Part shown: piece by piece, positions 1 through 64,000 of the stretch
Position numbering within the stretch: position 1 is the stretch's first letter
How the letters are laid out: the number at the start of each line of letters is the position of its first letter
NCBI GenBank assembly: GCA_963812605.1
Contig: CAWEWF010000004.1
Location: 362,143-426,142, forward strand
Length of the DNA: 64,000 nucleotides
Reading direction: 5' to 3'
From: an uncultured Verrucomicrobiae bacterium
GTDB taxonomy: Bacteria; Verrucomicrobiota; Verrucomicrobiia; Palsa-1439
The notes under the pieces: generated by a model
The model's database searches: none
Told to the model about the DNA's origin: nothing
Seen by the model: the letters and a program-made list of their open reading frames with translations, nothing else
Program-made: the position numbers and the translations under genes

Positions 1-75
1 CAAATCGCCCGAGCCGGCGATTTCATCCACGAAATGAAAGACGGCGTCGTGGTGCGCAGCGGCCCGCCGGGTTAG
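1..75 (+). CDS. 3' end of a probable ABC transporter ATPase (partial, window edge)
   Basis: Frame 1 reads QIARAGDFIHEMKDGVVVRSGPPG*, resembling a LolD/MacB-type ATPase C-terminus. Confidence 0.5.
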   Translation, partial: QIARAGDFIHEMKDGVVVRSGPPG

Positions 76-97
76 AGATGCCTACGAGACCTATTAG

Positions 98-141
98 GGA
101 TTCTAAATCCTGATTGACAGGATTCTAAATTGGCGTATGTT
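98..141 (+). promoter_or_regulatory. vapBC promoter with repeated operator
   Basis: TTGACA (114-119), 16 bp, TATGTT (136-141); GGATTCTAAAT at 98-108 and 120-130 flanks the -35; ATG lies 6 nt after the -10, so probably leaderless. Confidence 0.65.
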
Positions 142-147
142 GGAAGC

Positions 148-372
148 ATGAAAACGACCATTGATATTCCAGAAGAACTGCTTCGGGAAACCATCAAACG
201 CACCCGCGCCAAGACGAAACGCGACGCGGTCGTTACCGCCCTTGAAAAATTCAACCGCCTCCAACGCCTTCGCGAATTGAATGCGAAATTGCGGGGAACA
301 TTCGTTGACTTCATGACCCAAGACGACCTCAAGATCATGCGCGAAGATGCGAAATGGACGAGGACCTCGTGA
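148..372 (+). CDS. vapB: VapB-type antitoxin
   Basis: MKTTIDIPEELL...TKRDAVVTAL RHH-like N-terminus; GTGA overlap with the PIN gene. Confidence 0.85.
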   Translation: MKTTIDIPEELLRETIKRTRAKTKRDAVVTALEKFNRLQRLRELNAKLRGTFVDFMTQDDLKIMREDAKWTRTS

Positions 373-746
373 AACTTGTGGACACATCCGCGTGGGTGGA
401 ATACTTGCGCTCCGGGCACGGGGAGGTTGCTGAGAATGTAGAGTCGCTGATCCTGTCCGACGACGCTGCCTGGTGCGACATGGTGATGCTTGAGCTTTGG
501 AACGGCGCACGCGGACAGGAAGAAAGACGAAAGCTGGCGGAATTGTCAGCCGCCGCTCCGCGCTTCGAAACCAATTCCGAAGTCTGGAAACTGGCGCATC
601 GGTTGGCCACTCGCTGCCGCGACAAGGGTAAGACCATTCCGGCGACCGACATTTTGATTGCCGCCTGCGCCACTCACCACGAGGTCGAGTTGGAGCACAA
701 GGACGACCATTTTGACATAATTCTGCCGCTGGCAAAATCATTATGA
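369..746 (+). CDS. vapC: VapC PIN-domain ribonuclease toxin
   Basis: LVDTSAWVEYLR, ELWNG, DILIAACA and HKDDHF PIN motifs. Confidence 0.92.
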   Translation: MKLVDTSAWVEYLRSGHGEVAENVESLILSDDAAWCDMVMLELWNGARGQEERRKLAELSAAAPRFETNSEVWKLAHRLATRCRDKGKTIPATDILIAACATHHEVELEHKDDHFDIILPLAKSL

Positions 747-869
747 ATCCGAACGCCGCCCTGCTCCGCTGCGGCAATCTGCCGGCGCTCAGATGGACGA
801 TTGAACCGAACACTGGCATTTCTGTCGCGAATGCGGAATTGACCCCGACAGCCGGCTGCCGTCACCGAT

Positions 870-1217
870 TCAGTCCTTCTTCCGTGCGGCACAAATACCA
901 CACCGAATGCGCGTGCCGATTCTGTCTTCGCTCAGGATTAGACTGACGAGTTTCCGGTCTGCATCCCAGCACGTGAGGCAATATGGCCGCTCCTTATTTT
1001 TGTCGTCGTCCAAGAAGTAACTGTTGCCGTCACGACGCAAGCGTGTTGTGATGTCGCTGGCTTCCTTCAGCGACTTAACCTGCTCGCGTAGTTCCAAATT
1101 CTCCTCGCGTAGTTGGAGAATTTCCTCGCGTAGTCCCACAATACGTTCGTAGAGATCTTGGTCGTTGTATTTCTTGACCAACTCTGCAATTTCTTTGGCG
1201 TGGTCCAGTATGCTCAT
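870..1217 (-). CDS. hypothetical protein, coiled coil plus C-terminal Zn ribbon
   Basis: Heptad-rich N-half; CLTC...CGIC; AGGAG RBS. Confidence 0.75.
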   Translation of the reverse strand: MSILDHAKEIAELVKKYNDQDLYERIVGLREEILQLREENLELREQVKSLKEASDITTRLRRDGNSYFLDDDKNKERPYCLTCWDADRKLVSLILSEDRIGTRIRCGICAARKKD

Positions 1218-1250
1218 GATTTCTCCTAGACGGGCGTGATAAACCTAACG

Positions 1251-2108
1251 TCAGGCTGAGGAATCACCTTCAGAGATTTGCCTGCCCGACTCGTCCTTGA
1301 ATTTTCCATTTTCAAACTCGACCAAGCTGGAGATGAAACGGACATCGTCCTCTGAAAGTTCAAACCACTCGCCATGAACCCTTTTCTTGGTAAACCAGCC
1401 GTGGAGTATCTTCTCAGCTTTGTAGCTATCATCTGCGCCGATCTCGTGCATGACTAGAACTGTGAATGGAAGCAGGGTATTGACACCTTTGGATCGCGTC
1501 TTAGGTTCTCCGCTTACACCGATTTTGTATATGCGTCGTTCTTTGTTTCCTAGCAAATACACAAAGCCATCATACTCCTTATTGGTCGCTCTATTAGGAT
1601 GCTGCCCGCACCGTTCTTTACATGGCCAACAAGCCTTTTTGCCTTCTATGTCAATGCAAACAGATTTCCTACCTTCTTTACCCTCGCAACGCTTGCTTGC
1701 TTGCAATTCACACACTGCCCATGTGTTAACACGGTGTATGCCAGGGAGAAGCACCTCGATAAGTTCCTCAACGTCGCTGTGAAACAACTCCAGCTTAATG
1801 GGAGGCTTTCGACCAAAATAAAGTTCGAAGGGGTCCCGTGGAGAGCTAAACTCCAGGTTGTCTAAACGGTGGTCCCGTAGCCGTAGCTGTATACGGATAC
1901 GAATGCCATTCCAATCCACCCATTCATACTCCAAGGCGGAGCCTTGGAAATGGTCACCGAAAGGTATAGCGCCACGTTCCTTGCTGGTGTCGAGTAGTCC
2001 TGAGATGAAGCCGAAATGCCAGACTGCATCAAAGAGCCAGTCGATGACCTTCCTCTGGACGAGTTCTCTCGCCTGCTGCGAATCGCCAGTGTCATCTGTG
2101 TGAGACAT
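1251..2108 (-). CDS. GIY-YIG (T5orf172-like) nuclease domain protein
   Basis: GFVYLL...YKIGVS...AEKILHGWF...RVHGEWFEL at the C-terminus. Confidence 0.85.
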   Translation of the reverse strand: MSHTDDTGDSQQARELVQRKVIDWLFDAVWHFGFISGLLDTSKERGAIPFGDHFQGSALEYEWVDWNGIRIRIQLRLRDHRLDNLEFSSPRDPFELYFGRKPPIKLELFHSDVEELIEVLLPGIHRVNTWAVCELQASKRCEGKEGRKSVCIDIEGKKACWPCKERCGQHPNRATNKEYDGFVYLLGNKERRIYKIGVSGEPKTRSKGVNTLLPFTVLVMHEIGADDSYKAEKILHGWFTKKRVHGEWFELSEDDVRFISSLVEFENGKFKDESGRQISEGDSSA

Positions 2109-2123
2109 TGCCGCGATGTGTGG

Positions 2124-2468
2124 TTACCTCTTCCGTTTTGCGCGGTACTTGGCTCGTGCCTCAGCGATTGTCGTGGACGGTGCTGGCGGCAGTTCACGAA
2201 TGAACGACCAGGAGACTTCGGCGACTTCGTCGGTGTCGTAGGTGACTTTGAAATGGCTGCCCAGATCGTTGTCTACCTCTACACTCACCGGGATGGCTTT
2301 GGCGGAAATCCGGTTGGCCTTCTTGATGGCGGATTGCGGCTCAAGAAAGCAGAGGCCGTCCGCAAACTCCACTTCGAAGGCGTCTTCCCAGCCCAAATAC
2401 CGGGCCCTGCGGACGCGGGCAAAGACCGCCTGGCCGTACGGTTTCTTAAGTTGAACGTGTGTCTTCAC
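2124..2468 (-). CDS. hypothetical protein, possibly DUF2442-like antitoxin
   Basis: 114 aa with a FEVEFADG motif; GTGA-coupled to an upstream gene remnant. Confidence 0.5.
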   Translation of the reverse strand: MKTHVQLKKPYGQAVFARVRRARYLGWEDAFEVEFADGLCFLEPQSAIKKANRISAKAIPVSVEVDNDLGSHFKVTYDTDEVAEVSWSFIRELPPAPSTTIAEARAKYRAKRKR

Positions 2469-2559
2469 AGGCGACCTTCGTTTTTCAATTCCGTGATCAG
2501 CTTAATCAGTTTGTCGTCCGGCGTCCAGCAAGCACCGTGTGGCTGTGTTTTAAAATTTG

Positions 2560-3036
2560 GCCGGCGGGCGTTGGGGTGGGTGAGATGCTCCAAGCGGTTG
2601 TGCTCGGCCACGCGCAGCGCCAGGACTTGTTGGCGACGGGTGACCAACTCCGCCAGTTGACTCTGGGCGGCGCTCAACGCGGCGGTGCCGGCCGGGTGTA
2701 CGGCGGCGCCGTAAGCCGCCAGCACGGCGGCATCCAGTTGGTCAGTCTTGGCCAGCCGACCGGTGGCGCGGGCGAAGTCGCGCACGTGACGCGCGTTGAC
2801 TACCGAAACCACTACACCGGCGCGTGCAGGGCGGCCACGACGGCGCGTTCATAGCCGCCTGTGGCTTCGCCGATGACGTGCACGGATCCCAGAGCTTGCA
2901 GCCAACGCACCAAGGCGCGGTGGCCCTGAGGGTGGTTGGGAAACTGACGGAACTGCGCGCGGGATCCGCTGGCGGCGTGCAGATCCAGGGTGAGTTTGGC
3001 GACATCCATTCCGACGTAGACGATCGATGGCAACAT
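2560..3036 (-). pseudogene. IS110 recombinase N-terminal RuvC-like (DEDD) domain, truncated, frameshift near 2815
   Basis: YVGMDVAK, EATGGYE, VNARHVRDFARATGRLAKTDQLDA; no C-terminal Tnp domain. Confidence 0.88.
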
Positions 3037-3265
3037 GGTTAGACTCCTCCTTGCAATGCGAGCTGGTGGTGGCGCGGATGGGCGCGACCGCCGCTCTGGC
3101 AACTGTTCGAGCGTACCGACAGGCAACGCGGATGGATCCAGCTCCAAACGGACAGGTCTGAACCGAACCGAGGGCCACGACGATCACTTCCGCGCGCCCT
3201 TGGGGGGCATGCCCCCCAAGGGCCATCCTGTCGCTCCCACACGGTGGGAAACCAAGCCAGAGAGT
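3037..3265 (-). ncRNA. IS110 bridge RNA (predicted)
   Basis: TAGAAT -10 at 3273-3278; 28-bp perfect palindrome 3196-3223; guide-like CGTGGCCCT, TTGGAG, ACAGTTG and TTGCAAG in the IS621 order. Confidence 0.75.
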
Positions 3266-3284
3266 ACCAAAAATTCTAGATACA

Positions 3285-3346
3285 AGGGCCACGCTCCGTC
3301 GCGTCGCGTTCATTCAATGCGGCCACGACGGAGCGTGTCCCTCCAA
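3285..3346. repeat. inverted pair of REP-like elements; the left copy is the IS110 target
   Basis: GACGGAGCGTGGCCCT on the minus strand (cut at CT) and GACGGAGCGTGTCCCTCCAA on the plus strand at 3327-3346. Confidence 0.7.
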
Positions 3347-3415
3347 GCCGCAGATCAGGACGTTACCCACCGTATTGTAATAATCCCGAGGCGGGACACC
3401 ACGAGGAAGACCGGA

Positions 3416-4530
3416 CTACAGCGTCCGGCGAAACAGCAGCGTGGCGGCGGTCATGGCCAGGACGGTGAAAACCAACAGAAAAAGCAGGTCGCCGCTGACG
3501 GCCACAAGCCGGTGTTTTTCAAGACGAAGCTGTTTGAACCCGTGCACGGCGTAGGTGAACGGGTCGACGACCGCGATGGCTTTCATCCAGGCCGGAAAGG
3601 ATTGCGTGGGATAGACCGCGCCGCTGGGGAAATACAACACCGTGTTCAACATCCCGAAAATGGCGCGCGGCACCAGCGGGTCGCTCACGCGCACCATGAT
3701 CAGAAACATCATGCTGATCAGCGCCAGCGCCGTCGCCACCACCAGCAACAGCATCTTCGCCAGTCGCAGCGGGATTCAACGGATCGGGAATTCCCGCGAT
3801 GAGCGAGCCGAGAGTGATCAAAACCACCCCGGCGATGATGGCCTTGGCCGCGCCGGCGAGCGTGAAACCCAGAATCAATTCAAATTTGCGGATCGGCGTG
3901 ACGAGATAGCCCTCGTGCAGGCCGCGCGCCTTGTCGTCGATGAAAATGATGCCGCCGCCGATCATGGCCGAAACAAAGATCGCCAGCACGATCGTGCCGG
4001 GCAGCAGGTACTGGATGTAAGGCACGTACGGATAAATCTCCACGACGGAGAGCGTCGCCGCCGCGGTCGTGCGCGGCGGAACGGCGGGTCCATTGTAGGG
4101 CGCAAGCATGCCATTGAGGCTGCCTTCGAGCGCGGACGCGGAGAATTGTCGGTGTTGTCTTCGACCAGCGCGATGCGCGGATTCGCTCCGGCGAGGACCT
4201 TGCGCGAAAACTCCGGCGGAATGTCAGCACGCCGTTGATTTTGCCGTTGCGCAGATCGCGCAGCGCGGCCGCCTTGGTCGCTGTAAGCAATCGGTGTCGA
4301 AGGTGCGCGCGTTGGCGGCGACGGCCTGGCACATTTCCTTCAGTTTGATCGCCGGCACGCCGTGGTCCTGGTCGACGACGCCGACTTTCAGGTGCTTGAC
4401 GTTGCCGCCGAACGCGTAGCCCGAGCACGACCAGCTGCACCAGCGGCATGACGATGGAGACGATGACCAGAACCGGGCTGCGCCGGAACCGGCGCAGGTC
4501 GCGTTCGATGATGGCCCAGATGCGGTGCAT
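3416..4530 (-). CDS. ABC-2 type permease (several frameshifts)
   Basis: MHRIWAIIERDLRRF...YLLPG...VDPFTYAVHG spread over several frames. Confidence 0.85.
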
Positions 4531-4544
4531 ATCGTCTTGTCCTC

Positions 4545-5535
4545 TTATCCTCGCTGCATCAGAAACGGGCTGTTGGCAGCCGCCGGGCGCCTGCAACGCG
4601 TCGCGCAGTTGATGGCCGGTGTAATGCACGAACACGTCGTCGAGCGTCGTGCTCTGCACCGAAAGCGAAGTCACCGTGACGTTCGCGTTGCGCGCCGCTT
4701 CCATCAATGCCACCGTCGTGCGCGGGCCGTTGTTCGACGAAATCCGGAAGATGTTGTCCTCCGCCTTCACTTCGGCCACGTCGGGCAGGTGTTTTCACGT
4801 CTCCAGCCAGTGTTGCGGACGTTCGAGAAACTGACCTCCAGAATGTTCTTGCCGGGAATCGAGGCCTTCAATTTCAGCGGCGAATCCAGCGCCACCAGTT
4901 TTCCGTGATCCACGATCGCGATGCGGTCGCAGAGCTTGTCGGCTTCGTCCATGTAATGCGTGGTGACGAGGATCGTCAGGTCGCGCTCGCGTTTCAGCCG
5001 CGAGAGCATCTCCCAGACCGCGACGCGCGAAACGGGGTCGAGGCCGGTGGTCGGCTCATCGAGGAAGAAAAGCTTGGGCTCATGCACCAGGCCGCGCGCG
5101 ATTTCCAGCCGGCGCCGCATTCCGCCGGAAAACATTTTCACCGGCTTGTCCGCCCATTGTTCAGGTCCACTGCCTTCAGCAACTGGTCGGATGGTGCGCA
5201 GCCGCTTTTCGCGCGGAATGCCGTAGAGCTTGGCGAAGATGCTCATGTTCTCCTCCGCGCTCAGATCGAGATCGGACGTCATCGCCTGCGGAATGACGCC
5301 GATGGACTGGCGCACGTCGTTGGCCTGCGCGGACGATGTCGAAGCCGTTGACGCGCGCCGTGCCGGAAGTCGGCGGCACCAGCGTCGTCAACATGCGGAT
5401 GAGCGTGGATTTGCCCGCGCCGTTTGGCCCGAGCAGACCGAACACCTCGCCGTGCTCGACGGAGAAGTTCAGCGCGTCCACGGCCGTAAAATCGCCGAAG
5501 CGCTTGGTCAAATTTTCAACGTCGATGTCAGCCAT
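4545..5535 (-). CDS. ABC transporter ATPase, DrrA-like (frameshifted)
   Basis: [27 protein letters not shown]. Confidence 0.9.
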
Positions 5536-5539
5536 GGCC

Positions 5540-6402
5540 TCACGGGCCTTTCAACGGCAACGTAACGTAAGCGGTCATGCCGACCGCGAGGCGCGGTCGC
5601 GGTTGTCACAGCGCAGGCGGATTTCAAACGTCTTGATGTCGCGCTTGGTGCGGCTCACGTCGCGTTGCGTGGCGTAATCCGCGTCCACGCCGCGATAGAA
5701 CACCGTGCCTTCGCGCACTGCGCCGGAAGGCAGTCTCACCGGCAATTTGTCGCCGAGACGAATGCGGTCGATGTACGTCTCCTCGACGTCGGCGCGCACC
5801 CAGAGATCGTCCGGGTTGATCAGGGTGACGATCGCCTGGCCGGGATTCACGACTTCGCCCTGCAGCGCCGCGCGCGTGTCCACGATGCCGTCGATCGGCG
5901 CGAGAATCCGGGTGTAACCCAGTTGCACCGTCGCCTTCGTGCTCTGGGCGCCCGCCGCTTGGGTTTGTTTGTTGACGGATTCGACCCGTGCTTTCGCGGC
6001 GTCGTAAGCCGTTCGCGCCTGATCGTAAGCCTGGGCGGACTCGGCGCCCTGGCGGTATAAGGCCTCCTCGCGCTGATAGGTCAGGCGGGCATTTTCCAGA
6101 TCGGCTTTTGCCTGCGTAATCTGCGCGGCGTACTGTTGTTCACTGCTCGCGTAAAACGCAACGTCAGCCTGCTGTTCCTGGGGTTGGATGACGCCGAGCA
6201 ATTCGCCATTGGTGACCACGTCGCCTTCTTTGACGAAGAGTTGCTGCAAACGGCCCTGGATTTCAGGGCCAACAATCACCTCATCCGTCGTCACAATGCC
6301 GGTCAAAACGATTGCGACAGGTGGCCGGGTGCTGGCGTAATAAATGACAGCCGCGACAACGGCGAGAATCACGATTAAAACAAGGATTTTGGGTTTGTTC
6401 AT
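5540..6402 (-). CDS. HlyD-family efflux adaptor (frameshift near the 3' end)
   Basis: N-terminal anchor, VKEGDVV lipoyl-like halves, APIDG; likely true end [13 protein letters not shown]. Confidence 0.88.
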
Positions 6403-7058
6403 GGTAGGCGAGATTTTGGATCCGTAAATAAACCGTGGCGGACGAAATCGAGCACCTCTTGTTTGCGCCGCTTCAAATTGCGCGCGCTATAAGCGTCCGG
6501 GTGTCCCAGCAATTGCAAGACCCGTGCGGCGGAGAAATAAAACACGATCAGGGACACGATCGACACGGAGGTCTGGAAGGCATCCGCGTGGCGAAATTCT
6601 CTGTTGCGCATCCCGCGTTCGATCAACTTGCCAAGGGCCTCGCCGCGCGGCGCGAAATATTTATGGATCAGCCGCTCCAGAAAATCGCCGCCGGTCATCA
6701 TCACCTGCTGGAACAACGGCGCGGATTGATGGCTGGCGCTGATGAAGTCAAAGTGCAGGCTCACATAACGAAGCAAGACCACTCGCGCTGGTCCCGGCGC
6801 ATTGAGTGCTTCCAGTGCCTGGCGGTTGAATTCACGGAAATGGTCCTCAACCACCGCTTCATACAGACCTTCCTTGCTCTTGAAGTAGTAGTAAAGGAGC
6901 GCCTTGTTCACCCCGGCCGCGGCGGCAATGGCATCGGTGCGCGCTCCCGCCAGGCCGGACTGCGCAAAGATGCGTCCGGCGGCGGCCAGAATCGCGGCGC
7001 GTGTCTCCGCGCTACGCCCTTGCCGTCCGGCCGGCTTGCCTGTTTTTGAAAGGCTCAT
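6399..7058 (-). CDS. TetR/AcrR family regulator
   Basis: IAAAAGVNKALLYYYFKSKEGLY HTH. Confidence 0.93.
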   Translation of the reverse strand: MSLSKTGKPAGRQGRSAETRAAILAAAGRIFAQSGLAGARTDAIAAAAGVNKALLYYYFKSKEGLYEAVVEDHFREFNRQALEALNAPGPARVVLLRYVSLHFDFISASHQSAPLFQQVMMTGGDFLERLIHKYFAPRGEALGKLIERGMRNREFRHADAFQTSVSIVSLIVFYFSAARVLQLLGHPDAYSARNLKRRKQEVLDFVRHGLFTDPKSRLP

Positions 7059-7059
7059 G

Positions 7060-7109
7060 ATTTAACTAACCAGATAGTTAAATTTTATCATTAGTTGAAT
7101 TTCTGTCAA
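7060..7109 (-). promoter_or_regulatory. tetR operon promoter and palindromic operator
   Basis: Minus strand TTGACA-16-TAAAAT; inverted repeat ATTTAACTA-N6-TAGTTAAAT (7060-7083) next to the start codon. Confidence 0.75.
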
Positions 7110-7232
7110 GCCGTACCCCTTCCCAGGCCGACGAAAGCCGGCTTGACTCAAACGGCCTGTTAGAGCCTAATCTAGCCGTTGTTCTGGGTTATGCCGGTGT
7201 TTGCCCTCTGGGGTTGTTTGAATGGGAATTCA

Positions 7233-10142
7233 ATGGTGAAGCCAGTTTTATTCTTCGGGATGGTTTTTTCCATCCTCGCTCTCGCATTCGCAGCCCCTGC
7301 CCAAGTGACGGAAAGGCAGGTTTTGCGGGGTCATGTGCCAAGGGCCGTTGCGGAGTTCAACTTGCAGCCGGTGGAGAAGCTTGCGAGTTCAACGAACCTG
7401 AATTTAGTGATCGGACTGCCGTTGCGCAATCAAGGCGCACTGACGAATCTGTTGCAACAGCAATACACGCCAACAAGCTCCCAGTACCATCACTGGCTGA
7501 CCCCAAAGGAATTCACGGCCAAGTTCGGACCGACGGAGGAGGATTACCAGGCAGTCATCGCGTTTGCCAAGGCGAACGGGTTCACCATTACCGCAACACA
7601 CCGCAATCGTACCCTGGTGGATGTGCGCGGCTCCGTGGCGGACATCGAGAGGACGTTCCGGGTGACACTGCGCACGTATCAACACCCGACGCAAGCCCGC
7701 AAGTTCTACGCGCCAGACGTTGAGCCGTCTGTCGACCTGACGGCCCCGGTATTGCACGTCGCCGGCTTGAACAATTACAAATTGCCGCATCCCTTAAGTG
7801 TCCGGGCGACTCCGGAAAGCAAGGTGGCGCCCGCCTCCGGTTCGGGGCCATCGGGCAGCTATATGGGGAACGATTTCAGGTCCGCTTATGCGCCGGGGGT
7901 TGCGCTCGATGGTTCCGGGCAAATGGTCGGCTTGGTGGAGCTGGATGGCTATGACGCCAGCGATATCACCAGTTACGAGAATCAAGGCGGCTTGCCGCAT
8001 GTGCCGTTGAAGAATGTCTTGTTGGGCGGGTTCAGCGGAACCCCCACGGCCGATGCCGACCAGGTGCAGGAAGTGTCCCTGGACATCGAGATGGCGGTTT
8101 CCATGGCACCGGGGCTGTCCCAGGTCATCGTCTATGAGGCCCCGAATGATTCAGCATTTACTGGTGATGTTTTGAACCAAATCGCGATGGACAACCTGGC
8201 CAAGCAAATCAGCTGTTCCTGGGAAATCGGCGACGACCCGACTTTTGACCAGATCTATCAACAATATGCCGCGCAGGGCCAGTCGTTCTTCCAGGCCTCC
8301 GGGGACAACGGAGCGTTTACCTCACTTTGGTTCGGTCAGCAGCAAGCGGACAGCCCCTATATCACCCTGGTTGGCGGAACGACCTTGACAACCGGGCCAG
8401 CAGGAAGCTGGCAGTCTGAAACTGTTTGGAACTGGAACGTAGGCACCGGAGTGGACGCGACGGACGGCGCCAGTGGCGGCGGGATCAGCGTCAATTACCC
8501 TATCCCGACTTGGCAACAGGGGATCGCCACGGGCTCAAACCAGGGATCGTCGTCCTCGCGAAACGTTCCGGACGTTGCCATGGTGGCAGACAGCGTGTAC
8601 GTCATCTCCGACAACGGTAACGTAGCAACAGATATCGGCGGCACCAGTTGCGCCGCGCCGCTTTGGGCCGGCTTTACGGCGCTGGTCAACCAACAAGGCG
8701 AAGCCGGCGGTCTACCTACAGTCGGCTTTATCAACCCCGCGATTTATGCGATCGGCGAGGGGGTAACCTATGCCAGTTGTTTCCACGATATCACCAGCGG
8801 CAACAACGAAACCCATTTCAGTCCCTCCCAGTTTTCCGCCGCTTCCGGTTACGATCTCTGCACCGGCTGGGGCACGCCCAATGGCAGCGGCTTGATCAAC
8901 GCCCTCACCCGCTCTGCGTGCACGAACGAGATCACGACAACCCCCGCGCCATCGGGCGGTGGCAGCACGAGCGGCGGCGGCACCGTGATCTGCGGATCGA
9001 GCGTCATTGTGATTGCGACGCCGAGTCCCTGTTATGCCTTCGTCAATTGGACCGAAAGCGGCGTTTCCGTGAGCACATCGCCGAACTATACGTTCACTGC
9101 GGCCAGCGATAGGACGCTGGTGGCCAACTTCACGCCCGTTACCACGGTACTGATCAACTCGGACAGTTCACCTCCTGCTGGAGGGACCACCAGCGGCGGC
9201 GGCTCCGTAACTTGCGGGTCGAGCGTAATGCTCTCAGCCACTTCCTCCGCGGACTACAGTTTTGTAGATTGGACAGAAGGCGGGGTGGAGGTCAGCACCT
9301 CGCCGGATTACACGTTCACCGCGGCGGCTGACAGCACGCTGGTGGCCAACTTCACCTGTACCACCGCAATCCTGTCGACAAACGCATCTTACGACGGGAC
9401 TGGCGGCCAGGGGACTGTCAATGTTTCAGCGGCATCTGATTGTGATTGGACAGCGAGCAGCCATGCATTTTGGATTACGATCACGTCGGGCATCAGCGGT
9501 TCCGGCACCGGGACGGTCAGCTACACGGTTGCTGCCAACATGAGAATCAGCGGGCGCACCGGCACCATGATGATCGGAGGGCAAACGTTTACGGTCGACC
9601 AGGGTCCGCGCGTAAACTGCATCTTCGGTTTGAAAGGGTCGAGTATCACACTCCCGGCGAAAGGCGGCTCCAAGACGGTGAAGGTGGAGGCGTTTGGCAC
9701 CACTTGCAATTGGACCGCTGTCAGCAATGATCCGTTTATCACGATCACCGAGGGCGCCACCGGCACGGGTAATGGGACGGTTGGTTTCACCGTCCCCGGC
9801 AATACCAATACCGCGCCCTTGACCGGCACGATAACGATTGCTGACCAGACGTTCACGGTCAACCAGGCCGCGGGAGGATGCGCTTTCTCGCTGAGTCCGA
9901 AGGGCGCCAAATACAAGGCTACCGGCGGTTCCAAGGCGATCAAGGTAAAGCCCAAGCTGAACGATTGCGTTTGGACGGCAATCAGCAACGATCCGTTTAT
10001 CACGCTCACCGGAGCTACCAGTGGCGTCGGGGCAGGAACGGTCAGTTACAGTGTCGCGGAGAACACGAATAGCACGCCGCTCACCGGCTCGATCACCATT
10101 GCCGGCGAAACCTTCACGATAACCGAGTCGGGCGCACCGTAG
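7233..10142 (+). CDS. secreted S53 (sedolisin/kumamolisin) protease with B-repeat-like and BACON-like domains
   Basis: Signal peptide, pro-domain, EVSLD, SGDNG, GGTS, GYDLCTGWG; three C-W-T-A beta-sandwich repeats. Confidence 0.92.
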   Translation: MVKPVLFFGMVFSILALAFAAPAQVTERQVLRGHVPRAVAEFNLQPVEKLASSTNLNLVIGLPLRNQGALTNLLQQQYTPTSSQYHHWLTPKEFTAKFGPTEEDYQAVIAFAKANGFTITATHRNRTLVDVRGSVADIERTFRVTLRTYQHPTQARKFYAPDVEPSVDLTAPVLHVAGLNNYKLPHPLSVRATPESKVAPASGSGPSGSYMGNDFRSAYAPGVALDGSGQMVGLVELDGYDASDITSYENQGGLPHVPLKNVLLGGFSGTPTADADQVQEVSLDIEMAVSMAPGLSQVIVYEAPNDSAFTGDVLNQIAMDNLAKQISCSWEIGDDPTFDQIYQQYAAQGQSFFQASGDNGAFTSLWFGQQQADSPYITLVGGTTLTTGPAGSWQSETVWNWNVGTGVDATDGASGGGISVNYPIPTWQQGIATGSNQGSSSSRNVPDVAMVADSVYVISDNGNVATDIGGTSCAAPLWAGFTALVNQQGEAGGLPTVGFINPAIYAIGEGVTYASCFHDITSGNNETHFSPSQFSAASGYDLCTGWGTPNGSGLINALTRSACTNEITTTPAPSGGGSTSGGGTVICGSSVIVIATPSPCYAFVNWTESGVSVSTSPNYTFTAASDRTLVANFTPVTTVLINSDSSPPAGGTTSGGGSVTCGSSVMLSATSSADYSFVDWTEGGVEVSTSPDYTFTAAADSTLVANFTCTTAILSTNASYDGTGGQGTVNVSAASDCDWTASSHAFWITITSGISGSGTGTVSYTVAANMRISGRTGTMMIGGQTFTVDQGPRVNCIFGLKGSSITLPAKGGSKTVKVEAFGTTCNWTAVSNDPFITITEGATGTGNGTVGFTVPGNTNTAPLTGTITIADQTFTVNQAAGGCAFSLSPKGAKYKATGGSKAIKVKPKLNDCVWTAISNDPFITLTGATSGVGAGTVSYSVAENTNSTPLTGSITIAGETFTITESGAP

Positions 10143-10168
10143 GCCGGACAGAAGACCTCCCCTGCCGG

Positions 10169-11023
10169 TTAAATCACGTCCGCGAAAGCGGCTTTGGTGC
10201 GCATGAAGAAGGCGTAGCCGAGCGTCATGGCGACGAAACAGGCGAGCAGCACAATCAGATAGCGGTCCCACACCGGCGCGATGCCCCAGAGCACGGCGTT
10301 GCGCGCCTGGTCAATCACCAGCGCGAGGGGGTTATACCGCACTATCGGCAACAAGTTGGGCGGAACCTTGCTGATCGAATAAAAGATCGCGCTGGCGTAC
10401 ATGATAATGACCATTATTACCGGCACGGCGGCATTGATGTCGCGCACGAACACGCCGAGGCTGGCCAGAAACCACGACAGGCCAAGACACAACAAGATCA
10501 GCGGCAACAGAATCAATGGCAGATAAAGCGCCGTAAGCGGAATCGAACCATGCGCCACCCACAAGCCGATGAATAGCGGCAACAAACTGATGAGCAGATG
10601 CGTGAACGCGGCGGCAATGGCGGACACGGAGAGAATTTCCAGCGGAAACACCACCTTGGTAACGTAATTGGAATTCGACAGGACCAGCGTCGGCGCGCGG
10701 CTGAGGCATTCGGCAAAAAAATCGAACAGCACCAGCCCGCAGAACAGCGCGAGCGTGAAATCCAGTTTGCTTTCGTTGGGATGGTTGCCCAGCTTCGACT
10801 CGAAAATGTAGCCGAAGACGACGGTATACACGGCCAGCATGAACAGCGGCCGCAATAGCGACCAAAAGATACCGAGAAACGATCCGCGATAGCGGGAGAG
10901 CACATCGCGCCTGGTGAGCTGCCGGATCAGGTCGCCGCGCTGCCGCAACTGGCGGATGATTTGCCACGGCAGCAGCAACTGCAGCCAAGGAATTTTCTTG
11001 TTGGCGGAATAGGTCGCGTGCAA
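10169..11023 (-). CDS. wzm: polysaccharide ABC transporter permease
   Basis: RYRGSFLGIFWSLLRPL, YVTKVVFP, YNPL, FADVI. Confidence 0.92.
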   Translation of the reverse strand: MHATYSANKKIPWLQLLLPWQIIRQLRQRGDLIRQLTRRDVLSRYRGSFLGIFWSLLRPLFMLAVYTVVFGYIFESKLGNHPNESKLDFTLALFCGLVLFDFFAECLSRAPTLVLSNSNYVTKVVFPLEILSVSAIAAAFTHLLISLLPLFIGLWVAHGSIPLTALYLPLILLPLILLCLGLSWFLASLGVFVRDINAAVPVIMVIIMYASAIFYSISKVPPNLLPIVRYNPLALVIDQARNAVLWGIAPVWDRYLIVLLACFVAMTLGYAFFMRTKAAFADVI

Positions 11024-11110
11024 GATTAGCCAATAGACCAGTCAATTTTTCGGGGGAATGCAAGCTGGAAATTGTCCCGCTGTCAGGTCGCGTGGCGGGA
11101 ATAAATATTC

Positions 11111-12505
11111 ATGAGCGCCGAAGTCGCCATCCGGGTCGAAAACGTATCCAAGAGCTACGCCATCTGGTCGTCACCGGCGGCGCGGCTCCATGGGCCCGTC
11201 CTCGGCCAACTCGGGCAGATTCCCTTCCTGCCGGCTCGCGCGCGCGATTTTTGCAAACGAGTTTCGCATGAGTCGTTCAAGAACTTCTTCGCGCTGCAGG
11301 ACGTGTCCTTTGAAGTGCGCAAAGGGGAGAGCATCGGAATTCTGGGCCGCAATGGCGCGGGCAAATCGACGCTGCTGCAAATCGTCGTGGGCACCCTGCA
11401 ACCGACCACTGGCTCGGTCACGGTCGACGGCCGGGTCGCGGCGCTGCTGGAATTGGGATCGGGCTTCAACCCCGAATTCACCGGCCGCGAAAATGTTTAC
11501 CTTAACGCGACCATCCTGGGATTGACCAAGGCCGAGATCGACGAGAAGTTTGACGATATCGCCGCGTTCGCGGACATCGGCGAGTTTATCGAACAACCGG
11601 TAAAGACCTACAGCAGCGGCATGCTCGTGCGGCTGGCGTTCGCGGTGCAGGTGCAGATCCAGCCGGACATCCTGATTGTGGACGAAGCCCTGGCGGTCGG
11701 TGATTCGCTGTTTCAGAAGCGCTGCTTCCAACAGATGGAAAAGCTCATCGCCAACGGCACGACCTTGATGTTTGTCTCCCACGATCAGGAAGCGGTCCGC
11801 ACGCTCACGAGTCGGGCAATCCTCTTGAAGGAAGGCCGCATGAAATCCCACGGTAACTCCGCGGAAGTGATCCTCGATTACCGCCGGCTCCTGCACGAGG
11901 AGGAAAAGGCGTATTTCAATCACGTTACGGAACACCTGAAAGCGAAGGCGGACGCGCGGAAAGTCGTCACTGCGACCGGTGCACGCAGTGACGCACTCTC
12001 GTTCGGCGATCTGGATGGAGAGGTCGTGGACGTTAAAGTCCTCGATGCCAATGACGAGGCAGTCTCGCTCCTGTATCCGCGCGATCTCCTGCGAATTCTC
12101 ATCGTGTGCAAGGTCCACAAGCCCCTGACCCACCTGAACGTGGGCGTGCGCCTCCGCAACAAGGAAGGAATCAAGATTTATTCCTGGGGAACGTTGAACC
12201 AGGACATTGCGATCTGGGCCGGACTGACGACGGGAGAAGTGTTTTGGGACCGGCACTTCGACGCGGGCGAAGAAATCCGCGTCGTCCTCGAAGGCGCCTG
12301 CACGCTGGCGCCGAATCTGTATGAAATCCAGGCCCACATCAGCGAAGAGAACGACCGTTACTACGGGTCGCAGCGCATCCTCCAGTGGCGCGACGAGGCG
12401 GCGTTTTTCCAGGTCAACATGCGTTACCGCGAATACTTTTTTGGCGGAATCTGCGATTTGCAAATGAAGGCCATTACCGATGCATCCATCTCCGGAAAAG
12501 TCTAA
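11111..12505 (+). CDS. wzt: polysaccharide ABC transporter ATPase with C-terminal carbohydrate-binding domain
   Basis: GRNGAGKS, YSSGMLVRLAFA, DEALAVGD; ~200-aa Wzt_C-like extension. Confidence 0.93.
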   Translation: MSAEVAIRVENVSKSYAIWSSPAARLHGPVLGQLGQIPFLPARARDFCKRVSHESFKNFFALQDVSFEVRKGESIGILGRNGAGKSTLLQIVVGTLQPTTGSVTVDGRVAALLELGSGFNPEFTGRENVYLNATILGLTKAEIDEKFDDIAAFADIGEFIEQPVKTYSSGMLVRLAFAVQVQIQPDILIVDEALAVGDSLFQKRCFQQMEKLIANGTTLMFVSHDQEAVRTLTSRAILLKEGRMKSHGNSAEVILDYRRLLHEEEKAYFNHVTEHLKAKADARKVVTATGARSDALSFGDLDGEVVDVKVLDANDEAVSLLYPRDLLRILIVCKVHKPLTHLNVGVRLRNKEGIKIYSWGTLNQDIAIWAGLTTGEVFWDRHFDAGEEIRVVLEGACTLAPNLYEIQAHISEENDRYYGSQRILQWRDEAAFFQVNMRYREYFFGGICDLQMKAITDASISGKV

Positions 12506-15252
12506 CCTGACCAGGCGGCAGGCCGATGATCTGGTTTCGCAGTCCTTTTCCGATACCCAACCGATCATCGAACAGGTGCTGGCCACGTGCGGCCTCGGCA
12601 AGATGCTCGATGTTGGTTGCGGCACGGGTTCGCTGGTGCGCCGTCTTCTCGAGCACGGCGTGGATGCTTACGGAGTGGATGCGGAGGAGGCGGCCGTTGC
12701 CCGGGCCAATGGAGGGGTGGCTGGCCGCTACCGGGTCGGATCGGTGCTGCACTTGCCGTATGAACCGGAGTCGTTCGATACGATCATTAGCATTGCCTGC
12801 CTGGAGCATCTTGCCGAGGCGGACATTGCGCCAGCAGCGTCGGAGTTGTACCGTGTCACCAAACGCTTTTTATATCTTCAGTTGACGGCACACGATCGAG
12901 CCTGGTGGGAAAACCACTTCTTTGCGGCGGGTTTTCGGCGACACCCACTTCTCCTGATGGCCGTGGGACTTCAATCGCTGAACACGAAAGCCGGGCCAAT
13001 CACACTGCTGTTTGAGAAGATTCCCCAAGCGGCCTTGCAGAAATACCCACTTGCCGCTCTCCAGACCGAAGGCAACTCGCCGATGGACGCGCTACGGCGG
13101 TCCGATCCTCGTTCCCACGCAGCGATTGCGCGCTACAGCCTCGCGAAGGATTACATCCGCCCGAATGATGTGGTCCTCGATCTTGACTGCGGGTTCGGCT
13201 ACGGCTCGGCGATCTTGTGGGACGGGTCGGAAGCGGCCAGGGTGATTGGCTTCGACCCGGGCCTGTCCGCCGTCGAATACGCGCAGGCAAATTTCTGCCC
13301 GCAACGACCAACGCTTGAATTCCGTCACGGCGACGCCGGCCAGTTGTCCGATTTCGCCGATGAGTCGGCGGACCTTGCCGTTTGCCTGGGAACGATCGAG
13401 AACCTGAAGGAAATCCGCCGCCTGCTCAAGCCGGGTGGTCGTTTGATCTGTTCCGCCTCGAAGGCGCAGTTTGATCTGCCCAAACTAACAGCGTTCGTCG
13501 GTAAACACCTATTGGTCGAACAGATCTTTGCGCAGATCGGCCAGCGCCTCGTCGAGGTCACGGCCAGCGCTCCTTTGCCCGATTCGGGAGGCGAGCAATG
13601 GCTGTTGATCGCGATGAAGGATCCCGTCGCAGGCCACAAGGCAAATTACGTGGAAACGGCTTTCCCGAGCGGCTTGAAACAGGAACTTAACATCACGGCT
13701 TTCGCGCGCGATTACCGCAACCCCTGGCTGGTGCGGTCGATGGTGACCATAGGGCAACGTTGCCGTTCGGCAGTATTGTTGCGGGACATCGCCCGCCGCG
13801 TGCTGGAAAGCGCGCCTTTCAGTTCGGCCGACGCCGGCGCTGCCCTGTGCGTTTCCGGTTACCTGCAACTTGAATCGCAGACCCCCGACGCGCAGGAGCG
13901 TGAACGGCTGGTCGACCAACTTCGCCGCTATGCCGATTCGAATGGGAAGACCGCCCACGCCGCGCGTTGGAGAATTTCCAATCGGTACCTGCTTGCGAAA
14001 CTGCTCCTGAGCGCTGGACACATTGCCCAAGCGCGCGAAGAATTCTGGAAATGCGCCCAGATGGACTGCCTCGTTTTCAGTCCCCTGCTGGCGACAAAGA
14101 CTGTCGACGCCGCATTTTGGGCGGGTTGGCTGTCCTCGCTCCAAGAACAACCGGATGAGGCGCGGATTGCCTGGCAGCAGGGCCTGAACGAAGCGCGCCG
14201 CGTGCTAAGCGGCAGTTGGGAAGAGATCGTGGGAAATCCCGACCGACCCGTCCTGTTTGGACTCCGCGAAGCGACCCTCGTGATGGATGCCGCGACGCAT
14301 TGCGCGAACGGACTTTATGCGCTGGAAAACCTGCCCCAGCGCCCCGGCTGATTCGGCGTCGCAGGTGCTTTACTCTTTGTCGAGCGAACTGAAGCGGCAG
14401 CAAGCGATTGGCTCGCAGATCAGGTCGTGGATTGGCGATCTCGAGCAGGCCCGCGACTGGCTGGAAAAGCAGCGAGTCAACTGGCAACAGGCAGCCCAGG
14501 AACAGGAAAAAATCGTCCGCGACCAGGGTACGCAGGCGAAGTCCCTGGAAGAAGCCATGCGCTGGCTCGAACAGCAACGCGCCGAATGGCAACGGGTCGC
14601 GGAGAACCGCGACAAACTGCTTAAAGAGCAAACGGCCTGGATCGAGAAGCGCGATCAGGCCGTGCGCTGGCTCGAACAACAACGCTCTGAATGGCAGCGC
14701 GTCGCGGAGAGCAATGACAAATTGCTCAAGGAACAAGCCGCTTGGATCGAGAAGCGCGATCAGGCCGTGCGCTGGCTCGAACAACAGCGCACTGAATGGC
14801 AGCGCGTCGCGGAGAGCAATGACAAATTGCTCAAGGAACAAGCCGCTTGGATCGAGAATCGCGATCAGGCCGTGCGCTGGCTCGAACAGCAACGCTCTGA
14901 ATGGCAACGGGCCGCGGAGAACCGCGACAAATTGCTCCAAGAGCAAACGGCCTGGATTGAGAACCGCAACCAGGGCATGCGCTGGCTTGAACAACAGCGG
15001 GCCGATTGGCAGCGCGTCGCGGAAAGCCGCGACAAATTGCTGAAAGAACAAGCGGCTTGGATCGAGAATCGCAACCAGGGTGTACGCTGGCTGGAACAGC
15101 AACGTGCCGAATGGGAGAGACTGGCCACGGATCGCAATTTGACGATCCAGGAGCAAGAGAAAACATTGGCGGAATTGCGCGAGAAGACCGTCCTCTTGGA
15201 GCAGCAACTTGCCGTGCATCCGTTGAAACGCTGGCTCAGGCGGTGGCGTTGA
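12480..15252 (+). CDS. tandem SAM methyltransferase plus coiled-coil protein, WbdD-like (probably one gene, frameshift near 14345)
   Basis: LDVGCGTG and LDLDCGFG motifs; the second ORF lacks a clear own start and ends HPLKRWLRRWR. Confidence 0.7.
14554..15130 (+). repeat. intragenic 105-bp (35 aa, 5 heptads) tandem repeat, 5 full copies plus a partial one
   Basis: Units start at 14554, 14659, 14764, 14869, 14974 and 15079; consensus AVRWLEQQRSEWQRVAESNDKLLKEQAAWIEKRDQ. Confidence 0.95.
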
Positions 15253-15305
15253 AGCCGGATCGACCCAACAACCCGAATGCGTGAGGCACCGAAGAGAAAC
15301 CAACG

Positions 15306-16346
15306 ATGCATGTGAGCATGCGGTCCATTCTGAATCTGTGGTTGTTGCCCCGAGAGGCGCGATCGCGCGTGGCGGTCCTCATCGATACCCACACCGGCGT
15401 GACCTCCGCCGAATACCTGGAGTTCCTCCATCCCTGGCGCTCGTGGTTGAACCTGGAAGCCGTGCTGGCCCTCAGCAAGCCTTTGGAGCCAGATGGTTTG
15501 AAGGGCTCGATGTCGCCCACCTGTCAGGCGGTCGTCATCGTGTCGGAGAGAGACGATTTTGTCAACGCAGCGCAACGAGAATGCCGGACACTCCATCTCC
15601 CTTCGGTGACCAGTGCCTACCCGTCGCAAGGCACACGGGCCGCTGCAATGCAGGCGGAGGTCGCCCATCACGACTACGAAACGGGAGGCCTCAATGAATG
15701 GGATGGCACTCCCGCGCAGTTCTCACCGTTTGTCCTCCAACACCTGAGCCCGGTTCATTGCGTCCGGCTTTTTCCCAGTTATGCGCTGCCATATATCCGC
15801 CGGTTGCTTCAGGAACAGCGTGGAAACCCGCTGCTGGCGATCGATATCGGTTGCGGTCCGATCTCACGTCTGCGGTGGGGAGCGCTGCAGGGACTACTGA
15901 CGATCACGGGTGTTGATCCGCTTTTGGAGATGTATCAAATCATCCTGCAGCGTCATGGAATCGCGGGGTTGCCGAAAATTTCCTGCGACCGGGAACTGTC
16001 CATCCTGGCGGAGGAACTGACCAAGTTCATGGCGCCGGGCGCGGTTGATTTTGTCTTTACCAACAATGCCCTGGACCACGTCGAGGATCCGCGCATCGTG
16101 GTCGAGCAAGTCGCGACCTGTCTCCGGGCGGGAGGCGTATTTGCCCTCGCGTGTAATACCCGCGAAGGCACCGCCCAAAAATGGTCGCAGATGCACCAAT
16201 TCGACATCTACCTTGACAAGAGCGGGCAACTCGTTTGCGAAACCCAGCAAGGGAAAGTGCGCTCCCTGATCCCACCGACACTGGCCCTGCGACAGGTTGT
16301 GGCCAACACGGGGACAGCAACGGTTGTCATCCTGGAACGGCAATGA
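15306..16346 (+). CDS. class I SAM-dependent methyltransferase
   Basis: IDIGCGP, GVDPL, NALDHVEDP. Confidence 0.85.
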   Translation: MHVSMRSILNLWLLPREARSRVAVLIDTHTGVTSAEYLEFLHPWRSWLNLEAVLALSKPLEPDGLKGSMSPTCQAVVIVSERDDFVNAAQRECRTLHLPSVTSAYPSQGTRAAAMQAEVAHHDYETGGLNEWDGTPAQFSPFVLQHLSPVHCVRLFPSYALPYIRRLLQEQRGNPLLAIDIGCGPISRLRWGALQGLLTITGVDPLLEMYQIILQRHGIAGLPKISCDRELSILAEELTKFMAPGAVDFVFTNNALDHVEDPRIVVEQVATCLRAGGVFALACNTREGTAQKWSQMHQFDIYLDKSGQLVCETQQGKVRSLIPPTLALRQVVANTGTATVVILERQ

Positions 16347-16496
16347 GACCGGGCATAGATGGCGAAGGCAAGGCGCTATTCACGCTCCACCGCCAGGCCA
16401 CGGCGGCCTTGTGTCTGGGGCGCGATCTGTTACAGTTGCGCGAGCGCAGAAACATCGTTTTGAGAACATTGGTTGCCGACATGAAGAGGCGAAGCC

Positions 16497-17186
16497 ATGC
16501 AGCATTTTTCTGATTTACGCGATGAGTACATCGCCAGGGTTGTCTCCGGTAAGACCTTTGCGGAAGTCGGCGGACTTTGGGGCACCATCAACGAGAAAGT
16601 GTCGGTGGCGCACCAGAACGGCGCCACCTCGCTGACCATGATCGATATTCAACCGGAAGGCGGCGAATTGTGGCAAAAGTTTCACGAGCGAGCAGCGGAT
16701 TTGGGAATTACGAAGAATATCCAATGTCTGAGCCGGGATATCTGCCAGGTGGCTGAACGCGACGGAGTCGGCCCCTTTGATGTGGTGCATTGCTCGGGCG
16801 TACTCTATCACCATCCGAATCCCATGCACATGCTGGCGGTATTGCGCGGCATCACGCGCGAATACCTCGTGTTGACCTCGGCCATCACGCAAACCTTGAT
16901 CGAGAACGAGCAAGGGCGCTACGAAATCCCGTCTTCCGGCGTGCTTTTCGTCCCGGCACTCACCGATCACGAACGCTCGATCATGAAAACCTACTGGGAA
17001 AGCCAGGGGGCCAAGGGCCAGGGACTTACCGAGAAGTGCGCCTACGACATGGCCGACACGGCGCCGTGGTGGTGGCTGCCAACTTCAACCGCCCTGACGG
17101 CAATGTGTGAAGCCGCCGGCTTCAAGGTGCGCGCCGCCGCCCCAACGTGGAACGGCAACTCCTACACGCTCTTGTTGGCGGCCTAG
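16497..17186 (+). CDS. class I SAM-dependent methyltransferase
   Basis: FAEVGGLWG; FDVVHCSGVLYHHPNP. Confidence 0.85.
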   Translation: MQHFSDLRDEYIARVVSGKTFAEVGGLWGTINEKVSVAHQNGATSLTMIDIQPEGGELWQKFHERAADLGITKNIQCLSRDICQVAERDGVGPFDVVHCSGVLYHHPNPMHMLAVLRGITREYLVLTSAITQTLIENEQGRYEIPSSGVLFVPALTDHERSIMKTYWESQGAKGQGLTEKCAYDMADTAPWWWLPTSTALTAMCEAAGFKVRAAAPTWNGNSYTLLLAA

Positions 17187-17192
17187 AGATCC

Positions 17193-19409
17193 GTGACGAA
17201 CGGCAGCGAAATGAATCCTCATTCGTCAAACTCCCCTGAAATTCCCCGGTCAACCCCGCCAGCGGTCACCATTCTCACCCGCTTCGACGAGGACGATTCG
17301 ACGTTTGCCGAGACCGCGCAGTCCATTCTTGACCAGTCGCTGCTGGATTGGGAGTGGCTGATCCTGCGGCTGGCTGTTAACCCCACTGATTCGCGATCAC
17401 GGGAGGTCATTGATCGGTACCGGAACATGGACGCCCGGATCCGCATCATCGATATTCCAGGAAAGAATGGTGGCGCGGTATGGAACCGTGGCTTTCAGGA
17501 AGCGCGTGCACCATACGTGCTGCGGGCGAGCGATGGTGTTCAGCTGGATCGAACCTGCGCAGAGAAGTTCCTTTGGTACCTGGAATCGCATCCCGAATCC
17601 AGCTTCGTGGATGCACAGACGACAAGCGCGGATTCCGATCAGCCGCTTCTCATTGACGGGTTTTCCCAGGGACAACGGTTTCTCGAGCAACCGGTCCCGG
17701 TGGCGAGCGCGCTCATCCGTGTTAGCGTCCATCGGGCCGTCGGGGGTTACGATGAGACGCTGCCTGACGAATTTGTCGATGGAGACTTTTGGCTGGCATG
17801 CGCGGATCGTGGATATTGGGGTGCGACGATTCCGGAAGTGCTCAGCCGTTGCCGTGGCGTGGCGCAGGATGGAAACGTCGGCTCCAATGGTAACCGCGAG
17901 TTCCGCCAGCGTGCGGAAATGAAGTACCCCCGCCTTTTCAAAACTGGTATTCCCGCGATTGCGGAAGCCGGACACCCGGCTTTTGCGAGCGTGCCGGTGA
18001 CCCTCCCCTGCTCGAACCGCCTTCCCAAAACCAAACCGCGATTGCTTATCATCCTGCCCTGGCTGAACGTGGGCGGCGCCGACAAATTCAACCTGGATTT
18101 GGTGGAGCAAGTGACGAAACGCGGTTGGGAAGTCACGATCGCCACGACGTTGCCAAGTGATCACCCATGGCTGGGCGAATTCATGCGTTTCACGACCGAC
18201 ATTTTTCTATTGTCGCGATTTCTGCGTTTGACCGACCAGCCGAGATTTCTTCGCTACCTCATCGAATCGCGCCAACCCGAGGTCGTGCTGCTGACGCACA
18301 GCGAATTCGCTCAACTGCTGTTACCATTTCTGCGCGCCTACTGTCCCCAGCCCGTGTACCTCGACTATTGTCACATAGAAGAAGAGTCCTGGAAGAGCGG
18401 CGGACACGCCCGCGGCGCGGTGGATTACCAGGAACAACTCGATCTGGCGATTGTGACTAGCGAACATCTCAAGCAATGGATGGTGCGGCACGGCGCTGAA
18501 CCGGACCGAGTCGAAGTCTGCTACATCAATGTGGATCCGGATCGTTGGCGCCCCGATCCGGCCCTGCGCGCGGAAGTCCGACGTGAAATGGGGATTGGGG
18601 ACACGATCCCGGTTCTCTTATACGCTGGACGACTCTGCGAACAGAAGCAGCCAAAAGTATTTGCGAGCGTGATGAAGAACCTGCGGCAACATGGGCTGGG
18701 CTTTCTGGCCCTGGTGGCCGGCGACGGCGGGGATTGGCCGTGGCTGGAACAGTTTGTCGGGCAACACCACCTCGGCGAGTGCATCTGGATGTTAGGGGCG
18801 GTCTCCAGCGCGCAGATGCAGCGATTGATGACAGCGAGCGATCTCTTCTTCCTGCCCTCGAAATGGGAAGGTATCGCGCTCTCGGCGTACGAGGCGATGG
18901 CTTCGGGATTGGTCGTGGTGGGGGCGGATGTAGGCGGCCAGCGGGAATTGATTACGGAAGACTCCGGGGTCCTCCTGCCAAAAGCGGAAACCGCTGTGGA
19001 AGTCGATCGCTATACGACCGCCATCGCCTGCTTGCTCGCGGAGCCACAACGCCGCGCGGAGATGGGGCAACATGCGCGCGCGCGCATCTGTCAGCACTTT
19101 CGTCTGGACGCCATGGGCGATCGGATGTTGGCGTTGTTCGACAAGGCGCGGTCCCTACAGGCGACGCAGCCCCGTCCCCCGGTCAGCCGCGGGTTGGGTC
19201 GGGCTTGCGCGATTCAAGCCGTGGAATACACGCGACTGGATCGCCATGGCGACTGGATGTGGCAACAACTGAATCGGAAATCTTCCTCCGCCAAAGACGA
19301 TGAAACTCGGCCGGGAAGCGACGGCGGTAAGATTTGGACGAAACTTGGGCTTCGCGTCCTACCGCGACGGCGGCCGGGGCAAACCGCTCCGATTCCGCGA
19401 CGCGGATAA
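17193..19409 (+). CDS. GT2-like plus GT4 bifunctional glycosyltransferase
   Basis: Degenerate GT-A N-domain; GGADKF, GRLCEQKQP, EGIALSAYEAMASG. Confidence 0.88.
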   Translation: MTNGSEMNPHSSNSPEIPRSTPPAVTILTRFDEDDSTFAETAQSILDQSLLDWEWLILRLAVNPTDSRSREVIDRYRNMDARIRIIDIPGKNGGAVWNRGFQEARAPYVLRASDGVQLDRTCAEKFLWYLESHPESSFVDAQTTSADSDQPLLIDGFSQGQRFLEQPVPVASALIRVSVHRAVGGYDETLPDEFVDGDFWLACADRGYWGATIPEVLSRCRGVAQDGNVGSNGNREFRQRAEMKYPRLFKTGIPAIAEAGHPAFASVPVTLPCSNRLPKTKPRLLIILPWLNVGGADKFNLDLVEQVTKRGWEVTIATTLPSDHPWLGEFMRFTTDIFLLSRFLRLTDQPRFLRYLIESRQPEVVLLTHSEFAQLLLPFLRAYCPQPVYLDYCHIEEESWKSGGHARGAVDYQEQLDLAIVTSEHLKQWMVRHGAEPDRVEVCYINVDPDRWRPDPALRAEVRREMGIGDTIPVLLYAGRLCEQKQPKVFASVMKNLRQHGLGFLALVAGDGGDWPWLEQFVGQHHLGECIWMLGAVSSAQMQRLMTASDLFFLPSKWEGIALSAYEAMASGLVVVGADVGGQRELITEDSGVLLPKAETAVEVDRYTTAIACLLAEPQRRAEMGQHARARICQHFRLDAMGDRMLALFDKARSLQATQPRPPVSRGLGRACAIQAVEYTRLDRHGDWMWQQLNRKSSSAKDDETRPGSDGGKIWTKLGLRVLPRRRPGQTAPIPRRG

Positions 19410-19480
19410 GGTCGCGGGTCCGCCCGAAAGATTTTGCTTCCCTAATCATCGGGGATTTTGTTGAGTGACTTGAGAATACA

Positions 19481-20875
19481 GTGAAAGTGAAAGCACAACG
19501 CAACGGTCAACCGATGGTGTCAGTAGTGATTCTGTCCCACAATTACGGACATGATCTCGCCCGTGCCTCCCGCAGCGTTTTCGAGCAAACATATGCGCCC
19601 ATCGAGATCGTCATCCTCGATGTGGGCAGCGACGATAATACCTGGGAAGTTGCGCAGCAGATGGCCGGCGAGAACACGGGCATCCCCGTGCTCATGGAGC
19701 GATTGCCGAATGTCGGCCCCTCTCTTGCGCGCAACCGCGGCGTGGCGATGACCCGCGGTGAGTTTCTGTTGTTCCTCGACGCGGACGACTACCTGTCCCC
19801 CGAATACCTTGAGAAGACCGTGCCGATACTCGCCGCCAATCCCCGTGCTTCCTTGGTGTACGTGGACAGCCAGATGTTCGGCGATCAGACCGGTCGTTGG
19901 TCGCTTGGTCCCTACGATTTCAAGCGATTGTGTCGCGAGAACATGTTCCATTACTGCGCGCTGCTGCGGCGCGAGGCGTTCGATCAGGTCGGCGGCTTCG
20001 ATGAGGAGAACTTTGGTTACTACGAGGACTGGGAACTGTGGATCCGCCTTGGCAAACACGGATGGGACGCGATCCAGTTGCATGAGCCGTTGTTCTTCTA
20101 TCAAAGCCATTACAACACCTCGTTGATGTCCTACTCGAAGCGGCTCAACAAAATTTACCGCGCGTACGTCGTCAATCGGCACCCGGATCTCTACACCCGC
20201 GAAGAGTCGCAGGCGGCGCAGTCAACCCTCGCGGAGGCCCCCTCCGGTTGGCACAAACGCCCCCCGATGAAGGGCGTCGAAAACATGAAACTCCTGGTCG
20301 CGCAATTTCCTGACAACCGCCACGCACTCTATTTTCTCGGGCTGGCCTTCCTCCAGGAATGCCGGCCTCACGAGGCAGTCGCGATACTGGAGCACCTCTT
20401 GCAACTCCACCCGCAGGATGCCGACGCAAAGGTCGCGCTCCACAAGGCGCGACGGCTCGCTCCGTATTCCCGCGATCTGTCCGCGCTGGCCGTTGCGTAC
20501 ATGAAACGCACGAAACAATGCATCAACCGCAACGATTCCGAAGCCGCGCGCGATGAGTTGGCCCGGTACATTGGTGAACTGTTCGAGATTCCGGAAGACG
20601 ACCCGCGCTTGATGCAGGCTGCCGACGTTGCCACGAATCACATACTCGATGTCGCGGATGATTGGCAGCGGCTGGCGGAAGATCGTGAACGCCTCATCCA
20701 TGAATTGCGCAATTGGATCGAAGAATTGCATAAGGGCAACGTCTGGCTTGAGGAACAGCGGAAGTTTTGGGAGCGCAAAGCCAAGGACGACAAGGTCCGC
20801 TGGTGGCGAACTCCCTCCAAGTCGGTCACTCGTTTTCTTAAGAACGAACGTCCCGCCAGCAAGACGACGAACTGA
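19481..20875 (+). CDS. GT2 glycosyltransferase with TPR and coiled-coil tail
   Basis: VSVVILSHN, ARNRG, FLDADD, EDWELW. Confidence 0.9.
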   Translation: MKVKAQRNGQPMVSVVILSHNYGHDLARASRSVFEQTYAPIEIVILDVGSDDNTWEVAQQMAGENTGIPVLMERLPNVGPSLARNRGVAMTRGEFLLFLDADDYLSPEYLEKTVPILAANPRASLVYVDSQMFGDQTGRWSLGPYDFKRLCRENMFHYCALLRREAFDQVGGFDEENFGYYEDWELWIRLGKHGWDAIQLHEPLFFYQSHYNTSLMSYSKRLNKIYRAYVVNRHPDLYTREESQAAQSTLAEAPSGWHKRPPMKGVENMKLLVAQFPDNRHALYFLGLAFLQECRPHEAVAILEHLLQLHPQDADAKVALHKARRLAPYSRDLSALAVAYMKRTKQCINRNDSEAARDELARYIGELFEIPEDDPRLMQAADVATNHILDVADDWQRLAEDRERLIHELRNWIEELHKGNVWLEEQRKFWERKAKDDKVRWWRTPSKSVTRFLKNERPASKTTN

Positions 20876-20903
20876 CTCTGCGCCATCTCGCCCGGGGCAA
20901 TGA

Positions 20904-22421
20904 ATGAATGATCCCTTTTTCAGCCGATGGAGACCCGGTCACGCAGATTATGAACCATCTTCGGTTCGTTTGACCGACCTGCTTTTTTTGTTGTCTTGCG
21001 TGATCCTGGTCTACCTTCCCGTTATTGTGGCCACGTACGCCTTCCAGGACGATTACATGTATCTTGAGACTACGCGCGGAGGTTTCCACTGGATATGGAC
21101 GGAGTTTGCAGCGGGTGGCCGGCCCTTGTTGATCATCCCAAACTTCCTGTCTTTTTCGATGGTGTCCACGGTCCACGGCCTGAGTTTTGTGCGCGCCGCC
21201 ACCGTTGCGGCCCTATGCCCGCTTGCGGTGGTGATTTATTTGGCCCTGTTCAGGGCCGGCTTTTCCACCAGACTGTCCGCGCTGCTGGCCTTCATACTTG
21301 TTACCCTGCCGGCTTTCCAAGTGGTCGCCGCCGTGTCGGGATGTGCCGTGTTTCCGTTGGTGGCAGCCACCACCGGCGTTTCTGCCTTTCTGGTCATGCA
21401 ATCCACTGGAGACGCCAAAGCATTCGTGAGACTTGGAAGACTGGGTCTGGCTTGTTTGCTTTTACTGGCCGGAATGATGGTCTACCAGCCCGATGTCATG
21501 TTCTTCTGGGTCTTTGTTGCGATCCTCGCGTTGAGCCCGCGGGAGGGCATTCCCTTGGTGGCGCGGAAGGTATTCTACTGTCTGTTTGTTGGTGCCGTTG
21601 CCTGCATCATGGAGTTCCTTGTCGCGAAACTTGGAGTCGCGGTTTATGGACCTGTCGCGGGCTCGGCCCGATCCGGCATAACCCATGATGTGGTCGGGAA
21701 AATCCATTGGTTTCTCAAAGAGCCCCTCAAGAACGCGTTGAACCTGAATTCGATTGACCCCACGGGGCGGTTCGCCGTCGCGAGCGCTATTTTCATCGTG
21801 GTCGGACTGTTCCTCTACTTCGGCGGTTCCCTGCGGTATCGGCTAACCATGTTGGCCATGGCGCTGATACTGGTCCCGCTTTCCTACCTGCCGAATCTTG
21901 TTGTTTTGGAAAGCTGGGCCACCTACCGGACACTGGCGGCCCTGGGTGCACTCTTCGTGTTTTACGTTTTTCTCGCCCTGCACGGGTACCTGCGGGCATT
22001 GCGGATGTTCTCCGCTCAGTCTTGCCAGCGGTTGCTTCTCGGTGTGCTTGTGTCCTGGGCGGTCCTCTCGGGGTTTGACGCCTCGCGCAATCTGGTCAGG
22101 TACTTTATCGAGCCCCAGGTGACCGAGTACCATCTGTTGAAGGGGCAACTGAAAAAGATCGATCTCGCCGCGGTGCAGACGATTTACGTCATTCGTGCCC
22201 GATGGTACGACGGGGTGACCTCCTTCATGTGCTATGATGAGTTTGGCCTCCCTTCCTCGTGCGAGCCATGGGTACCCGGGCCAATGGTGAAATGCGCCAT
22301 TCGGGAAATCGGCGGCGATTCTGACCGAATTACAGTCATCTCGTTTGGTGACGACGAAGTCAAGAAGGTCCCTCCAGGCGCCACCGTAATCGATATGCGA
22401 ACCCTCAGGCAGTTTCGCTGA
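20904..22421 (+). CDS. GtrII-like integral membrane glycosyltransferase
   Basis: DDY and GRP motifs, YQP, many TM segments. Confidence 0.7.
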   Translation: MNDPFFSRWRPGHADYEPSSVRLTDLLFLLSCVILVYLPVIVATYAFQDDYMYLETTRGGFHWIWTEFAAGGRPLLIIPNFLSFSMVSTVHGLSFVRAATVAALCPLAVVIYLALFRAGFSTRLSALLAFILVTLPAFQVVAAVSGCAVFPLVAATTGVSAFLVMQSTGDAKAFVRLGRLGLACLLLLAGMMVYQPDVMFFWVFVAILALSPREGIPLVARKVFYCLFVGAVACIMEFLVAKLGVAVYGPVAGSARSGITHDVVGKIHWFLKEPLKNALNLNSIDPTGRFAVASAIFIVVGLFLYFGGSLRYRLTMLAMALILVPLSYLPNLVVLESWATYRTLAALGALFVFYVFLALHGYLRALRMFSAQSCQRLLLGVLVSWAVLSGFDASRNLVRYFIEPQVTEYHLLKGQLKKIDLAAVQTIYVIRARWYDGVTSFMCYDEFGLPSSCEPWVPGPMVKCAIREIGGDSDRITVISFGDDEVKKVPPGATVIDMRTLRQFR

Positions 22422-22444
22422 ACCGGGGTTACCATCGTTTTTTT

Positions 22445-24606
22445 ATGAGAACTTGCATTGTCACCTCGGACCTTGTCGGCCCGATTAAGAACGGGGGGAT
22501 CGGGACACACTGCTATTACCTCGCCCGGTTCCTGCGCCAGGAGTTGGGCCATGAAGTCACGGTTCTTTTCACCTCGTCGATCTCGGAAGCCGCCTTGCGC
22601 CCGTGGAAAAAACGGTACTCCAAGGAATGGGGAATCCGCCTTGTCGGCCTCAAGAGCACCGTGAACTGGCCGCAAATCAAGCAGAGCCCGTCGTATCCCG
22701 TTCTGCGCCGGTCGCGCCAGGTGTACGACTGGCTCAAGGAACAGGACTTTGATTATTGTCACTTTGAGGACTGGCAACCTGAAGGTTTTATGGCGATCCA
22801 AGCCAAGCGCACGGGGCAGGCGTTCGACAGAACCAAGCTGATCTTCGGTCTGCATGGCAATGCGGAGTGGTCCCGCGAAGGCATGCTCGCCTACGAGGAC
22901 AACTGGACACTCGGGCTCGCGACCGAATACATGGCCCGCTATTCCGCGGAACACGCCGATCTCCTGTTGAGCCCCAGCCAGCACATGTTCGACTGGGCGC
23001 AGGCACACCGCTGGACGTTCCGGCAAATCGGCGCGTTATTCCCTACCTTTTTGAATTGCCGTTTGCGCCGCAGCCCAAACCATTCGCGCGCCGCCACTTG
23101 ATTTTCTTTGGCCGCCTCGAGACCCGCAAAGGATTGGTCGTGTTCGCCAGGGCCTTGCAGGCGCTCGCGCCGCGTTTGCCGGATTCGCGGGAGCCGATAC
23201 GGGTGACGTTTCTGGGCCGAAACTATTTTGTGGGGAAACAACTCGCGGCCGATTATCTCGCGGAAGCCATGAAGCCAGGCGGCCAGGCGTTCGACTGGGA
23301 GGTGGTCAGCGATTTGGGCCAGCCCGAGGCGTTGCGCTTCGTCACGGACCATGCTGACGCGCTGGTGGTGCTGCCGTCATTAGTGGATAACCTGCCCTTC
23401 ACGGTCATCGAATGTTTGCAGCTTCGCTTGAACCTGATCGCTTCGCGGGTGGGTGGCATTCCCGAGCTGATCGACACGCCCGAATGCCTTTTCGATCCGA
23501 CCCCGCAAGCCTTGAGCCAAAAACTGCTTGAATGCCTGCGTGATGGCGTTCCCGCAGCCCGCTCCCGGTACAATACGGACGACGCGCGGGCGGCCTGGCG
23601 AAAGGTGCACGAGCCCGACTCCTGGCCATCGCGACCCGCAAAGGAGTTGCGCACGCCGAAAGTCTCGGTATGTGTTCCGCACCACAATTACGGCGAATTC
23701 CTGCCGCTGGCCCTGGACACCCTGGCGAGCCAAACCTACAAGAATTTCGAGGTGATCGTCGTTGACGACGGGTCGACGGATCCAGAATCCCTCGCGACAT
23801 TCCGATCCCTGCGGAAGAAATACCCGCAACCCGAATGGAAGTTTCTGGAAAAGGAGAACGGTTTTACCGGACAAACACGCAACTTCGCCGCGCGACAGGC
23901 GACGGGTGAATACCTGGTGTTTGCAGATTCCGATAATGTGAGCACGCCGCAGATGCTCGAACGCCTGGTGCAGGGCATCGAAACTTCGGGCGCGGATTGC
24001 CTGAGCTGCCACAATCTGGGATTCAGCAACGACCTCTCGCGGCGGTTGGGACAATGGCGACACCGCTATGTGCCGCTGGGGCCGTGCCTGGAACTTGCGA
24101 TGTACCAGAATACCCTCGGCGACGTGAATTTCATCATCCGCCGCGAGGTCTTCGAGAAGCTCGCGGGATTCCATGAAGAGCGCATCGGCCTGGAGGATTG
24201 GGATTTTTTGCTGCGGTTGGCGATGAATGGTTACGCGCTCGATGTCGTTCCGGAAGTATTGTTCTATTATCGCCAATCCCACACGAGCGTGACGGGCGTT
24301 GTCGATCACTACACCAGCCACCAACGATTGCTCCGCAATGTGATGTCAGGAATGCCCCCCTGGCAGCAGCGATTTCTCACCAATGCCGTCGGCGCGTTCT
24401 GGACCAATCTCCCCATGCCGCGCGCGGCGGATGTCGAACTCGATAGTGACATCCCGGTGTTGCCCGACGACTCGGAATCGCTTCGTCGTGAACTCGCGCA
24501 ACTAAATGCGCGTCTCGAACGGCTCAAGGCGTCACCGCTCTACGCCATTGGTCGCTGGTGGTATTATCTTACGCTCCGGTTCAAGAAGAAGCCGCCCACC
24601 GGCTGA
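22445..24606 (+). CDS. GT4 plus GT2 glycosyltransferase (frameshift near 23020)
   Basis: NGGIGT, GRLETRKG, DNLPFTVIE, VVDDGS, FADSD. Confidence 0.85.
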
Positions 24607-24622
24607 GCCAGGTTGCGCCAGT

Positions 24623-25525
24623 ATGAGCCAACCCCGTCCCGAGCCGCGCATCTCCTTCATCATCCCGGTCTTTAACGGGCTGCCCCGTACCCGGGCGTGC
24701 CTCGACAGCTTGCGGGAGACGGTGGATCTCTCGGAGCACGAGGTCATCGTTGTCGACGATTTCAGCGCGGACGGAACGCGCGAGGTTCTCGCCGGACTGC
24801 CCGCGCCGCCATTCCATATCATTCGGAATGAAACCCGGCGCTGCTACGCCGCGAACAACAATGCCGCCGCCGCTGTCGCCCGCGCCGAATTCCTCTGCCT
24901 GCTCAACAACGATCTGGTTCTCACGCCCGGCTGGTTGGCCCCGCTGTTGCGCGCCTTCGATCAATTCCCCAACGCGGGTATCGTCGGCAACGTCCAGCGC
25001 AATCCCAACACAGGGCGATACGATCACATGGGCTTCGTCTTCGGCGACAACGGCGTGCCGTGGCATTTCGGGAAATACTTTCCCTTTCGACCCTACCGCG
25101 GCTATACCGAGTGGCGCGCAGTCACGACGGCTTGTTGTCTCATCAAGAAATCGGTCTTCCTCGAAGCCGGTGGTTTTGACGAGCAATACATCAACGGAAG
25201 CGAAGACGTGGATTTGTGCCTGCGCCTCGGACGCATCGGTCGCCGGCATTACGTCGCGAATGAAAGCATCGTCTTTCACCACGTTAGTTCCTCGTTGGGC
25301 CGTCACGAGTTCAACGAGGCGAACGAACAGCGGCTGTTGGCGCGCTGGCAGGCGGAAATTCAGCGTTCGCTTACGCCGCGCGACCGGCGCCTCGCCGCCG
25401 CGAACTACCTGCTGCGTTTCGCCACGCAACCCTGGCGCTACAACCTCCGCCGTCTCTGGCACGCCCTGCTCTCCCTGATCTCCGGGGGACAACTTACCCA
25501 TGCGACCGCTCACACTCAACGCTGA
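24623..25525 (+). CDS. GT2 glycosyltransferase (rhamnosyltransferase-like)
   Basis: IIPVFN, VVDDFS, LLNND, EDVDLCLR. Confidence 0.9.
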   Translation: MSQPRPEPRISFIIPVFNGLPRTRACLDSLRETVDLSEHEVIVVDDFSADGTREVLAGLPAPPFHIIRNETRRCYAANNNAAAAVARAEFLCLLNNDLVLTPGWLAPLLRAFDQFPNAGIVGNVQRNPNTGRYDHMGFVFGDNGVPWHFGKYFPFRPYRGYTEWRAVTTACCLIKKSVFLEAGGFDEQYINGSEDVDLCLRLGRIGRRHYVANESIVFHHVSSSLGRHEFNEANEQRLLARWQAEIQRSLTPRDRRLAAANYLLRFATQPWRYNLRRLWHALLSLISGGQLTHATAHTQR

Positions 25526-26501
25526 CGCCCGCCTGCTGATCGCGCGTCCCGACCGCGTGGGCGACGTGATTATCTCCACCTCATGCCTCGCGCCCCTGCG
25601 CCAGGCGTTTCCACGCGGCGAACTTTTTTTCCTCGCAGCGGAGCGGATGCGGCCGTTGCTGGACAATCATCCCGATTTGAGCGGCTTCATCTCCGACGCG
25701 GCGCAGATCGCGCGCCTCGCGCCAGACGCCATCGTGCATCTGCATCCTGACAAGGAAGTTTATCTGGCCGCACAGCGCGCCGCTGTTCCCATCCGCATCG
25801 GCTACCGTCACAAATCGTTGGGCAGGTATCTCACGCATTCGCTTGCCGACCGGCGCGCGGAGGGACTGAAACATGAAGCCGCCAACAATTTCGATCTGCT
25901 GCAGTTGATCGGCGTCGATCCGCCGAGTCGTTTGGAACCAAATGTGCATCTTCCCGAGTCGGCCCTCGGCTTGCTCCGTGCAAAATTGCCGTGGCCATTG
26001 GAATCCACGCCGTTCGCCGTGCTGAATCCCTCGGCGCACTCGCCGGTGGCCCGCTGGCCGGTCGAATCCTTTTTGCGCCTGGCCGACAGACTGGAGAGCG
26101 AAGGCGGCTTGCGGTCGGTCTTTATCGGCGCGGACGCCGAGGATTGTCTTCCGGGCGGTGCCTCCCGGTTCCTGGATCTCGCGGGCAAAACGGACCTGGC
26201 CGAATTGGGCTGGCTCCTGAAACACGCGCGCGTGCTGGTCACGCGGGACACGGGACCGAGCCATCTCGCGGCGGCGGTTGGTTGCCCCGTGGTGGTGATC
26301 TTTGGCCGCACCACGCCGACGTACGGACCGACCCGCTGGCGCCCCCTGACGGAACGAGCGGTCATCGTGGCGAAGTCCGTCCCACGAAAGCGCTGGGAAT
26401 CACAGGAGAAGTACTGGCGGCGGAGTTTTGCGGCGATTCACGTTGACGAGGTCGAGACCGCGGTTCGACAAGCCCTGTCGATACCGCACCGTGCGCCGTG
26501 A
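25500..26501 (+). CDS. GT9 (heptosyltransferase-like) protein
   Basis: DRVGDVII, DTGPSHLAAAVG, FGRT. Confidence 0.9.
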   Translation: MRPLTLNADARLLIARPDRVGDVIISTSCLAPLRQAFPRGELFFLAAERMRPLLDNHPDLSGFISDAAQIARLAPDAIVHLHPDKEVYLAAQRAAVPIRIGYRHKSLGRYLTHSLADRRAEGLKHEAANNFDLLQLIGVDPPSRLEPNVHLPESALGLLRAKLPWPLESTPFAVLNPSAHSPVARWPVESFLRLADRLESEGGLRSVFIGADAEDCLPGGASRFLDLAGKTDLAELGWLLKHARVLVTRDTGPSHLAAAVGCPVVVIFGRTTPTYGPTRWRPLTERAVIVAKSVPRKRWESQEKYWRRSFAAIHVDEVETAVRQALSIPHRAP

Positions 26502-26505
26502 ACCG

Positions 26506-27261
26506 TTATTTGGGCAGGGTAAAGACGACACTCATCGGCGCGTTCGCGCTGGCCGCCGTGCCAATCCACGACACCAAGGGAGCCGCATCGATCGACACCG
26601 TGGCGGCTTTGTCCGGAATGCTGCGGATGATCACGCTGCCGGACGGCAGCCTGACCGCGCGCGCGTAAACTGCGTTCGGTGTGCGCGGGAAACGTCCCAG
26701 CCCGGCCTGTAGTTTTCCGTCCTTGCCAATCGTGACCGGAGCGCGCCGCCATTCCACGCGCGCCACGAATTGCGTCGCCCCGGGCGCAACGGTTTTATCG
26801 AGATGCAACGTCACCGGCGGATTTCGCGACCGTGCTTTCACCCATACGATTGTAAAGGGAATCGGCTCGCCCGCGGTCGTGTAAAAACCGACGAACCCTT
26901 TCCCATCGCCCCCCAGGGAAGACTGCGCATTCTGGAGAGGATTGAATCCCTGGTTCACCACCGTCTGGGTCACGATGGAGACCGCATCGGTGCCGCTCTT
27001 TTCGAGCGCGAAAAGTGAAACGGTTCCCAAGGGCAGTTGTCGTTGCACGGCTTCGTTGCGGGCCGATCCCAGGAGATCGCTGAATTTTTCCCAAGCGGCC
27101 TTCAACCGATCATCCTTGCTGAGCGTCGACCCAATGCGGTCTTCCTGTCGGATCCAATCGGGAGGGCCGCCGTGAAAGGCGACATAGGCGCGCCGGGCGC
27201 AGAACGCCAGGACGACCACACAGGCGAGTGCCGCCAACCAGAGTTTCCAGTCTTGTTTCAT
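26506..27261 (-). CDS. hypothetical exported or membrane-anchored protein
   Basis: 251-aa ORF with a hydrophobic N-terminus. Confidence 0.65.
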   Translation of the reverse strand: MKQDWKLWLAALACVVVLAFCARRAYVAFHGGPPDWIRQEDRIGSTLSKDDRLKAAWEKFSDLLGSARNEAVQRQLPLGTVSLFALEKSGTDAVSIVTQTVVNQGFNPLQNAQSSLGGDGKGFVGFYTTAGEPIPFTIVWVKARSRNPPVTLHLDKTVAPGATQFVARVEWRRAPVTIGKDGKLQAGLGRFPRTPNAVYARAVRLPSGSVIIRSIPDKAATVSIDAAPLVSWIGTAASANAPMSVVFTLPK

Positions 27262-27327
27262 GAGGGCGAGCTTTGTCCCGTTCTCGGGATCCCGCCAGTG
27301 CGGGACCGCGGGAGAAGAATCACGTCA

Positions 27328-28009
27328 TCACTGCCAATTGGCCATCTTGTCGTACCAGTAGGTCATCTGGGTCACGTCGAAATGATTGAAAGGCGCGACA
27401 TGCCCGTCCGCGAACAGAAAATTGGCGTAGCCCAGGTGCGGGGGCGGATAATTCCCCGAGGTTGTGCTGAATCCGGTGCGGTCGGCCGTCTCATTGGTCG
27501 GGTCAATCTCCTGTATCGGGCTGATGAAGAGGTCCTCGCTCATCAGGATGAACGCCGAAGGATTGCTGATCTGCCGGAAATCGATGGCATAAATTCCCGT
27601 GCCGGGAGATCCGGCCTCGACATACGCCGGCAGGAGGTTCAGGTAATACGCCACCGGCAAGATCCGGCATCCACGGAGGACGGTCGGGATCGAGGTAAAC
27701 TTTCGTGGTCTTCAGATAGGGAAACAGAAGCTGGCTCCAGGCCTGGGTGCCGCTGCCCGAGGAAGTCCACGTCGGAAAAATCCCGCTCAAGGCGGCGAGT
27801 TGGCCGCCCGAATCATCGGTGTACATTTGGGCCGCGATGCCGAGTTGGCGCAGGTTGTTGATGCAACCGGCCGCCCGCGCTTTCTTGCGGGCAATTCCCA
27901 ATGACGGCATCAAAAGCGCCGCCAGCAGCCCGATAATGGCGATGACGACGAGCAATTCCACCAAGGTGAAGCCCTGCGCCGCCTGCCTTTGCCGTGGATT
28001 TGTTTTCAT
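27328..28009 (-). CDS. prepilin-type N-terminal / H-X9-DG domain protein (frameshift near 27660)
   Basis: [21 protein letters not shown]; [14 protein letters not shown]. Confidence 0.9.
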
Positions 28010-30004
28010 TTCTTCACCTCACTCGGATTTATTGCGGGAACCGCCGCCGGTCCATTGGTCGTGGCAGCCGCGGCGTTTGCCACCGGTGGCGGTAATTTTT
28101 TTGGTGTGGCCTTTTTTAACTTTTCGCGCAGATCACGCAAATCGTGCTCCGTGTCCTGCACTTTCGTCCAGGCCGCCTGCCCGCCTGGAAAACGCGCGTC
28201 GAAATCCGCACGCTCGTCCCGCAGCTTGGCGTCCAAATCATCAATCTGTTGTTCCAAATCAGCCACGCTCGTGGGTTTTGGCGTCCGGGGTTTAATTCGG
28301 TACAGCGCCCATGCAGTATAGCTCAAGTCATTGTCCCTTGCGCCGTAACGGATCTCCGTCCATTCGGTCAGGGGTCGAATTCGAACTCGTCCCCCAGCCG
28401 TCCTCGCGCGCGACGATAAGAGTCCTTGGGCAGGATCATCGCCACTTTCACGGCCAGCCGTCAGTTGTTGGTTGATGAGATCGCGTTGTTCCTGCGTAAG
28501 CTCCGAATCGCTTTTCTTGCCCTGGGTCTCAGCCAGTTTCTCCGCTTTGCGGCGCTGAAACGGGCGCGGATCATTGTCCTTGAGAATCTTGATCCGATTC
28601 TGGATGGCCCCGCGGTCGAACGTCTCCTGGGCATAGAGGCGATAGTCGCCCGCGAACTCGAGGAAATTCAGCAGGCGATCATTGGCCACGATCACCGCGC
28701 CATCTTTCAGTTTGTCTTGCACTCTCTCGGTCGTTTCTTTGGCAAACAGCAGGCGGTCCCTCTGGCGATCAAGCTGGCGCATGGCTTCGCGCAAATTCGC
28801 CGTCGCCACCACGATCACAAACATCCCCAATCCCACCTCCCACCACCACGGTCGCGCCCGCACCGCGTAACACAACAGCGCCAGCGCGCTCAGGATCAAG
28901 GGCGGAAATACGCTGACGAAAAAACGCACGTATCCCGGTCCGTCACCTTGCGGCGCCCAGTAGTACGCGCTGTATAAAAATAATCCCGGCACCGCCCACA
29001 ACCCGAGCAACAGACCGCGTTTCGCGTCGTGCGTGGCCAGGTACGCCAGCCCCACGAGTCCCAGCGGGAACAGCAAGATCAGGCCGCCCGTGTCCATGCG
29101 GGTCAACATCAACCACCAGTTTTCCTTGAAGAACTTCCAGCCGAAACCCGTCGACTCGCCGCACAACGAGTAACCCGTGACCCACGGCGCGCCGAACGCC
29201 TTCCAATGATGAATCAGCAGCGGCGTCACGGCCATAATCGCCGCCGCGGTCATCACGGCAAATTCCCTCAAGACTTTCTTCCGGGCGACCGGTCGCTGAT
29301 CGGCGGGCGTTTCCATCCTGAAATATCGCCACAAGACCATGGCCACAATCGGCAGGATCAACAGGCCGTCCGTATAGCGCACCGTGCTCGCATAGGCCGA
29401 CAGCGCGCCCGCAAGGAACGCGTTCCCTATTCCGCCTGACTCTGTCCACCGCCACAAGGAAAAACATTCCCCAGACCGCAAAGCAGATCGAGCCGGAATG
29501 GCTCTGCGCGGAGACGCCGAAATAGGCATGCAGCGGATTCGTGGCGAGGAGGATCGCCGCCAGCGCGCCGGCAAATTCACCCAGCATCGCTCGTCCCAGA
29601 AAAAAAGTTCCCAGGACCGCGAGCGCGGCGAGGATCGGGTTCACCAGAAAGACTGCCGTCGGGCCGCCGAGTTTGTAGGCAAGCGCACACAGGGCCGGAT
29701 AGCCGAGGGGATATTTTCCGTAATAATTCCCGTTGTCCGCGAGCACATAGTTGCCGCTGACAAACTCGTTCGGGTCATCCAGGACTTTTCCCGAGTCCCC
29801 CTTCGTCGCGAGGCTCTTGGCGGTAATCAGGTAGCCGTTTTCGTCGATCCCTTCATAGGACGCGACGTAATAGCCCGATAGCAGCGCGCAGAACAACGCC
29901 ACGATGGCCAGGGCCACCGGCGCACTCGACAGACTGGCACGGTTCCATACAGTCACGAGGTTTGTCCCATTGATGTAACAACGACGACGCTGGAAAGTTA
30001 CCAC
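28006..30004 (-). CDS. GT-C fold (ArnT/PMT-like) membrane glycosyltransferase (frameshift near 29450; start uncertain)
   Basis: DENGY acidic loop, KYPLGYP, multiple TM helices over two frames. Confidence 0.7.
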
Positions 30005-30023
30005 AAGCGGGCGTTGCGGGCAG

Positions 30024-31023
30024 CTACAGTCCCAGCCGTTGGATGAGAAAGAAAATTACCGGCACGGTAAGCAAACTGAAGAGCGTACTGTAGAAAATCC
30101 CCTGCGCGCTGAGCGACACGTCGCCACCAAAACGTTCGGTGAACATGCTGCAAGAAATCGCCACGGGCATCGTCGCGATGAGGTAGCCGACCATTCGCGG
30201 GATTTCCGGCACGATCACGCCGGTTCTGAGCACGGCCCAACCGACCGCTATCGTGAGTAACGGCCCAACGATCAACCGGGCGAGCAGCACGCCCCAAAGC
30301 GCCCGCGAAGGCCGATGCATATGGAGTTCGAGATCGCCAAGTTGCGCGCCGATTGCCAGCAACGACACTGGGATGGTCATGCTGCCCACCATGCCCAGCG
30401 CCTGCACCACGGCGCTCGCGGCCAGATGCGGCGGCGATCCCGAGAAAATCGTCGCCGCTTCCCAGTTATGTGAGGAAGGCACAAGCAACGCGACAACAAT
30501 CCCCGCGGCGGTCGCGATCAGATCCGGGATTTTTCACGATATGGCTTGTCGCTTCACGCGCGGTCACGCCGCCACGCAGGAGCCAAACGCCAAACGACCA
30601 GAGCATGAGTTGCGCGCCGACATTATCGAGCAGGAGGGTCCGCACGCCCGCGTCGCCGTACATGGCCTCGACGATCGGCAGCGGCAGGAAGATCCAATTC
30701 GGTATCGCCGCGAGAAAGACGAAGGTGTTTTTCTGTTCGGCGCGACAGAAGAACGGCGCGATGAGCAAGCCCGCTCCGTAGGCGATGATGATCAATAGGC
30801 ACATGAGCAACGGCGCAAACCAGCTCTCCCGCAAAGCCCCCGGCGTGACCGTACGCAGCATTTGCGTGAAGACCAGCGCAGGGAATGCAATATCCACAAC
30901 AAACCGGCTCAGGATTTTTGTCGTTTCCGCGGGTAGGTAGCCGCGCCGGCGCACCAACCAGCCGACAACAATCACCAGGAACATCGCGGCGATTTTCACC
31001 AGGACGATTTGCCAGTCAACCAT
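30024..31023 (-). CDS. AEC family transporter (frameshift near 30520)
   Basis: PALVF, N-x4-LP, TIPVSLLAIG, ATMPVA, STLFSLLTVP. Confidence 0.88.
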
Positions 31024-31174
31024 GCGCTCCTCAAGCGCAGCACTCTAGGGAATCCAGCAGAGGAAGTCACATCGCAATTTCACCAGCGAGACGCAGAGGA
31101 CACGGGGCGCATAAAACGGGCGTCCCTGTCCGCCGTAGCTTTATCGAAGGCTGATCGCCTGTTTTGCCGTTTGC

Positions 31175-31203
31175 TTCACCACGAAGTCACGAAGAGCACG
31201 AAG
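31175..31203 (+). repeat. TTCACCACGAAG-(NN)CACGAAG short repeat
   Basis: Three CACGAAG units; the same motif occurs at 38590. Confidence 0.7.
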
Positions 31204-31336
31204 TCGTTGCAGGCGGACCAAAAGCAAATGCAGTTGAAGGAAACGGCGGGGGGGCATCCCGACGGACAGGTAGAATTGCGTAAGGCCAAGCGCGCGGCCG
31301 CGCCTAATAATTTGGCGGTGTAACCCGCCGACAACC

Positions 31337-32380
31337 TCATTCTGTTTCTGACACCAAGATGCTCGACTTCCCATTCCCGTTGACCAACGCGCCCTCGTCA
31401 AAACGGTAGCGACTGCCAATCAGGTATTCTTCGACATTTTCACTCGCAAGCCATCGCCGCCCAAGGCGCTCCGCTACAGCGCCGCAGGTATTGGAGCCCG
31501 CAAAGGGGTCATATACGAGATCACCCTCGGTCGTGAGGAGTTTAATGAAGAATTCTGGAAGTGCGGCAGGAAATCGCGCTGGATGAATCTTAACTCCATG
31601 CTGCTTGCAACACTTCGTGTAATAATCGTTCGCCGAGTTGTTGCCTAGCCGAAGCATCGACTCAGCGTCTGAGTCGTCTATCACGTTTGGCGGGATCGAC
31701 CCTCCAGACGAAATATCGGTGAACCCGGATTTGATGCTGTGTCCAGAAGGTCGGATGGTTTCAAGCACACCGCGTTTGTTCAAACGAATCATGTCAGCGC
31801 TGTATGGCCTAAGCACATTCCTGTTGTTGGCTTTCGGGTGCGGTGTTTTAGAAAACCACCAAAGATATTCGACGGAGTCCTTGATCCGTACCCGCCTCAC
31901 TGTCACCCACTCGGCTGGCATGGGCATTTTCGCTGGGTTATACCAAAAGGCTTCTTGCGCTAAATGGAAACCAACTTCCTCTACCAAAGCCACGAGCAGC
32001 TTAAAGTGATAGATGGACCGTGTAGGACTTCCCTGATTGTAGCTTCCGCCGATGTTTAGAACAAAACTACCATCGTCAGTGAGCACTCGCTTAAATTCTT
32101 TGGCGAAGCGTACAAACCACTCAACGTACTTGTGCTTCTCAACATTCCCGTATGCCTTTTTGAAATGCAGTGCATAGGGGGGGGACGTAAAGATCAGGTT
32201 GGCGCTATGGTCCGGCATGTCGGCGAGCATACACTCGGAATCACATAGATAGGCCGCACCGAAATCCGTTTCGTGGAACGGCTCCAGGCTTTTCACAAGT
32301 GCCGAGGGATGGACGCCCTTGCCGAAATGCAAATCCCTCTGCCTCTTCACGGTCGTTTTCACACTGGCTTCTGTTGACAA
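31337..32380 (-). CDS. beta-class N4-cytosine DNA methyltransferase, M.PvuII-like
   Basis: TSPPY before DPFAGSNT; DGSFV, RPSGH, GGSIPPN and HPARFP match recalled M.PvuII blocks. Confidence 0.9.
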
Positions 32381-32465
32381 AACAAGTTTCCTTTAGTGTC
32401 AGAGTTTACTACACTCTTGACCAAATGCACACTTCGGAATGTAGCCCACCCCGAAGTTTATCAGG

Positions 32466-32496
32466 AGACTAGTGGTTTAGGTTTACAATGTCAACC
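32466..32496 (-). promoter_or_regulatory. MTase promoter overlapped by an inverted-repeat operator
   Basis: Minus strand TTGACA-17-TAGTCT; GGTTTACA-A-TGTCAACC (32480-32496) covers that -35 and the HTH start codon. Confidence 0.6.
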
Positions 32497-32709
32497 AAAA
32501 AAGAAATCGCTATTTCGCCCTCCGATTGGGTCTCTCCGGCTGAGGCTGCCAGGATTCGCGGGGTTTCGCGGCAAGCGATCACGAAACTCATCAAGGGAGG
32601 TCGCATTGAAACGGTTGAAATTGCCGGACGAAAGCTCGTTCGGTTGTCCGCTGTCGAGGCTTTCAAAGCGAACCCACCGGGCCGAAAGAAGCAGAGCAAG
32701 AGAAAATGA
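32488..32709 (+). CDS. small HTH protein (excisionase/MerR-like), probable R-M controller
   Basis: [26 protein letters not shown]; ATGA-coupled to the nuclease. Confidence 0.8.
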
Positions 32710-33398
32710 GTAGACTCGACGAGATTCACAAGTTGCTCTTGCAGTGCACCCCAGAGGAGCGGCAGCAAGTATTTAAGATTCTTCGGTCGGAATTCCACAT
32801 CCATCCGTTTGAGAAAGCGCTTAATACGCGAGCCGAGGTCATCTTGGAGGCGATCAGCAAAGCACCAGATCTGACTATTCGTGGTGTCAGAGGCATTATC
32901 GCAGAGGCTAGTTTTATCGTGGATGTGATTGGCCCTCTTCTCGAATCAGGGTGGCGTGACGCCACACCGAAAGGAGACCTGCCATACGACTGCCTGATCG
33001 AAGACAATAAGGGTGGCGTCCGAGTACAGGTCAAAATGCAACGGCTCAAGGATCATCGTCCAATGATGGCATCAGAAGGATTTCGCCGCCTCTCCAAGGA
33101 CAAGTTTGTCGTTGAAACTCAGCGAACTCGCGGAGGCAAGGACGGCGCTGGAGGAAACACCCGCCCTTACAAATTCGGAGAGTTTGACATCTTGGCTGTT
33201 TCCTTGCACCCATCCACAAATGATTGGCGTGAATTCAGATACACAGTTGCCAGCTGGCTGCTGCCAGAGCCCGATGCTTCCTCGAACATTCTTAAATTCC
33301 AGCCGGTTTCGCAAATCCCGAACGCGGATTGGACTTCAAAATTCCTTGAGGCTATCGCCTGGTATCGCAGCGGCAAACGGAAACGTATCGCAGTCTGA
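32706..33398 (+). CDS. putative type II restriction endonuclease, PD-(D/E)XK fold
   Basis: E...PYD...VQVK motif; adjacent to the MTase. Confidence 0.75.
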
Positions 33399-33712
33399 TT
33401 TGAGTTTTTCTACCGCGATGTGTATTCCCTAATCGGCTCATTACTGTGCAGTTTGTTCAGTTGTTTGATCGCGATCACACTCTGGCCGTCTCCTAAAGGG
33501 AATCTCCGGTTCCGCCATGCGGCCTCTCTGATGGCACGCTAAAGTCCCTGCTGTGCCGCGCAAGCAGAACATCGGTTCCCCCTGAAGGTTTCCCCTAATT
33601 CGCTTTCGGAAAACGAACCTGCCGCGTGTCAGTCGCGTCAGGGACTTCACTGGCGCTGTGACCAACTGGCCGGGGCTTTTTTTACCGGATTCGGCTTGTG
33701 CCGTGAACGGAC

Positions 33713-34432
33713 GCGCAGGAGCGCGCCCCTCCGACTGCGCGGCAAGCGGAGTGCTTGCCCCGATCTCAAAATCGGGGCAGGCCCTGCAAATTGTGAATGT
33801 TAAACAGGCGACCCGCCTTCGCCAAGGCTACGGCGGGACAGGGACGCCTGTTCTACGCGTCAAATGAAGTTTGATGGGCGCCCGGAGATCATCAATCCAG
33901 TATCGGTAATCGATAATTTTTCTCGACAGCGGGTGGTGGGATGGGTATAGTCGGCGCAGTTCTTTGACATCCGCCTTCGCTAAAGCTTCGGCGTGACACG
34001 TCCGCCGTCGCACTTGGGGCTTCCGCCTTCGCGAGACCGCGGCGAGAGGCCACGGGCGGGACGCCCGCGCCACTACCGAGAGAAGGGGGGGGCCTCAAAA
34101 ACATGTGGTTGCCGCAGACGACAGCGGTGTCTCGTCGGACTCGGCTCCGTCCGAGTCGGCTACAGCGGCGGGAGATTAACAGGCGGGACGCCTGTTCAAC
34201 TCGAAGGGGACCACGGGCGGGACGCCCGCGCCACTACCGAGAGAAGGGGGGCCTGTTCAACTCGAAGGGGACCACGGGCGGGACGCCCGCGCCACTAGCG
34301 GACGAGGGGACTCGAAAACATGCGTTTCTGCGAAACGAACCCCCAAGTTAACTACCCATTTTGCAAGTACTTAGGCGGGCGGCTCTCGGAAAGTGGCCGG
34401 GTTCGTCGCTCGCGGTTGAAAACCGCTCCTAC
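33713..34432. repeat. cluster of REP-like palindromes and a 61-bp tandem duplication
   Basis: CCACGGGCGGGACGCCCGCGCCACTA at 34050, 34211 and 34272; other hairpins flanked by CTAC/GTAG. Confidence 0.85.
33901..33951 (+). promoter_or_regulatory. sigma70-like promoter with TATCG-N5-CGATA palindrome (copy 1)
   Basis: TCGACA-17-TATAGT; homologous to 41444-41495. Confidence 0.6.
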
Positions 34433-34449
34433 GGGAAAACGAAGCGCTA

Positions 34450-35193
34450 CTACGAGATCTTCGACTTGACGATGAGGGTGAGGGCTTTCAGGCCTAGTTC
34501 GGTGGCGAGGAAGGGTTTGGCGATGACGTCGGTGCCGCCGCTGCGGCACATTTGGGCGCGATTCTCGAAACCGCTGGCGCTGGTGACGAAGAGGATCGGG
34601 GTCTTTTTGTAGTTCGGCAATGCGCGCAACTTCGTGCAGAGTTCCGTGCCGGTCATGCCGGGCATTTCGAGATCGAGCACGATGAGGTCGAACTGCCATT
34701 CCTGCGCCACGCTGAGCGCGGCCGAGGGATCGGACAACGCCTGTGACTTCAGGTTGGCTTTTTCCAGGGCGTTCATGACGGAGCGCAAGGCGATTTGCTG
34801 GTCATCGACTGCCAACGCCCGCGCGGTGGCCAGGTCCACCTCATGTCCGTCACCCTCGAACAGGGTGCAGAGCAGATCGACGGTTTGCGCCATCGTGCGG
34901 CGAACGGACTGCGTGACGCTATCGGGTTTTTCGACGAGTTGTTTGAGCATCGAATCGAAGGCGCCCACAATCCGCGCGATGGTCAGGAGCCGCGTCACGC
35001 TCGCATTTCCCGCCAGCGCGTGCACCTCGCTGTAGAGTTCCTGCAACTTCGTGACATCCGCCGGGTTTTTGGCGATGGCCTGCATGGCCTGGCGAATTAA
35101 GGCCGCGGCGCCCCCGCATTCCTTCAAACACGCCTCGCGCAGTTCGGCGCGCAATTCATCATTTCGGGTCAGGGATGGCTCGACGACGCTCAT
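34450..35193 (-). CDS. Hpt plus receiver domain response regulator
   Basis: VHALAGNA; AVDD, LDLEMPGMTG, KPF. Confidence 0.88.
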   Translation of the reverse strand: MSVVEPSLTRNDELRAELREACLKECGGAAALIRQAMQAIAKNPADVTKLQELYSEVHALAGNASVTRLLTIARIVGAFDSMLKQLVEKPDSVTQSVRRTMAQTVDLLCTLFEGDGHEVDLATARALAVDDQQIALRSVMNALEKANLKSQALSDPSAALSVAQEWQFDLIVLDLEMPGMTGTELCTKLRALPNYKKTPILFVTSASGFENRAQMCRSGGTDVIAKPFLATELGLKALTLIVKSKIS

Positions 35194-35683
35194 AAGTCCG
35201 CTCCTGTACTGGTAATTTGTCCGCGCTCGGCCAGGGGAAACTTACCGCAGACGGTTCGGGGTGAAGGGACACGGCGGGCGCGAGTTTCGGTCAGGCTGCG
35301 GGCTGCGTCGCTAGGGTTGTCAGGGTCGACGTGTATGCCGCAGATACGTCTATCGCGCGCGCGACCGTGTGGGATTGCTTCGCTACCGAACCGTCCACGA
35401 GAGGGGTCCTTGAAAATTGAATTGTTCCTTATTATTCATACTGACCGCAGCCATCTTCCGCATCCCGCGTGCCGGTTTTTTGCGACGTGCGATAACCTGC
35501 TGTCTGCGCCGCTTTTGCGAAGGCAGATTTGCGTCCAAGAACCCTTTTGGCCGGGTGAATGAACAATTCTGTCAAAGAACCGCTGCTGGGTTGCCGTTTC
35601 GGAAGGTCTTTCTTGACGAAGCTGCGGTAACACCGCTAAGGAAGACTGGTTGGGATCGAACGAATTTCGCAAGACTGAAAAAA

Positions 35684-36608
35684 ATGCAGCCGACTCTTCT
35701 GGTCATGGCCGCGGGCATGGGCAGCCGTTATGGCGGGCTGAAGCAAATCGACGCCGTCGGCCCCAACGGCGAAGCGATCATCGACTACTCAATTTACGAC
35801 GCCTTGCGGGCGGGGTTCGAGCGGCTGGTGTTTGTCATCCGCCGCGACATCGAAGCGGCCTTTCGGGAGGCGATTGGCGGAAAGTTCGAGAAGCGGATCG
35901 CGGTCGATTACGTCTTCCAGGAACTCGACAACCTTCCGCCTGGATTTTCCGTCCCGCCCGGTCGCACCAAACCGTGGGGCACGACGCAGGCGATCCTCAT
36001 GGCCAAGGAAGCCATACATGAGCCGTTCGCCGCGATCAATGCCGATGATTTTTATGGACACGAGTCGTTTCAGGTCATGGCGGATTTTCTGCGGGCGAGC
36101 GGCGCTGACTACGCGATGATCGGCTACACCTTGCGAAACACCTTGTCCCAACACGGCAGCGTGTCGCGCGCGGTTTGCGAATGCGATCCGGCTGGTTTTC
36201 TGCGGGCCGTCGTGGAGTTGCCCAAAGTCGAGAAGCGGGATCGCGGCTGCGCAAGCGGAAGACCGCGCGCTCAGCGGCGACGAATTGGTGTCGATGAATT
36301 TCTGGGGTTTTACGCCCGCGTTGTTCCCGCAATTGCGGGAACAGTTCAATGCCTTTCTGCGACGCAGCGGGCAGGAATTGAAAAGCGAATCCTACATTCC
36401 CACAACGGTGAACGAACTGGTGGCGTCGGGCGCGGCCCGCGTAAAAGTCCTGCGCACCCCCGCTTCGTGGTTCGGCATCACGTACAAGGAAGACAAACCG
36501 CAGGTTGTCGCCAGCATTCTCCGGCTCGTGGAAGCCGGCGAATATCCGTCGAAGACTTTGGACGTGAAGTCGCGGCGCAAATCGATCGAGCGACCTAGGA
36601 AGGTGTGA
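35684..36608 (+). CDS. sugar-phosphate nucleotidyltransferase (frameshift near 36250)
   Basis: MAAGMGSRYGGLKQ, INADDFYG, VSMNFWGF, WFGITY. Confidence 0.9.
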
Positions 36609-38541
36609 GGTCGGCTTTCAGGGCGGGCTTCAATTCGTTCACACGCGCGGCGGCTTGCTCCCAGTCGGCGGTCGCGCGGGCGAGGTCTTCCGTGACGGTG
36701 CTCAACTCGCGATTGACGGCGACGGCGCGGCCGGGTTTGTCGTAGGTCTCGGGCTTTTCCAGTTCGGCGGCCAATTCCTTCTGCTTCTGTTCCAGGCGGG
36801 CGATTTCTTTTTCCAGAGTACCCACGAGTTGTTCCTGTTCGCGACGCTCGCGCGACCGGACATTACGCGCCTCGGCTTCTGACCGCTTTTGTTCCTTGCC
36901 CTTGGGACGCGAAGAATTCACCGGCGGCGCGACCGGGACCGCTGACGCCGCGATCGCCGCGGCGATGGCCGCGGATTTTTCGAGATAGTATTGGTAATCG
37001 CCGTGGTAATGCATCAGCTCGCCGTTGTTCACGTGCAAGACGTACTTGGCGAGCTTGCGGATGAAATACACGTCATGGCTGATGAAAATCAGTGTGCCTT
37101 CGTAGGATTCCAGCGCGCCGATCAGCGCATCGATGCTCGCCATGTCGAGGTGCGTGGTGGGCTCGTCCATCAAGAGCAGGTTCGGCGGATCGAGCAGAAG
37201 TTTGACCAGCGCCAGACGGCTTTTCTCGCCGCCGCTGAGCACGCCGACCGATTTGAAGACATCGTCGCCGCGAAATAGAAACGAGCCGAGGACGGTGCGG
37301 ACGGTTTGCTCGGAGATGCGTTGGGGGGTGTCCAGCGCTTCCTCGACGACCGTGCGTTCGGCGTTCAGCATCTCGACGCGATACTGGGCGTAGTAACCGA
37401 CCTTTACGTTCAAGCCCAACTCGCGCGTGCCGCCCTGGACGGGGAGCACGCCCGCCAGCAGTTTGAGCAGCGTGGATTTGCCCGCGCCGTTCGGGCCGAC
37501 CAGCACGATGCGCTGGCCGCGCTCGGCCTCGAAGTTCATGCCGCGATAAACGACCGTGCTGCCATAGGCGTGGTTGATGTTCTTCAGCGTGATCACTTTC
37601 AACCCGCTGCGCTGCGGCTGCGGAAAACGGAATTTGATCTTGCGCGATTCGTTCACGGGCGCTTCGATCTTGTCCATGCGCTCGATCTGCTTGAGTTTGG
37701 CCTGCGCCTGCGACGCCTTGCTGGCCTTCGCGCGAAAACGGTCGGCGAACTCCTGCAAGCGCTGGATGTCGCGCTGCTGGTTCTTGTAAGCCGCCAGCAA
37801 TTGTTCCGATTGCGCCTCGCGTTGCACGAGATATTCGTCGTAGTTGCCGCGATAGCGGAGCAACTGGCTCTGGCGAATCTCGACGATGCTGCCGACCAGC
37901 TGATTCAGGAATTCGCGGTCGTGCGAGATCAGCAACACGCCGCCCGGATAGGTTTTCAGGTACTCTTGAAACCACTGCAACGCTTCGAGGTCGAGATGGT
38001 TGGTTGGCTCGTCGAGCAGGAGCAGGTCGGGCTGTTGCACGAGCAACCGCGCGAGATGCGCGCGCATGACCCAGCCGCCGCTCATCGCTTTCAGTTGCCG
38101 ATCGAAATCGCGCTCGCGGAACGCCAGCCCGCGCAGGATCGTCTTGGCCTGGGGTTCGAGCTGATAACCGCCGAGTTCGTCGAACCGCGCCTGCACTTCG
38201 TGGAAATCGTGCGACTCGGTGTCGTGACCCGCTTCGAACAACTTCAGCCGCCGCTGCAATTCGGCGATCTCGGGCGTGATGGCCGTCGCCAACTCCAGCA
38301 CCGTCTCCTCCCCCACGGGCGCGGTCTCCTGCGGCAAATGGCCCATCGTCCCATTGCGTTCGATGGTCACCTCGCCCTCGTCCGGCGAGTCGTAGCCGAG
38401 GACGAGCGAGAACAGCGTGGACTTGCCCGCGCCGTTCGGCCCGACCAGCCCGATGCGGTCGCCGCGATTGACCTGCAGCGACGCGTCCTCGAAGAGTACG
38501 TGCGCCCCAAAGGCCTTGGTCATTCCCGAAATCGTCATCAT
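36595..38541 (-). CDS. ABC-F family ATPase (YheS/Uup-like)
   Basis: Two GPNGAGKS / SGG / DEPT cassettes, no TM segments, C-terminal coiled coil. Confidence 0.95.
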   Translation of the reverse strand: MMTISGMTKAFGAHVLFEDASLQVNRGDRIGLVGPNGAGKSTLFSLVLGYDSPDEGEVTIERNGTMGHLPQETAPVGEETVLELATAITPEIAELQRRLKLFEAGHDTESHDFHEVQARFDELGGYQLEPQAKTILRGLAFRERDFDRQLKAMSGGWVMRAHLARLLVQQPDLLLLDEPTNHLDLEALQWFQEYLKTYPGGVLLISHDREFLNQLVGSIVEIRQSQLLRYRGNYDEYLVQREAQSEQLLAAYKNQQRDIQRLQEFADRFRAKASKASQAQAKLKQIERMDKIEAPVNESRKIKFRFPQPQRSGLKVITLKNINHAYGSTVVYRGMNFEAERGQRIVLVGPNGAGKSTLLKLLAGVLPVQGGTRELGLNVKVGYYAQYRVEMLNAERTVVEEALDTPQRISEQTVRTVLGSFLFRGDDVFKSVGVLSGGEKSRLALVKLLLDPPNLLLMDEPTTHLDMASIDALIGALESYEGTLIFISHDVYFIRKLAKYVLHVNNGELMHYHGDYQYYLEKSAAIAAAIAASAVPVAPPVNSSRPKGKEQKRSEAEARNVRSRERREQEQLVGTLEKEIARLEQKQKELAAELEKPETYDKPGRAVAVNRELSTVTEDLARATADWEQAAARVNELKPALKADLTPS

Positions 38542-38589
38542 ATCGAACCGCGAAGCCTACTACCGAAAGCGGAGGTGAACAAGGTGGAA

Positions 38590-38631
38590 TTCACCACGAA
38601 GAGCACGAAGAAGACACGAAGAACACGGAAG
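38590..38631 (+). repeat. TTCACCACGAAG-(NN)CACGAAG short repeat
   Basis: Three CACGAAG units plus one variant; same motif as 31175. Confidence 0.7.
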
Positions 38632-38635
38632 CGCT

Positions 38636-39130
38636 TTAACTTCCACAATCAGCGCACGACCCCAGATTTAAGTCATTCCTGATCCAATCGTGAAGCTCAC
38701 AACAGATTGTATCAGTGTTGTCGAGATCAACACTTTTATAAATATGACCAACTAGGTCAGTTGGCATGTGTTCAATAGAACGATCTTTCAGTAGCGCACA
38801 ACGTCGCCCCGTGATGAGCATGCTACCAACCTCAATTGTGAGGTTGTAATTTAGTCCTTCCTTTTGACGATCTTCGAAGAAGGCGACTCCATATTGGCTA
38901 GCCCACATATGAGCCGCAGTGTTTGCCCAGAGTGTATCGTCAATTAACCGGTCCGACGCCAGGTGAAATTCAAGACCATGCATTGCGCACACTTTGCGGG
39001 CGGCTGCTAGAGCCGGTCCTACCGGATCATCAGCGCGTCCTGATTCACTCGGATCTGGAAAACGCGTCATCCCAAATACATTTCTTTCAAATGGATGCGC
39101 CGCTAAGAATCGCCCAAGACTAGCCACCAA
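38636..39130 (-). CDS. TIR-like / nucleoside 2-deoxyribosyltransferase-like domain protein (start uncertain)
   Basis: NVFGMTRF...GVAFFE...NYNLTIEVGSM...LLKD...PTDLVGHIY, matching the N-x-N-x3-E-x-G and P-[ST]-D-L-x-G pattern. Confidence 0.65.
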   Translation of the reverse strand: MVASLGRFLAAHPFERNVFGMTRFPDPSESGRADDPVGPALAAARKVCAMHGLEFHLASDRLIDDTLWANTAAHMWASQYGVAFFEDRQKEGLNYNLTIEVGSMLITGRRCALLKDRSIEHMPTDLVGHIYKSVDLDNTDTICCELHDWIRNDLNLGSCADCGS

Positions 39131-39205
39131 TTGAGGTGGCGTGAATGTTGGTGGAACGATGGTATGAGCAATCTCTCCTAAGGCGTGCTGACTTGCACAA
39201 ATACT

Positions 39206-39721
39206 TCATTCTGCTTGTTTGTCATTATCTACGGGCTTGTTTTTCGTTCCTTTATTGACTTGATAGGTTTTTTTGAAGAACAGCTCGCCATGTACGGTGG
39301 GTCGGAAGCCGTTGCCAGAACGGCGGAATAGACTCTTACCTTCCCGTTGAGCGTTTTTATAGGTCATATCGACACGCTCAGGGACTGTAATGCCCACTTG
39401 ATCCGCTATGTCTCTGATCTCGTCAGCAGTAAACTCTTCAGACCCATATAGGCTGTAGTGGAACCCTGCCACAGCCAACGCATTATCAGAGGGCTTGCCT
39501 TGTTTCAGTTTCGAGAAGAAGCCATCAAGGTTAACAGTTTCTGTCTTCTGTTCAATCGAGTCGGCATCCCGGAGTTCGGGTTCTTCAGCCGCTTGCCTTT
39601 TGCCGAACGGTACAATGCCTTCAAGAAGTTTCTCAAAAGCGATTCGTCGCAGACTTTCGTCTTTAATTACGCCCACTTGTTCTTCTAGGCTCTTCAACTT
39701 CTCGGTAAGTTCGTCGTCCAT
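39206..39721 (-). CDS. hypothetical protein with predicted C-terminal winged helix
   Basis: LRRIAFEKLL N-helix; EEFTADEIRDIA...FRPTVHGE; GGAG RBS. Confidence 0.75.
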   Translation of the reverse strand: MDDELTEKLKSLEEQVGVIKDESLRRIAFEKLLEGIVPFGKRQAAEEPELRDADSIEQKTETVNLDGFFSKLKQGKPSDNALAVAGFHYSLYGSEEFTADEIRDIADQVGITVPERVDMTYKNAQREGKSLFRRSGNGFRPTVHGELFFKKTYQVNKGTKNKPVDNDKQAE

Positions 39722-39765
39722 TATTTTCTCCAATTAATCCGTATTGTTGTGCGTTGCCATTTCTA

Positions 39766-40249
39766 CTACTCCGTATCATTTGTGGTCAGCCAGCCTTCGA
39801 CCTCCTCCAGCGCACTACCTGTGAGACGATAGTGCTGCACTCCACCGATTTTTTCGGCTTTCATCAGTCTTCCTGTCCTCTCCAAACCAGCCACTACATC
39901 GCTTGGGTTCTTAGGTGATTTTTCACGGCTGACTCAAAGGAGTCTCTTAAGATCCCCGCTAGAAAAGCTTTCCTTCCCTGCTTGCGTTTCCGCCCAGTAC
40001 CCAAGGACGATCGCTTTGTCCGTCAGCTTGACTCTTCGACTCTTGCGAATCAGACTCTTGGGGCGCAAGGTCTCGCTTGGGCGATGTGACTACGTCAGTG
40101 CGAACTGCAACAGGAGCGACGTTCTGCGATGTTTCGCGGTAGAGAAGGAATTTAAACGCTTCGGGCTGTACTGGGCCGGGTAAACTCGCAGTAAATTCAC
40201 CCAGGGCCTTAAGAATTTCACCGAACTCTTCAATTGACTTTATCTCCAT
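39766..40249 (-). CDS. hypothetical winged-helix-like protein, same architecture as 39206-39721 (indels near 40052 and 39940)
   Basis: AGAGGAG RBS; reconstructed VQPEAFKFLL...DKAIVLGYW...ESFSSGDLK...PKNPSDVV...YRLTGSALEEVE. Confidence 0.7.
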
Positions 40250-40314
40250 ATCTCCTCTTTTCTTGCCCCCATAAAGAAGGGCTCTGGTTTCTGTTTTTTT
40301 CCACACCTGTACTA

Positions 40315-40342
40315 ATCATATATAGGAATTCACTTAATGCAA
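40315..40342 (-). promoter_or_regulatory. sigma70-like promoter for the three-gene operon
   Basis: TTGCAT-16-TATGAT, 13 bp from repeat copy 1. Confidence 0.6.
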
Positions 40343-40355
40343 GAATAATTGTGAT

Positions 40356-40415
40356 GGCACCGAATTGTAGTCTTCGGCTCCGTCGCTGGTTCACACCGAC
40401 TGCTTGGCGTGCCGG
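40356..40415. repeat. 60-bp conserved hairpin module, copy 1
   Basis: GGCACCGAATTGTAGTCTTCGGCTCCGTCGCTGGTTCACACCGACTGCTTGGCGTGCCGG. Confidence 0.95.
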
Positions 40416-40732
40416 GTCAATGAATGATAAGCGCCGGGTGTTTGCTGCCGCTGCCGCGCGAATACATGCACCGCCAGGATTGCCTCTTGACATAGCAATT
40501 GATGAATGTTTGGCTAGCGGCCCAAAGTCGGAGCTCCATATGATTGCATGGATCTAAACGAGGCACCGCCGAACGCAAACCGCTTCTTCCATGCAAGGAG
40601 TGGGTTTTTACGGGTCCGTGGTGGTTGTGTAGGCTTGGATAAGCCGATAATAAATCTACATGAAAACTAATATATATATCTTACTATTTCTAATATATTC
40701 TGTTACAATTACTTACATAATTATATCTACAT

Positions 40733-40760
40733 ATCATAAATAGTATTTCACTATAGGAAA
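40733..40760 (-). promoter_or_regulatory. sigma70-like promoter next to repeat copy 2
   Basis: TTTCCT-16-TATGAT, 13 bp from the repeat. Confidence 0.45.
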
Positions 40761-40773
40761 ACTGTATACATGC

Positions 40774-40833
40774 GGCGCCGAATTGAAGTCTTCGGCTCCG
40801 TCGCTGGTTCACACCGATTGCTTGGCGTTCCGG
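40774..40833. repeat. 60-bp conserved hairpin module, copy 2
   Basis: 56/60 identical to copy 1, ungapped. Confidence 0.95.
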
Positions 40834-41103
40834 ACTCGTAGAGATCAGGACAATCGGCGCGATAGCCTCATTAACCTGTATTTTCGGCAGATTTAAGGAT
40901 GTGGCCATCGGATTTTTCAAATCCAAGGCGATCACAAATTAGCATACGGTGGCATGAGAAACATACGGCAACTGCCTAAACACAAGTCGAGTCCGCGATT
41001 TAGAGGCCCAATGGATGATAGATGCGGTTGAAAGCACCTGTTCGTGTTTTATTTTTTTGATGCGTAAATAACACCGGTATAACGCATTCTGTTATATGAT
41101 TAG

Positions 41104-41131
41104 AGCATAAGTCGAATTGCATGGCATGCAA
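41104..41131 (-). promoter_or_regulatory. sigma70-like promoter next to repeat copy 3
   Basis: TTGCAT-16-TATGCT, 13 bp from the repeat. Confidence 0.55.
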
Positions 41132-41144
41132 GTAGTGAAGTCGC

Positions 41145-41204
41145 GGTGCCGAATTGTAGTCTTCGGTTCCGTCGTTGGTTCACACCGACTGCTTGGCATG
41201 CCGA
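41145..41204. repeat. 60-bp conserved hairpin module, copy 3
   Basis: 54/60 identical to copy 1, ungapped. Confidence 0.95.
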
Positions 41205-41443
41205 TGCGCACTGAGATACAAATTCAGCAGTTTTTCGGGTGGCTTGAGATCAAAGACGTGCTCGTCTCCTGACGTATCTTCCCACAAAATCAAGGTAGTA
41301 TTTTAATTAGTGGTGGCGCCAGGAATCCTTTCGCAGATTTATCCCTCGGTGCAAGCGCGGCAGACTTTTGGGCAGGAGCGGCAGATTCCTCCCGAGAATG
41401 GTGAACTTGAGCCCATAAAGGCAAAGGTAGATTGTCGTGTTGA

Positions 41444-41495
41444 TATCGTAAATCGATACTTTTTGCTGGACACGGTTTGTGGAGGTCGATATAGT
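41444..41495 (+). promoter_or_regulatory. sigma70-like promoter with TATCG-N5-CGATA palindrome (copy 2)
   Basis: TGGACA-17-TATAGT; homologous to 33901-33951. Confidence 0.6.
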
Positions 41496-41526
41496 TGGCG
41501 GGTGATGTATGAGCAGAAGACCAACA

Positions 41527-42040
41527 GCGGCAAGCGGAGCGCTTGCCCTACAATTCGGATCGGCGGGAGGGTGGAATGGAGGGGATTTGGAGACCTACGG
41601 TCGAGAAAAGTGCGCGGTCGGGAGACCGGCGCACAACAATACCACTCGAACGCAGAAAGCTGCGGGCGGGACGCCCACGCCACTAGCAGGGAGATCCAAG
41701 GGGGGCCTATATATGTTTCTGCGAAACGAACCCACCGTTTTGGGAGGGCGTTTTTGGTGTAACCTTCAAGGAACACGGGGGTTGTGACGGAAAGTCCTGG
41801 AACATTCGGTGGGTTCGTTTTGGAAAACGAACCCAATTTCGGGGGGTTGGTTGCCGCGGAAACGGTGCTGCGTCGAAAAACGAACCTAAAATAGGTGCTG
41901 TAAATGAAGTCGCCGGCTGGTTTGTGTGTTCTTCGTGCATGCGGGCTAGACCCTTCGCTTCGCTCAAGGGTGACAACCTTCTGGACGCAGTGGTCCAAAA
42001 TGAAGAACGACGGCAACCAAGATGGTTGCCCTACAATTCG
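41527..42040. repeat. REP-like palindromes and AAACGAACC motifs
   Basis: GGCAAGCGGAGCGCTTGCCCTAC; GGGCGGGACGCCCACGCCACTA; GGGTTCGTTTTGGAAAACGAACCC; GGCAACCAAGATGGTTGCCCTAC. Confidence 0.8.
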
Positions 42041-42300
42041 GAAACGATATTTGCGGTGCGGAGCAATATCTTGAATCGGGTGGGGCGTGAGATAGGCTGC
42101 GCGCTTAGTACTATGCGTTTCATCACGGGAAGGAAATCCGGGGAGCCCGTGCCGTACGGGCCGCTTTTCGTCGCTTTTCGTGAAATAATCGTTTTACATT
42201 TCCGAGATTTCTGTTCTAAGCTAGTGGTTGCTTGGAGAAAGGTTGCCTCGAGCACCTTCGAGGCCCATCTCGCGTCCGCGAGGCAGGAGACTGGCGAACC

Positions 42301-43707
42301 ATGAACATGACAGACTTACTGGCGAAAACAAAAACTGAATTGCTGAAGATCGCTCACCGACACGGCCTGCGGGGGGTGTCCACGCTCAAGAAGGAGGAGT
42401 TGGCCGACAGGATTCACGAGTCCCAGCAGCGGCCCAAAGGGAGCACCACCAAACAGCCGCTGGGTCCCAGTGTTGTCGCCCGCAGAATCGCTGACGCTGT
42501 CAAACGGCGCGCGGTTCGCAAATACGCCGGGGAACCCGTCGCTCACGCCGCCCCTGTCAAAGCCCGAACACAGGCTGTCCGGCCGGGACATCGCGCCAAA
42601 GTTGCCGCGAAATCCAGGCCCATGGAAATCGAGGCGGAAGAGACCGGCCGCCCATCCGAAGAACTTTCCGCCCACAAATTCGATGTCACGCCGGCAGCGG
42701 CGGCGCCCCGGCAGGTTTTTCAAGAGGAGCACCTGGGCGAATTGCCCGATGCCTACGGCACCGGCCATCTCTTTCTCACCGCCCGCGATCCGCATTGGCT
42801 TTACGTTTATTGGGATCTCAATTGGCAGCAGATGGCCGATTTTCGCGGCCAGGCCGCGGATGGCCGTTTGTTGCTGCGCGTTTTCGAGAAGAACCACGCG
42901 GAACCGTTTCAGGTACTGACGCTCGGCCACGATTCACGCAACTGGTACATCCCCGTCAACAAGGCCGCCACCACGTACACTGCCGAGCTGGGTTTCTGGC
43001 GGCACGACGGCCATTTCCACGTAATCAGCCGTTCGCGCGAAGCCACGACGCCGCCCGATGCGATCTCGCCCGATACCACGGCCCGGTTCGCCACCATCCC
43101 GATCGATATTTCGTTCCAGGAACTTTTTGCGATCATTCGCGGCCACATGCGCGACGGCGAGGCTTTGGCCGAAGCGTTGCATCGCCTGCAACTCGCGGGG
43201 TTCCGCTTCCCCTTCAAACTCGGGCTCGAACTCGGCCCGTGGACCACGGACCAGGCTGCCGAGTTGGAGCGCATTCTCGGCGGCGATCTGTTCCGTCGCA
43301 TCCAGATGGGGTCGTTCGAAATCACGGAGTGGCTGCGCCGCCGTTTGCAGGAAGAACTCAGTTCGGGGATGTCCAGCGCGTTCAGTCCGTCGGGTTCGAG
43401 TTGGTCGGGCGCGCCGCAGAAGGGGTTCTGGTTCGCCGTGAACGCCGAGTTGATCATTTACGGCGCAACGGAACCGACGGCCAAGGTCACCATTGACGGC
43501 AAGCCCGTGAAATTGCGCAGTGACGGGACCTTCTCGTTCCAATATGCGTTCCCGGATGGACAGTACAAACTGCCGGTCGTCGCCATCTCGGCAGCCGGTG
43601 ACGACCAACGCGAAGCGCAACTGACCTTTGAACGCCAAAGCCGCACGAAAGGCGGGGTGGGCAAGGTCAAACAACCGTCGCACCTCAAAGCGCCTGCCGC
43701 CGCGTAA
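42301..43707 (+). CDS. DUF4912 domain protein with Rho N-terminal-like motif
   Basis: TKTELLKIA...LKKEEL; LTARDPHWLYVYWD; AELIIYGATEP. Confidence 0.88.
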   Translation: MNMTDLLAKTKTELLKIAHRHGLRGVSTLKKEELADRIHESQQRPKGSTTKQPLGPSVVARRIADAVKRRAVRKYAGEPVAHAAPVKARTQAVRPGHRAKVAAKSRPMEIEAEETGRPSEELSAHKFDVTPAAAAPRQVFQEEHLGELPDAYGTGHLFLTARDPHWLYVYWDLNWQQMADFRGQAADGRLLLRVFEKNHAEPFQVLTLGHDSRNWYIPVNKAATTYTAELGFWRHDGHFHVISRSREATTPPDAISPDTTARFATIPIDISFQELFAIIRGHMRDGEALAEALHRLQLAGFRFPFKLGLELGPWTTDQAAELERILGGDLFRRIQMGSFEITEWLRRRLQEELSSGMSSAFSPSGSSWSGAPQKGFWFAVNAELIIYGATEPTAKVTIDGKPVKLRSDGTFSFQYAFPDGQYKLPVVAISAAGDDQREAQLTFERQSRTKGGVGKVKQPSHLKAPAAA

Positions 43708-43758
43708 TTCGCGGCGCAACGAAGAACCCCGTTCCGAAACGAAACGCCGAAAGGAATT

Positions 43759-45345
43759 TTGCCAGTGCCACAAGGTTACGTAGCGCTCATCCTGCACGCG
43801 CATCTGCCGTTTGTGCGCCATCCTGAGTACGAGGACTTTCTCGAGGAAGACTGGCTGTACGAGGCCATCACCGAGACCTACATCCCGCTCATCAAGATGA
43901 TGGAAGGCCTCGTCCGCGACAACGTGGATTTTCGCCTGACGATGACGCTCACGCCGCCGCTCTGCTCGATGCTCCTCGATCCGCTGCTGCAGGAGCGCTA
44001 CATCCGCCACATCACGCGGCTCATCGAACTCACCGAAAAGGAAATCGAACGCACCAAATGGGACCGGGCCTTCAATGATCTCGCCTGGTTCTACCACCAC
44101 CGTTTTCAAGAGGCCCGCGCCACGTTCTGCGACAGCTACGGGCGCAACCTCGTCGGCGCGTTCCGCAAGTTTCAGGAAATGGGCAAGCTCGAGATCATCA
44201 CCTGCGGCGCGACCCACGGCTTTCTGCCGTTGATGACGGAGCATCCTGAATCCATTCGCGCCCAGATCATGATCGCGCGCGACCATTATCGCCAATGTTT
44301 CGGCTGCGACCCGCGCGGCATCTGGTTGCCGGAATGCGCCTACGTGCCCGGCATCGACAAATTTCTCCAGGAGGCCGAGATCCGCTGGTTCATCATGGAC
44401 TCGCATGGCCTCATGTTCGGCCATCCACGCCCGCGCTACGGGATTTACGCGCCGGTATTCACGCCGACCGGCGTGGCCGCGTTCGGGCGCGACGTCGAAT
44501 CTTCGAAGCAGGTCTGGAGTTCCGAGGAAGGGTATCCCGGCGACGGCGATTACCGCGATTTCTACCGCGACGTCGGTTTCGACCTCGAATACGACTACAT
44601 CAAGCCGTACATCCACCCCGACGGTATCCGCTGTTTCACCGGCGTGAAGTATTTCCGCATCACGGGCAAGACGTCGAACAAGGAGCCCTACAACCGCCAC
44701 AATGCGATGGAGAAAGCCGCGTCGCACGCCGGCAACTTCATGTTCAACCGCGAAAAACAGGTCGAGCATCTCCTCGGCATCATGAAACGCCCGCCGCTGA
44801 TCATCTCGCCGTACGACGCCGAATTGTACGGCCATTGGTGGTTCGAAGGCCCCGACTTCATCAACTTTTTCACGCGCAAGGTCGCATTCGACCAGAACGT
44901 CTTCAAGCTTACCACGCCGACCGAGTATCTGCGCAGTTTCCCGACCCAACAGATCACGCAGCCGGGCGCCTCGAGCTGGGGCAACAAGGGTTACTGGGAG
45001 GTCTGGCTGGAAGGCTCCAATGCGTGGATTTATCCGCACCTGCACGTTGCCGCGCAACGCATGACCGAACTCGCGCGCAACTTCAAGCATGGCGACCATC
45101 TCACGCAGCGCGGCCTCAAACAGGCGGCCCGCGAACTCCTTCTCGCGCAATCCAGCGACTGGGCATTCATCATGAAAACCGGGACAATGGTGCCCTACGC
45201 CGTGAAGCGGACGAAGGACCACATCCTGCGTTTCACGCGTCTCTACGAGCAGATTAAAGAACATCGCATCGATGAGCCCTGGCTTTCCTCAATTGAATGG
45301 CGGGACAACATCTTTCCTGACATCAATTATCATTACTACGCATAA
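43759..45345 (+). CDS. GH57 1,4-alpha-glucan branching enzyme (DUF1957)
   Basis: LHAHLPFV, GIWLPECAY, YDAELYGHWWFEG, QSSDWAF. Confidence 0.95.
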   Translation: MPVPQGYVALILHAHLPFVRHPEYEDFLEEDWLYEAITETYIPLIKMMEGLVRDNVDFRLTMTLTPPLCSMLLDPLLQERYIRHITRLIELTEKEIERTKWDRAFNDLAWFYHHRFQEARATFCDSYGRNLVGAFRKFQEMGKLEIITCGATHGFLPLMTEHPESIRAQIMIARDHYRQCFGCDPRGIWLPECAYVPGIDKFLQEAEIRWFIMDSHGLMFGHPRPRYGIYAPVFTPTGVAAFGRDVESSKQVWSSEEGYPGDGDYRDFYRDVGFDLEYDYIKPYIHPDGIRCFTGVKYFRITGKTSNKEPYNRHNAMEKAASHAGNFMFNREKQVEHLLGIMKRPPLIISPYDAELYGHWWFEGPDFINFFTRKVAFDQNVFKLTTPTEYLRSFPTQQITQPGASSWGNKGYWEVWLEGSNAWIYPHLHVAAQRMTELARNFKHGDHLTQRGLKQAARELLLAQSSDWAFIMKTGTMVPYAVKRTKDHILRFTRLYEQIKEHRIDEPWLSSIEWRDNIFPDINYHYYA

Positions 45346-45375
45346 GTTGTGTCGGGCTGGAGGCACTGCCATCAT

Positions 45376-46290
45376 TCAGCCCAGCGCCGCGCGCACCGCG
45401 TCGCGAATCTGCTCCAACCGCGCCGCATCGCGGATCTTCCGTCCGTCCGTGCCGGTCATGAAGAAAACGTCCGCCGCTTCATCTTCCTCCGTCACGATCA
45501 TGGCGTGGACGATGTCCACGTCGCACGTCGCAATGGCTTCCAAAATATCGTGCAACAAACCCACCCGGTCGTGGGCCTCCACCTGCAGCACCGTGTAATC
45601 GTCAAACCGATCGTTATCGAACGTCAACACGGGCGCCTTGCCGCTGGCGGGAGCGTCCGCCGCGCCGGCGCACTGCATCCAGGTCCGCAGCACCGCGTCG
45701 CCGCCTCCATTCGGGCTGAACGCGACGGCCAACAGTTGCTCCATCTGCTTGAGCCGCGAAATGTCCTCGACGTGCCGCAATTCCTCATCGCAAATCTGGA
45801 ACACGTCCAGCACCACGTTGTCCGTGCGCGTATAAATGTCCGCCCGCAGGATGTTCAACCCGGTCGCCGCAAACGCGCCGGCAATTTTCGCCAGCAAACC
45901 CAGACGGTCCCACGTACAAACGACCACTTCAGAGAAACCACGATCGGGGAAGTGCCGCCAGTGCATAACGGGTGGCGCGAGGAGCACATCGCTGTGCGTG
46001 AGACCGTCAATAAATTGATGGATGATTTCCAGGTGCCACCGCAACGACTCGCCGTCCACGCGCGGCCAGTACCGCAGCGGCATGCTGGCAAAATGCAGTT
46101 CCAGTTCCTCCGACCGGATCCCCAGGTCGGCGTTCACCGTCAGTTCGTACAGCCGGCTCCGGTGCGTCTCGAAAATCTGCTGCACGGTCTTCGTGCCCCG
46201 GTTGAGTTGCGTCGCCACCGCCGGCGCGCCCCGGGCAATACGTTTCCCTCGCCCGGTACTGACGTGGACGTTTCCATGTTTGTGTTCATA
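45376..46290 (-). CDS. stand-alone tandem ACT domain protein resembling the GlnD C-terminus (start uncertain)
   Basis: DRLGLLAKIAG...LNILRADIYT; HDRVGLLHDI...AADVFF. Confidence 0.8.
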   Translation of the reverse strand, partial: YEHKHGNVHVSTGRGKRIARGAPAVATQLNRGTKTVQQIFETHRSRLYELTVNADLGIRSEELELHFASMPLRYWPRVDGESLRWHLEIIHQFIDGLTHSDVLLAPPVMHWRHFPDRGFSEVVVCTWDRLGLLAKIAGAFAATGLNILRADIYTRTDNVVLDVFQICDEELRHVEDISRLKQMEQLLAVAFSPNGGGDAVLRTWMQCAGAADAPASGKAPVLTFDNDRFDDYTVLQVEAHDRVGLLHDILEAIATCDVDIVHAMIVTEEDEAADVFFMTGTDGRKIRDAARLEQIRDAVRAALG

Positions 46291-46504
46291 GCACCGCCCG
46301 TGCTGGAATCGCCGAAACCCCTCGCTCCAGATCGGAGGCCAGGAGACGCAAGACGCTGAAATCATTGTAAATACAGGAGAATTTCACCCTCTCGACCAAG
46401 CGCCGCGAAACACCAGAAATTTTCCGGAGCCGTGCCGTGCATCGCATACCCTGTCGCCATTTGTCCACGCTGGTCAGTTTGCAATCGACATTTGCATCCC
46501 GCGG

Positions 46505-49066
46505 TCAGTTGACGAATGTCATTTTGGCCCGCTGTGACATAAGAAAATAGCTCACCCAGATGAACGCAGAGATTATCTCACGGACGATTGCCGGGCCCCA
46601 GTTCGTCGTGGAATGGCGGACAACGGCGTGAATCTGATCGGCAAGAACATGATCGGCAACCTGAATTATGGGATGCGCAATCAGAAAGACAATCCAACAA
46701 ATGACCGCGACGCGCCGCTTTTGAAAAAACATGGCCACCATCAGGATGGCAAACACTAGTAAGAAAATGTTCGTAAGTAGTTCGCCGGTCAACAGCGGCG
46801 CCCACAAGGGGTGATAGGACTCACTGGCTTGGGACGTGAGCGCCGTCCAATGGTCCATCCGGAACATGTAGCGAAGCTTGAAACACTGGAATGCGATAAC
46901 AAATGGATTCACTACCACACCGATTGCCGGCAAAATCAGCCAACCGGCAATGCCGCGCAGGTTTGGATCGATGCCATCCGTCGATGGCGGAGGCGTGCTG
47001 GACCGGTATCGATAGAGCCATACTGCACCACCCACCATCAGGAGCGTAAACAGGGTCGAAGTCAGGATGAGCTGCCAATTGAGGCCGCCCCCACGGAAAC
47101 CACTTGTCTCCAACCCCAACACCGGTGTGAATATGTGGGTGTTGAGCACGTGATCCATTCGATCCAATGCTTGCAAGTATTCGGCCGTTTGCTCCGCCGG
47201 TACGGAGTCAGACAACGTGTCAAACTGATACGTCAGGCGCAGGACGCAGTTGGCATAGGTCCGTCGAAAACTGAATTCCATAAACTTGCTGGCCACCACA
47301 ATATTCGTGGGCAGCACGTTCCAGGCGTTTGGCAGCGCTACTTCAATCGTGTGAATTACGTTGGCGGGATAATTGACGGCCAATGGCATGGTGCGATGGA
47401 TCGTGCGCGGTTTCTGCACCTTGCTGACGATTGACCACGGGGCTACATCCTGTGTCCACTTGCGCTTGTCATCGCTCAACAACCAAAACCCCGGTACCTG
47501 ATAGTCCTGGACGGTTTTCAGGATGTTGTGTGCTGTATCGTCATGGATCTGCACATGCCCTTGCAGAATCAACTGCGGGAACCATCGAGCGTGATAATTT
47601 GACAATTCTTTGTCCAGTTGGTCCTGGGTTACCTGCGTGTAATAGAACCGCATCTGCTCGGCTTCCAGGCCGTGACGCACCGTTTCGATCCGGAGCGTCG
47701 CCGGATTGGTAAGGCTCCGGGCATCGTAGTGCTCGTATACCTCAACAATGGGCTCCGCCAAAAGCGAGCCGGTAACCTTGCTGAGCTTCTCAGTGTCGTC
47801 ACGCACCACCAGTGCCGCGCCGTACTCCGGCACATAAAAGTCGCGCAACCGCCCGCGTTGATGCGAGCGCGTGGGATCGATCCAGTATGTTTTGCCGCCA
47901 ACACTGACCTGCGCGATCGTGTGGTTGAAACACAGCGGGGACGGCAGCCAGTCTTCGACCGTTTGCTGCGCCCATGTGCTGACCAACGCCGGATGCGATT
48001 CGATTCCCAGCGCATCCAGCAGACTGCATAGCAGGAGCGTCTTGTCCTTGCAGTCTCCAAACCGCCGCTGCGCCACGACGTTGGGATCGGCCGGCGCGTG
48101 GCTGCTGGCGCCGAGTTCGATTCCCAGGTAGCGGATATCGTCCTCCACGAACTCCAGTGCGGCCAATACCTGGTCCTCCTTGTCCGAAGATTGCGCGCGC
48201 CACTCGTTCACTTTTTCCTGTAGCTCGGGCGAAAGCGTCGCGGGTCTCCGGTTCAGGTGATTCGACCACCGCGCCACGTCTCCCCAATCGGTGAACTCGC
48301 TCAGTTGGAGCCACGCGAACGGTTGGTACCAGGTCGGCAGATCGCCTTCGCTCACGATGGCCGGCACATGCATTTCGTCCCAGACATACTCCGTCTGGTC
48401 CCCAACTTTCCGGATGCTCGGGGCCAGGGTCGATCCGTGGGGCTTGATCTGCAGGGCTCGATTCGACGGCCAGAGCACGCGCACCCGGTTTCGCCCGACC
48501 GGCACCTGCCACTGGGTGGCGATCGCATCCACGTAATGATCGTCGAAGACCGGGTTTGTCCCGCGCAATGTATAGGAGTACTCGATCACATCGCCCACGC
48601 GCACATCTTCGAGAAATTGGACCACCGAGAGCGCGCCGTCGTAGATCTGGCGCTCCAAATCACGCTCGCGCTGCAGCACCTTCATATTGCTTCGATCCAG
48701 GCGATTGAGAATATTCGTGCCGCGATGAATCTGGATCGTGTGCAGAATCAGCTGCTGGTAGGACGGGTCCACATCGAACGACAATTCCGCGCCCTCTTGG
48801 ACGCCTTGATGCGACACGATCTTTTTGGCGACGTGAGCAAAGGCTTCCACTCCCAGATCGCCATGGTGCACCTGATGATCAATGAGCAGGTACCGCGTTC
48901 CCACCGGTAACTGCGTGGGCGCGTTATCGTCGTCGTCTGGTAACGGAATGCGATCGGCCCAATCTGGCATGGGACCGACACTCACTGGATCGGCTGTGTC
49001 CGCCGCCGCGGAACGCGACAAGGCTACCAACAGCGACAGGGCAAAGAATAGAAAGCGTCGACTCAC
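46505..49066 (-). CDS. DUF3857 / transglutaminase-like / DUF2569 membrane protein
   Basis: VGDVIEYSY, RRFGDCKDK, FNH, WIDPT; C-terminal IAGWLI...SQRAKMTFVN. Confidence 0.88.
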   Translation of the reverse strand: MSRRFLFFALSLLVALSRSAAADTADPVSVGPMPDWADRIPLPDDDDNAPTQLPVGTRYLLIDHQVHHGDLGVEAFAHVAKKIVSHQGVQEGAELSFDVDPSYQQLILHTIQIHRGTNILNRLDRSNMKVLQRERDLERQIYDGALSVVQFLEDVRVGDVIEYSYTLRGTNPVFDDHYVDAIATQWQVPVGRNRVRVLWPSNRALQIKPHGSTLAPSIRKVGDQTEYVWDEMHVPAIVSEGDLPTWYQPFAWLQLSEFTDWGDVARWSNHLNRRPATLSPELQEKVNEWRAQSSDKEDQVLAALEFVEDDIRYLGIELGASSHAPADPNVVAQRRFGDCKDKTLLLCSLLDALGIESHPALVSTWAQQTVEDWLPSPLCFNHTIAQVSVGGKTYWIDPTRSHQRGRLRDFYVPEYGAALVVRDDTEKLSKVTGSLLAEPIVEVYEHYDARSLTNPATLRIETVRHGLEAEQMRFYYTQVTQDQLDKELSNYHARWFPQLILQGHVQIHDDTAHNILKTVQDYQVPGFWLLSDDKRKWTQDVAPWSIVSKVQKPRTIHRTMPLAVNYPANVIHTIEVALPNAWNVLPTNIVVASKFMEFSFRRTYANCVLRLTYQFDTLSDSVPAEQTAEYLQALDRMDHVLNTHIFTPVLGLETSGFRGGGLNWQLILTSTLFTLLMVGGAVWLYRYRSSTPPPSTDGIDPNLRGIAGWLILPAIGVVVNPFVIAFQCFKLRYMFRMDHWTALTSQASESYHPLWAPLLTGELLTNIFLLVFAILMVAMFFQKRRVAVICWIVFLIAHPIIQVADHVLADQIHAVVRHSTTNWGPAIVREIISAFIWVSYFLMSQRAKMTFVN

Positions 49067-49418
49067 GCAAGCGCCTTATCGCATGCCGCCGAGGCGATGA
49101 CAAGTTCCTTCAACTCGGCCCGGTTGCATCCCATGTTGCCCCCCGCCATGCGCTGCTGTTGGTAGGGACGGCTGGAGCACAGCCTCAGTCACACAAGACC
49201 AACTCGTCCTATATGAAACATCGGAAGAATATGCGCACGATTCCGCTCGCTCGTCTCTGAAAACACAAAGGCGTCACAAATGAAGGAACGGCGAGGTCGC
49301 GAAAGAAACGCTCGTTTGGCGTTGCAGTGGACATCGCTATTCTAAAGTGTCAAATTGAAACGCCAAGGTCTGGCACTCCCTCCGTCTGAGTTGTGACTTA
49401 CAATCGGCTAGAAATCCC

Positions 49419-50576
49419 CTACCGCAACACCGGCGCGATCAACAATCCGATCCCGTACGTCAGCAGCGCTTCGCCGACGCCGACTACGGTCATCTCTGCG
49501 CCGCTCTTCAGCCATGACCGGCCCGTCACGATCACCTTCGACGCGCCGACCGCGAAATGCGCGACCGTGCTGATGGCGAATGACCAGATCAGGGCCTGAG
49601 TTCCCGACAGAAATAAAAACGGGATTACCGGCACGAATGCTCCCGCCGCGGTGCTCAACATCGCGCTCACCGCCGAACGCCACGGGTTGGGAAACGCCTT
49701 CTCCGACAACCCCAGTTCCTCATGCGCGAGCGTCTTCAGCAACTGCTCGGGCTGCTCCGCCAGCCGCGCCGCCATCATCTTCGCTTCCTCGACGGAAAAT
49801 CCTTTCAACTGGTAAAACAGCTCCATCTCCTCGCGTTCCTGGTCCGGGTCCTGCTCAATCTCCATCCGCTCGCGTTTCATCTCCGCCTCGTACACCTCGC
49901 GCTCCGATTTCGTCGCCAGGTACGCGCCGCTGCCCATCGACAGCGCCGACGCGATGGCCGTCGCGATGCCACTCAACAACACAAACTTGCCATTCACATT
50001 CGTCGCGCCCGCCACGCCGCTCACCACGCCGAACGCCGCGCCCAGTCCGTCGTTCACCCCGTAAATCGCCTGCCCGATCCACCCCGCCCCGGTCACGTGC
50101 CACTTCTCCGAACCCAAAATCTTCTGCAATCTCCGTTGCGCCGGCGGAATCTGCCCCTCGGTAAACTCACTCAACACCCGGCTGTGGGCGCGTTCCTCCC
50201 GCTGCGCCTCCACCAACTGCGTGCGCACCTCTTCGCTCGGCGCGATCTTCGCCAGTTCATCGTACATCGCGTCCGCGCCGTTCTCCGCCGCCTCCAGTTT
50301 CACCACCGCCCGGTCCGTCCCGCTTTGCAGCAAGGCCCAGCGCCGCGCGCGTTCGACCAACGTCTCGCGGTATTCGCCCGGCTCCGCGCCGAGTTCCCGC
50401 AATCGCGCCGCCCAGTTCGCCGCGTGTTTCTCCTCAGCCTCCGCCAGCCGCAACAAAATTTCGCGCCGATCCGGATGCGCCTCCTGTTTCGCCAGCGCCC
50501 GGTAATTGCGCGCGCTCCCCATCTCATCGCGCCAGGCCAGCTTCAATCCGCCAACCAGTTTTTCGCGCTCACTCAT
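49419..50576 (-). CDS. rubrerythrin-like ferritin domain plus VIT1/CCC1 iron transporter
   Basis: EEKH and ERAH di-iron motifs; YGVNDGL, SMGSGAYL. Confidence 0.9.
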   Translation of the reverse strand: MSEREKLVGGLKLAWRDEMGSARNYRALAKQEAHPDRREILLRLAEAEEKHAANWAARLRELGAEPGEYRETLVERARRWALLQSGTDRAVVKLEAAENGADAMYDELAKIAPSEEVRTQLVEAQREERAHSRVLSEFTEGQIPPAQRRLQKILGSEKWHVTGAGWIGQAIYGVNDGLGAAFGVVSGVAGATNVNGKFVLLSGIATAIASALSMGSGAYLATKSEREVYEAEMKRERMEIEQDPDQEREEMELFYQLKGFSVEEAKMMAARLAEQPEQLLKTLAHEELGLSEKAFPNPWRSAVSAMLSTAAGAFVPVIPFLFLSGTQALIWSFAISTVAHFAVGASKVIVTGRSWLKSGAEMTVVGVGEALLTYGIGLLIAPVLR

Positions 50577-50729
50577 GACGCCTCTATTCTATCATATCAA
50601 CTCCGCCATTATTGTAGGGCGCGATGCCTGTCGTCTAGGTATCGCACCGTGTTCCACCACATCCGTCATCGCGGCCCGCCTGCCGTCGCCGGATTGACCT
50701 TCCGCCCCGTCCTTGCTAGCCTTCCACTG

Positions 50730-52046
50730 TTGAGACCCCGACGGCAAATATCGCTGATTCTATCGCCCTTGTTCGTGATGGCCTGCGGTTTCGCCCCACT
50801 GGCGTCCGCTGCGATCATCGGCACCAATCCACCAGCGTTGTCGCTCACGACGAATCGCATCGACGCGCTACCGGCGGCGCAGCAACAGGCCTGGAAAGAC
50901 TATCTCGCAAAATCCGAGCGGCAGAGGCAGGCCGACCAGGCTTTTCTGCAAGCGGAACTCAGCGAGCACAAGCTCGCGGAGCCGGTGCTTCCGCCTGCGG
51001 GTCGCTCGGCGGATTCTCTGCCCCTTGATAAACCGGCGGACTGGTACGGCGGGACCGATGCGGTGCGGATCGCCGATATCGTCGTCTCGTTCCAAACACC
51101 TGCGGGAGGATGGAGCAAGAACCTCGATATGTCGCTGCATCCGCGTGCGCCCGGGGAAGCGTTCGCGCCCGACAACCGTTCACGCTTCCTTGCCCCGGGC
51201 GACTTCGATACACCGCACAACGTGAAGTGGAACTATGTCGGCACGTTCGACAATGATGCCACCATGACCCAACTGCGCTATCTCGCGAAGGTCATCACCG
51301 CGGTCGGGCCGGACCGCAGCGCCGCTTATCGCAAGGCGTTCATGCACGGGATCGTGTACATCACGGTCGCGCAATATCCCAACGGCGGCTGGCCCCAGGT
51401 CTGGCCGCTCGAGGGCGGTTATCATGACACGATCACTTACAACGACGACGCCATGATCAACCTTCTCGGATTGCTGCGCGACGTTGCCTGGGGTACCAAC
51501 GAATTCGCTTTCATGCCCCTTTCGGTGCGCGCACAGGCCGGCGATAGCGCCCGGCGCGGGATCGATTGTCTCGTGGCGACGCAAATTGTCGTGGACGGCC
51601 ATCGCACGGTCTGGTGCCAGCAACATGACCCGCTCACCTTGCAGCCCGCGTCCGGTCGGAATTACGAAATGCCGTCACAGGTTTCCAGCGAGAGCGCGGA
51701 TATCATGTTGTTCCTGATGAGCCTGCCCAAACCCAGCCCGCCGATCATCGCCACCGTCCATGCCGCCGCCGCATGGTTCGAGAAAACGAAGATTTCCGAC
51801 ATGGCTTACCAGCGTGTCGGCGACGACGGACGGCGCCTCGCAGCCGCTCCTGGCAGCGGACCGATTTGGGCCCGCTATTACGAAATCGGCACCGACCGCC
51901 CGATCTTCGGCGACCGCGACAAGACGATTCATGACAACCTTGAGGAGATTTCCAAGGAGCGACGGCGCGGGTACGCGTGGTATCGGGATACCCCCAAGCA
52001 TGCGCTCGAAGTTTACGCCGTGTGGAGCAAAACGCATCCGCAATGA
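50730..52046 (+). CDS. pelA: PL10 pectate lyase (start approximate)
   Basis: GGWSKN, TFDNDAT, GGWPQ, ITYNDDAM, WCQQHD, WARYYE. Confidence 0.88.
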   Translation: MRPRRQISLILSPLFVMACGFAPLASAAIIGTNPPALSLTTNRIDALPAAQQQAWKDYLAKSERQRQADQAFLQAELSEHKLAEPVLPPAGRSADSLPLDKPADWYGGTDAVRIADIVVSFQTPAGGWSKNLDMSLHPRAPGEAFAPDNRSRFLAPGDFDTPHNVKWNYVGTFDNDATMTQLRYLAKVITAVGPDRSAAYRKAFMHGIVYITVAQYPNGGWPQVWPLEGGYHDTITYNDDAMINLLGLLRDVAWGTNEFAFMPLSVRAQAGDSARRGIDCLVATQIVVDGHRTVWCQQHDPLTLQPASGRNYEMPSQVSSESADIMLFLMSLPKPSPPIIATVHAAAAWFEKTKISDMAYQRVGDDGRRLAAAPGSGPIWARYYEIGTDRPIFGDRDKTIHDNLEEISKERRRGYAWYRDTPKHALEVYAVWSKTHPQ

Positions 52047-52054
52047 AGTCCGTT

Positions 52055-52190
52055 GTAGCGGCGGTCTGTGACCGCCGAAATTGCGCGAGAAAGCGATCCC
52101 GTCGCGTTTGTAGGCCGACTCTGTGAGTCGGCGAATTTCTTGAAGAATTTCGCCGCTTCTACGAAGGGGCCTACAGTTAGACCGCCCTAC
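52055..52190. repeat. GTAG-type REP-like hairpins between convergent genes
   Basis: GTAGCGGCGGTCTGTGACCGCCG; GTAGGCCGACTCTGTGAGTCGGC. Confidence 0.65.
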
Positions 52191-52705
52191 TCCACCAGAT
52201 AGCTCAAAACGGTGCGAAGTTCGGCGGCATGCGTGGCGGGATTCACTTTCGGGTCCACAAAGGCGATTTTGCCGGCCTTGTTGATGACGAACGTGACGCG
52301 GCTGGCGACGACACTGTTGGTGTCCGCCACGCCATAGGTCTCGGCCACTTTCTTGTCGGTGTCCGCCAGCAACACGAACGGCAGCTTGTATTTCTCGATG
52401 AACGCCTTGTGCGACTCGACCGAATCGAAGCTCACGCCCAGGACCGTTGCGTCCAATCCCTTGAATTCCTCCATCGTGTCGCGGATGCCGCAGGCTTCCG
52501 TCGTGCACCCCTTCGTGTCATCCTTCGGGTAAAAGTAGAGGATGATGTTGCTCTTGCCCACGTAATCTTTCAAATGGACAGTTGTCCCGTCGCTGGCCGG
52601 CGCGGAAAAATCCGGCGCTTTGTCGCCGACCTTTGGCATGTCGGCGCTGAACGCTAGAGATTGCGCCAACAGCAAAACGCTCAGGAACAAAATAAATGGT
52701 TTCAT
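52187..52705 (-). CDS. bcp: peroxiredoxin Bcp/PrxQ with signal peptide
   Basis: YFYPKDDTKGCTTEAC. Confidence 0.88.
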   Translation of the reverse strand: MKPFILFLSVLLLAQSLAFSADMPKVGDKAPDFSAPASDGTTVHLKDYVGKSNIILYFYPKDDTKGCTTEACGIRDTMEEFKGLDATVLGVSFDSVESHKAFIEKYKLPFVLLADTDKKVAETYGVADTNSVVASRVTFVINKAGKIAFVDPKVNPATHAAELRTVLSYLVE

Positions 52706-52710
52706 CAGGA

Positions 52711-54171
52711 TCACTCGTTGTGGGGGATTTTGACCGTACTCTTGCCGACAAATTCGCGGATGACAGAGTCGCCGGGAATGACCTCGTAGGAATCCACCTG
52801 TTCGCGGCTGAATCCCTCGACCGATTCGAGCAGGCGCTTCACGCGGTCGTAGCGAATGCGGGCGTCGAGGAAGCCGCCATACGGCCCAAAAGTTTCCGCC
52901 GGTGGCAGATACCCGTCGGGTCCCGCAAAGAACGGCTTCAGCGCAGCCAGATCGAACGGCAGGCCGCCGTTGACGATGTGGTCGGCCAGCCCCATCAGTG
53001 GGACGATGCTGAACAATTCCCCGGCGCGCACGTAGTGCCAGTGCAACATCGTCGAGAGCGGACTGTGATTGCGATGTTGCACGTCGCGCAGCATGCGGCG
53101 AATCAACCGCACATCCGTAAACTTGGTCAGCCGATTGGTGCTGCCATCGCCTTCATAGAGGACATTAAGCGTCTCGATGTACAAGCGGAATTGCGTCGTC
53201 GGGTCGATCTCCTCGGTGATCGGCGGATAAAAACCGTGGAGGCAATCCAGCAGCAGGATCTGCCCCTTCTCCAGCTTGACCGGCTTGGAGGAAACCCGCC
53301 GGCCTTCCTTGAAGCTGTACACCGGTTTCTCGATCGTCTTGCCGTCGAGCAAATCCCGCAAATGCCGATTGAGCAACTGGATGTCGAGCGCCTCGGGCGT
53401 TTCGAAATTGCGGTCGTTGATCCAGTCGGACGGATGCTCGATCAGCGCCCAGAAATAATCGTCGAGGTTCAACATGAGGAACTGCAGGCCCTGCTTCCGC
53501 AGCCGCTCGGTCAGTTTCACGGTCGTCGTGGTCTTGCCCGACGAACTCGGGCCGCTGACCCACATCATGCGGAGGTCGTCGCCCGCGTTCAGTCGCGCGA
53601 TCACCTTGCGCGCCGCTTCATCCAGCGACGCCTCGTACAGGGCGAGCGACTCATCGATCAGCGACTTGAATTTGCCGCCGCGCACGACTTCATTCAGGCC
53701 CGCCACCGTGTCGCACCCGCGCTGCCGGTTCCACTCCAGCGTCTTTTCCATGCGCTTCCGCGGAAAACCGTTCCCGACGAATTGCGTTTCGGTGATCGCG
53801 CCCTCGCGGAACCAATGGCGGCCCCAGCGATAGCATTCGTAGGCATCCGCCGTGTTCTGGAACCCGTAACTGCGCAACGCGTGCAGCACGCCGTCCTGGA
53901 TCGTTTCAATGGTCGGCGGAAAATTCGCGATGAGATGATGCGGATCGGAGTTAAGACAGAGCACGACGATGTCCGCGATAAATTCCGCGATCTTTTCGTC
54001 CGTGTCGTACGCCTCGAAAATCTTGTCGTTGATCCCCGGCAGATGGTCCTGCCGAAAACCGCCAATCGAATCCGCCGCCCGCAGGACCGCCTTGCAAATG
54101 CGCTCCTCGTCAAAGGACACGAGCGCCCGATTGCGCTTTTGCACTTTGATGATGCGGTTCTGGATTGCCAT
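52711..54171 (-). CDS. ATP-cone plus uridine kinase/PRK-family P-loop kinase
   Basis: VQKRN...FDEERICKAV; GPSSSGKTT, LDDYF, RLIRRMLRD. Confidence 0.85.
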   Translation of the reverse strand: MAIQNRIIKVQKRNRALVSFDEERICKAVLRAADSIGGFRQDHLPGINDKIFEAYDTDEKIAEFIADIVVLCLNSDPHHLIANFPPTIETIQDGVLHALRSYGFQNTADAYECYRWGRHWFREGAITETQFVGNGFPRKRMEKTLEWNRQRGCDTVAGLNEVVRGGKFKSLIDESLALYEASLDEAARKVIARLNAGDDLRMMWVSGPSSSGKTTTTVKLTERLRKQGLQFLMLNLDDYFWALIEHPSDWINDRNFETPEALDIQLLNRHLRDLLDGKTIEKPVYSFKEGRRVSSKPVKLEKGQILLLDCLHGFYPPITEEIDPTTQFRLYIETLNVLYEGDGSTNRLTKFTDVRLIRRMLRDVQHRNHSPLSTMLHWHYVRAGELFSIVPLMGLADHIVNGGLPFDLAALKPFFAGPDGYLPPAETFGPYGGFLDARIRYDRVKRLLESVEGFSREQVDSYEVIPGDSVIREFVGKSTVKIPHNE

Positions 54172-54307
54172 GCGTTGCCGCTCTCCCAGCGCTCCAACTA
54201 TAACATGGCGGCCTGGGCTCGACAATAACCTTGACGCCTCCCCTTCCCTTCTGTTACTTGCGCGTCCAATCGGGCGTTCCAGCGGGACAACGACAGGAGG
54301 CTGACAA

Positions 54308-54967
54308 ATGGATAAACTCTCAAAATGCGTCGCGGAAGCCATCGGCACGTTCGCCCTCATCTTCATCGGCATTGGCGCCATTTACGCCAGTAACGAGCAC
54401 CACATGGATCTGCTCGGTGTCGCGTTGGCCCACGGCCTGACCATCGCCGTCATGGTCTCCGCTACCGGTGGCATCTCCGGCGGCCACCTCAATCCCGCCG
54501 TGACTTTCGGCCGCTTGTGCGGCGGCAAGATCGACCTCAAGGGCGCCATCAGCTACTGGGTTTCGCAACTCGATCGGCGCTACCATCGCCGCATTTGTCT
54601 GCCTCGCCCTGTTCAACCCGGCCATGGTCGATAGACGGAACACCGCAACTTGGCGGCACCACGACGGCAGCTGCCGGCATCATCATCGAAGCCATCACCA
54701 CCTTCTTCCTCGTGTTCGTCGTGTACGGAACGGCCATCGATCCGCGCGCGCCGAAAATCGGCGGCCTCGCCATCGGCTTGACCATCACCATCGGCATCCT
54801 CTTTGCCGGGCCGTTGACTGGCGGGCGCGATCAATCCCGCCCGCGTGTTCGGCCCCGCGCTTGCCGTCAGCAACTGGACCAATCATTACGTGTACTGGGT
54901 CGGCCCCATGCTCGGCGGCGCCCTGGCCGGCATCACCTACAAAACATTTCTTTTGGGCAAGAGTTAA
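54308..54967 (+). CDS. MIP family aquaporin (frameshifted)
   Basis: [10 protein letters not shown]; second NPAR...GPA, YWVGP. Confidence 0.9.
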
Positions 54968-54996
54968 AAAACTATCGGGCCGCCAGGAAAATAACC

Positions 54997-55383
54997 GTGG
55001 TATCGTTCTTGATCTTTTGGTTCATCACCTTCGCGTCTCTCGCTGTGACGGTGGGTTCGCTCTCGTGGATTTACAACGTGCTCGGGGGAGACTTGGGGCT
55101 TTCGGGATGGAAACGGGAAGCGGTCATCGTCGCGGTCGTCTCATCCCTGCAGGCGTTTCTCTTCTGGCTTTCCATCTCGCTGGGCGTCGGCGTGGGCAGG
55201 ATGTTTTTCCTGGCGGCTGTCGGGCTCTTTGTCTTCTACAAAGCCACGCATTCCTCCAGCAGCCTGTTCGAGGGCACCTACGCCATGGACAACGGCGCCA
55301 TCTTCGCCATCGCCGCCGTCCAATTCGCCATTCTGTTCGGCCTCGGAATCCTGCTCGCCATTGCCGTCGGCAGAGCGCACTGA
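54997..55383 (+). CDS. small multi-TM membrane protein
   Basis: Hydrophobic 128-aa ORF, artificially fused to an aquaporin frame in the ORF track. Confidence 0.6.
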   Translation: MVSFLIFWFITFASLAVTVGSLSWIYNVLGGDLGLSGWKREAVIVAVVSSLQAFLFWLSISLGVGVGRMFFLAAVGLFVFYKATHSSSSLFEGTYAMDNGAIFAIAAVQFAILFGLGILLAIAVGRAH

Positions 55384-55394
55384 TCCGCGGCTCA

Positions 55395-55480
55395 GATGGG
55401 TGTCAGCCTTCCGAAAACGCCTAGTCGAAATCGTAGCCGCCCTGGAAATCTTCCTTGCGATCTTCACGGCACATCCCAAG
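55395..55480 (-). repeat. degenerate duplicate of the 3' end of the Minf_1886-like gene
   Basis: 70/86 identical, ungapped, to 56134-56219. Confidence 0.85.
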
Positions 55481-55540
55481 AGTTGAGCGGACTGCCTCCA
55501 GGGGATTGCTTTGGAGCCGAAGGTCTGGTAAATTCATTTC

Positions 55541-55738
55541 ATGAAGCGGGCGGTTCAAATGCGAACGTATGAAGAATACGCGAACCAGTTCATCGCGACG
55601 AATCAACGGACTGGCCGGGTGATCGCACATTCGCCATCCATTCGGAAGTTGTACGAGCAGTTGAAACGAAAGCGGGCCGACCTGACCAAGACCGTTGTCG
55701 AAAAAATCCCCGCGCGCGATGTCGTCTGCATCTATTGA
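55541..55738 (+). CDS. small DUF5678-like protein
   Basis: YANQFIA...GRVIAHSPS; overlaps the protease gene. Confidence 0.6.
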   Translation: MKRAVQMRTYEEYANQFIATNQRTGRVIAHSPSIRKLYEQLKRKRADLTKTVVEKIPARDVVCIY

Positions 55739-56135
55739 GTTCCCTTATTCACGGCGACCGGGACGGCACCACACCGTCTTAATCCCTGCCATCCCCGCAG
55801 AAGTGCAGTTGCCATTTGGATTTCATCCCATTCGCCCGCTCCTCGACTCCAGCGCGGACTGTACGATGCTCCCGCGGCACATCGGGCACTTGATCGGCCT
55901 GGACTTTGCGCGCCTGCCGATGCGGAACATCACCGGCATCGAAGGCCGCAGCATCCGTGGCTCCAAAGCTTTCGTCCGCCTGCGCCTTGGCAAGCTGTTA
56001 CTCCCTCCGATCCCGTGCATCTACATCGATTCCGATAGTGCACCGCTATTACTCGGTCGCGAAGGCTTTTTCGATCTCTTCAATATCCTGCTCGACAACC
56101 GCCGCAAGAAAGTCGTCCTGACGCCATTGTTCTGA
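55719..56135 (+). CDS. retropepsin-like aspartyl protease
   Basis: LLDSSADCTMLP; LLGREGFF. Confidence 0.75.
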   Translation: MSSASIEFPYSRRPGRHHTVLIPAIPAEVQLPFGFHPIRPLLDSSADCTMLPRHIGHLIGLDFARLPMRNITGIEGRSIRGSKAFVRLRLGKLLLPPIPCIYIDSDSAPLLLGREGFFDLFNILLDNRRKKVVLTPLF

Positions 56136-56141
56136 CGGGCG

Positions 56142-56673
56142 TCAGCGTTCCGGAAACGCTTCGTCGAAATCGTAGCCGCCTTGGAAATCTTCGCGGTGAT
56201 CTTCGGGGCGTTTCCCAAGCAAACCAGCCTCCACCAAATTGAAAACAATCTCACCGAAATCCTCGCAGCTCAAGACACCCCACTCATTCAAATGCGCTTT
56301 CGCATCTTTCTCGAAACGCAAAAGAGCGAAGATGCGTAAAACCTCCAGGAGTTCCTTACCGGTAACGTGCCGAGAATGTCATGGGTCTCATAACTGGGTT
56401 TCTCATAAGCAAGGCTTTGTCCAAGAGCTTCTTCTCACAAATTCATATGCCCGCAATGTCCATATCGCTGATCACGCGCAACAATCTTCGCGACCCGCTC
56501 GCGAAAAAACGATTTGGAGACTCGAAGTGGCGCAAGTCGGGGGCGCCTCTGACATCGCGGCATCGCGACTGCACTCTTCACACAGATGACTTTTCTTCAT
56601 ACTCGACCATCAACAATTATGCGACAAAGATGCACCGTGGCTTCTCGCAGTTCCTGACATCTTTCGCAAACAT
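56142..56673 (-). CDS. Minf_1886 / Verrucomicrobia-Planctomycetes-restricted family protein with Cys-rich N-terminus (heavily frameshifted, absent from ORF track)
   Basis: Manual translation: HVTGKELLE...EWGVLSCEDFGEIVFNLVEAGLLGKRPEDHREDFQGGYDFDEAF. Confidence 0.75.
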
Positions 56674-56680
56674 AATGCTT

Positions 56681-59226
56681 CTACTCCTTCGGCTTCCCGC
56701 CGAACAAATACATCTGCGGGGCTTCTTTCACGTCCCCTTTCCCTTTCCTCCTTCGCCCTTTTTCGGTCGCTTCGCCAGCTTCGGTTGGCCTTCCGCGGAA
56801 AGCTCGGCTTCTTCCAGATTGCCGAGGACTTCCTTGGCGCGGGCGAGGACTTCTTTCGGCAGACCGGCGAGGCGCGCGACCTGGATGCCGTAGCTCTTGT
56901 CCGTGCCGCCGGGGAGGATCTTGTGGAGAAAGATCACCTGGTCCTGCCATTCGCGGACGGCGACGTTGTAGTTTTTCACGCGCGGCATCGTGGCGGCGAG
57001 TTCCGTGAGTTCGTGGTAATGCGTGGCGAACAGGGTCTTCGCGCCGACGCCGTTGTGCAAATGCTCGGCGACCGCCCAGGCGATGCTCAAGCCGTCGAAC
57101 GTGCTCGTGCCGCGCCCGATTTCGTCGAGCACGATGAGGCTGCGCGCCGTGGCGTTGTTGAGGATGTTCGCGGTTTCATTCATCTCGACCATGAACGTGC
57201 TTTGCCCGCGCGCGAGGTCGTCGTTCGCGCCTACGCGCGTGAAAATGCGGTTCACCAGCCCAACTGTCGCCCGCGCCGCGGGAATGTACGAGCCGACCTG
57301 CGCCATCAGCACCAGCAGCGCCACCTGCCGGATATATGTGCTCTTGCCCGCCATGTTCGGCCCGGTGATGATGAGAATCTGCTGTTCCCGGTTGTCGAGC
57401 AACGTGTCGTTCGGGACGAACCGCTCTTCAATCAACGTCTGCTCCAGCACCGGGTGCCGTCCATCGACGAACTCAATCCGGTCCCCATCATTAATGACAG
57501 GACGACAGTAGCCCTGGTGCCGCGCCAACTCCGCCAGCCCCGCCAGCACATCGAGCGCGGCGATGGCCGAAGCCGATTCCTGGATCGGCGCCGACTTCTC
57601 GACCGCCGCCGCGCGAATCTGCTGGAAGATCTCGTACTCGAGCGCGTTGGCCCGCTCTTCCGCGCCGAGAATCTTGTGCTCCATCTCTTTCAACTCGGGC
57701 GTGACGAACCGTTCGCCGTTGGCAATGGTCTGCTTGCGAATATAATCGTCGGGCGCCTTGTCGAGATTCGCCTTGGTGATCTCAATGTAATAACCGAACA
57801 CGGAATTGAAGCGCACTTTCAACGAGGCGATGCCCGTCCGTTCGATTTCTTTTTGTTGCAGCGCGGCAATCCACGCCTTGCCTTCCAATCCCGCCCGCCG
57901 GAATTCGTCCAGCTCTGCGTGGTAACCCGGCTGGATAAGTCCGCCCTCTTTTAACGCCAGCGGCGGCGCGTCCGCAATGGCGCGCGCAATGAGGTCGACC
58001 AGTTCCGGTAACTCGGTGATCTGCGCGGTCAATTGGTCGAGGAATTCCGTCCCGCCCAGCACCGAGGCCAGCGTCTTCTTCAGCTTCGGCACGGCGGTCA
58101 GCGATTCCTTCAGCACGATGAGGTCGCGCGCGTTGCCGTTGCCGACGCTGAGCCGCGCGAGCGTCCGCTCCATGTCGCGCACCGCCTGAAGCTGCTCGCG
58201 AAAATCCGCCAGCACGTGCGGCCTGTCGCAAAACGTCGCGATCACCCCTTGCCGCGCCTGGATCTGCGCCACGTTTTTCAGCGGTCGCGTCAGCCATTCG
58301 CGCAGCAGCCGCGCTCCCATCGGCGTAAGCGTGCGATCGAGACAGCCAATCAATGTGTGTTTGCGGTCGGAGCGCGGAGACTCGAGCAGCTCCAGATTCC
58401 GCTGCGTCGTTGCGTCGAGGACCATGAATTCATTAATGCTGTAAACGGTGAGCCGATGAATATGCGCGGTGCTGTGCCGCAATGCTTGCTGGAGATAATG
58501 GAGCGCCGCGCCGGCCGCCCCGATGCCGACGGTCAACTCGCTCGCGCCAAAGCCGTCGAGCGATTGCGTTTTGAAATGGTCGCGCAACGTGAAGAAGGCC
58601 GTCTCGCGTTCGAATGTCCAGCCGTCATGCGGTGTCAGCGCCTGGATGCCCAAGGGCGCCAATATCTGCTTCGCCTCGGCGAGCCATTCGACCGGCACGA
58701 TGATCTCCGCGGGACGGATTCGCGTGAGTTCGTTCTGGAGTTGTTCCACATTGGAAAGCTCGGTCACCTTGAAATCGCCCGTCGTCAAATCCACCAGCGC
58801 GAGCCCAAACTTGCCGTCGCCACAAATTGCCGCCAGAAAATTGTTTCGCTCCGCCTGCAAGAGGTGGGTGTCGAAGTGCGTGCCGGGACTGAGGATTTGC
58901 GTAACGTCGCGCTTGACGAGTTTGCCGGGCTGCGCTTCTTCGAGTTGGTCACAGATGGCGACCTTGCGCCCCTGCTTGAGCAACTTGCCGATGTACGCTT
59001 CGGCGGCATGGTGCGGGATGCCGCACATCGGGGTGCCATGGCGGCTGGTGAGCGCGAGGTTGAGCAGTTGCGAAGCGGTTTTCGCGTCGTCGAAGAACAT
59101 CTCGTAAAAATCGCCCAGACGAAACAACAGCAGCGCATCGGGCGGAATCTGGTGTTTCACGCGCCGATACTGCTGCATCATGGGCGTCAGACCGTCGCCC
59201 GTTGAGTCGGATTTCGCACTCGCCAT
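56681..59226 (-). CDS. mutS: DNA mismatch repair protein MutS (frameshift in the last codons)
   Basis: TPMMQQY, GDFYEMF, TGPNMAGKS, DEIGRGTS; shifted tail carries the clamp motif QMYLF. Confidence 0.97.
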
Positions 59227-59613
59227 CGCGGGGGGATTATAGCGGCGGACTCCGGGGGGTCACGTCCTAAAACACGAAGACCGAATTTCCACAGAATGGA
59301 AACTCGGTCCCGCGTTTATTGCTCGAACCGCTCTCTGTCTGGCGCGCGTCGATCGTTCAACGCTTGTTGCTCAGTGCGTGTTCTTCCGTGCGTCGGAAGC
59401 AGATCGTTCCGCAACCACGTCACGGATGGGTTGGCCTCCTGTAAACCACCGGGCATCCCCCAACCCGGCATGGTTCCTTTTAGCACCAGCCCTGCCAACT
59501 TCCCAAATCACGTAAAATCAAGAGACTCGCCACGGACCTGGGGCAGGAACGTCCGTTGCACCGGCCAAAAAGGGCGCACGATTGGACAAAAATGTCGGGG
59601 TCAGCCCGACAAC

Positions 59614-60013
59614 CTAACGCTGGAGTACATCCCGAACAGCGTTGCGCAGTTGCTGGACGTTCGAACGGTTTCTCAATCAGTTGATTGCCCGTGCGCCAGA
59701 CAAAGTCGCTGAAGCCGGCCTTGCGGGATGGTTGGCCGGTCACGAAGAGGAACCGATCGGCCAGGTAGGGATAGTCCCGCACCACGTCATTATAGAGGGC
59801 TTCGCCATCCACGCGCGGCATCATCAAGTCGCAAAGAACCGCGTCGTAGTCGCTGGTGCGCAAGCGGTCCATCGCCTCCATGCCATTGGCCGCGATATCG
59901 ACCTCGCAGTTCTCGTAGGTCAACACCTCGCCCAGCAACACCGCCAAATCGTGGTCGTCGTCAACCACCAGGACGCGATGGATCATTCGCTTTGGCCGCT
60001 GGTCTTCCGGCAT
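59614..60013 (-). CDS. single-domain response regulator (frameshift after KPFE)
   Basis: VLVVDDD, CDLMMP, KPF; shifted end VQQLRNAVRDVLQR*. Confidence 0.85.
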
Positions 60014-60154
60014 GGCACCTGAACGTAGCCCCATCACTGCCCCTGTTCAACGACTTTCCTGCGCTAAACCGGTGGGACACTGCCCGGAGCGGCAGCCACC
60101 GTTTCGGTTTGCGCTTGTCCAGGGATTATCCATCCCCTAGCCTGTTTGGACTTC

Positions 60155-61678
60155 ATGCGAGTGCCCCTGCTTCCTCAAAACCCAGCGACCGAAAAGCCTG
60201 CCGGCGACGCGGCAAAAACAGCCTGTGTACACGTCCCCATCCTGCTCGGTTTACTGTTATGCGTGATCGTGACCTACTACCCGGTCGTGACCGCCACGTA
60301 TGGTTTCACCGATGATTATCGCAAGCTGCAAGAGGCGGCGATGGGCGGACGGGAGCTTTGGAGACACCAGGTTTCCGAGGGGCGTCCGCTAATGGGCATC
60401 ATCCAGGTGGTCCTTCTTCCGCTGGCCGGCACGGTGGATCGCCTCCGCTGGGTGCGCGCGATTAATTTGGCCAGCCTTTGCGTCCTGGCGGTGGCGATTT
60501 ATTTTGCACTCGGCCGATTGGGCTTTGCCAATGCGCTGGCCGCCGCGTTTTCCCTGGGCATCGCGGCCCTGCCGTGTTTTCAAATCTGCACCTCCTGGGC
60601 CGGCATGACCGTCGTCCCCTTCGCCGCCACCGTCGCGGGGGCTGCGGCGTGGCTCGCGCTGACATTGGCTGACGACCTGAAACCAGCCGCGCGCCTGTTC
60701 CGTGGGGGTCTGGCGGGTGTGGCCCTGCTCGCGTCGCTCATGATTTATCAGCCCGCCGGGATGTTTTTTGGGGTGGTCGTGGCGATGGTGCTCTTGACCT
60801 CGCGGCAAACAATCAACACTGCGGTCCGCAAGTTCTCCTTCTGCCTCGCCATCAGCGCCGGCCCGATCCTCGCCGAATTCATCGTGTTCAAAATCGGCGC
60901 GGCCGCCTATGGCCCGAGTGACGCAATGCGCGCGGGGCTAACTCCCGATGCGCTCGGGAAGGTAATCTGGTTTCTGCGGAAACCTCTCCGGAATGCGCTT
61001 AATCTTGACGCACTTCATCCTTCACTGGATTTCGCCATCATCGCGGTAGTTTTCATCGCGAGCGGGCTGGTCCTCTACTTCGTCGGTTCCTGGAAACAGC
61101 GCGCCGCGATGTTGGGGATTGCACTTGCGCTGCTGCCTCTCTCGTACCTGCCGAATCTGGCCGCCCAGGACAGCTTTGGCTCGCATCGCACACAAGTGGC
61201 CCTGACCCCATTGCTGGCTTTTTACTTTCTTCTGGCGCTGCGTGGTTATCTCGGCGCCCTCTCAGTATTCTCGCGCCAGTCCCGTGAACAACTTCTGCTC
61301 TGCGTGGTCAGCGGGTGGGCAATCGTGTCCGCCTGCTTCGCCCGATACAATGTGGTCCATTATATGACCGGACCCCAGGCCATCGAGTATCGGTTGGTGA
61401 AGAGCCAGTTACAGAAGATCGATCCCGCCGACACCGCCATCTATTTCATCCCCGCGGCATTGTCTGACCGGCTTACCGAGTTCTATTATTACGACGAATT
61501 TGGCACTCCCTCATCTTTCAAAGTTTGGGCGCAAGAGGGGATGGTGAAATGCGGTCTGCGGGACATTGGGCGGGATGCGATAGGCGTGAAGGTCATCCCG
61601 GTGACCCCGGAACAATTGCCGCAGCTCCCCGCCCACGCCGCGGTGGTTGACATGCGACAGCTCAAGCAGTTCCGCTGA
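60155..61678 (+). CDS. GtrII-like membrane glycosyltransferase, paralog of 20904-22421
   Basis: Shared DDY, GRP, YQP, LSYLPNL, YDEFG and DMRxLxQFR. Confidence 0.72.
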   Translation: MRVPLLPQNPATEKPAGDAAKTACVHVPILLGLLLCVIVTYYPVVTATYGFTDDYRKLQEAAMGGRELWRHQVSEGRPLMGIIQVVLLPLAGTVDRLRWVRAINLASLCVLAVAIYFALGRLGFANALAAAFSLGIAALPCFQICTSWAGMTVVPFAATVAGAAAWLALTLADDLKPAARLFRGGLAGVALLASLMIYQPAGMFFGVVVAMVLLTSRQTINTAVRKFSFCLAISAGPILAEFIVFKIGAAAYGPSDAMRAGLTPDALGKVIWFLRKPLRNALNLDALHPSLDFAIIAVVFIASGLVLYFVGSWKQRAAMLGIALALLPLSYLPNLAAQDSFGSHRTQVALTPLLAFYFLLALRGYLGALSVFSRQSREQLLLCVVSGWAIVSACFARYNVVHYMTGPQAIEYRLVKSQLQKIDPADTAIYFIPAALSDRLTEFYYYDEFGTPSSFKVWAQEGMVKCGLRDIGRDAIGVKVIPVTPEQLPQLPAHAAVVDMRQLKQFR

Positions 61679-61797
61679 CCCGTCCGTGTGTATTCGAATT
61701 CGCGACGGCAAGGTCCTGTCGCCCCGTGCTGGAAAATGCGTTGCGCCAGCGACTGTGCCGTGACAAATTTAAGGCAGCCTTGTCTATATATTCCCAA

Positions 61798-63177
61798 ATG
61801 GTCCCTGCCGTCCGCGTCATTTGTTTGGCGACACTGTTATCCGCGTTTTCCTTCCGCACTGAGGCGGAGGATTTCACCAATGCCATCTCTCCACCCTACT
61901 ACATGGTTCACTATGAAGGTTCGACGAAGGAAGGTGAATTAAAACTCGGCGCGACCTATACGGTGTGGATACCGCCGAGCGTGAAGATTCTGCGTGGCGT
62001 GATCGTGCATCAACATGGTTGCGGCGAACCCGCCTGCAAAGGCGGAGCGACCGCGGCCTACGACCTGCACTGGCAGGCGCTGGCACGCAAGCAGGGATGC
62101 GCGTTGCTGGGGCCGTCGTATGAACAGACTGGCAAGAACGATTGCGGTTTGTGGTGCGATCCGCGCAACGGCTCGGAGAAAAGATTCCTCCAGTCCCTCG
62201 CGAATCTTGCGAAGCAGTCAAATCATCCGGAACTGGAGACGGTGCCCTGGGCGTTGTGGGGACATTCCGGCGGAGCGGGTTGGGTGGGAGACATGCTTTT
62301 ACTTCATCCCGATCGCACCGCCGCCGTTTGGTTGCGTTCCGAGGTGCCGACAAGTTTATTGTGGTTGAACATGAACGGCCCCTTGCAAGAACGGCCTTTG
62401 GAAATCTCCGCGGCAACCTACGGGGTGCCGATAATGTGCAACCTCGGCACGCAGGAAGGCGTGACCGTTAAAACCGACAAGTTTGCCGTCGTTTGGGACT
62501 GGGTGCAGCCCTTTTTCAAAGCGTTCCGTGCGAAAGGCAGTCTCATCGGTGTCGCCGTGGATCCGAACAGCAGTCACGATTGCGGAAACTCGCGTTATCT
62601 GGCAATTCTCTGGTTTGACGCGTGTCTCACCGCCCGGTTGCCGGAGAAAGCCGGCGACGCCAGGTTGAAGCCAATGCCTACGGACGGCGCGTGGCTTGCG
62701 CCCTTGCTCGGCAAAGAAGCACAACCGGCTGCGAGATTTCCAGGAGATGCAAAGACTGCCGTTTGGCTTCCGAATCAACGCGTGGCGAAAGCCTGGGTCG
62801 AGTACGTGAAAAACGGCGACGTGAACGATTCGACGCCGCCACCGGCGCCAACCAATGTGCGCGTCAGCCCGGCCGGCGAGTTGAGTTGGGAGGCCGAAGC
62901 CGACCTGGAGAGCGGCATTGCCGCATTTATCATTGAACGCGATGGCGTGAAAATCGCCCGCCTTCCGGAGAAGAACTCGGGTTACTTTGTCGGCCGCCCA
63001 GTATTCCAACGAATCGGCTATGGCGACACGCCGACACCACCGCTCCCTGAAATGCGTTACACCGATAATACGGCAAAGAAAGGCGAGAAACACCGCTACG
63101 CGGTGCGCACCGTAAACAGCGTTGGCCTGGAGTCTGAATCCAGCGTGCCAGTGGAGGGGAAGAAACTTAAAAACTGA
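61798..63177 (+). CDS. secreted alpha/beta hydrolase with C-terminal FN3-like domain
   Basis: GHSGG nucleophile elbow; PPAPTNV...YAVRTVN. Confidence 0.75.
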   Translation: MVPAVRVICLATLLSAFSFRTEAEDFTNAISPPYYMVHYEGSTKEGELKLGATYTVWIPPSVKILRGVIVHQHGCGEPACKGGATAAYDLHWQALARKQGCALLGPSYEQTGKNDCGLWCDPRNGSEKRFLQSLANLAKQSNHPELETVPWALWGHSGGAGWVGDMLLLHPDRTAAVWLRSEVPTSLLWLNMNGPLQERPLEISAATYGVPIMCNLGTQEGVTVKTDKFAVVWDWVQPFFKAFRAKGSLIGVAVDPNSSHDCGNSRYLAILWFDACLTARLPEKAGDARLKPMPTDGAWLAPLLGKEAQPAARFPGDAKTAVWLPNQRVAKAWVEYVKNGDVNDSTPPPAPTNVRVSPAGELSWEAEADLESGIAAFIIERDGVKIARLPEKNSGYFVGRPVFQRIGYGDTPTPPLPEMRYTDNTAKKGEKHRYAVRTVNSVGLESESSVPVEGKKLKN

Positions 63178-63293
63178 TCGGAATGATTTTGGCTGACCGC
63201 GTGGCACTGGCGCCGGCGTCGCCCGCGCTAGTGCTGCGACACAGTTCATTCGATGGGCAGAGCGCGGTGGCCCGCCGCGCCAGCGCGGAATCG

Positions 63294-63320
63294 CGGACGG
63301 CTCGGCGAGCCGTCCCTACC
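63294..63320 (-). repeat. GTAG-type REP-like element
   Basis: GGTAGGGACGGCTCGCCGAGCCGTCCG. Confidence 0.65.
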
Positions 63321-63351
63321 AACGACCCTGCAAATGAAGCGTGTCGCACCA

Positions 63352-64000
63352 CTAGTTAAACGCGGCGACCTCGTAGTAATACGTCGTCGAGGGGCTGGGG
63401 TAGAAATCCGTGAAGTTGGTGACATTCGCTCCCACGTTGCCAATCACACCCCAATATCCATTGGATGATGTGGCCCGCGAGATTTGAAATCCGGTTTCGT
63501 TGTTCGACTTGTCCTGCCAGTTGAGCGTGATGGAAGAAACGGTCACCGCGGTAACCGTCAGGTTCGTAGGCGACGCGGGATCTCCCGGCAATGGCCCAAG
63601 CGTCGTCACACAAAAAGACGAACTCATCGACGACTTGTTCCCCGCGTTATCCAGGGCGACAATCGTGTAGCAGTACAGCGTATTCGATGACAAACCGGTC
63701 TCGGAGAAGCTGTTCTCCGTGGTCGTCGTGATCAGGACGCCATTGCGATAGACCTGGTACCCTGCCAAACCCAGCCCGCTGAAGTCAATCGAGGGCGCCC
63801 ATGTGACGGTGATCTGGGCCTTCGAAACGGCCGCAGCCATTCCTCCACTCGGGGTCGATGGCACACCGGTGGTGCCGGCGGCGCTGGAGGAGTTGATGTC
63901 GACACGGTAGAACTTCTGCGGATTGATCGCATTGGGGTCGGTAACCGTGATCTGATTGCCGTTTGTAAACGGCCCGAGGTAACCCGCGAGCGGCGACCAA
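63352..64000 (-). CDS. fibronectin type III repeat protein, C-terminal part (runs off the window)
   Basis: GYQVYRNG...YTIVALDNAGN; PTNL...LNWQD...YYYEVAAFN. Confidence 0.85.
   Translation of the reverse strand, partial: WSPLAGYLGPFTNGNQITVTDPNAINPQKFYRVDINSSSAAGTTGVPSTPSGGMAAAVSKAQITVTWAPSIDFSGLGLAGYQVYRNGVLITTTTENSFSETGLSSNTLYCYTIVALDNAGNKSSMSSSFCVTTLGPLPGDPASPTNLTVTAVTVSSITLNWQDKSNNETGFQISRATSSNGYWGVIGNVGANVTNFTDFYPSPSTTYYYEVAAFN

Follow-up and report, generated by a model that had tools for sequence, protein, structure and literature searches.

The non-coding stretch at 3037–3346 of the window (the whole 64,000-nt stretch of DNA analysed here) raises the question of whether it encodes a bridge RNA, and whether the guides of that RNA can be read against the target of its own element, as a first-pass annotation had proposed. 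We find that window 2559–3286 (minus strand) is very probably the truncated remnant of an insertion sequence from the IS110 family, of IS621 type and 1205 bp in full length, and that it carries the bridge RNA of this element. The left end of this element is present five times in the 4.17-Mb assembly, in four full copies and in the window copy. The full copies, whose length of 1205 bp counts both CT cores, are 99.6–99.8% identical to the C14 copy, and a five-copy repeat at >99% identity suggests a recent spread. The left end of the element is a non-coding segment of 250 nt upstream of the ATG (3034–3036 in the window, minus strand), and the right end comprises only 11 nt after the stop codon. 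A 313-aa frame is open in three full copies; the fourth full copy and the window copy contain single-base indels. The window copy corresponds to nt 1–728 of the element, and its likeness to the full copies, compared over their full length, stops at approximately window 2559.

The full-length protein has the domains PF01548 (DEDD_Tnp_IS110, 1.7e-24) and PF02371 (Transposase_20, 4.6e-15). The gene remnant in the window (2559–3036, minus strand) retains only the N-terminal DEDD domain, with PF01548 matched in two pieces (2812–3036 and 2465–2812), and is missing the C-terminal domain with the catalytic serine. In a phmmer search, residues 5–300 aligned with the IS621 transposase (8wt6) at E 3.9e-39, and the ISCro4 transposase aligned at E 1.6e-38. 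Residues D11, E57, D99, D102, and S238 align with D11, E60, D102, D105, and S241, which are the catalytic residues listed for IS621 (PMC11208158); the numbering of the deposited 8wt6 chain is two higher than this list. The Pfam domains, the phmmer match, and the aligned D/E/D/D/S positions bear out the initial assignment to the IS621 type. Judged by sequence, the closest relatives of the element are in Verrucomicrobiae genomes.

The bridge RNA is read from the minus strand, and all features in this paragraph are on that strand. It begins with two 5′ hairpins (3196–3248), which include a 12-bp G+C-rich hairpin at 3196–3224. The target-binding loop module (3127–3195) follows and is closed by a basal stem formed by 3182–3195 with 3127–3139. 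It contains the left target guide CGUGGCCCU (3171–3179), which is identical to the left flank and core at 9/9 positions, an inner stem-loop (3149–3170), and the right target guide UUGGAG (3142–3147), which is the complement of CT-CCAA. The next two nucleotides, CU (3140–3141), form the handshake dinucleotide of the target loop, in which C pairs with donor position 7 (G). The donor-binding loop module (3043–3112) has a stem of GCUC (3109–3112) with GAGU (3043–3046). Its left donor guide ACAGUUGC (3099–3106) equals the right end of the element plus the C of the core, and an inner stem-loop (3060–3096) separates it from the right donor guide AUUGCAAG (3050–3057), in which AU and CAAG complement CTTG.AT with UG between them. 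The handshake dinucleotide of the donor loop is GA (3048–3049), in which G pairs with target position 7 (C). These handshake pairings of the window element were read by eye. A Shine-Dalgarno-like run, GGAGGAG (3044–3050), precedes the start codon and overlaps three parts of the donor loop, namely the tail of its right guide, its handshake dinucleotide, and its stem on the 3′ strand. The motifs from which the first-pass annotation had built its reading are all in place on this strand: the flank CGTGGCC (3287–3293), the CT core of the left junction (3285–3286), TGTAT (3280–3284), which is the right donor half and forms the first bases of the element, the −10-like hexamer TAGAAT (3273–3278), the second 9-mer CGTGGCCCT at 3171–3179, TTGGAG at 3142–3147, and the donor-guide-like ACAGTTG and TTGCAAG within 3099–3106 and 3050–3057, respectively.

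The junctions in the genome agree with these guides. All five left junctions read CGTGGCC-CT-TGTAT (...ACGACGGAGCGTGGCC|CT|TGTATCTAGAAT), so that the left target guide matches left flank and core at 9/9 nt in 5/5 cases. The right ends of the full copies read ACAGTTG-CT in 4/4 cases (...GAAAAGACAGTTG|CT|), as had been predicted from the truncated copy, and the left donor guide ACAGUUGC equals this right end plus C in all four. The target predicted for the element was CGTGGCC-CT-CCAA, and the full copies do occupy it rather than unrelated sites; their right flanks are CCAA (two copies), CCGA (one), and CCAG (one). The right target guide therefore matches core and right flank at 6/6 positions in two copies and at 5/6 in the other two. 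CT is present at both junctions of all four full copies, without any other target duplication. Within the window alone, the repetition of the 9-mer is not significant, with two matches against 0.63 expected and at least two in 12/100 shuffles. Its weight comes from position and replication, because the 9-mer is carried by all five left junctions and, in other genomes, the homologous positions agree with the flanks found there.

The target sits in an imperfect, low-copy palindrome, where it forms the foot of the right arm. In the window, the right arm CGACGGAGCGTGGCC occupies 3287–3301 (minus strand), and its last 7 nt (3287–3293) are the left target half CGTGGCC; the REP-like left arm TTGGAGGGACACGCTCCGTCG is at 3326–3346. 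An intact sister REP had been described about 40 bp away. The sequence is indeed there, since the plus strand at 3334–3346 (CGTGTCCCTCCAA) reads CGTGTCC-CT-CCAA, with one mismatch to the left target guide, and forms a near-cognate, unoccupied, inverted site; it is the opposite arm of the same palindrome, however, and not a separate REP. The proposal of REP targeting likewise holds for insertion into a repeated palindrome but not for a high-copy REP family: a census with 20-mers at ≤3 mismatches gave 18 right-arm-like and 13 left-arm-like matches in 4.17 Mb, a copy number by which we class the repeat as a low-copy palindrome. An earlier census with a 10-mer at one mismatch gave 706 matches, mostly spurious, and was replaced by that with 20-mers. 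The left arm usually reads CGCGTCC-CT-CC on the other strand, which departs from the guide at two positions. This difference fits the observation that the five insertions share one orientation and are all in the right arm.

The sequence CGTGGCCCTCC is found at 15 further, unoccupied places in the genome, of which 10 are within the right arm of the target palindrome and 5 are followed by CCAA. Four of the 15 are outside the palindrome (C8 ~184828, C10 ~188060, C6 ~287922, and C12 ~35132). These four, none of them occupied, belong to one or two other repeats (...GCTCAGGACAGGCTCCGC... upstream; ...AATGAGGAAGAAGC downstream). At C14 ~766142 (minus strand) of the same genome, one short-read contig of 152 nt runs from 122 nt of flank into the beginning of the element's left end. 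In the assembly, this flank belongs to an empty non-palindrome site, ...ACGCAGCC-CT-CCAG, which has two differences from the left target guide, each of them compatible with wobble pairing (U.G and G.T). The contig has 30 letters on the element side, below the bridging threshold of 31, and we regard it as a lead for a polymorphic sixth insertion and not as a finding.

How the RNA might be expressed was considered from the sequence of the junctions. A promoter and terminator scan of 2950–3450 gave nothing, and a promoter-like site is absent from all five integrated junctions. When the right and left ends were joined in silico, a sigma-70-like site appeared (ATGAAA-17 nt-TAGAAT, 9/12), to which TAGAAT belongs only when the right end is joined; its assignment as a −10 hexamer is plausible. 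The in silico site agrees with the junction promoter described for the circles of IS110 elements (PMC11208160), and weak expression has been reported for integrated IS621 loci (PMC13626964). In contigs of four soil-metagenome runs from one study, compared with a full copy, no joints, circle junction, or empty site were found; the contigs break at the ends of the element.

The chances are about even that the window copy itself is an inert fossil whose locus makes no functional RNA, a possibility that would leave the reading of the family standing and that qualifies our explanation without excluding it. The copy breaks off at element nt 728 with no orphan right end anywhere in the assembly, it has a 1-nt deletion near 2821 in the DEDD domain, and its integrated junction is one of those without a promoter-like site. 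However, the RNA of the window copy has kept its four guides and every helix intact, and it is identical to that of the full copies except for two single-base length differences in the 5′ hairpins. One private variant is a G missing from the first hairpin (element nt 45). Read-through transcription is possible, as the ABC-2 permease gene on the same strand ends at 3416, approximately 130 nt upstream of the element. Since the IS621 bridge RNA is described as acting in trans (PMC11208160), RNA from the window copy could also serve the four intact copies. Furthermore, this assembly is rich in single-base indels, which may be errors. Upstream of the element, the genes for the ABC-2 permease and an ABC ATPase (3416–5535) are divided among overlapping frames, and a HlyD-type membrane-fusion gene (5575–6402) follows them. 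The split ABC frames and the indels of the element together point to homopolymer-type assembly errors rather than real pseudogenes, and because the neighbouring transporter genes are also broken by frameshifts, some of the indels in the element may be such errors. Without a right end and a catalytic C-terminal domain, the window copy cannot move itself, and it is a non-autonomous remnant with an intact RNA-coding end.

It is improbable that the truncation is an artefact of assembly in which a full copy was mis-joined to unrelated low-G+C DNA while the real locus is complete. Repeats such as this one, with five copies at this level of identity, are places where an assembly may break or mis-join, single-base indels are many, and G+C content drops from 0.65–0.69 to 0.45–0.56 across the break. 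The break is nevertheless inside the element rather than at an end, assembly passed through the four other copies, and short-read contigs gave no joints, in a comparison confined to a full copy. The low-G+C stretch past the break (870–2560) looks like foreign DNA abutting the truncated element. It contains, on the minus strand, a 114-aa ORF with no Pfam match (2124–2468), a gene for a 285-aa protein with MUG113/T5orf172 domains (1251–2108), and a 115-aa ORF (870–1217). A pair of genes for a VapB antitoxin (130–372) and a PIN-domain VapC (354–746) is on the plus strand.

The guide reading extends to orthologues in other genomes, in which the guide positions change together with the flanks. In close relatives, the corresponding alignment columns read UCCAGCCCU beside the flank TCCAGCC-CT and UUUGUAG beside CT-ACAAA. 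In another group, AGUCGCCCU stands next to AGCCGCC-CT, from which it has one U.G-compatible change, and UUGGUAG next to CT-ACCAA. The right flank was readable in 22/25 loci, and the match was perfect over 5 nt in 17 of these 22. Across 28 orthologues, the 5 nt that follow the right core agreed with the complemented right target guide at 4.14/5 positions on average, with 15 perfect matches; permuted guide-flank pairs gave 1.35/5 and no perfect match in 744. The 28 orthologues are the 33 matches of the covariance model described below minus five dropped rows, in which the right end was not found (the window, L046, and L048) or the guide end was not recognisable (L056 and L089). On the left side, the guide matches its own flank at 9/9 positions in L011 and L012 and at 8/9 in the L017 group, with a wobble-compatible change. 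L032 and L033 have one non-wobble mismatch, and in L013 and L014, with unrelated left flanks, the left target guide is unmatched. A longest-common-substring test of the 5′ loop strand against the upstream flank overlapped its null (≥7 reached by 16/28 pairs vs 116/748 permuted) and on the window chose the second GTCGTGGCC in the palindrome and not the junction. It was too noisy, and the right-flank test was used instead.

The handshake nucleotide of the target loop is complementary to donor position 7 in 29/30 orthologues (three rows dropped), including three cases with both sides changed, from C:G to U:A. Among the records L011–L035, from Verrucomicrobiae genomes, one related genome has at least 17 copies of its orthologue. 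This genome has two classes of left flank, ...AGCCGCC and ...A(A/C)GCGCC, beside one guide, AGUCGCC, which suggests either tolerated mismatches or two target repeats.

Comparison of left ends also gave a common fold. RNAalifold was run on nine left ends, namely the window, one copy from the same genome, and seven relatives at 59–74% protein identity. In the consensus, both target guides are unpaired and form the two sides of one internal loop between a basal stem and an inner stem-loop, and a second module contains the donor guides in its own loop. The guides thus fall in internal loops of the fold and not outside them. Compensatory changes were seen in 13/53 pairs. We built a covariance model (R1) of a 159-column core with IS621-like structure and searched 47 sources, drawn from 89 loci and the window, at E up to 1; the loci of the genome itself (L001–L010) and most extra copies from genomes already represented were outside this search. 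The model matched 33/47 sources, among them 26/40 non-seed loci, and every match was just upstream of the transposase match. On the model alignment, 97.2% of 746 cells are standard pairs, compared with 33–48% when the partners are slid by 1–3 columns; 25/28 pairs change on both sides, and 0/500 shuffles reach any of these measures. These figures are to be read with the model in mind, because fitting the alignment to it favours the structure.

When the 159-nt core was folded as a single sequence, the consensus fold was not recovered, and the stability did not exceed that of shuffles (z +0.65). Enforcing the consensus pairs gave −54.9 kcal/mol, which is 2.3 kcal/mol above the unconstrained minimum of −57.2 kcal/mol, and the whole left end has a folding z of −2.27. 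A scan of 2400–3600 with Rfam 15 at E up to 1 gave no match to a bridge RNA, a family that Rfam may not contain, and just three sub-threshold matches to miRNA families, on the palindrome hairpin. It is extremely improbable that the internal 9-mer and 6-mer are instead protein-binding subterminal repeats or chance matches and that the protein chooses the target: although the repeat does not reach significance in the window alone, the guide positions vary in step with the flanks across orthologues while compensatory changes keep the surrounding helices, one guide reads as the flank does and the other is complementary to it, which is the strand rule of IS621 and unlike a repeated protein site, and the protein is a clear IS621 homologue.

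We propose a mechanism for the family based on features that the sequences show, namely the anatomy, the junctions, the guide-flank matches, the covarying fold, and the conserved catalytic residues. Transcription, circle formation, and the recombination chemistry itself are what we infer from there. CGUGGCCCU is the top strand of the left target half and core and would pair with the bottom strand, and UUGGAG would pair with the top strand across the core and right target half, CT-CCAA, to which it is complementary. On the donor side, ACAGUUGC corresponds to the right end of the element plus the C of the core, and AU..CAAG is complementary to the core and left end, CTTG.AT. Homology with IS621 suggests that a tetramer of the recombinase, loaded with the RNA, would bring the circular element (junction ACAGTTG-CT-TGTAT) to its target, CGTGGCC-CT-CCAA. 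Strand exchange would then occur at the CT core, aided by the handshake nucleotides: the C after the right target guide and the G after the right donor guide, each complementary to position 7 of the other DNA.

In the compact clade to which the element belongs, the bridge RNA may possibly also serve the mRNA for the recombinase as its 5′ untranslated region, an idea that we put forward as unlikely but worth stating. In the invariant run CAAGGAGGAGUCUAACC-AUG, the Shine-Dalgarno sequence, 13 nt ahead of the start codon, takes in the final part of the right donor guide together with the handshake dinucleotide and the donor stem's 3′ strand. If the idea is correct, the recombinase's own translation would be shut off when the donor loop folds or when the recombinase binds to it. 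More distant orthologues have a separate Shine-Dalgarno sequence further downstream. In the literature searched, we found no discussion of an overlap between donor loop and Shine-Dalgarno sequence, or of such autoregulation, in IS110 bridge RNAs.

The element described here provides a natural bridge RNA for which genome sequence alone allows the four guides and the handshake nucleotides to be read and cross-checked, along with target and donor. Its lineage, Verrucomicrobiae-like soil bacteria, is far from E. coli, and it is unusually compact: the element measures 1205 bp, the recombinase has 313 aa, and the right end comprises 11 nt. It also illustrates cleanly, in a natural case, how two guide positions set the orientation of insertion when one arm of a palindrome is targeted. 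Such orthologues are raw material for the engineering of bridge recombinases. The new specificity claimed at the outset is real and, for the IS110 family, ordinary. Thousands of orthologues have been predicted (PMC11208160).

The closest well-described system is IS621 of E. coli, reported by Durrant et al. 2024 (PMC11208160) and Hiraizumi et al. 2024 (PMC11208158), with which the element shares an RNA in the left end with target- and donor-binding internal loops. The geometry reported there also recurs, with a 9-nt left target guide, an 8-nt left donor guide, a discontiguous right donor guide, and 2-nt handshake guides. In IS621, the left donor guide is given as 8 nt, the right donor guide is described as AU and then CAAG with a flipped-out U and a G.T pair between them, and the 2 nt after each right guide are described as handshake guides for positions 6–7 of the other DNA (PMC11208160, PMC11208158). 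Both elements have a CT core, a left end starting with TGTAT (donor positions 8–14 of IS621 are CTTGTAT; PMC11208158), a recombinase with DEDD and Ser residues, and insertion into palindromes, which are extragenic for IS621 and presumably so here. The differences are in sequence and spacing. The IS621 target is ATCAGGC-CT-AC (PMC11208160), in contrast to CGTGGCC-CT-CCAA here, the right target guide has 6 nt here and 4 nt in IS621, and the gap in the right donor guide is 2 nt here and 3 nt in IS621.

The right end of the element begins with ACAGT, as does that of IS621, which reads ACAGTAT. Unlike IS621, the family of the window element has a right end of only 11 nt after the stop codon and a length of 1205 bp, the window element has two 5′ hairpins in its RNA, and, as a probable further difference, its donor-loop stem overlaps the Shine-Dalgarno run. 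The proteins are distant homologues (E 3.9e-39), and the host lineage is Verrucomicrobiae-like here and enterobacterial for IS621. In the IS1111 group, which belongs to the same protein superfamily and follows the same two-loop logic, the guide RNA (seekRNA) is in the right end of the element. The RNA of the window element is, in contrast, upstream of the gene, and a right end of 11 nt cannot contain an RNA. ISPpu10 of Pseudomonas putida is another IS110 element, for which all insertions are reported in copies of one conserved intergenic sequence (bioRxiv 10.64898/2026.03.19.712850). A G+C-rich stem-loop is described 5′ of the ISPpu10 target, and the target of the window element is the 3′ foot of a palindrome; unlike the situation in ISPpu10, 4/15 empty CGTGGCCCTCC sites are outside the palindrome. 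Bridge-RNA systems have been known since 2024, and the window element leaves the known mechanism unchanged while adding another orthologue with its own target specificity.

Follow-up and report, generated by a model that had tools for sequence, protein, structure and literature searches.

TIR domains of the CAP12/Pycsar type (PF10137; the TIR domains of TIR-STING and PycTIR) act as NADases, and toxin-antitoxin systems of types II and IV include pairs with winged-helix antitoxins, of which AbiEi/AbiEii is an example. DUF4145 is a HEPN family from which the RAZR defence protein draws its catalytic domain (PMC3710099, PMC13017515). We compared with these systems a locus in a 64,000-nt stretch of DNA from an uncultured Verrucomicrobiae bacterium (contig CAWEWF010000004.1, positions 362,143 to 426,142), hereafter the window. 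A first-pass annotation, made from the letters of the sequence, had proposed that a three-gene block in the window is a new anti-phage operon encoding two related winged-helix-like proteins and a TIR-like or nucleoside deoxyribosyltransferase (NDT)-like effector. None of the three genes (g1, g2 and g3) gave a meaningful match in Pfam, NCBIfam, PHROG or PADLOC, and no published description of the module was found in the open-access literature.

Unlike CBASS and Pycsar loci, the window has no nucleotide cyclase and no sensor domain among the ORFs scanned, and PADLOC gave no match to those systems. Thoeris differs likewise: PADLOC gave no ThsA/ThsB match to g1, g2 or g3, and the window lacks SIR2 and SLOG genes. 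The ORF scan of the window bore out the earlier remark that cyclase, RT and Cas genes are absent nearby; no tRNA genes were found.

The three-gene block and its TIR-like enzyme domain

The block comprises three co-oriented minus-strand ORFs at 38636-40249, between an ABC-F gene (36595-38541; PF00005, E 1.8e-49) and a DUF4912 gene (42232-43707; E 3.3e-23). GC content is 0.41-0.53 over 38600-41000 versus 0.59-0.66 in the flanks, and both positions and GC profile agree with the original description of an AT-richer block lying between these two genes. The frame-broken g1 (39766..40249, minus strand) runs from ATG 40249, behind AGGAG, to the TAG at 39766-39768. The intact g2 (39206..39721, minus strand) encodes 171 aa from a likely start at ATG 39721 behind GGAG; its ORF was originally listed as 39206-39733. 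The TIR-like/NDT-like enzyme domain is encoded by g3 (38636..39130, minus strand; 164 aa from a nominal TTG start). A consensus scan gave a terminator-like hairpin on the minus strand at 38624..38647, overlapping the g3 stop codon, which is weak evidence because the region holds no more of these sites than shuffling would lead one to expect. Frame breaks also split at least three other window genes, those of Mem_trans (30024-31023), NTP_transferase (35417-36608) and MIP (54308-55383). A DNA methylase ORF and a weak PD-(D/E)XK ORF lie 5-7 kb from the block.

The AF2 model of g3 (pLDDT 95.1, pTM 0.90) has the TIR/nucleoside-deoxyribosyltransferase fold. The top Foldseek match in the PDB was the TIR domain of SfSTING (7un8; E 4e-4), and the TIR matches as a group (SfSTING, RRS1, RPP1, BtpA, SpbK, SARM1 and AbTir) had E-values of 4e-4 to 7e-3 and TM-scores of ~0.45-0.55. 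A purine deoxyribosyltransferase was matched at E 1e-3, and NDT, DNPH1, MilB and BcmB were matched at TM 0.5-0.56. Against the viral library the best match was a phage protein annotated as a CMP hydrolase (TMq 0.69), with a CAP12/Pycsar TIR (TMq 0.59) and NDTs also found. Overall the TM-scores were moderate (0.45-0.69). Model and matches, which include TIR as well as NDT/DNPH1/MilB structures, thus agree with the TIR/NDT-like fold first proposed for this gene.

The g3 translation does contain the N-x-N-x3-E-x-G and PTDLxG pattern named in the first-pass annotation, the actual residues being N-Y-N-L-T-I-E-V-G and P-T-D-L-V-G. Across an alignment of 91 sequences E100 never varies, and conservation is >=90% at N94, N96, G102, P123 and D125; therefore the motifs are family features rather than chance, and E100 is a candidate catalytic Glu. 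At E<=0.01 we found 908 homologue clusters (90% identity clusters). No Pfam match to g3 was obtained even at E<=1, PF10137 and PF05014 included, and a PDB sequence profile search with the g3 alignment returned 0 matches. Among more distant relatives, however, 16 of 20 match PF10137 at E<=0.01, three of these above the gathering score (24.7 bits), so that the link of g3 to this family, whose HMM it does not reach, is transitive. Matches of g3 relatives to PF05014 were weak (best 24.3 bits versus a cut-off of 28.8). STALD SLOG, CHAT or HEAT domains are fusion partners in some of the distant relatives.

Relative to the CAP12/Pycsar TIRs, g3 has the same flavodoxin-like TIR fold, and its family carries N-x-N-x3-E-x-G with the invariant, putatively catalytic Glu, but near g3 there is neither a cyclase nor a sensor of the STING, SAVED or cyclic-nucleotide-binding kind. 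Where such a sensor would sit, full-length relatives have a predicted winged helix and the window copy has nothing, and the partners here are small winged-helix proteins. Relative to the PF05014 N-glycosidases (nucleoside 2-deoxyribosyltransferase/DNPH1/MilB/BcmB), the structural similarity of g3 is comparable to that with TIR domains, but g3 has no HMM match, its relatives remain below the cut-off and the genomic context is mobile/conflict-like rather than metabolic. By analogy, the expected chemistry of g3 is N-glycosidic cleavage of NAD+ or a nucleotide on oligomerisation.

Predicted winged helices of g1, g2 and the full-length effectors

The g2 protein is predicted to begin with two helices, which a linker without ordered structure (residues 38-61) joins to a winged helix at the C-terminus. 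Residues 77-153 of the AF2 model have pLDDT >95 and the topology H-b-H-H-bb-H. The top Foldseek matches were LysR, MarR, ORC and ArsR winged helices, the best E-value being only 0.35, and no Pfam HTH family reached cut-off for g1, g2 or the effector N-terminus. The winged-helix identity of g2 rests on this modelled topology together with profile links. By hhalign, g2 matched the effector N-terminal domain (A2 versus A4) at 47.9% (E 1.9e-4 over 76 columns), the g1 family matched the g2 family at 93.7% (E 1.8e-7 over 99 columns) and the g1 family matched the effector winged helix (A9 versus A4) at 94.8% (E 5.5e-8); hence the effector winged helix is closer to that of g1 than to that of g2. Both proteins contain AFxxLL (EAFKFLL in g1, IAFEKLL in g2) and share N-terminal helices, linker and winged helix, as the first reading of the two genes had recognised; the other motifs that it quoted for them are present as well. 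By these profile comparisons g1 and g2 are paralogues, and their predicted winged helix is of the type that full-length effectors carry at the N-terminus.

The 35 homologue clusters of g2 are 125-191 aa long (most 164-191), and the aligned homologues share its end point. Recoding of the TGA at the g2 stop was considered and rejected, since that TGA is the natural end of the family. The g1 family has 17 homologue clusters, 16 of them 155-167 aa long and the other 89 aa, with a top identity of 69%. Read against the intact 155-167 aa homologues, g1 is broken, as had been suspected, by single-base indels at three places (near 40054, 39945 and 39927). One extra base is present near 40054, and the lesions near 39945 and 39927 form an insertion/deletion pair, the out-of-frame stretch between which holds a TGA (39934-39936). 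TGA recoding in g1 was likewise rejected, that codon falling in the short out-of-frame stretch between the compensating indels. The intact form of g1 would be ~160 aa.

Full-length g3 homologues are about 280-295 aa long and have the predicted N-terminal winged helix. Compared with one of these, the 295-aa effector of related locus L014, g3 lacks ~108 N-terminal residues, which are the entire winged helix, and the alignment begins only at residue ~109. Over its 164 codons g3 keeps all conserved residues and has no internal lesion. Homology to the full-length effectors extends upstream in the same frame to ~39185-39205, and the g2 stop (39206-39208) is in frame with g3. Three-frame translation showed a minus-strand ATG (39207..39209) overlapping the g2 TGA stop in an ATGA junction (39206-39209), but this ATG opens only a 29-codon ORF that is one base out of frame with g3. 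The alternative TTG/GTG codons at 39130/39127 have no Shine-Dalgarno sequence ahead. A natural class of short (~200 aa) effectors was rejected as an explanation, the apparent examples (P0006, P0003 and P0329) being internal-Met gene calls that fall in the same 90%-identity clusters as 289-293 aa proteins. The in-frame g2 stop and the loss of the effector winged helix had escaped the first reading.

Related loci and upstream repeats

A search for g2 loci yielded 14, a biased sample since one peptide pattern and one collection were used, and all 14 have an adjacent fusion of a winged helix to an effector. The effector is TIR-like in three (L001, L002 and L014) and AF_1680/HEPN-like in 11. The g2 homologue and the effector overlap by 4 nt in 10 of the 11 AF_1680-type loci, whereas in L001 and L002 the effector comes first and g2 follows after a 13-nt gap. 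The alignments A5 and A4 (L014 effector) share the winged helix (90%, E 1.6e-6). Effectors are thus swapped between TIR-like and HEPN-like domains beside g2 homologues, which fits a conflict system. In the AF_1680-type effector LRNRxGHP is invariant in nine sequences, with R218-N-R-x-G-H223 forming an Rx4H motif. A protein atlas assigns it to PF27235 AF_1680 at score 0.99, DUF4145 being a minority lead only, and Pfam gave no match. Compared with the DUF4145/RAZR HEPN RNases, the effector of these 11 of 14 loci has the invariant R-N-R-x-G-H (Rx4H) but carries an N-terminal winged helix in place of the RAZR zinc finger; a HEPN-like effector is absent from the window.

The loci carry eight higher-taxon labels: Verrucomicrobia (including Chthoniobacterales), Acidobacteriota (including Terriglobia), Planctomycetota, Peribacteria, Sumerlaeota, Betaproteobacteria, Deltaproteobacteria and Pseudomonadota. 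A non-generic PADLOC match (TIR proteins, DpdB/DndB or NsnA) lies within 6 kb in 5 of 12 long-flank loci, a raw count with no background. No synteny with nucleotide-metabolism genes was seen in the loci examined. The TIR-like effector had no match in the phage collection, and g2 and the AF_1680 effector had none in the plasmid collection, where only a distant TIR-like relative was present, on small enterobacterial plasmids. Complex prediction for the L014 effector (A4) and its g2 homologue (A6) scored 0.00 in two runs, which is no answer either way.

The first-pass annotation implied that the genes and the adjoining repeats travel together. This proved true of the g2 homologue with an effector (14 of 14 loci) but neither of the g1 family nor of the repeat, each found in 0 of 14. 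The nearest protein to the g1 family in the g2 loci is a 167-aa protein of L004 (BLASTP E 2e-6, HMM E 1e-4). Because the g1 family was found in none of these loci, recurrence of the full three-gene combination is not shown. The repeat, identified by a repeat search (family D2) and alignment, has a core of ~58 nt and three copies at 40337-40414, 40755-40832 and 41126-41203. These copies (40337..41203) adjoin the operon; their membership in it is not shown. Each copy can form two hairpins, but covariation among the three copies is practically nil, with 0 compensated pairs on one strand and 1 on the other. The absence from the 14 related loci was scored with nhmmer. Rfam gave no match in the whole window at the gathering threshold or in 40200-42300 at an E-value threshold, and the repeat-bearing intergenic region had no blastn match in the plasmid collection. 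Promoters had been seen by eye after each repeat copy and were rejected, as a consensus scan shows none on the minus strand.

A proposed conflict module weighed against other readings

A conserved adaptor, a swappable toxic domain, patchy spread over many phyla and the lack of a Pfam or PADLOC model together argue for an undescribed conflict module, and the evidence points to either a defence system or a toxin-antitoxin-like one. Our favoured reading, in which belief and doubt are about evenly balanced, is that the block was acquired horizontally, that it belongs to a modular conflict system not yet characterised and that this copy is decaying or is a rewired split. The two outcomes follow from an effector that has neither a winged helix nor an in-frame start backed by a ribosome-binding site, beside a broken g1: either the copy decays, or it is split and the indels are assembly errors. 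The g1 indels may be such errors because three other window genes are also frame-broken. That the window copy is a rewired functional split, the effector having shed its sensor winged helix, g1 supplying it in trans and g2 marking a widespread unannotated system, seems to us rather doubtful. It is a serious possibility, though it falls somewhat short of probable, that the copy is a non-functional remnant, in which a deletion of ~320-340 nt took the effector winged helix and put the ATGA-coupled start out of frame, g1 was gathering indels and only g2 stayed intact. This would account for the alignment to the L014 effector from residue ~109 against a canonical family size of ~280-295 aa, the 29-codon ORF one base off frame over the g2 stop, the TTG/GTG codons (39130/39127) without a Shine-Dalgarno sequence and the three g1 indels within 130 nt when g2 and g3 have none. 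It fits less well with a g3 in which every conserved residue is kept over 164 codons and no internal lesion is found. Moreover, the four small lesions are all single-base indels and at least three other window genes (Mem_trans, NTP_transferase and MIP) are split likewise, which makes assembly error a real alternative.

The module could also be a toxin-antitoxin or addiction cassette rather than a dedicated anti-phage system, in which g2 would be the antitoxin, a winged-helix protein that also represses its own expression, and the toxin would be the winged-helix effector, a reading we consider possible but unlikely. As in AbiEi/AbiEii-type pairs, translational coupling links a small winged-helix protein with one that bears a toxic domain, although there is no sequence relation, the effector has a winged helix of its own and a third paralogue is often present. 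The genes are adjacent, small and coupled (4-nt stop/start overlap in 10 of 11 AF_1680-type loci; ATGA junction in the window), both the TIR-like and the HEPN domain belong to the classic toxin repertoire (for HEPN, PMC3710099), and the L010 pair adjoins an ORF pair that looks MazE/MazF-like, by eye from the translations only. However, it would be unusual for a single antitoxin family to act on two unrelated toxin domains unless the shared winged helix were what is bound, and gene order is reversed, with a 13-nt gap, in L001 and L002. The first-pass annotation had favoured a heterodimeric sensor or RNP of g1 and g2 that controls the effector, possibly using the upstream repeat RNAs. Paralogy, the N-terminal helices in common and three hairpin-capable ~58-nt-core repeats directly upstream speak for this model, but the window has only three copies of the repeat, and the nhmmer, covariation, Rfam and blastn results and the absence of the g1 family from the 14 g2 loci make it highly improbable. 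With the repeats missing from all 14 related loci the RNP idea is without support, and the repeat part of the model is close to refuted. Very unlikely, too, is a housekeeping nucleotide-salvage enzyme (an NDT/DNPH1/MilB-like N-glycosidase) with two transcriptional regulators. In its favour, Foldseek matches to NDT, DNPH1, MilB and BcmB are about as good as those to TIR domains, a CMP hydrolase (by annotation) is the best viral match and the nearest folds to g2 are LysR- and MarR-type DNA-binding domains. Against it, the block is a low-GC islet, an unrelated HEPN-like domain takes the place of g3 in relatives, conflict-type modules (STALD, CHAT and HEAT) are fusion partners in distant relatives, the spread of the family over phyla is patchy and the loci examined have no synteny with nucleotide-metabolism genes.

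In the favoured conflict module, an adaptor or regulator of the g2 type, with a helical N-terminus followed by a linker and a winged helix, would be encoded beside an effector that, when intact, has an N-terminal winged helix of the g2 kind followed by a toxic domain (TIR-like or HEPN-like AF_1680), and often a third, variable paralogue (putatively g1 in the window) would lie upstream of both. We propose that the winged helices bind nucleic acid or one another and keep the effector inactive, and that invading DNA or a phage product, the probable trigger, would free or oligomerise it. The TIR-like domain would then cleave the N-glycosidic bond in NAD+ or a nucleotide via the invariant Glu, and growth would stop by abortive infection or toxin-antitoxin-like arrest. 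Of this picture, the analysis shows the folds, the paralogy of g1 and g2, the adjacency of g2 homologues and effectors, and the swapping of effectors, while the binding, the trigger, the substrate and the role in defence are proposals.

A true defence or toxin-antitoxin-like system of this kind would represent a new control logic for TIR-like and HEPN effectors, with paralogous winged-helix adaptors in place of cyclic-nucleotide signalling or STAND sensors and with two unrelated killing domains served by one adaptor family. The window copy is mainly a pointer to the family, and perhaps also a natural experiment in which a domain was lost or split off. The TIR-like effector family is large, with at least 908 clusters at 90% identity from many soil phyla; it is invisible to Pfam and PADLOC and is therefore missed by current defence-system surveys.

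The three genes of the low-GC patch

The co-oriented, AT-richer three-gene block that the first-pass annotation had placed between an ABC-F and a DUF4912 gene was confirmed. All three ORFs lie on the minus strand of 38636-40249: g1 runs from ATG 40249 to TAG 39766 with AGGAG preceding its start, g2 from ATG 39721 to TGA 39206 preceded by GGAG, and g3 from a listed TTG at 39130 to TAA 38636. The patch has a GC content of 41-53% versus 59-66% in its flanks, which hold the ABC-F ATPase gene (36595-38541) on one side and the DUF4912 gene (42232-43707) on the other. None of the three proteins gave a meaningful match to any Pfam, NCBIfam, PHROG or PADLOC model. An ABC-F gene directly adjoins the module twice, co-directionally and 95 nt downstream of g3 in the window and convergently in an acidobacterial locus (L004, gene at 8111-9748), which may be coincidence or a common insertion neighbourhood.

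Homologues of g2 form 35 clusters of 125-191 aa (most 164-191), and as the 33 aligned sequences of the family share one end point, the g2 stop codon is genuine. In the model of g2, a disordered linker joins two helices at the N-terminus to a C-terminal domain of H-b-H-H-bb-H topology, modelled at pLDDT above 95. Among solved structures g2 comes closest to the winged helices of LysR, MarR, ORC and ArsR, though no match was significant (best E 0.35). Homologues of g1 form 17 clusters (16 of 155-167 aa and one of 89 aa), the best being 69% identical. Compared with these, g1 of the window carries a surplus base near 40054, and a paired insertion and deletion (near 39945 and 39927) enclose an out-of-frame stretch that holds a TGA. 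Profile-profile comparison of the two families (93.7%, E 1.8e-7; the 99 aligned columns take in the N-terminal helices) bore out the relatedness of g1 and g2 proposed earlier, and on this comparison the families are paralogues. By the same measure the g1 C-terminal domain is homologous to the N-terminal domain of the effector (94.8%, E 5.5e-8), as we call the proteins of related loci in which a predicted winged helix precedes a putative toxic domain; g2 matches that domain more weakly than g1 does (47.9%, E 1.9e-4).

The g3 homologues comprised 908 clusters at E<=0.01 in a 90%-identity collection and 1139 representatives at E<=1e-3 in a 50%-identity library. Alignment with 90 representatives of the latter gave the consensus NPNVxxELG...GRRCLLLKD...PTD, with E100 of g3 invariant and N94, N96, G102, P123 and D125 nearly so. 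The AlphaFold model is of high confidence (pLDDT 95.1, pTM 0.90) and alternates beta strands and helices. By use of Foldseek against the PDB, we found two groups of matches, at TM-scores of ~0.45-0.56: TIR domains (SfSTING 7un8, E 4e-4; also RRS1, RPP1, BtpA, SpbK, SARM1, AbTir and MAL) and nucleoside deoxyribosyltransferases (NDTs; 1s2l, E 1e-3; also DNPH1, MilB and BcmB). In the viral library the model matched a protein carrying a CMP hydrolase annotation (TMq 0.69), as well as NDTs and a CAP12/Pycsar TIR protein. A PDB sequence-profile search with g3 found nothing, and g3 itself does not reach PF10137, a model matched at E<=0.01 by 16 of 20 more distant relatives (three above gathering score), some of which carry fused STALD SLOG, CHAT or HEAT modules. 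Given the AlphaFold model, the Foldseek matches and these distant relatives, the TIR/NDT-like fold first assigned to g3 is right; the substrate would be NAD+ or a nucleotide.

Related loci and the effector

When genomes of species representatives were scanned once, using the g2 alignment and the pattern [FY][RK]PTVHGE[ALS], 14 loci emerged, from Verrucomicrobia, Chthoniobacterales, Acidobacteriota, Planctomycetota, Beta- and Deltaproteobacteria and Sumerlaeota, plus one labelled only Pseudomonadota and one Peribacteria-labelled MAG. An effector of the kind defined above adjoins g2 in all 14. In three (L001, L002 and L014) it is a full-length TIR-like protein of 292-295 aa, and in the other 11 a 247-aa protein that shares a homologous N-terminal domain with the TIR-like effector (90%, E 1.6e-6) and has an invariant LRNRxGHP in its C-terminal domain. 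The protein atlas assigned the 247-aa effector to PF27235 AF_1680, and a minority lead pointed to DUF4145. DUF4145 is a HEPN family and supplies the RNase domain of the defence protein RAZR (PMC3710099, PMC13017515). The g2 and effector genes overlap by 4 nt in 10 of the 11 loci with the 247-aa effector. The third gene, upstream, varies among the loci; no member of the g1 family proper occurs in the 14, and a 167-aa protein of L004 comes nearest to it (BLASTP E 2e-6, HMM E 1e-4). In L013 (9800-10311) the g2 homologue was matched in two frames and appears frame-shifted, its AF_1680 partner being intact.

The g2/effector family resembles a conflict system of modular build: its winged-helix adaptor is conserved, putative toxic domains are exchanged on a winged helix common to the effectors, translational coupling is tight, the distribution over phyla is patchy, and the islet is low in GC. 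What the module would bind, its trigger, its substrate and its role in defence are all things that we infer.

PADLOC was run on 101 neighbouring proteins of the g2 loci and matched none of the core proteins. Non-generic matches to defence models lay within 6 kb in five of 12 long-flank loci, a count without a background control: TIR proteins (L004, L006 and L011), DpdB/DndB (L007) and NsnA (L013). The kinase and ABC matches were generic.

State of the window copy

Most g3 homologues are 265-300 aa long and carry the g3 domain C-terminally; in full-length proteins the first ~100 residues form a winged-helix-like domain, followed by the linker DLAAL...HPVIPPxLAPP. Alignment of g3 with the 295-aa effector of L014 begins only at about residue 109, and from such alignments g3 is truncated relative to its own family. 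A natural class of short effectors was rejected: P0006 (201 aa), P0003 (212 aa) and P0329 (193 aa) start at an internal Met and fall in 90%-identity clusters with proteins of 289-293 aa. The TGA of g2 is in frame with g3, and at that stop an ATGA provides an ATG whose reading frame, offset by one base from that of g3, runs for 29 codons.

Each small lesion of the block is an indel of a single base; g1 holds three of them and the g2/g3 junction the fourth. Three other, ordinary genes of the window are likewise broken into pairs of overlapping ORFs that differ in frame, Mem_trans (an AEC transporter, 30024-30488 and 30466-31023), NTP_transferase (35417-36598 and 36285-36608) and a MIP channel (54308-54634 and 54517-55383), both halves of each matching successive segments of a single Pfam model. 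Such splits point either to an assembly rich in single-base indel errors or to true decay of the genes, and thus assembly error is a plausible source of the indels in the block. Assembly error cannot explain the loss of ~108 effector residues; either this copy is a remnant in decay, or it has been rewired into a split version.

The TIR-like domain was also matched by 10 small enterobacterial plasmid records (3.6-13.6 kb; Citrobacter, Salmonella and Klebsiella). The one annotated among them, NZ_OW967268.1 (L015), encodes at 1648-2586 a 312-aa hypothetical protein that has a C-terminal half homologous to the domain (hhalign 99.9%, E 1.2e-31) and a different N-terminal half.

Repeats and other features of the window

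Upstream of g1, a repeat with a ~58-nt core occurs three times (40337-40414, 40755-40832 and 41126-41203), at spacings of 418 and 371 nt, within a ~2-kb stretch (40250-42230) lacking convincing ORFs. Each copy could form two hairpins, with essentially no covariation among the three copies. An nhmmer search found only these copies in the window and none in the 14 g2 loci, the repeat had no Rfam match, and the whole window gave no Rfam match at gathering threshold and no tRNA. No finding links the repeats with the operon. The earlier interpretation is supported in part: the fold, the paralogy and the status as a candidate system stand, and the proposed RNP using repeat RNAs is not supported. Other repeats are a 37-nt pair (D10, 41523-41559 and 42006-42042) flanking the far end of the islet, three copies of a GC-rich unit of ~61 nt (D5, 34024-34306) and a tandem array of six copies with a period of 105 nt (D1, 14449-15222).

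In a second lower-GC patch (48-53%), 5-7 kb from the g1-g3 block, a minus-strand DNA methylase gene (31337-32380; PF01555, E 3.7e-40) adjoins a plus-strand 230-aa ORF (32706-33398) with weak PD-(D/E)XK and PHROG 5018 matches; together (31337-33398) they are probably a small restriction-modification pair. Mobile DNA is also indicated at the window start, away from the block, by an ORF with a T5orf172/MUG113 domain (1251-2108) and by part of an IS110 transposase gene (2812-3147).

Follow-up and report, generated by a model that had tools for sequence, protein, structure and literature searches.

In autoregulated operons of mobile elements, tandem promoters can have one upstream operator or activator site in common. 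Elements that enter a gene at its 3' end leave direct repeats, and islands can accrete in tandem; e14 in icd is an example. Integron cassette arrays and CALIN consist of ~60-nt repeats with hairpin potential that part unrelated segments of a few hundred bases, and the ends of attC sites follow the consensus RYYYAAC ... GTTRRRY. CRISPR arrays have repeats of 23-50 nt and spacers of 26-72 nt (a period of ~60-70 nt), and the repeats of ToxI arrays follow each other head-to-tail every 36 nt. We compared with these systems an array within a 64,000-nt stretch of DNA (the window), in which three copies of a 60-nt module, each next to a promoter-like site, and two unique spacers precede a small operon on the minus strand (Table 1). 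A first-pass annotation had read the array as the source of two minus-strand RNAs that end in a constant structured module, or alternatively as a set of protein-binding or recombination sites.

The array resembles the tandem promoters of autoregulated operons in that its hexamers stand at a fixed distance from a dyad-bearing element, all of its promoter-like sites face one operon encoding winged-helix proteins, and an operator-like palindrome overlaps one -35 hexamer. It differs from them in the length of the element (60 bp), in the distance between units (371-418 bp, with unrelated DNA between them) and in that promoters and operator are here predicted from sequence. A likeness to elements that integrate into gene 3' ends is seen in the loci L039 and L022, relatives of this locus that duplicate the 3' ends of argH and groEL beside the operon, and in the slot of the window, which is a variable island site. 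However, the repeats of the window lie inside the island and not at both of its ends, no integrase is encoded nearby, and the inserts are short (250-360 bp) and gene-free. Repeats of the island attachment type were not found in the window and were found in part in L039, where the argH 3' end is duplicated. The array is like integrons and CALIN in its hairpin-prone repeats of ~60 nt, in the unrelated segments, each a few hundred bases long, that lie between them, and in a strand bias of pairing. In contrast to integrons, no R' or R'' boxes were seen by eye, no integron integrase is encoded on the contig, the segments bear promoter-like sites and no ORF, and the repeats are 87-93% identical in sequence, not just structurally similar. 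The modules do not qualify as attC sites, as no RYYYAAC or GTTRRRY box was found at their ends when read by eye against the consensus. A repeat-spacer layout directly upstream of a defence-like operon is also a property of CRISPR and ToxI arrays, whereas the period of 371-418 nt is far from that of either. We rejected a CRISPR array on the repeat length of 60 nt and the spacer lengths of 311-359 nt between modules, and a type III toxin-antitoxin RNA array on the spacing of the copies and the lack of a PADLOC match. In searches of Pfam and PADLOC, none of the three adjacent ORFs was recognised as a cas or ToxN-like gene.

Table 1 Features of the window and upstream direct repeats of related loci. 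Positions are those of the window (c1-c3, module copies; P1-P3, promoter-like sites; A1 and A2, spacers).
Feature	Position or extent	Strand	Remarks
Low-GC island	38628-41443	.	No match among those listed in 40 relatives; slot filled otherwise in the two closest
Third gene, 5'-truncated remnant	38636-39205	-	C-terminal domain kept; N-terminal winged-helix domain (~120 residues) gone
Second gene, intact, 171 aa	39206-39721	-	Two N-terminal helices, disordered linker, winged-helix-like C-terminal domain
First gene, disrupted in assembly	39769-40249	-	Frame change near 40054, in-frame stop near 39930; 154-163 aa in relatives
Promoter-like P1	40315-40342	-	TTGCAT (40337-40342), 16 nt, TATGAT (40315-40320); ~65 nt before the ATG (40249) of the first gene
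Module c1 (60 nt), nearest the operon	40356-40415	.	Repeat finder, BLAST, nhmmer
Spacer A1, unique, c1 to P2	40416-40732	.	Unmatched in genome, phages and plasmids; no relic of the system's genes
Promoter-like P2	40733-40760	-	TTTCCT, 16 nt, TATGAT; hexamers conserved among copies
Module c2 (60 nt)	40774-40833	.	Repeat finder, BLAST, nhmmer
Spacer A2, unique, c2 to P3	40834-41103	.	Unmatched in genome, phages and plasmids; no relic of the system's genes
Promoter-like P3	41104-41131	-	TTGCAT, 16 nt, TATGCT; -35 inside palindrome TTGCATGCCATGCAA (41117-41131)
Module c3 (60 nt), farthest from the operon	41145-41204	.	Repeat finder, BLAST, nhmmer
Host dispersed element	41523-41559	-	Box TCCGAATTGTAG, then GC-rich hairpin; 11-nt box equals the module start
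Host dispersed element, second copy	42006-42042		Repeat finder
L039/L040 repeat	Two copies of 291 nt, 700 nt apart		Copies end 14 nt before TTGCAT
L038 repeat			Arrangement as in L039; first copy cut by contig end
L041 repeat	Two copies of 76 nt, 406 nt apart		99% identical
L053 repeat	Two copies of 75 nt, 255 nt apart		100% identical; before a three-gene operon
L020, L021, L022, L030 repeat	Two copies of a 250-300-nt element, period 386-388 nt		

A repeat finder delineated a 78-nt repeat family at 40337-40414, 40755-40832 and 41126-41203, with spacings of 418 and 371 nt. Within it, ungapped 60-nt cores are identical at 56/60 (c1-c2), 54/60 (c1-c3) and 52/60 (c2-c3) positions, which reproduces the 4 and 6 mismatches to the first copy and the two periods reported in the first-pass annotation. 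The promoter-distal edge is sharp in all three copies. BLAST and an nhmmer profile recovered no further copy in the 4,171,178-base genome (E ~1e-20 for each of the three; next best E 0.35), so the module is not a repeat dispersed through the genome, and with three local copies, of which the first 11 nt alone are common to a dispersed element, it does not have the distribution of a REP or MITE. It was not found elsewhere in the phylum (0/400 other genomes sampled; 31-nt pattern with up to 3 mismatches), and parts of it had no hits in viral or metagenome contigs in scans that required an exact match, which diverged copies would escape. The 60-nt repeats are far beyond chance, locus-specific and not dispersed. 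We also profiled the related loci (13, later 32) for the module. None of the 32 carries it, and the proposed co-occurrence of the 60-mer with the winged-helix genes fails. A coding role for the module was rejected on both strands: the minus-strand frame RQAVGVNQRRSRRLQFG is open in c1 and c2, c3 is covered by no minus-strand ORF of at least 40 aa, and the plus-strand frames, by reading, are unlike between copies.

Each module is accompanied on the minus strand by a pair of hexamers at exactly 13 nt, with the sequences given in the first-pass annotation. Identity between the three pairs of copies is 52-56/60 in the module, drops to 2-5/13 in the linker, returns to 4-6/6 in the -35 and 5-6/6 in the -10, and is 6-11/16 between the hexamers and 7-12/29 in the next 29 nt. 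The -35 and -10 hexamers are therefore selectively conserved while their surroundings drift. Sigma-70-type promoters lie upstream of a gene and have two hexamers that resemble TTGACA and TATAAT, separated by 16-18 nt; the hexamers of P1, P2 and P3 are 16 nt apart. A consensus promoter scan with a limit of 9 matches lists none of the three sites, which by our count match the consensus at 8, 8 and 7 of 12 positions. All three units face the operon, and no terminator-like site was found on the minus strand between 40250 and 41200. In L038 and L039, the orthologous first gene is preceded at the corresponding place by TTGCAT-N17-TATAAT. The 64-kb window contains a single TTGCAT-N3-8-ATGCA palindrome, at P3, and the genome one further match elsewhere; this palindrome is also located at the operon promoter of L038, L039 and L040. 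A CCGAA-N8-TTCGG dyad inside the module is centred ~60 nt before the predicted start, a common binding place of upstream activators.

We tentatively interpret the units as copies of the operon's control region that act at the DNA level (upstream element plus promoter) and were multiplied by recombination at the promoter end of the island, a reading that we regard as credible though somewhat short of probable. Each unit would combine a 60-bp upstream element, in which the CCGAA-N8-TTCGG dyad lies, with a sigma-70-type promoter directed at the operon. The island, small, mobile and defence-like, would have gained its repeat-insert-repeat-insert-repeat-operon layout when recombination at its promoter end multiplied the units. 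The hexamers would fire, and the transcripts from P3 and P2 would cross the spacers towards the operon. The element would be bound by one of the operon's winged-helix proteins or by a host factor, and the spacers would be carried-along DNA without a function of their own. Several observations count against this interpretation. With the module present in 0/32 related loci, it cannot be the common operator of the family, and a specific binding role for the repeats in general is disfavoured by the host DNA of which some of them consist at other loci. P1-P3 are missing from the consensus promoter scan, the better pairing of the plus strand (see below) could mean a single-stranded role opposite the operon, and the operon is decayed in the window, so the array may do nothing any more.

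The two spacers are unrelated to each other. They had no match in the genome itself, and the search in phage and plasmid databases that the first-pass annotation had proposed gave a single AT-rich chance match to phages (E 8e-3) and none to plasmids. A blastx comparison with the proteins of the system returned nothing below E 0.3. The sole short spacer ORF with a Shine-Dalgarno-like site encodes 26 aa. The spacers had been described as AT-rich, which holds for the part adjoining the hexamers; the other part has 50-55% GC and the spacers overall have 42-43%. Likewise, the ~1 kb up to 41204 that had been called non-coding contains no convincing gene, but the gene-free stretch extends to ~42300 and is host DNA from 41444.

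The stretch around the array is low in GC (~42-53%, compared with ~60%). To its left, three small ORFs on the minus strand are followed by the gene of an ABC-F ATPase (36595-38541). To its right, the first host gene, at 42301, encodes a DUF4912/Rho_N protein and is followed by the gene of a GH57 enzyme. We searched the region 38600-42300 against 40 relatives by BLAST, and among the matches listed none lies left of ~41443. In the two closest relatives, G004 and G012, the ABC-F gene is 92-93% identical, homology stops at 38621-38627 and it restarts at ~41444. Between these ends G004 carries a DNA methylase and a 271-aa ORF, and G012 a SocA/Panacea antitoxin, an Mrr endonuclease and a NERD nuclease. 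As other genes stand between the homology ends in these genomes, the island, 2.8 kb long, occupies a variable slot of the defence-island kind, and these neighbours make the defence-like context seen by the first-pass annotation plausible. The host DNA from 41444 to ~42170 consists of genus-wide dispersed repeats. Synteny with other members of the genus, in which the ABC-F gene is elsewhere or inverted, restarts at 42171-42183.

The operon that the units face belongs, judged by homology, to an unnamed family. The three ORFs and their relatives have no family in Pfam, PADLOC, PHROGs or NCBIfam; in PADLOC the ORFs of the window match no family at E up to 1, and the relatives give only noise at E 0.005-0.05. 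The gene order first-second-third of the window is also that of the closer metagenome loci L038, L039 and L040. We consider the operon decayed in the window because its first gene is frameshifted and its third gene truncated in comparison with these loci. One metagenome contig, from a run of the same study, has one base fewer at exactly 40054 and lacks the frameshift there, so the frameshift may be a polymorphism or an assembly error. The contigs of three DNA runs covered the array thinly and in patches, and none of them contained a joint between modules.

The second gene has 34 homologues of ~170 aa, all unnamed, which by record titles come from Verrucomicrobia, Acidobacteria, Planctomycetota, Beta- and Deltaproteobacteria, Sumerlaeota and others (at least six phyla). 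In 11/13 genome loci it is followed by a gene for an unnamed 247-aa protein. The model of the second protein has a mean pLDDT of 80. The best structural neighbours of its C-terminal domain are winged-helix regulators (E 0.3-1), and a search of PDB sequences with the second-gene profile gave nothing below E 0.17. The third protein has 292-325 aa in relatives, and the window keeps only the part from about residue 120. The N-terminal winged-helix domain of the relatives is modelled confidently (pLDDT 80-93). AlphaFold modelled the C-terminal domain poorly, with pLDDT below 50 for 160/303 residues. In a language-model atlas, the neighbours of this domain include clusters with 12-15% CAP12/PycTIR TIR-like members and 26-35% nucleoside 2-deoxyribosyltransferases, and a TIR-like or deoxyribosyltransferase-like domain is taken here as a lead only. 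The label 'defence-like' comes only from this lead and from the slot context.

We profiled the related loci for direct repeats of at least 50 nt and at least 85% identity within 2.5 kb upstream of the second gene. Such repeats were present at 8/22 loci, compared with 9/500 random 2.5-kb windows of the own genome and 1/29 windows elsewhere in the same loci; the eight include L025, whose repeat is apparently paralogous coding sequence (by eye), and four loci of one acidobacterial lineage. Left out of the count were L040, whose repeat table is that of L039, and nine loci with less than ~1.4 kb upstream, and L038 scored negative only because its first repeat copy is cut by the contig end. Grouped by us into lineages, five have unrelated repeats (the window; L038/L039; L041; L053; L020/L021/L022/L030) and roughly ten have none. 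The repeat-insert layout recurs beside related operons, with unrelated repeats. The inserts are unrelated between lineages too. The profile of the acidobacterial element matches its four loci only. As a BLAST query, the L022 copy matched twice in the L022 genome and twice in the L020 genome, always at the locus, and had no match in the other two genomes. Repeats downstream of the operon at five acidobacterial and other loci resemble, by eye, REP-type arrays or coding paralogs and were set aside.

At some of these loci the repeat includes the end of a host gene. In the L039 repeat, the 3'-terminal 76 nt of argH (Pfam Lyase_1 and ASL_C2) are joined to 215 nt of downstream sequence, and another repeat pair in L022 duplicates the groEL 3' end with its terminator, on both sides of a tRNA gene. 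As these host gene ends were duplicated, repeats can form from whatever adjoins the promoter end of the operon, which points to a recombination origin of the related-locus repeats and not to a dedicated sequence. The 215-nt part of the L039 repeat is 98.6% identical between its copies and 83-84% identical to the L038 orthologue, and the argH-like relic and the end of the live gene have 74% identity. On these identities, the L039 copies are under concerted evolution or repeated exchange. Between L038 and L039, the insert enclosed by the repeats has 71.6% identity and indels of lengths not divisible by three, compared with 78-89% identity at fourfold-degenerate positions in the three genes. The insert thus changes at least as fast as synonymous sites, suggesting that it is without visible constraint.

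Folding was compared with shuffled sequences for a 71-nt stretch around each module. The z-scores are -0.6, -0.9 and -1.2 on the plus strand and -1.4, -1.0 and -4.0 on the minus strand, and the outlier of -4.0 (c3) draws on flanks that are not common to the copies. We counted pairs on the three copies for two incompatible folds, the long bulged hairpin and an alternative of two hairpins (CCGAA-loop-TTCGG, its stem extended, and CCGA-loop-TTGG). In both folds 94-96% of cells are paired on the plus strand, compared with 79-84% on the minus strand, because plus-strand G-U pairs become C-A mismatches on the opposite strand. The pairing of GTAGTC with GACTGC noted in the first-pass annotation exists in the module. 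The covariation noted at position 3:54 (C:G, C:G, T:A) exists as well, but it is the sole compensated pair, a number reached by 169-172 of 500 shuffles (172/500 for the count that concerns this pair). Rfam, named there as a check, returned no match at the gathering score in the whole window and none at E up to 5 in 39800-43000, and nothing in L038, L041 or L039. The repeats of the related loci L041, L053 and L039 fold no better than shuffles (z -0.8 to +1.7). For the acidobacterial loci, the strand opposite the operon folds better, with a consensus of -16.7 kcal/mol and 13 compensated pairs versus -7.7 kcal/mol and 4.

A minus-strand RNA that ends in a constant structured module, as proposed, is unsupported, because Rfam has no match, five of the six module folds are at shuffle level and the minus strand pairs worse; the protein-binding or recombination site offered as its alternative fits better. 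A single-strand role, if there is one at all, belongs to the plus strand, opposite the operon. The wider proposal, in which the module is part of an RNA, either as the constant 3' end common to a pair of minus-strand RNAs (320-370 nt) or as the 5' part of plus-strand RNAs read away from the operon, appears improbable to us. On the minus strand each spacer does follow a promoter-like site, the plus strand has a terminator-like hairpin with a T-run after c1 (40580-40603), and both the plus-strand pairing of the module and the compensated pairs of the acidobacterial loci on the strand opposite the operon are what such an RNA would lead one to expect. These points are offset by the Rfam searches, by z-scores of -0.6 to -1.4 in 5/6 module folds and by those of the other loci's repeats, by the poorer pairing of the very strand on which the minus-strand model depends, by a compensatory pair that, single among three sequences, is without statistical weight, and by the lack, by eye, of a convincing plus-strand promoter directly before the modules. 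The plus-strand bias would also be expected of a site that folds as single-stranded DNA, and the modules could be recombination sites, the spacers then being small cassettes inserted there or what is left of previous insertions at one point. Such an array would have arisen by tandem accretion at the island end, or it would be integron-like and use a recombinase whose gene lies elsewhere. We judge this unlikely, yet worth serious attention, for each copy has a sharp promoter-distal edge, the spacers are unrelated to each other and to everything else searched, the slot varies among close relatives, and the duplication of host gene 3' ends in L039 and L022 resembles that caused by integrating elements. 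However, all three copies are at one end of the island and none is near its other end by the ABC-F gene (38550-38640), none of the 12 tyrosine recombinase matches (PF00589) of the genome lies on contig C4, and no attC-type R' or R'' box was recognised by eye. The spacers also lack recognisable gene relics, and the module had no match in the 400 other genomes of the phylum or in the exact-pattern scans.

A rather unlikely explanation is that the repeats are functionless duplication scars in a dying island and that the conservation of the hexamers is left over from recent common descent. The disrupted first and third genes in the genome of the window agree with it, as do the insert of L038 and L039, which changes no more slowly than synonymous sites, and the island itself, unmatched among the matches listed from 40 relatives. 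However, the hexamers were kept though the linker (2-5/13) and the downstream sequence (7-12/29) diverged, the repeat-insert-repeat layout was kept in L038 and L039, both with intact operons, and the 40054 frameshift is missing from one contig of the same study. At the other extreme, the repeat-insert-repeat layout could be a functional component of a three-gene system not characterised so far, which would comprise two paralogous winged-helix proteins and one that combines a winged helix with a TIR-like or deoxyribosyltransferase-like domain. Either this system or a partner recombinase might insert promoter-bearing segments beside its own promoter and duplicate the adjacent 60-300 nt each time, as a long-repeat analogue of an acquisition array, or each repeat might co-regulate the operon and one or two fast-evolving non-coding defence transcripts. 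We give this idea, in either version, a slim chance.

The unit itself is most simply a multiplied promoter region. What we did not expect is that an unnamed operon family spread over at least six phyla repeatedly has locus-specific direct repeats of 60-300 nt immediately upstream, near-identical within a genome and divergent between genomes. A functional layout would point to a regulatory or acquisition design that is new for defence islands. A scar would instead mark island-end recombination that duplicates flanking DNA, including host gene 3' ends, and would be useful for delimiting islands and for understanding island turnover.

The first 11 nt of the module (CCGAATTGTAG) are identical to the conserved box of the host dispersed element. 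This 11-mer occurs 15 times in the genome, compared with ~2 expected, and by our own reading ten of the occurrences are in the host element and two in the modules. The island may have borrowed host sequence here, or a host factor may bind both. Two copies of the element stand 320 and 800 nt from c3, in the opposite orientation. By eye, the stem of its hairpin varies between copies and stays paired, and the element is also present in relatives.

The ABC-F gene adjoins the DUF4912/GH57 gene pair in the window (borders at 38621-38627 and 42171-42183), with the island slot between them. In three other members of the genus (G006, G009 and G015), the ABC-F gene and the DUF4912/GH57 pair are separated by 5-11 kb and their relative orientation is opposite. 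This difference in spacing and orientation indicates that an inversion or rearrangement has its end at the slot. The table lists what the two closest relatives carry in this slot.

We also compared the operon in the slot with metagenomic sequence. One soil-metagenome contig, from a run of the same study, is missing one base at window position 40054, the exact point where the reading frame of the promoter-proximal gene changes. Either a polymorphism among strains or an error in the assembly could account for this frameshift.

Features in and around the island slot, in its relatives and beside related operons
Feature	Location	Strand	Identified
Dispersed element: box TCCGAATTGTAG, then GC-rich hairpin	window 41523-41559 and 42006-42042	minus	hairpin by eye
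Repeat of ~150 nt with internal inverted repeat (41717-41737 / 41807-41827)	window 41702-41848		
N6/N4 DNA methylase and unnamed ORF, same slot in G004	L035 1988-4131		
SocA/Panacea, Mrr and NERD genes, same slot in G012	L036 1025-3623		
275-300-nt element, two tandem copies	L020 4745-5429; L021 4323-4985; L022 4768-5450; L030 4565-5249		
groEL 3' end and its terminator, duplicated beside related operon	L022 4169-4289 and 4629-4749		
argH 3' end, duplicated beside related operon	L039 4350-4640 and 5050-5340		

Two repeat families lie beside the slot. The ~150-nt repeat is MITE- or REP-like, because many copies with 72-87% identity occur in its own genome and in genus relatives. The box-plus-hairpin element is also present in genus relatives, and beyond the window it was located on contigs C1, C5, C6, C8, C10, C11 and C12 of the same genome. 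As read by eye, its stem varies in sequence among copies while pairing is retained. By our own reading, 10 of the 15 genome matches to the first 11 nt of the 60-nt module fall within this element. Rfam returned nothing matching it within the window.

Related operons from other genomes and metagenomes (L0xx loci) have repeats and duplications of their own. The gene upstream of the L041 repeats (L041 1-699) has a 3'-terminal segment with a YASKYVGK motif, which we take to resemble rolling-circle replication initiators; the gene had no match below E 0.069 in PHROGs. Before four acidobacterial operons stands a tandem element (period 386-388) with invariant TGTACG/CGTACA motifs at its start, middle and end, and its better consensus fold is on the strand opposite the operon. 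Its copies are 90-99% alike inside one genome, and likeness across genomes is far lower (72-75% for L022 vs L020). The duplicated groEL and argH 3' ends are each separated by a few hundred bases, and in L022 the groEL duplication flanks a tRNA gene.
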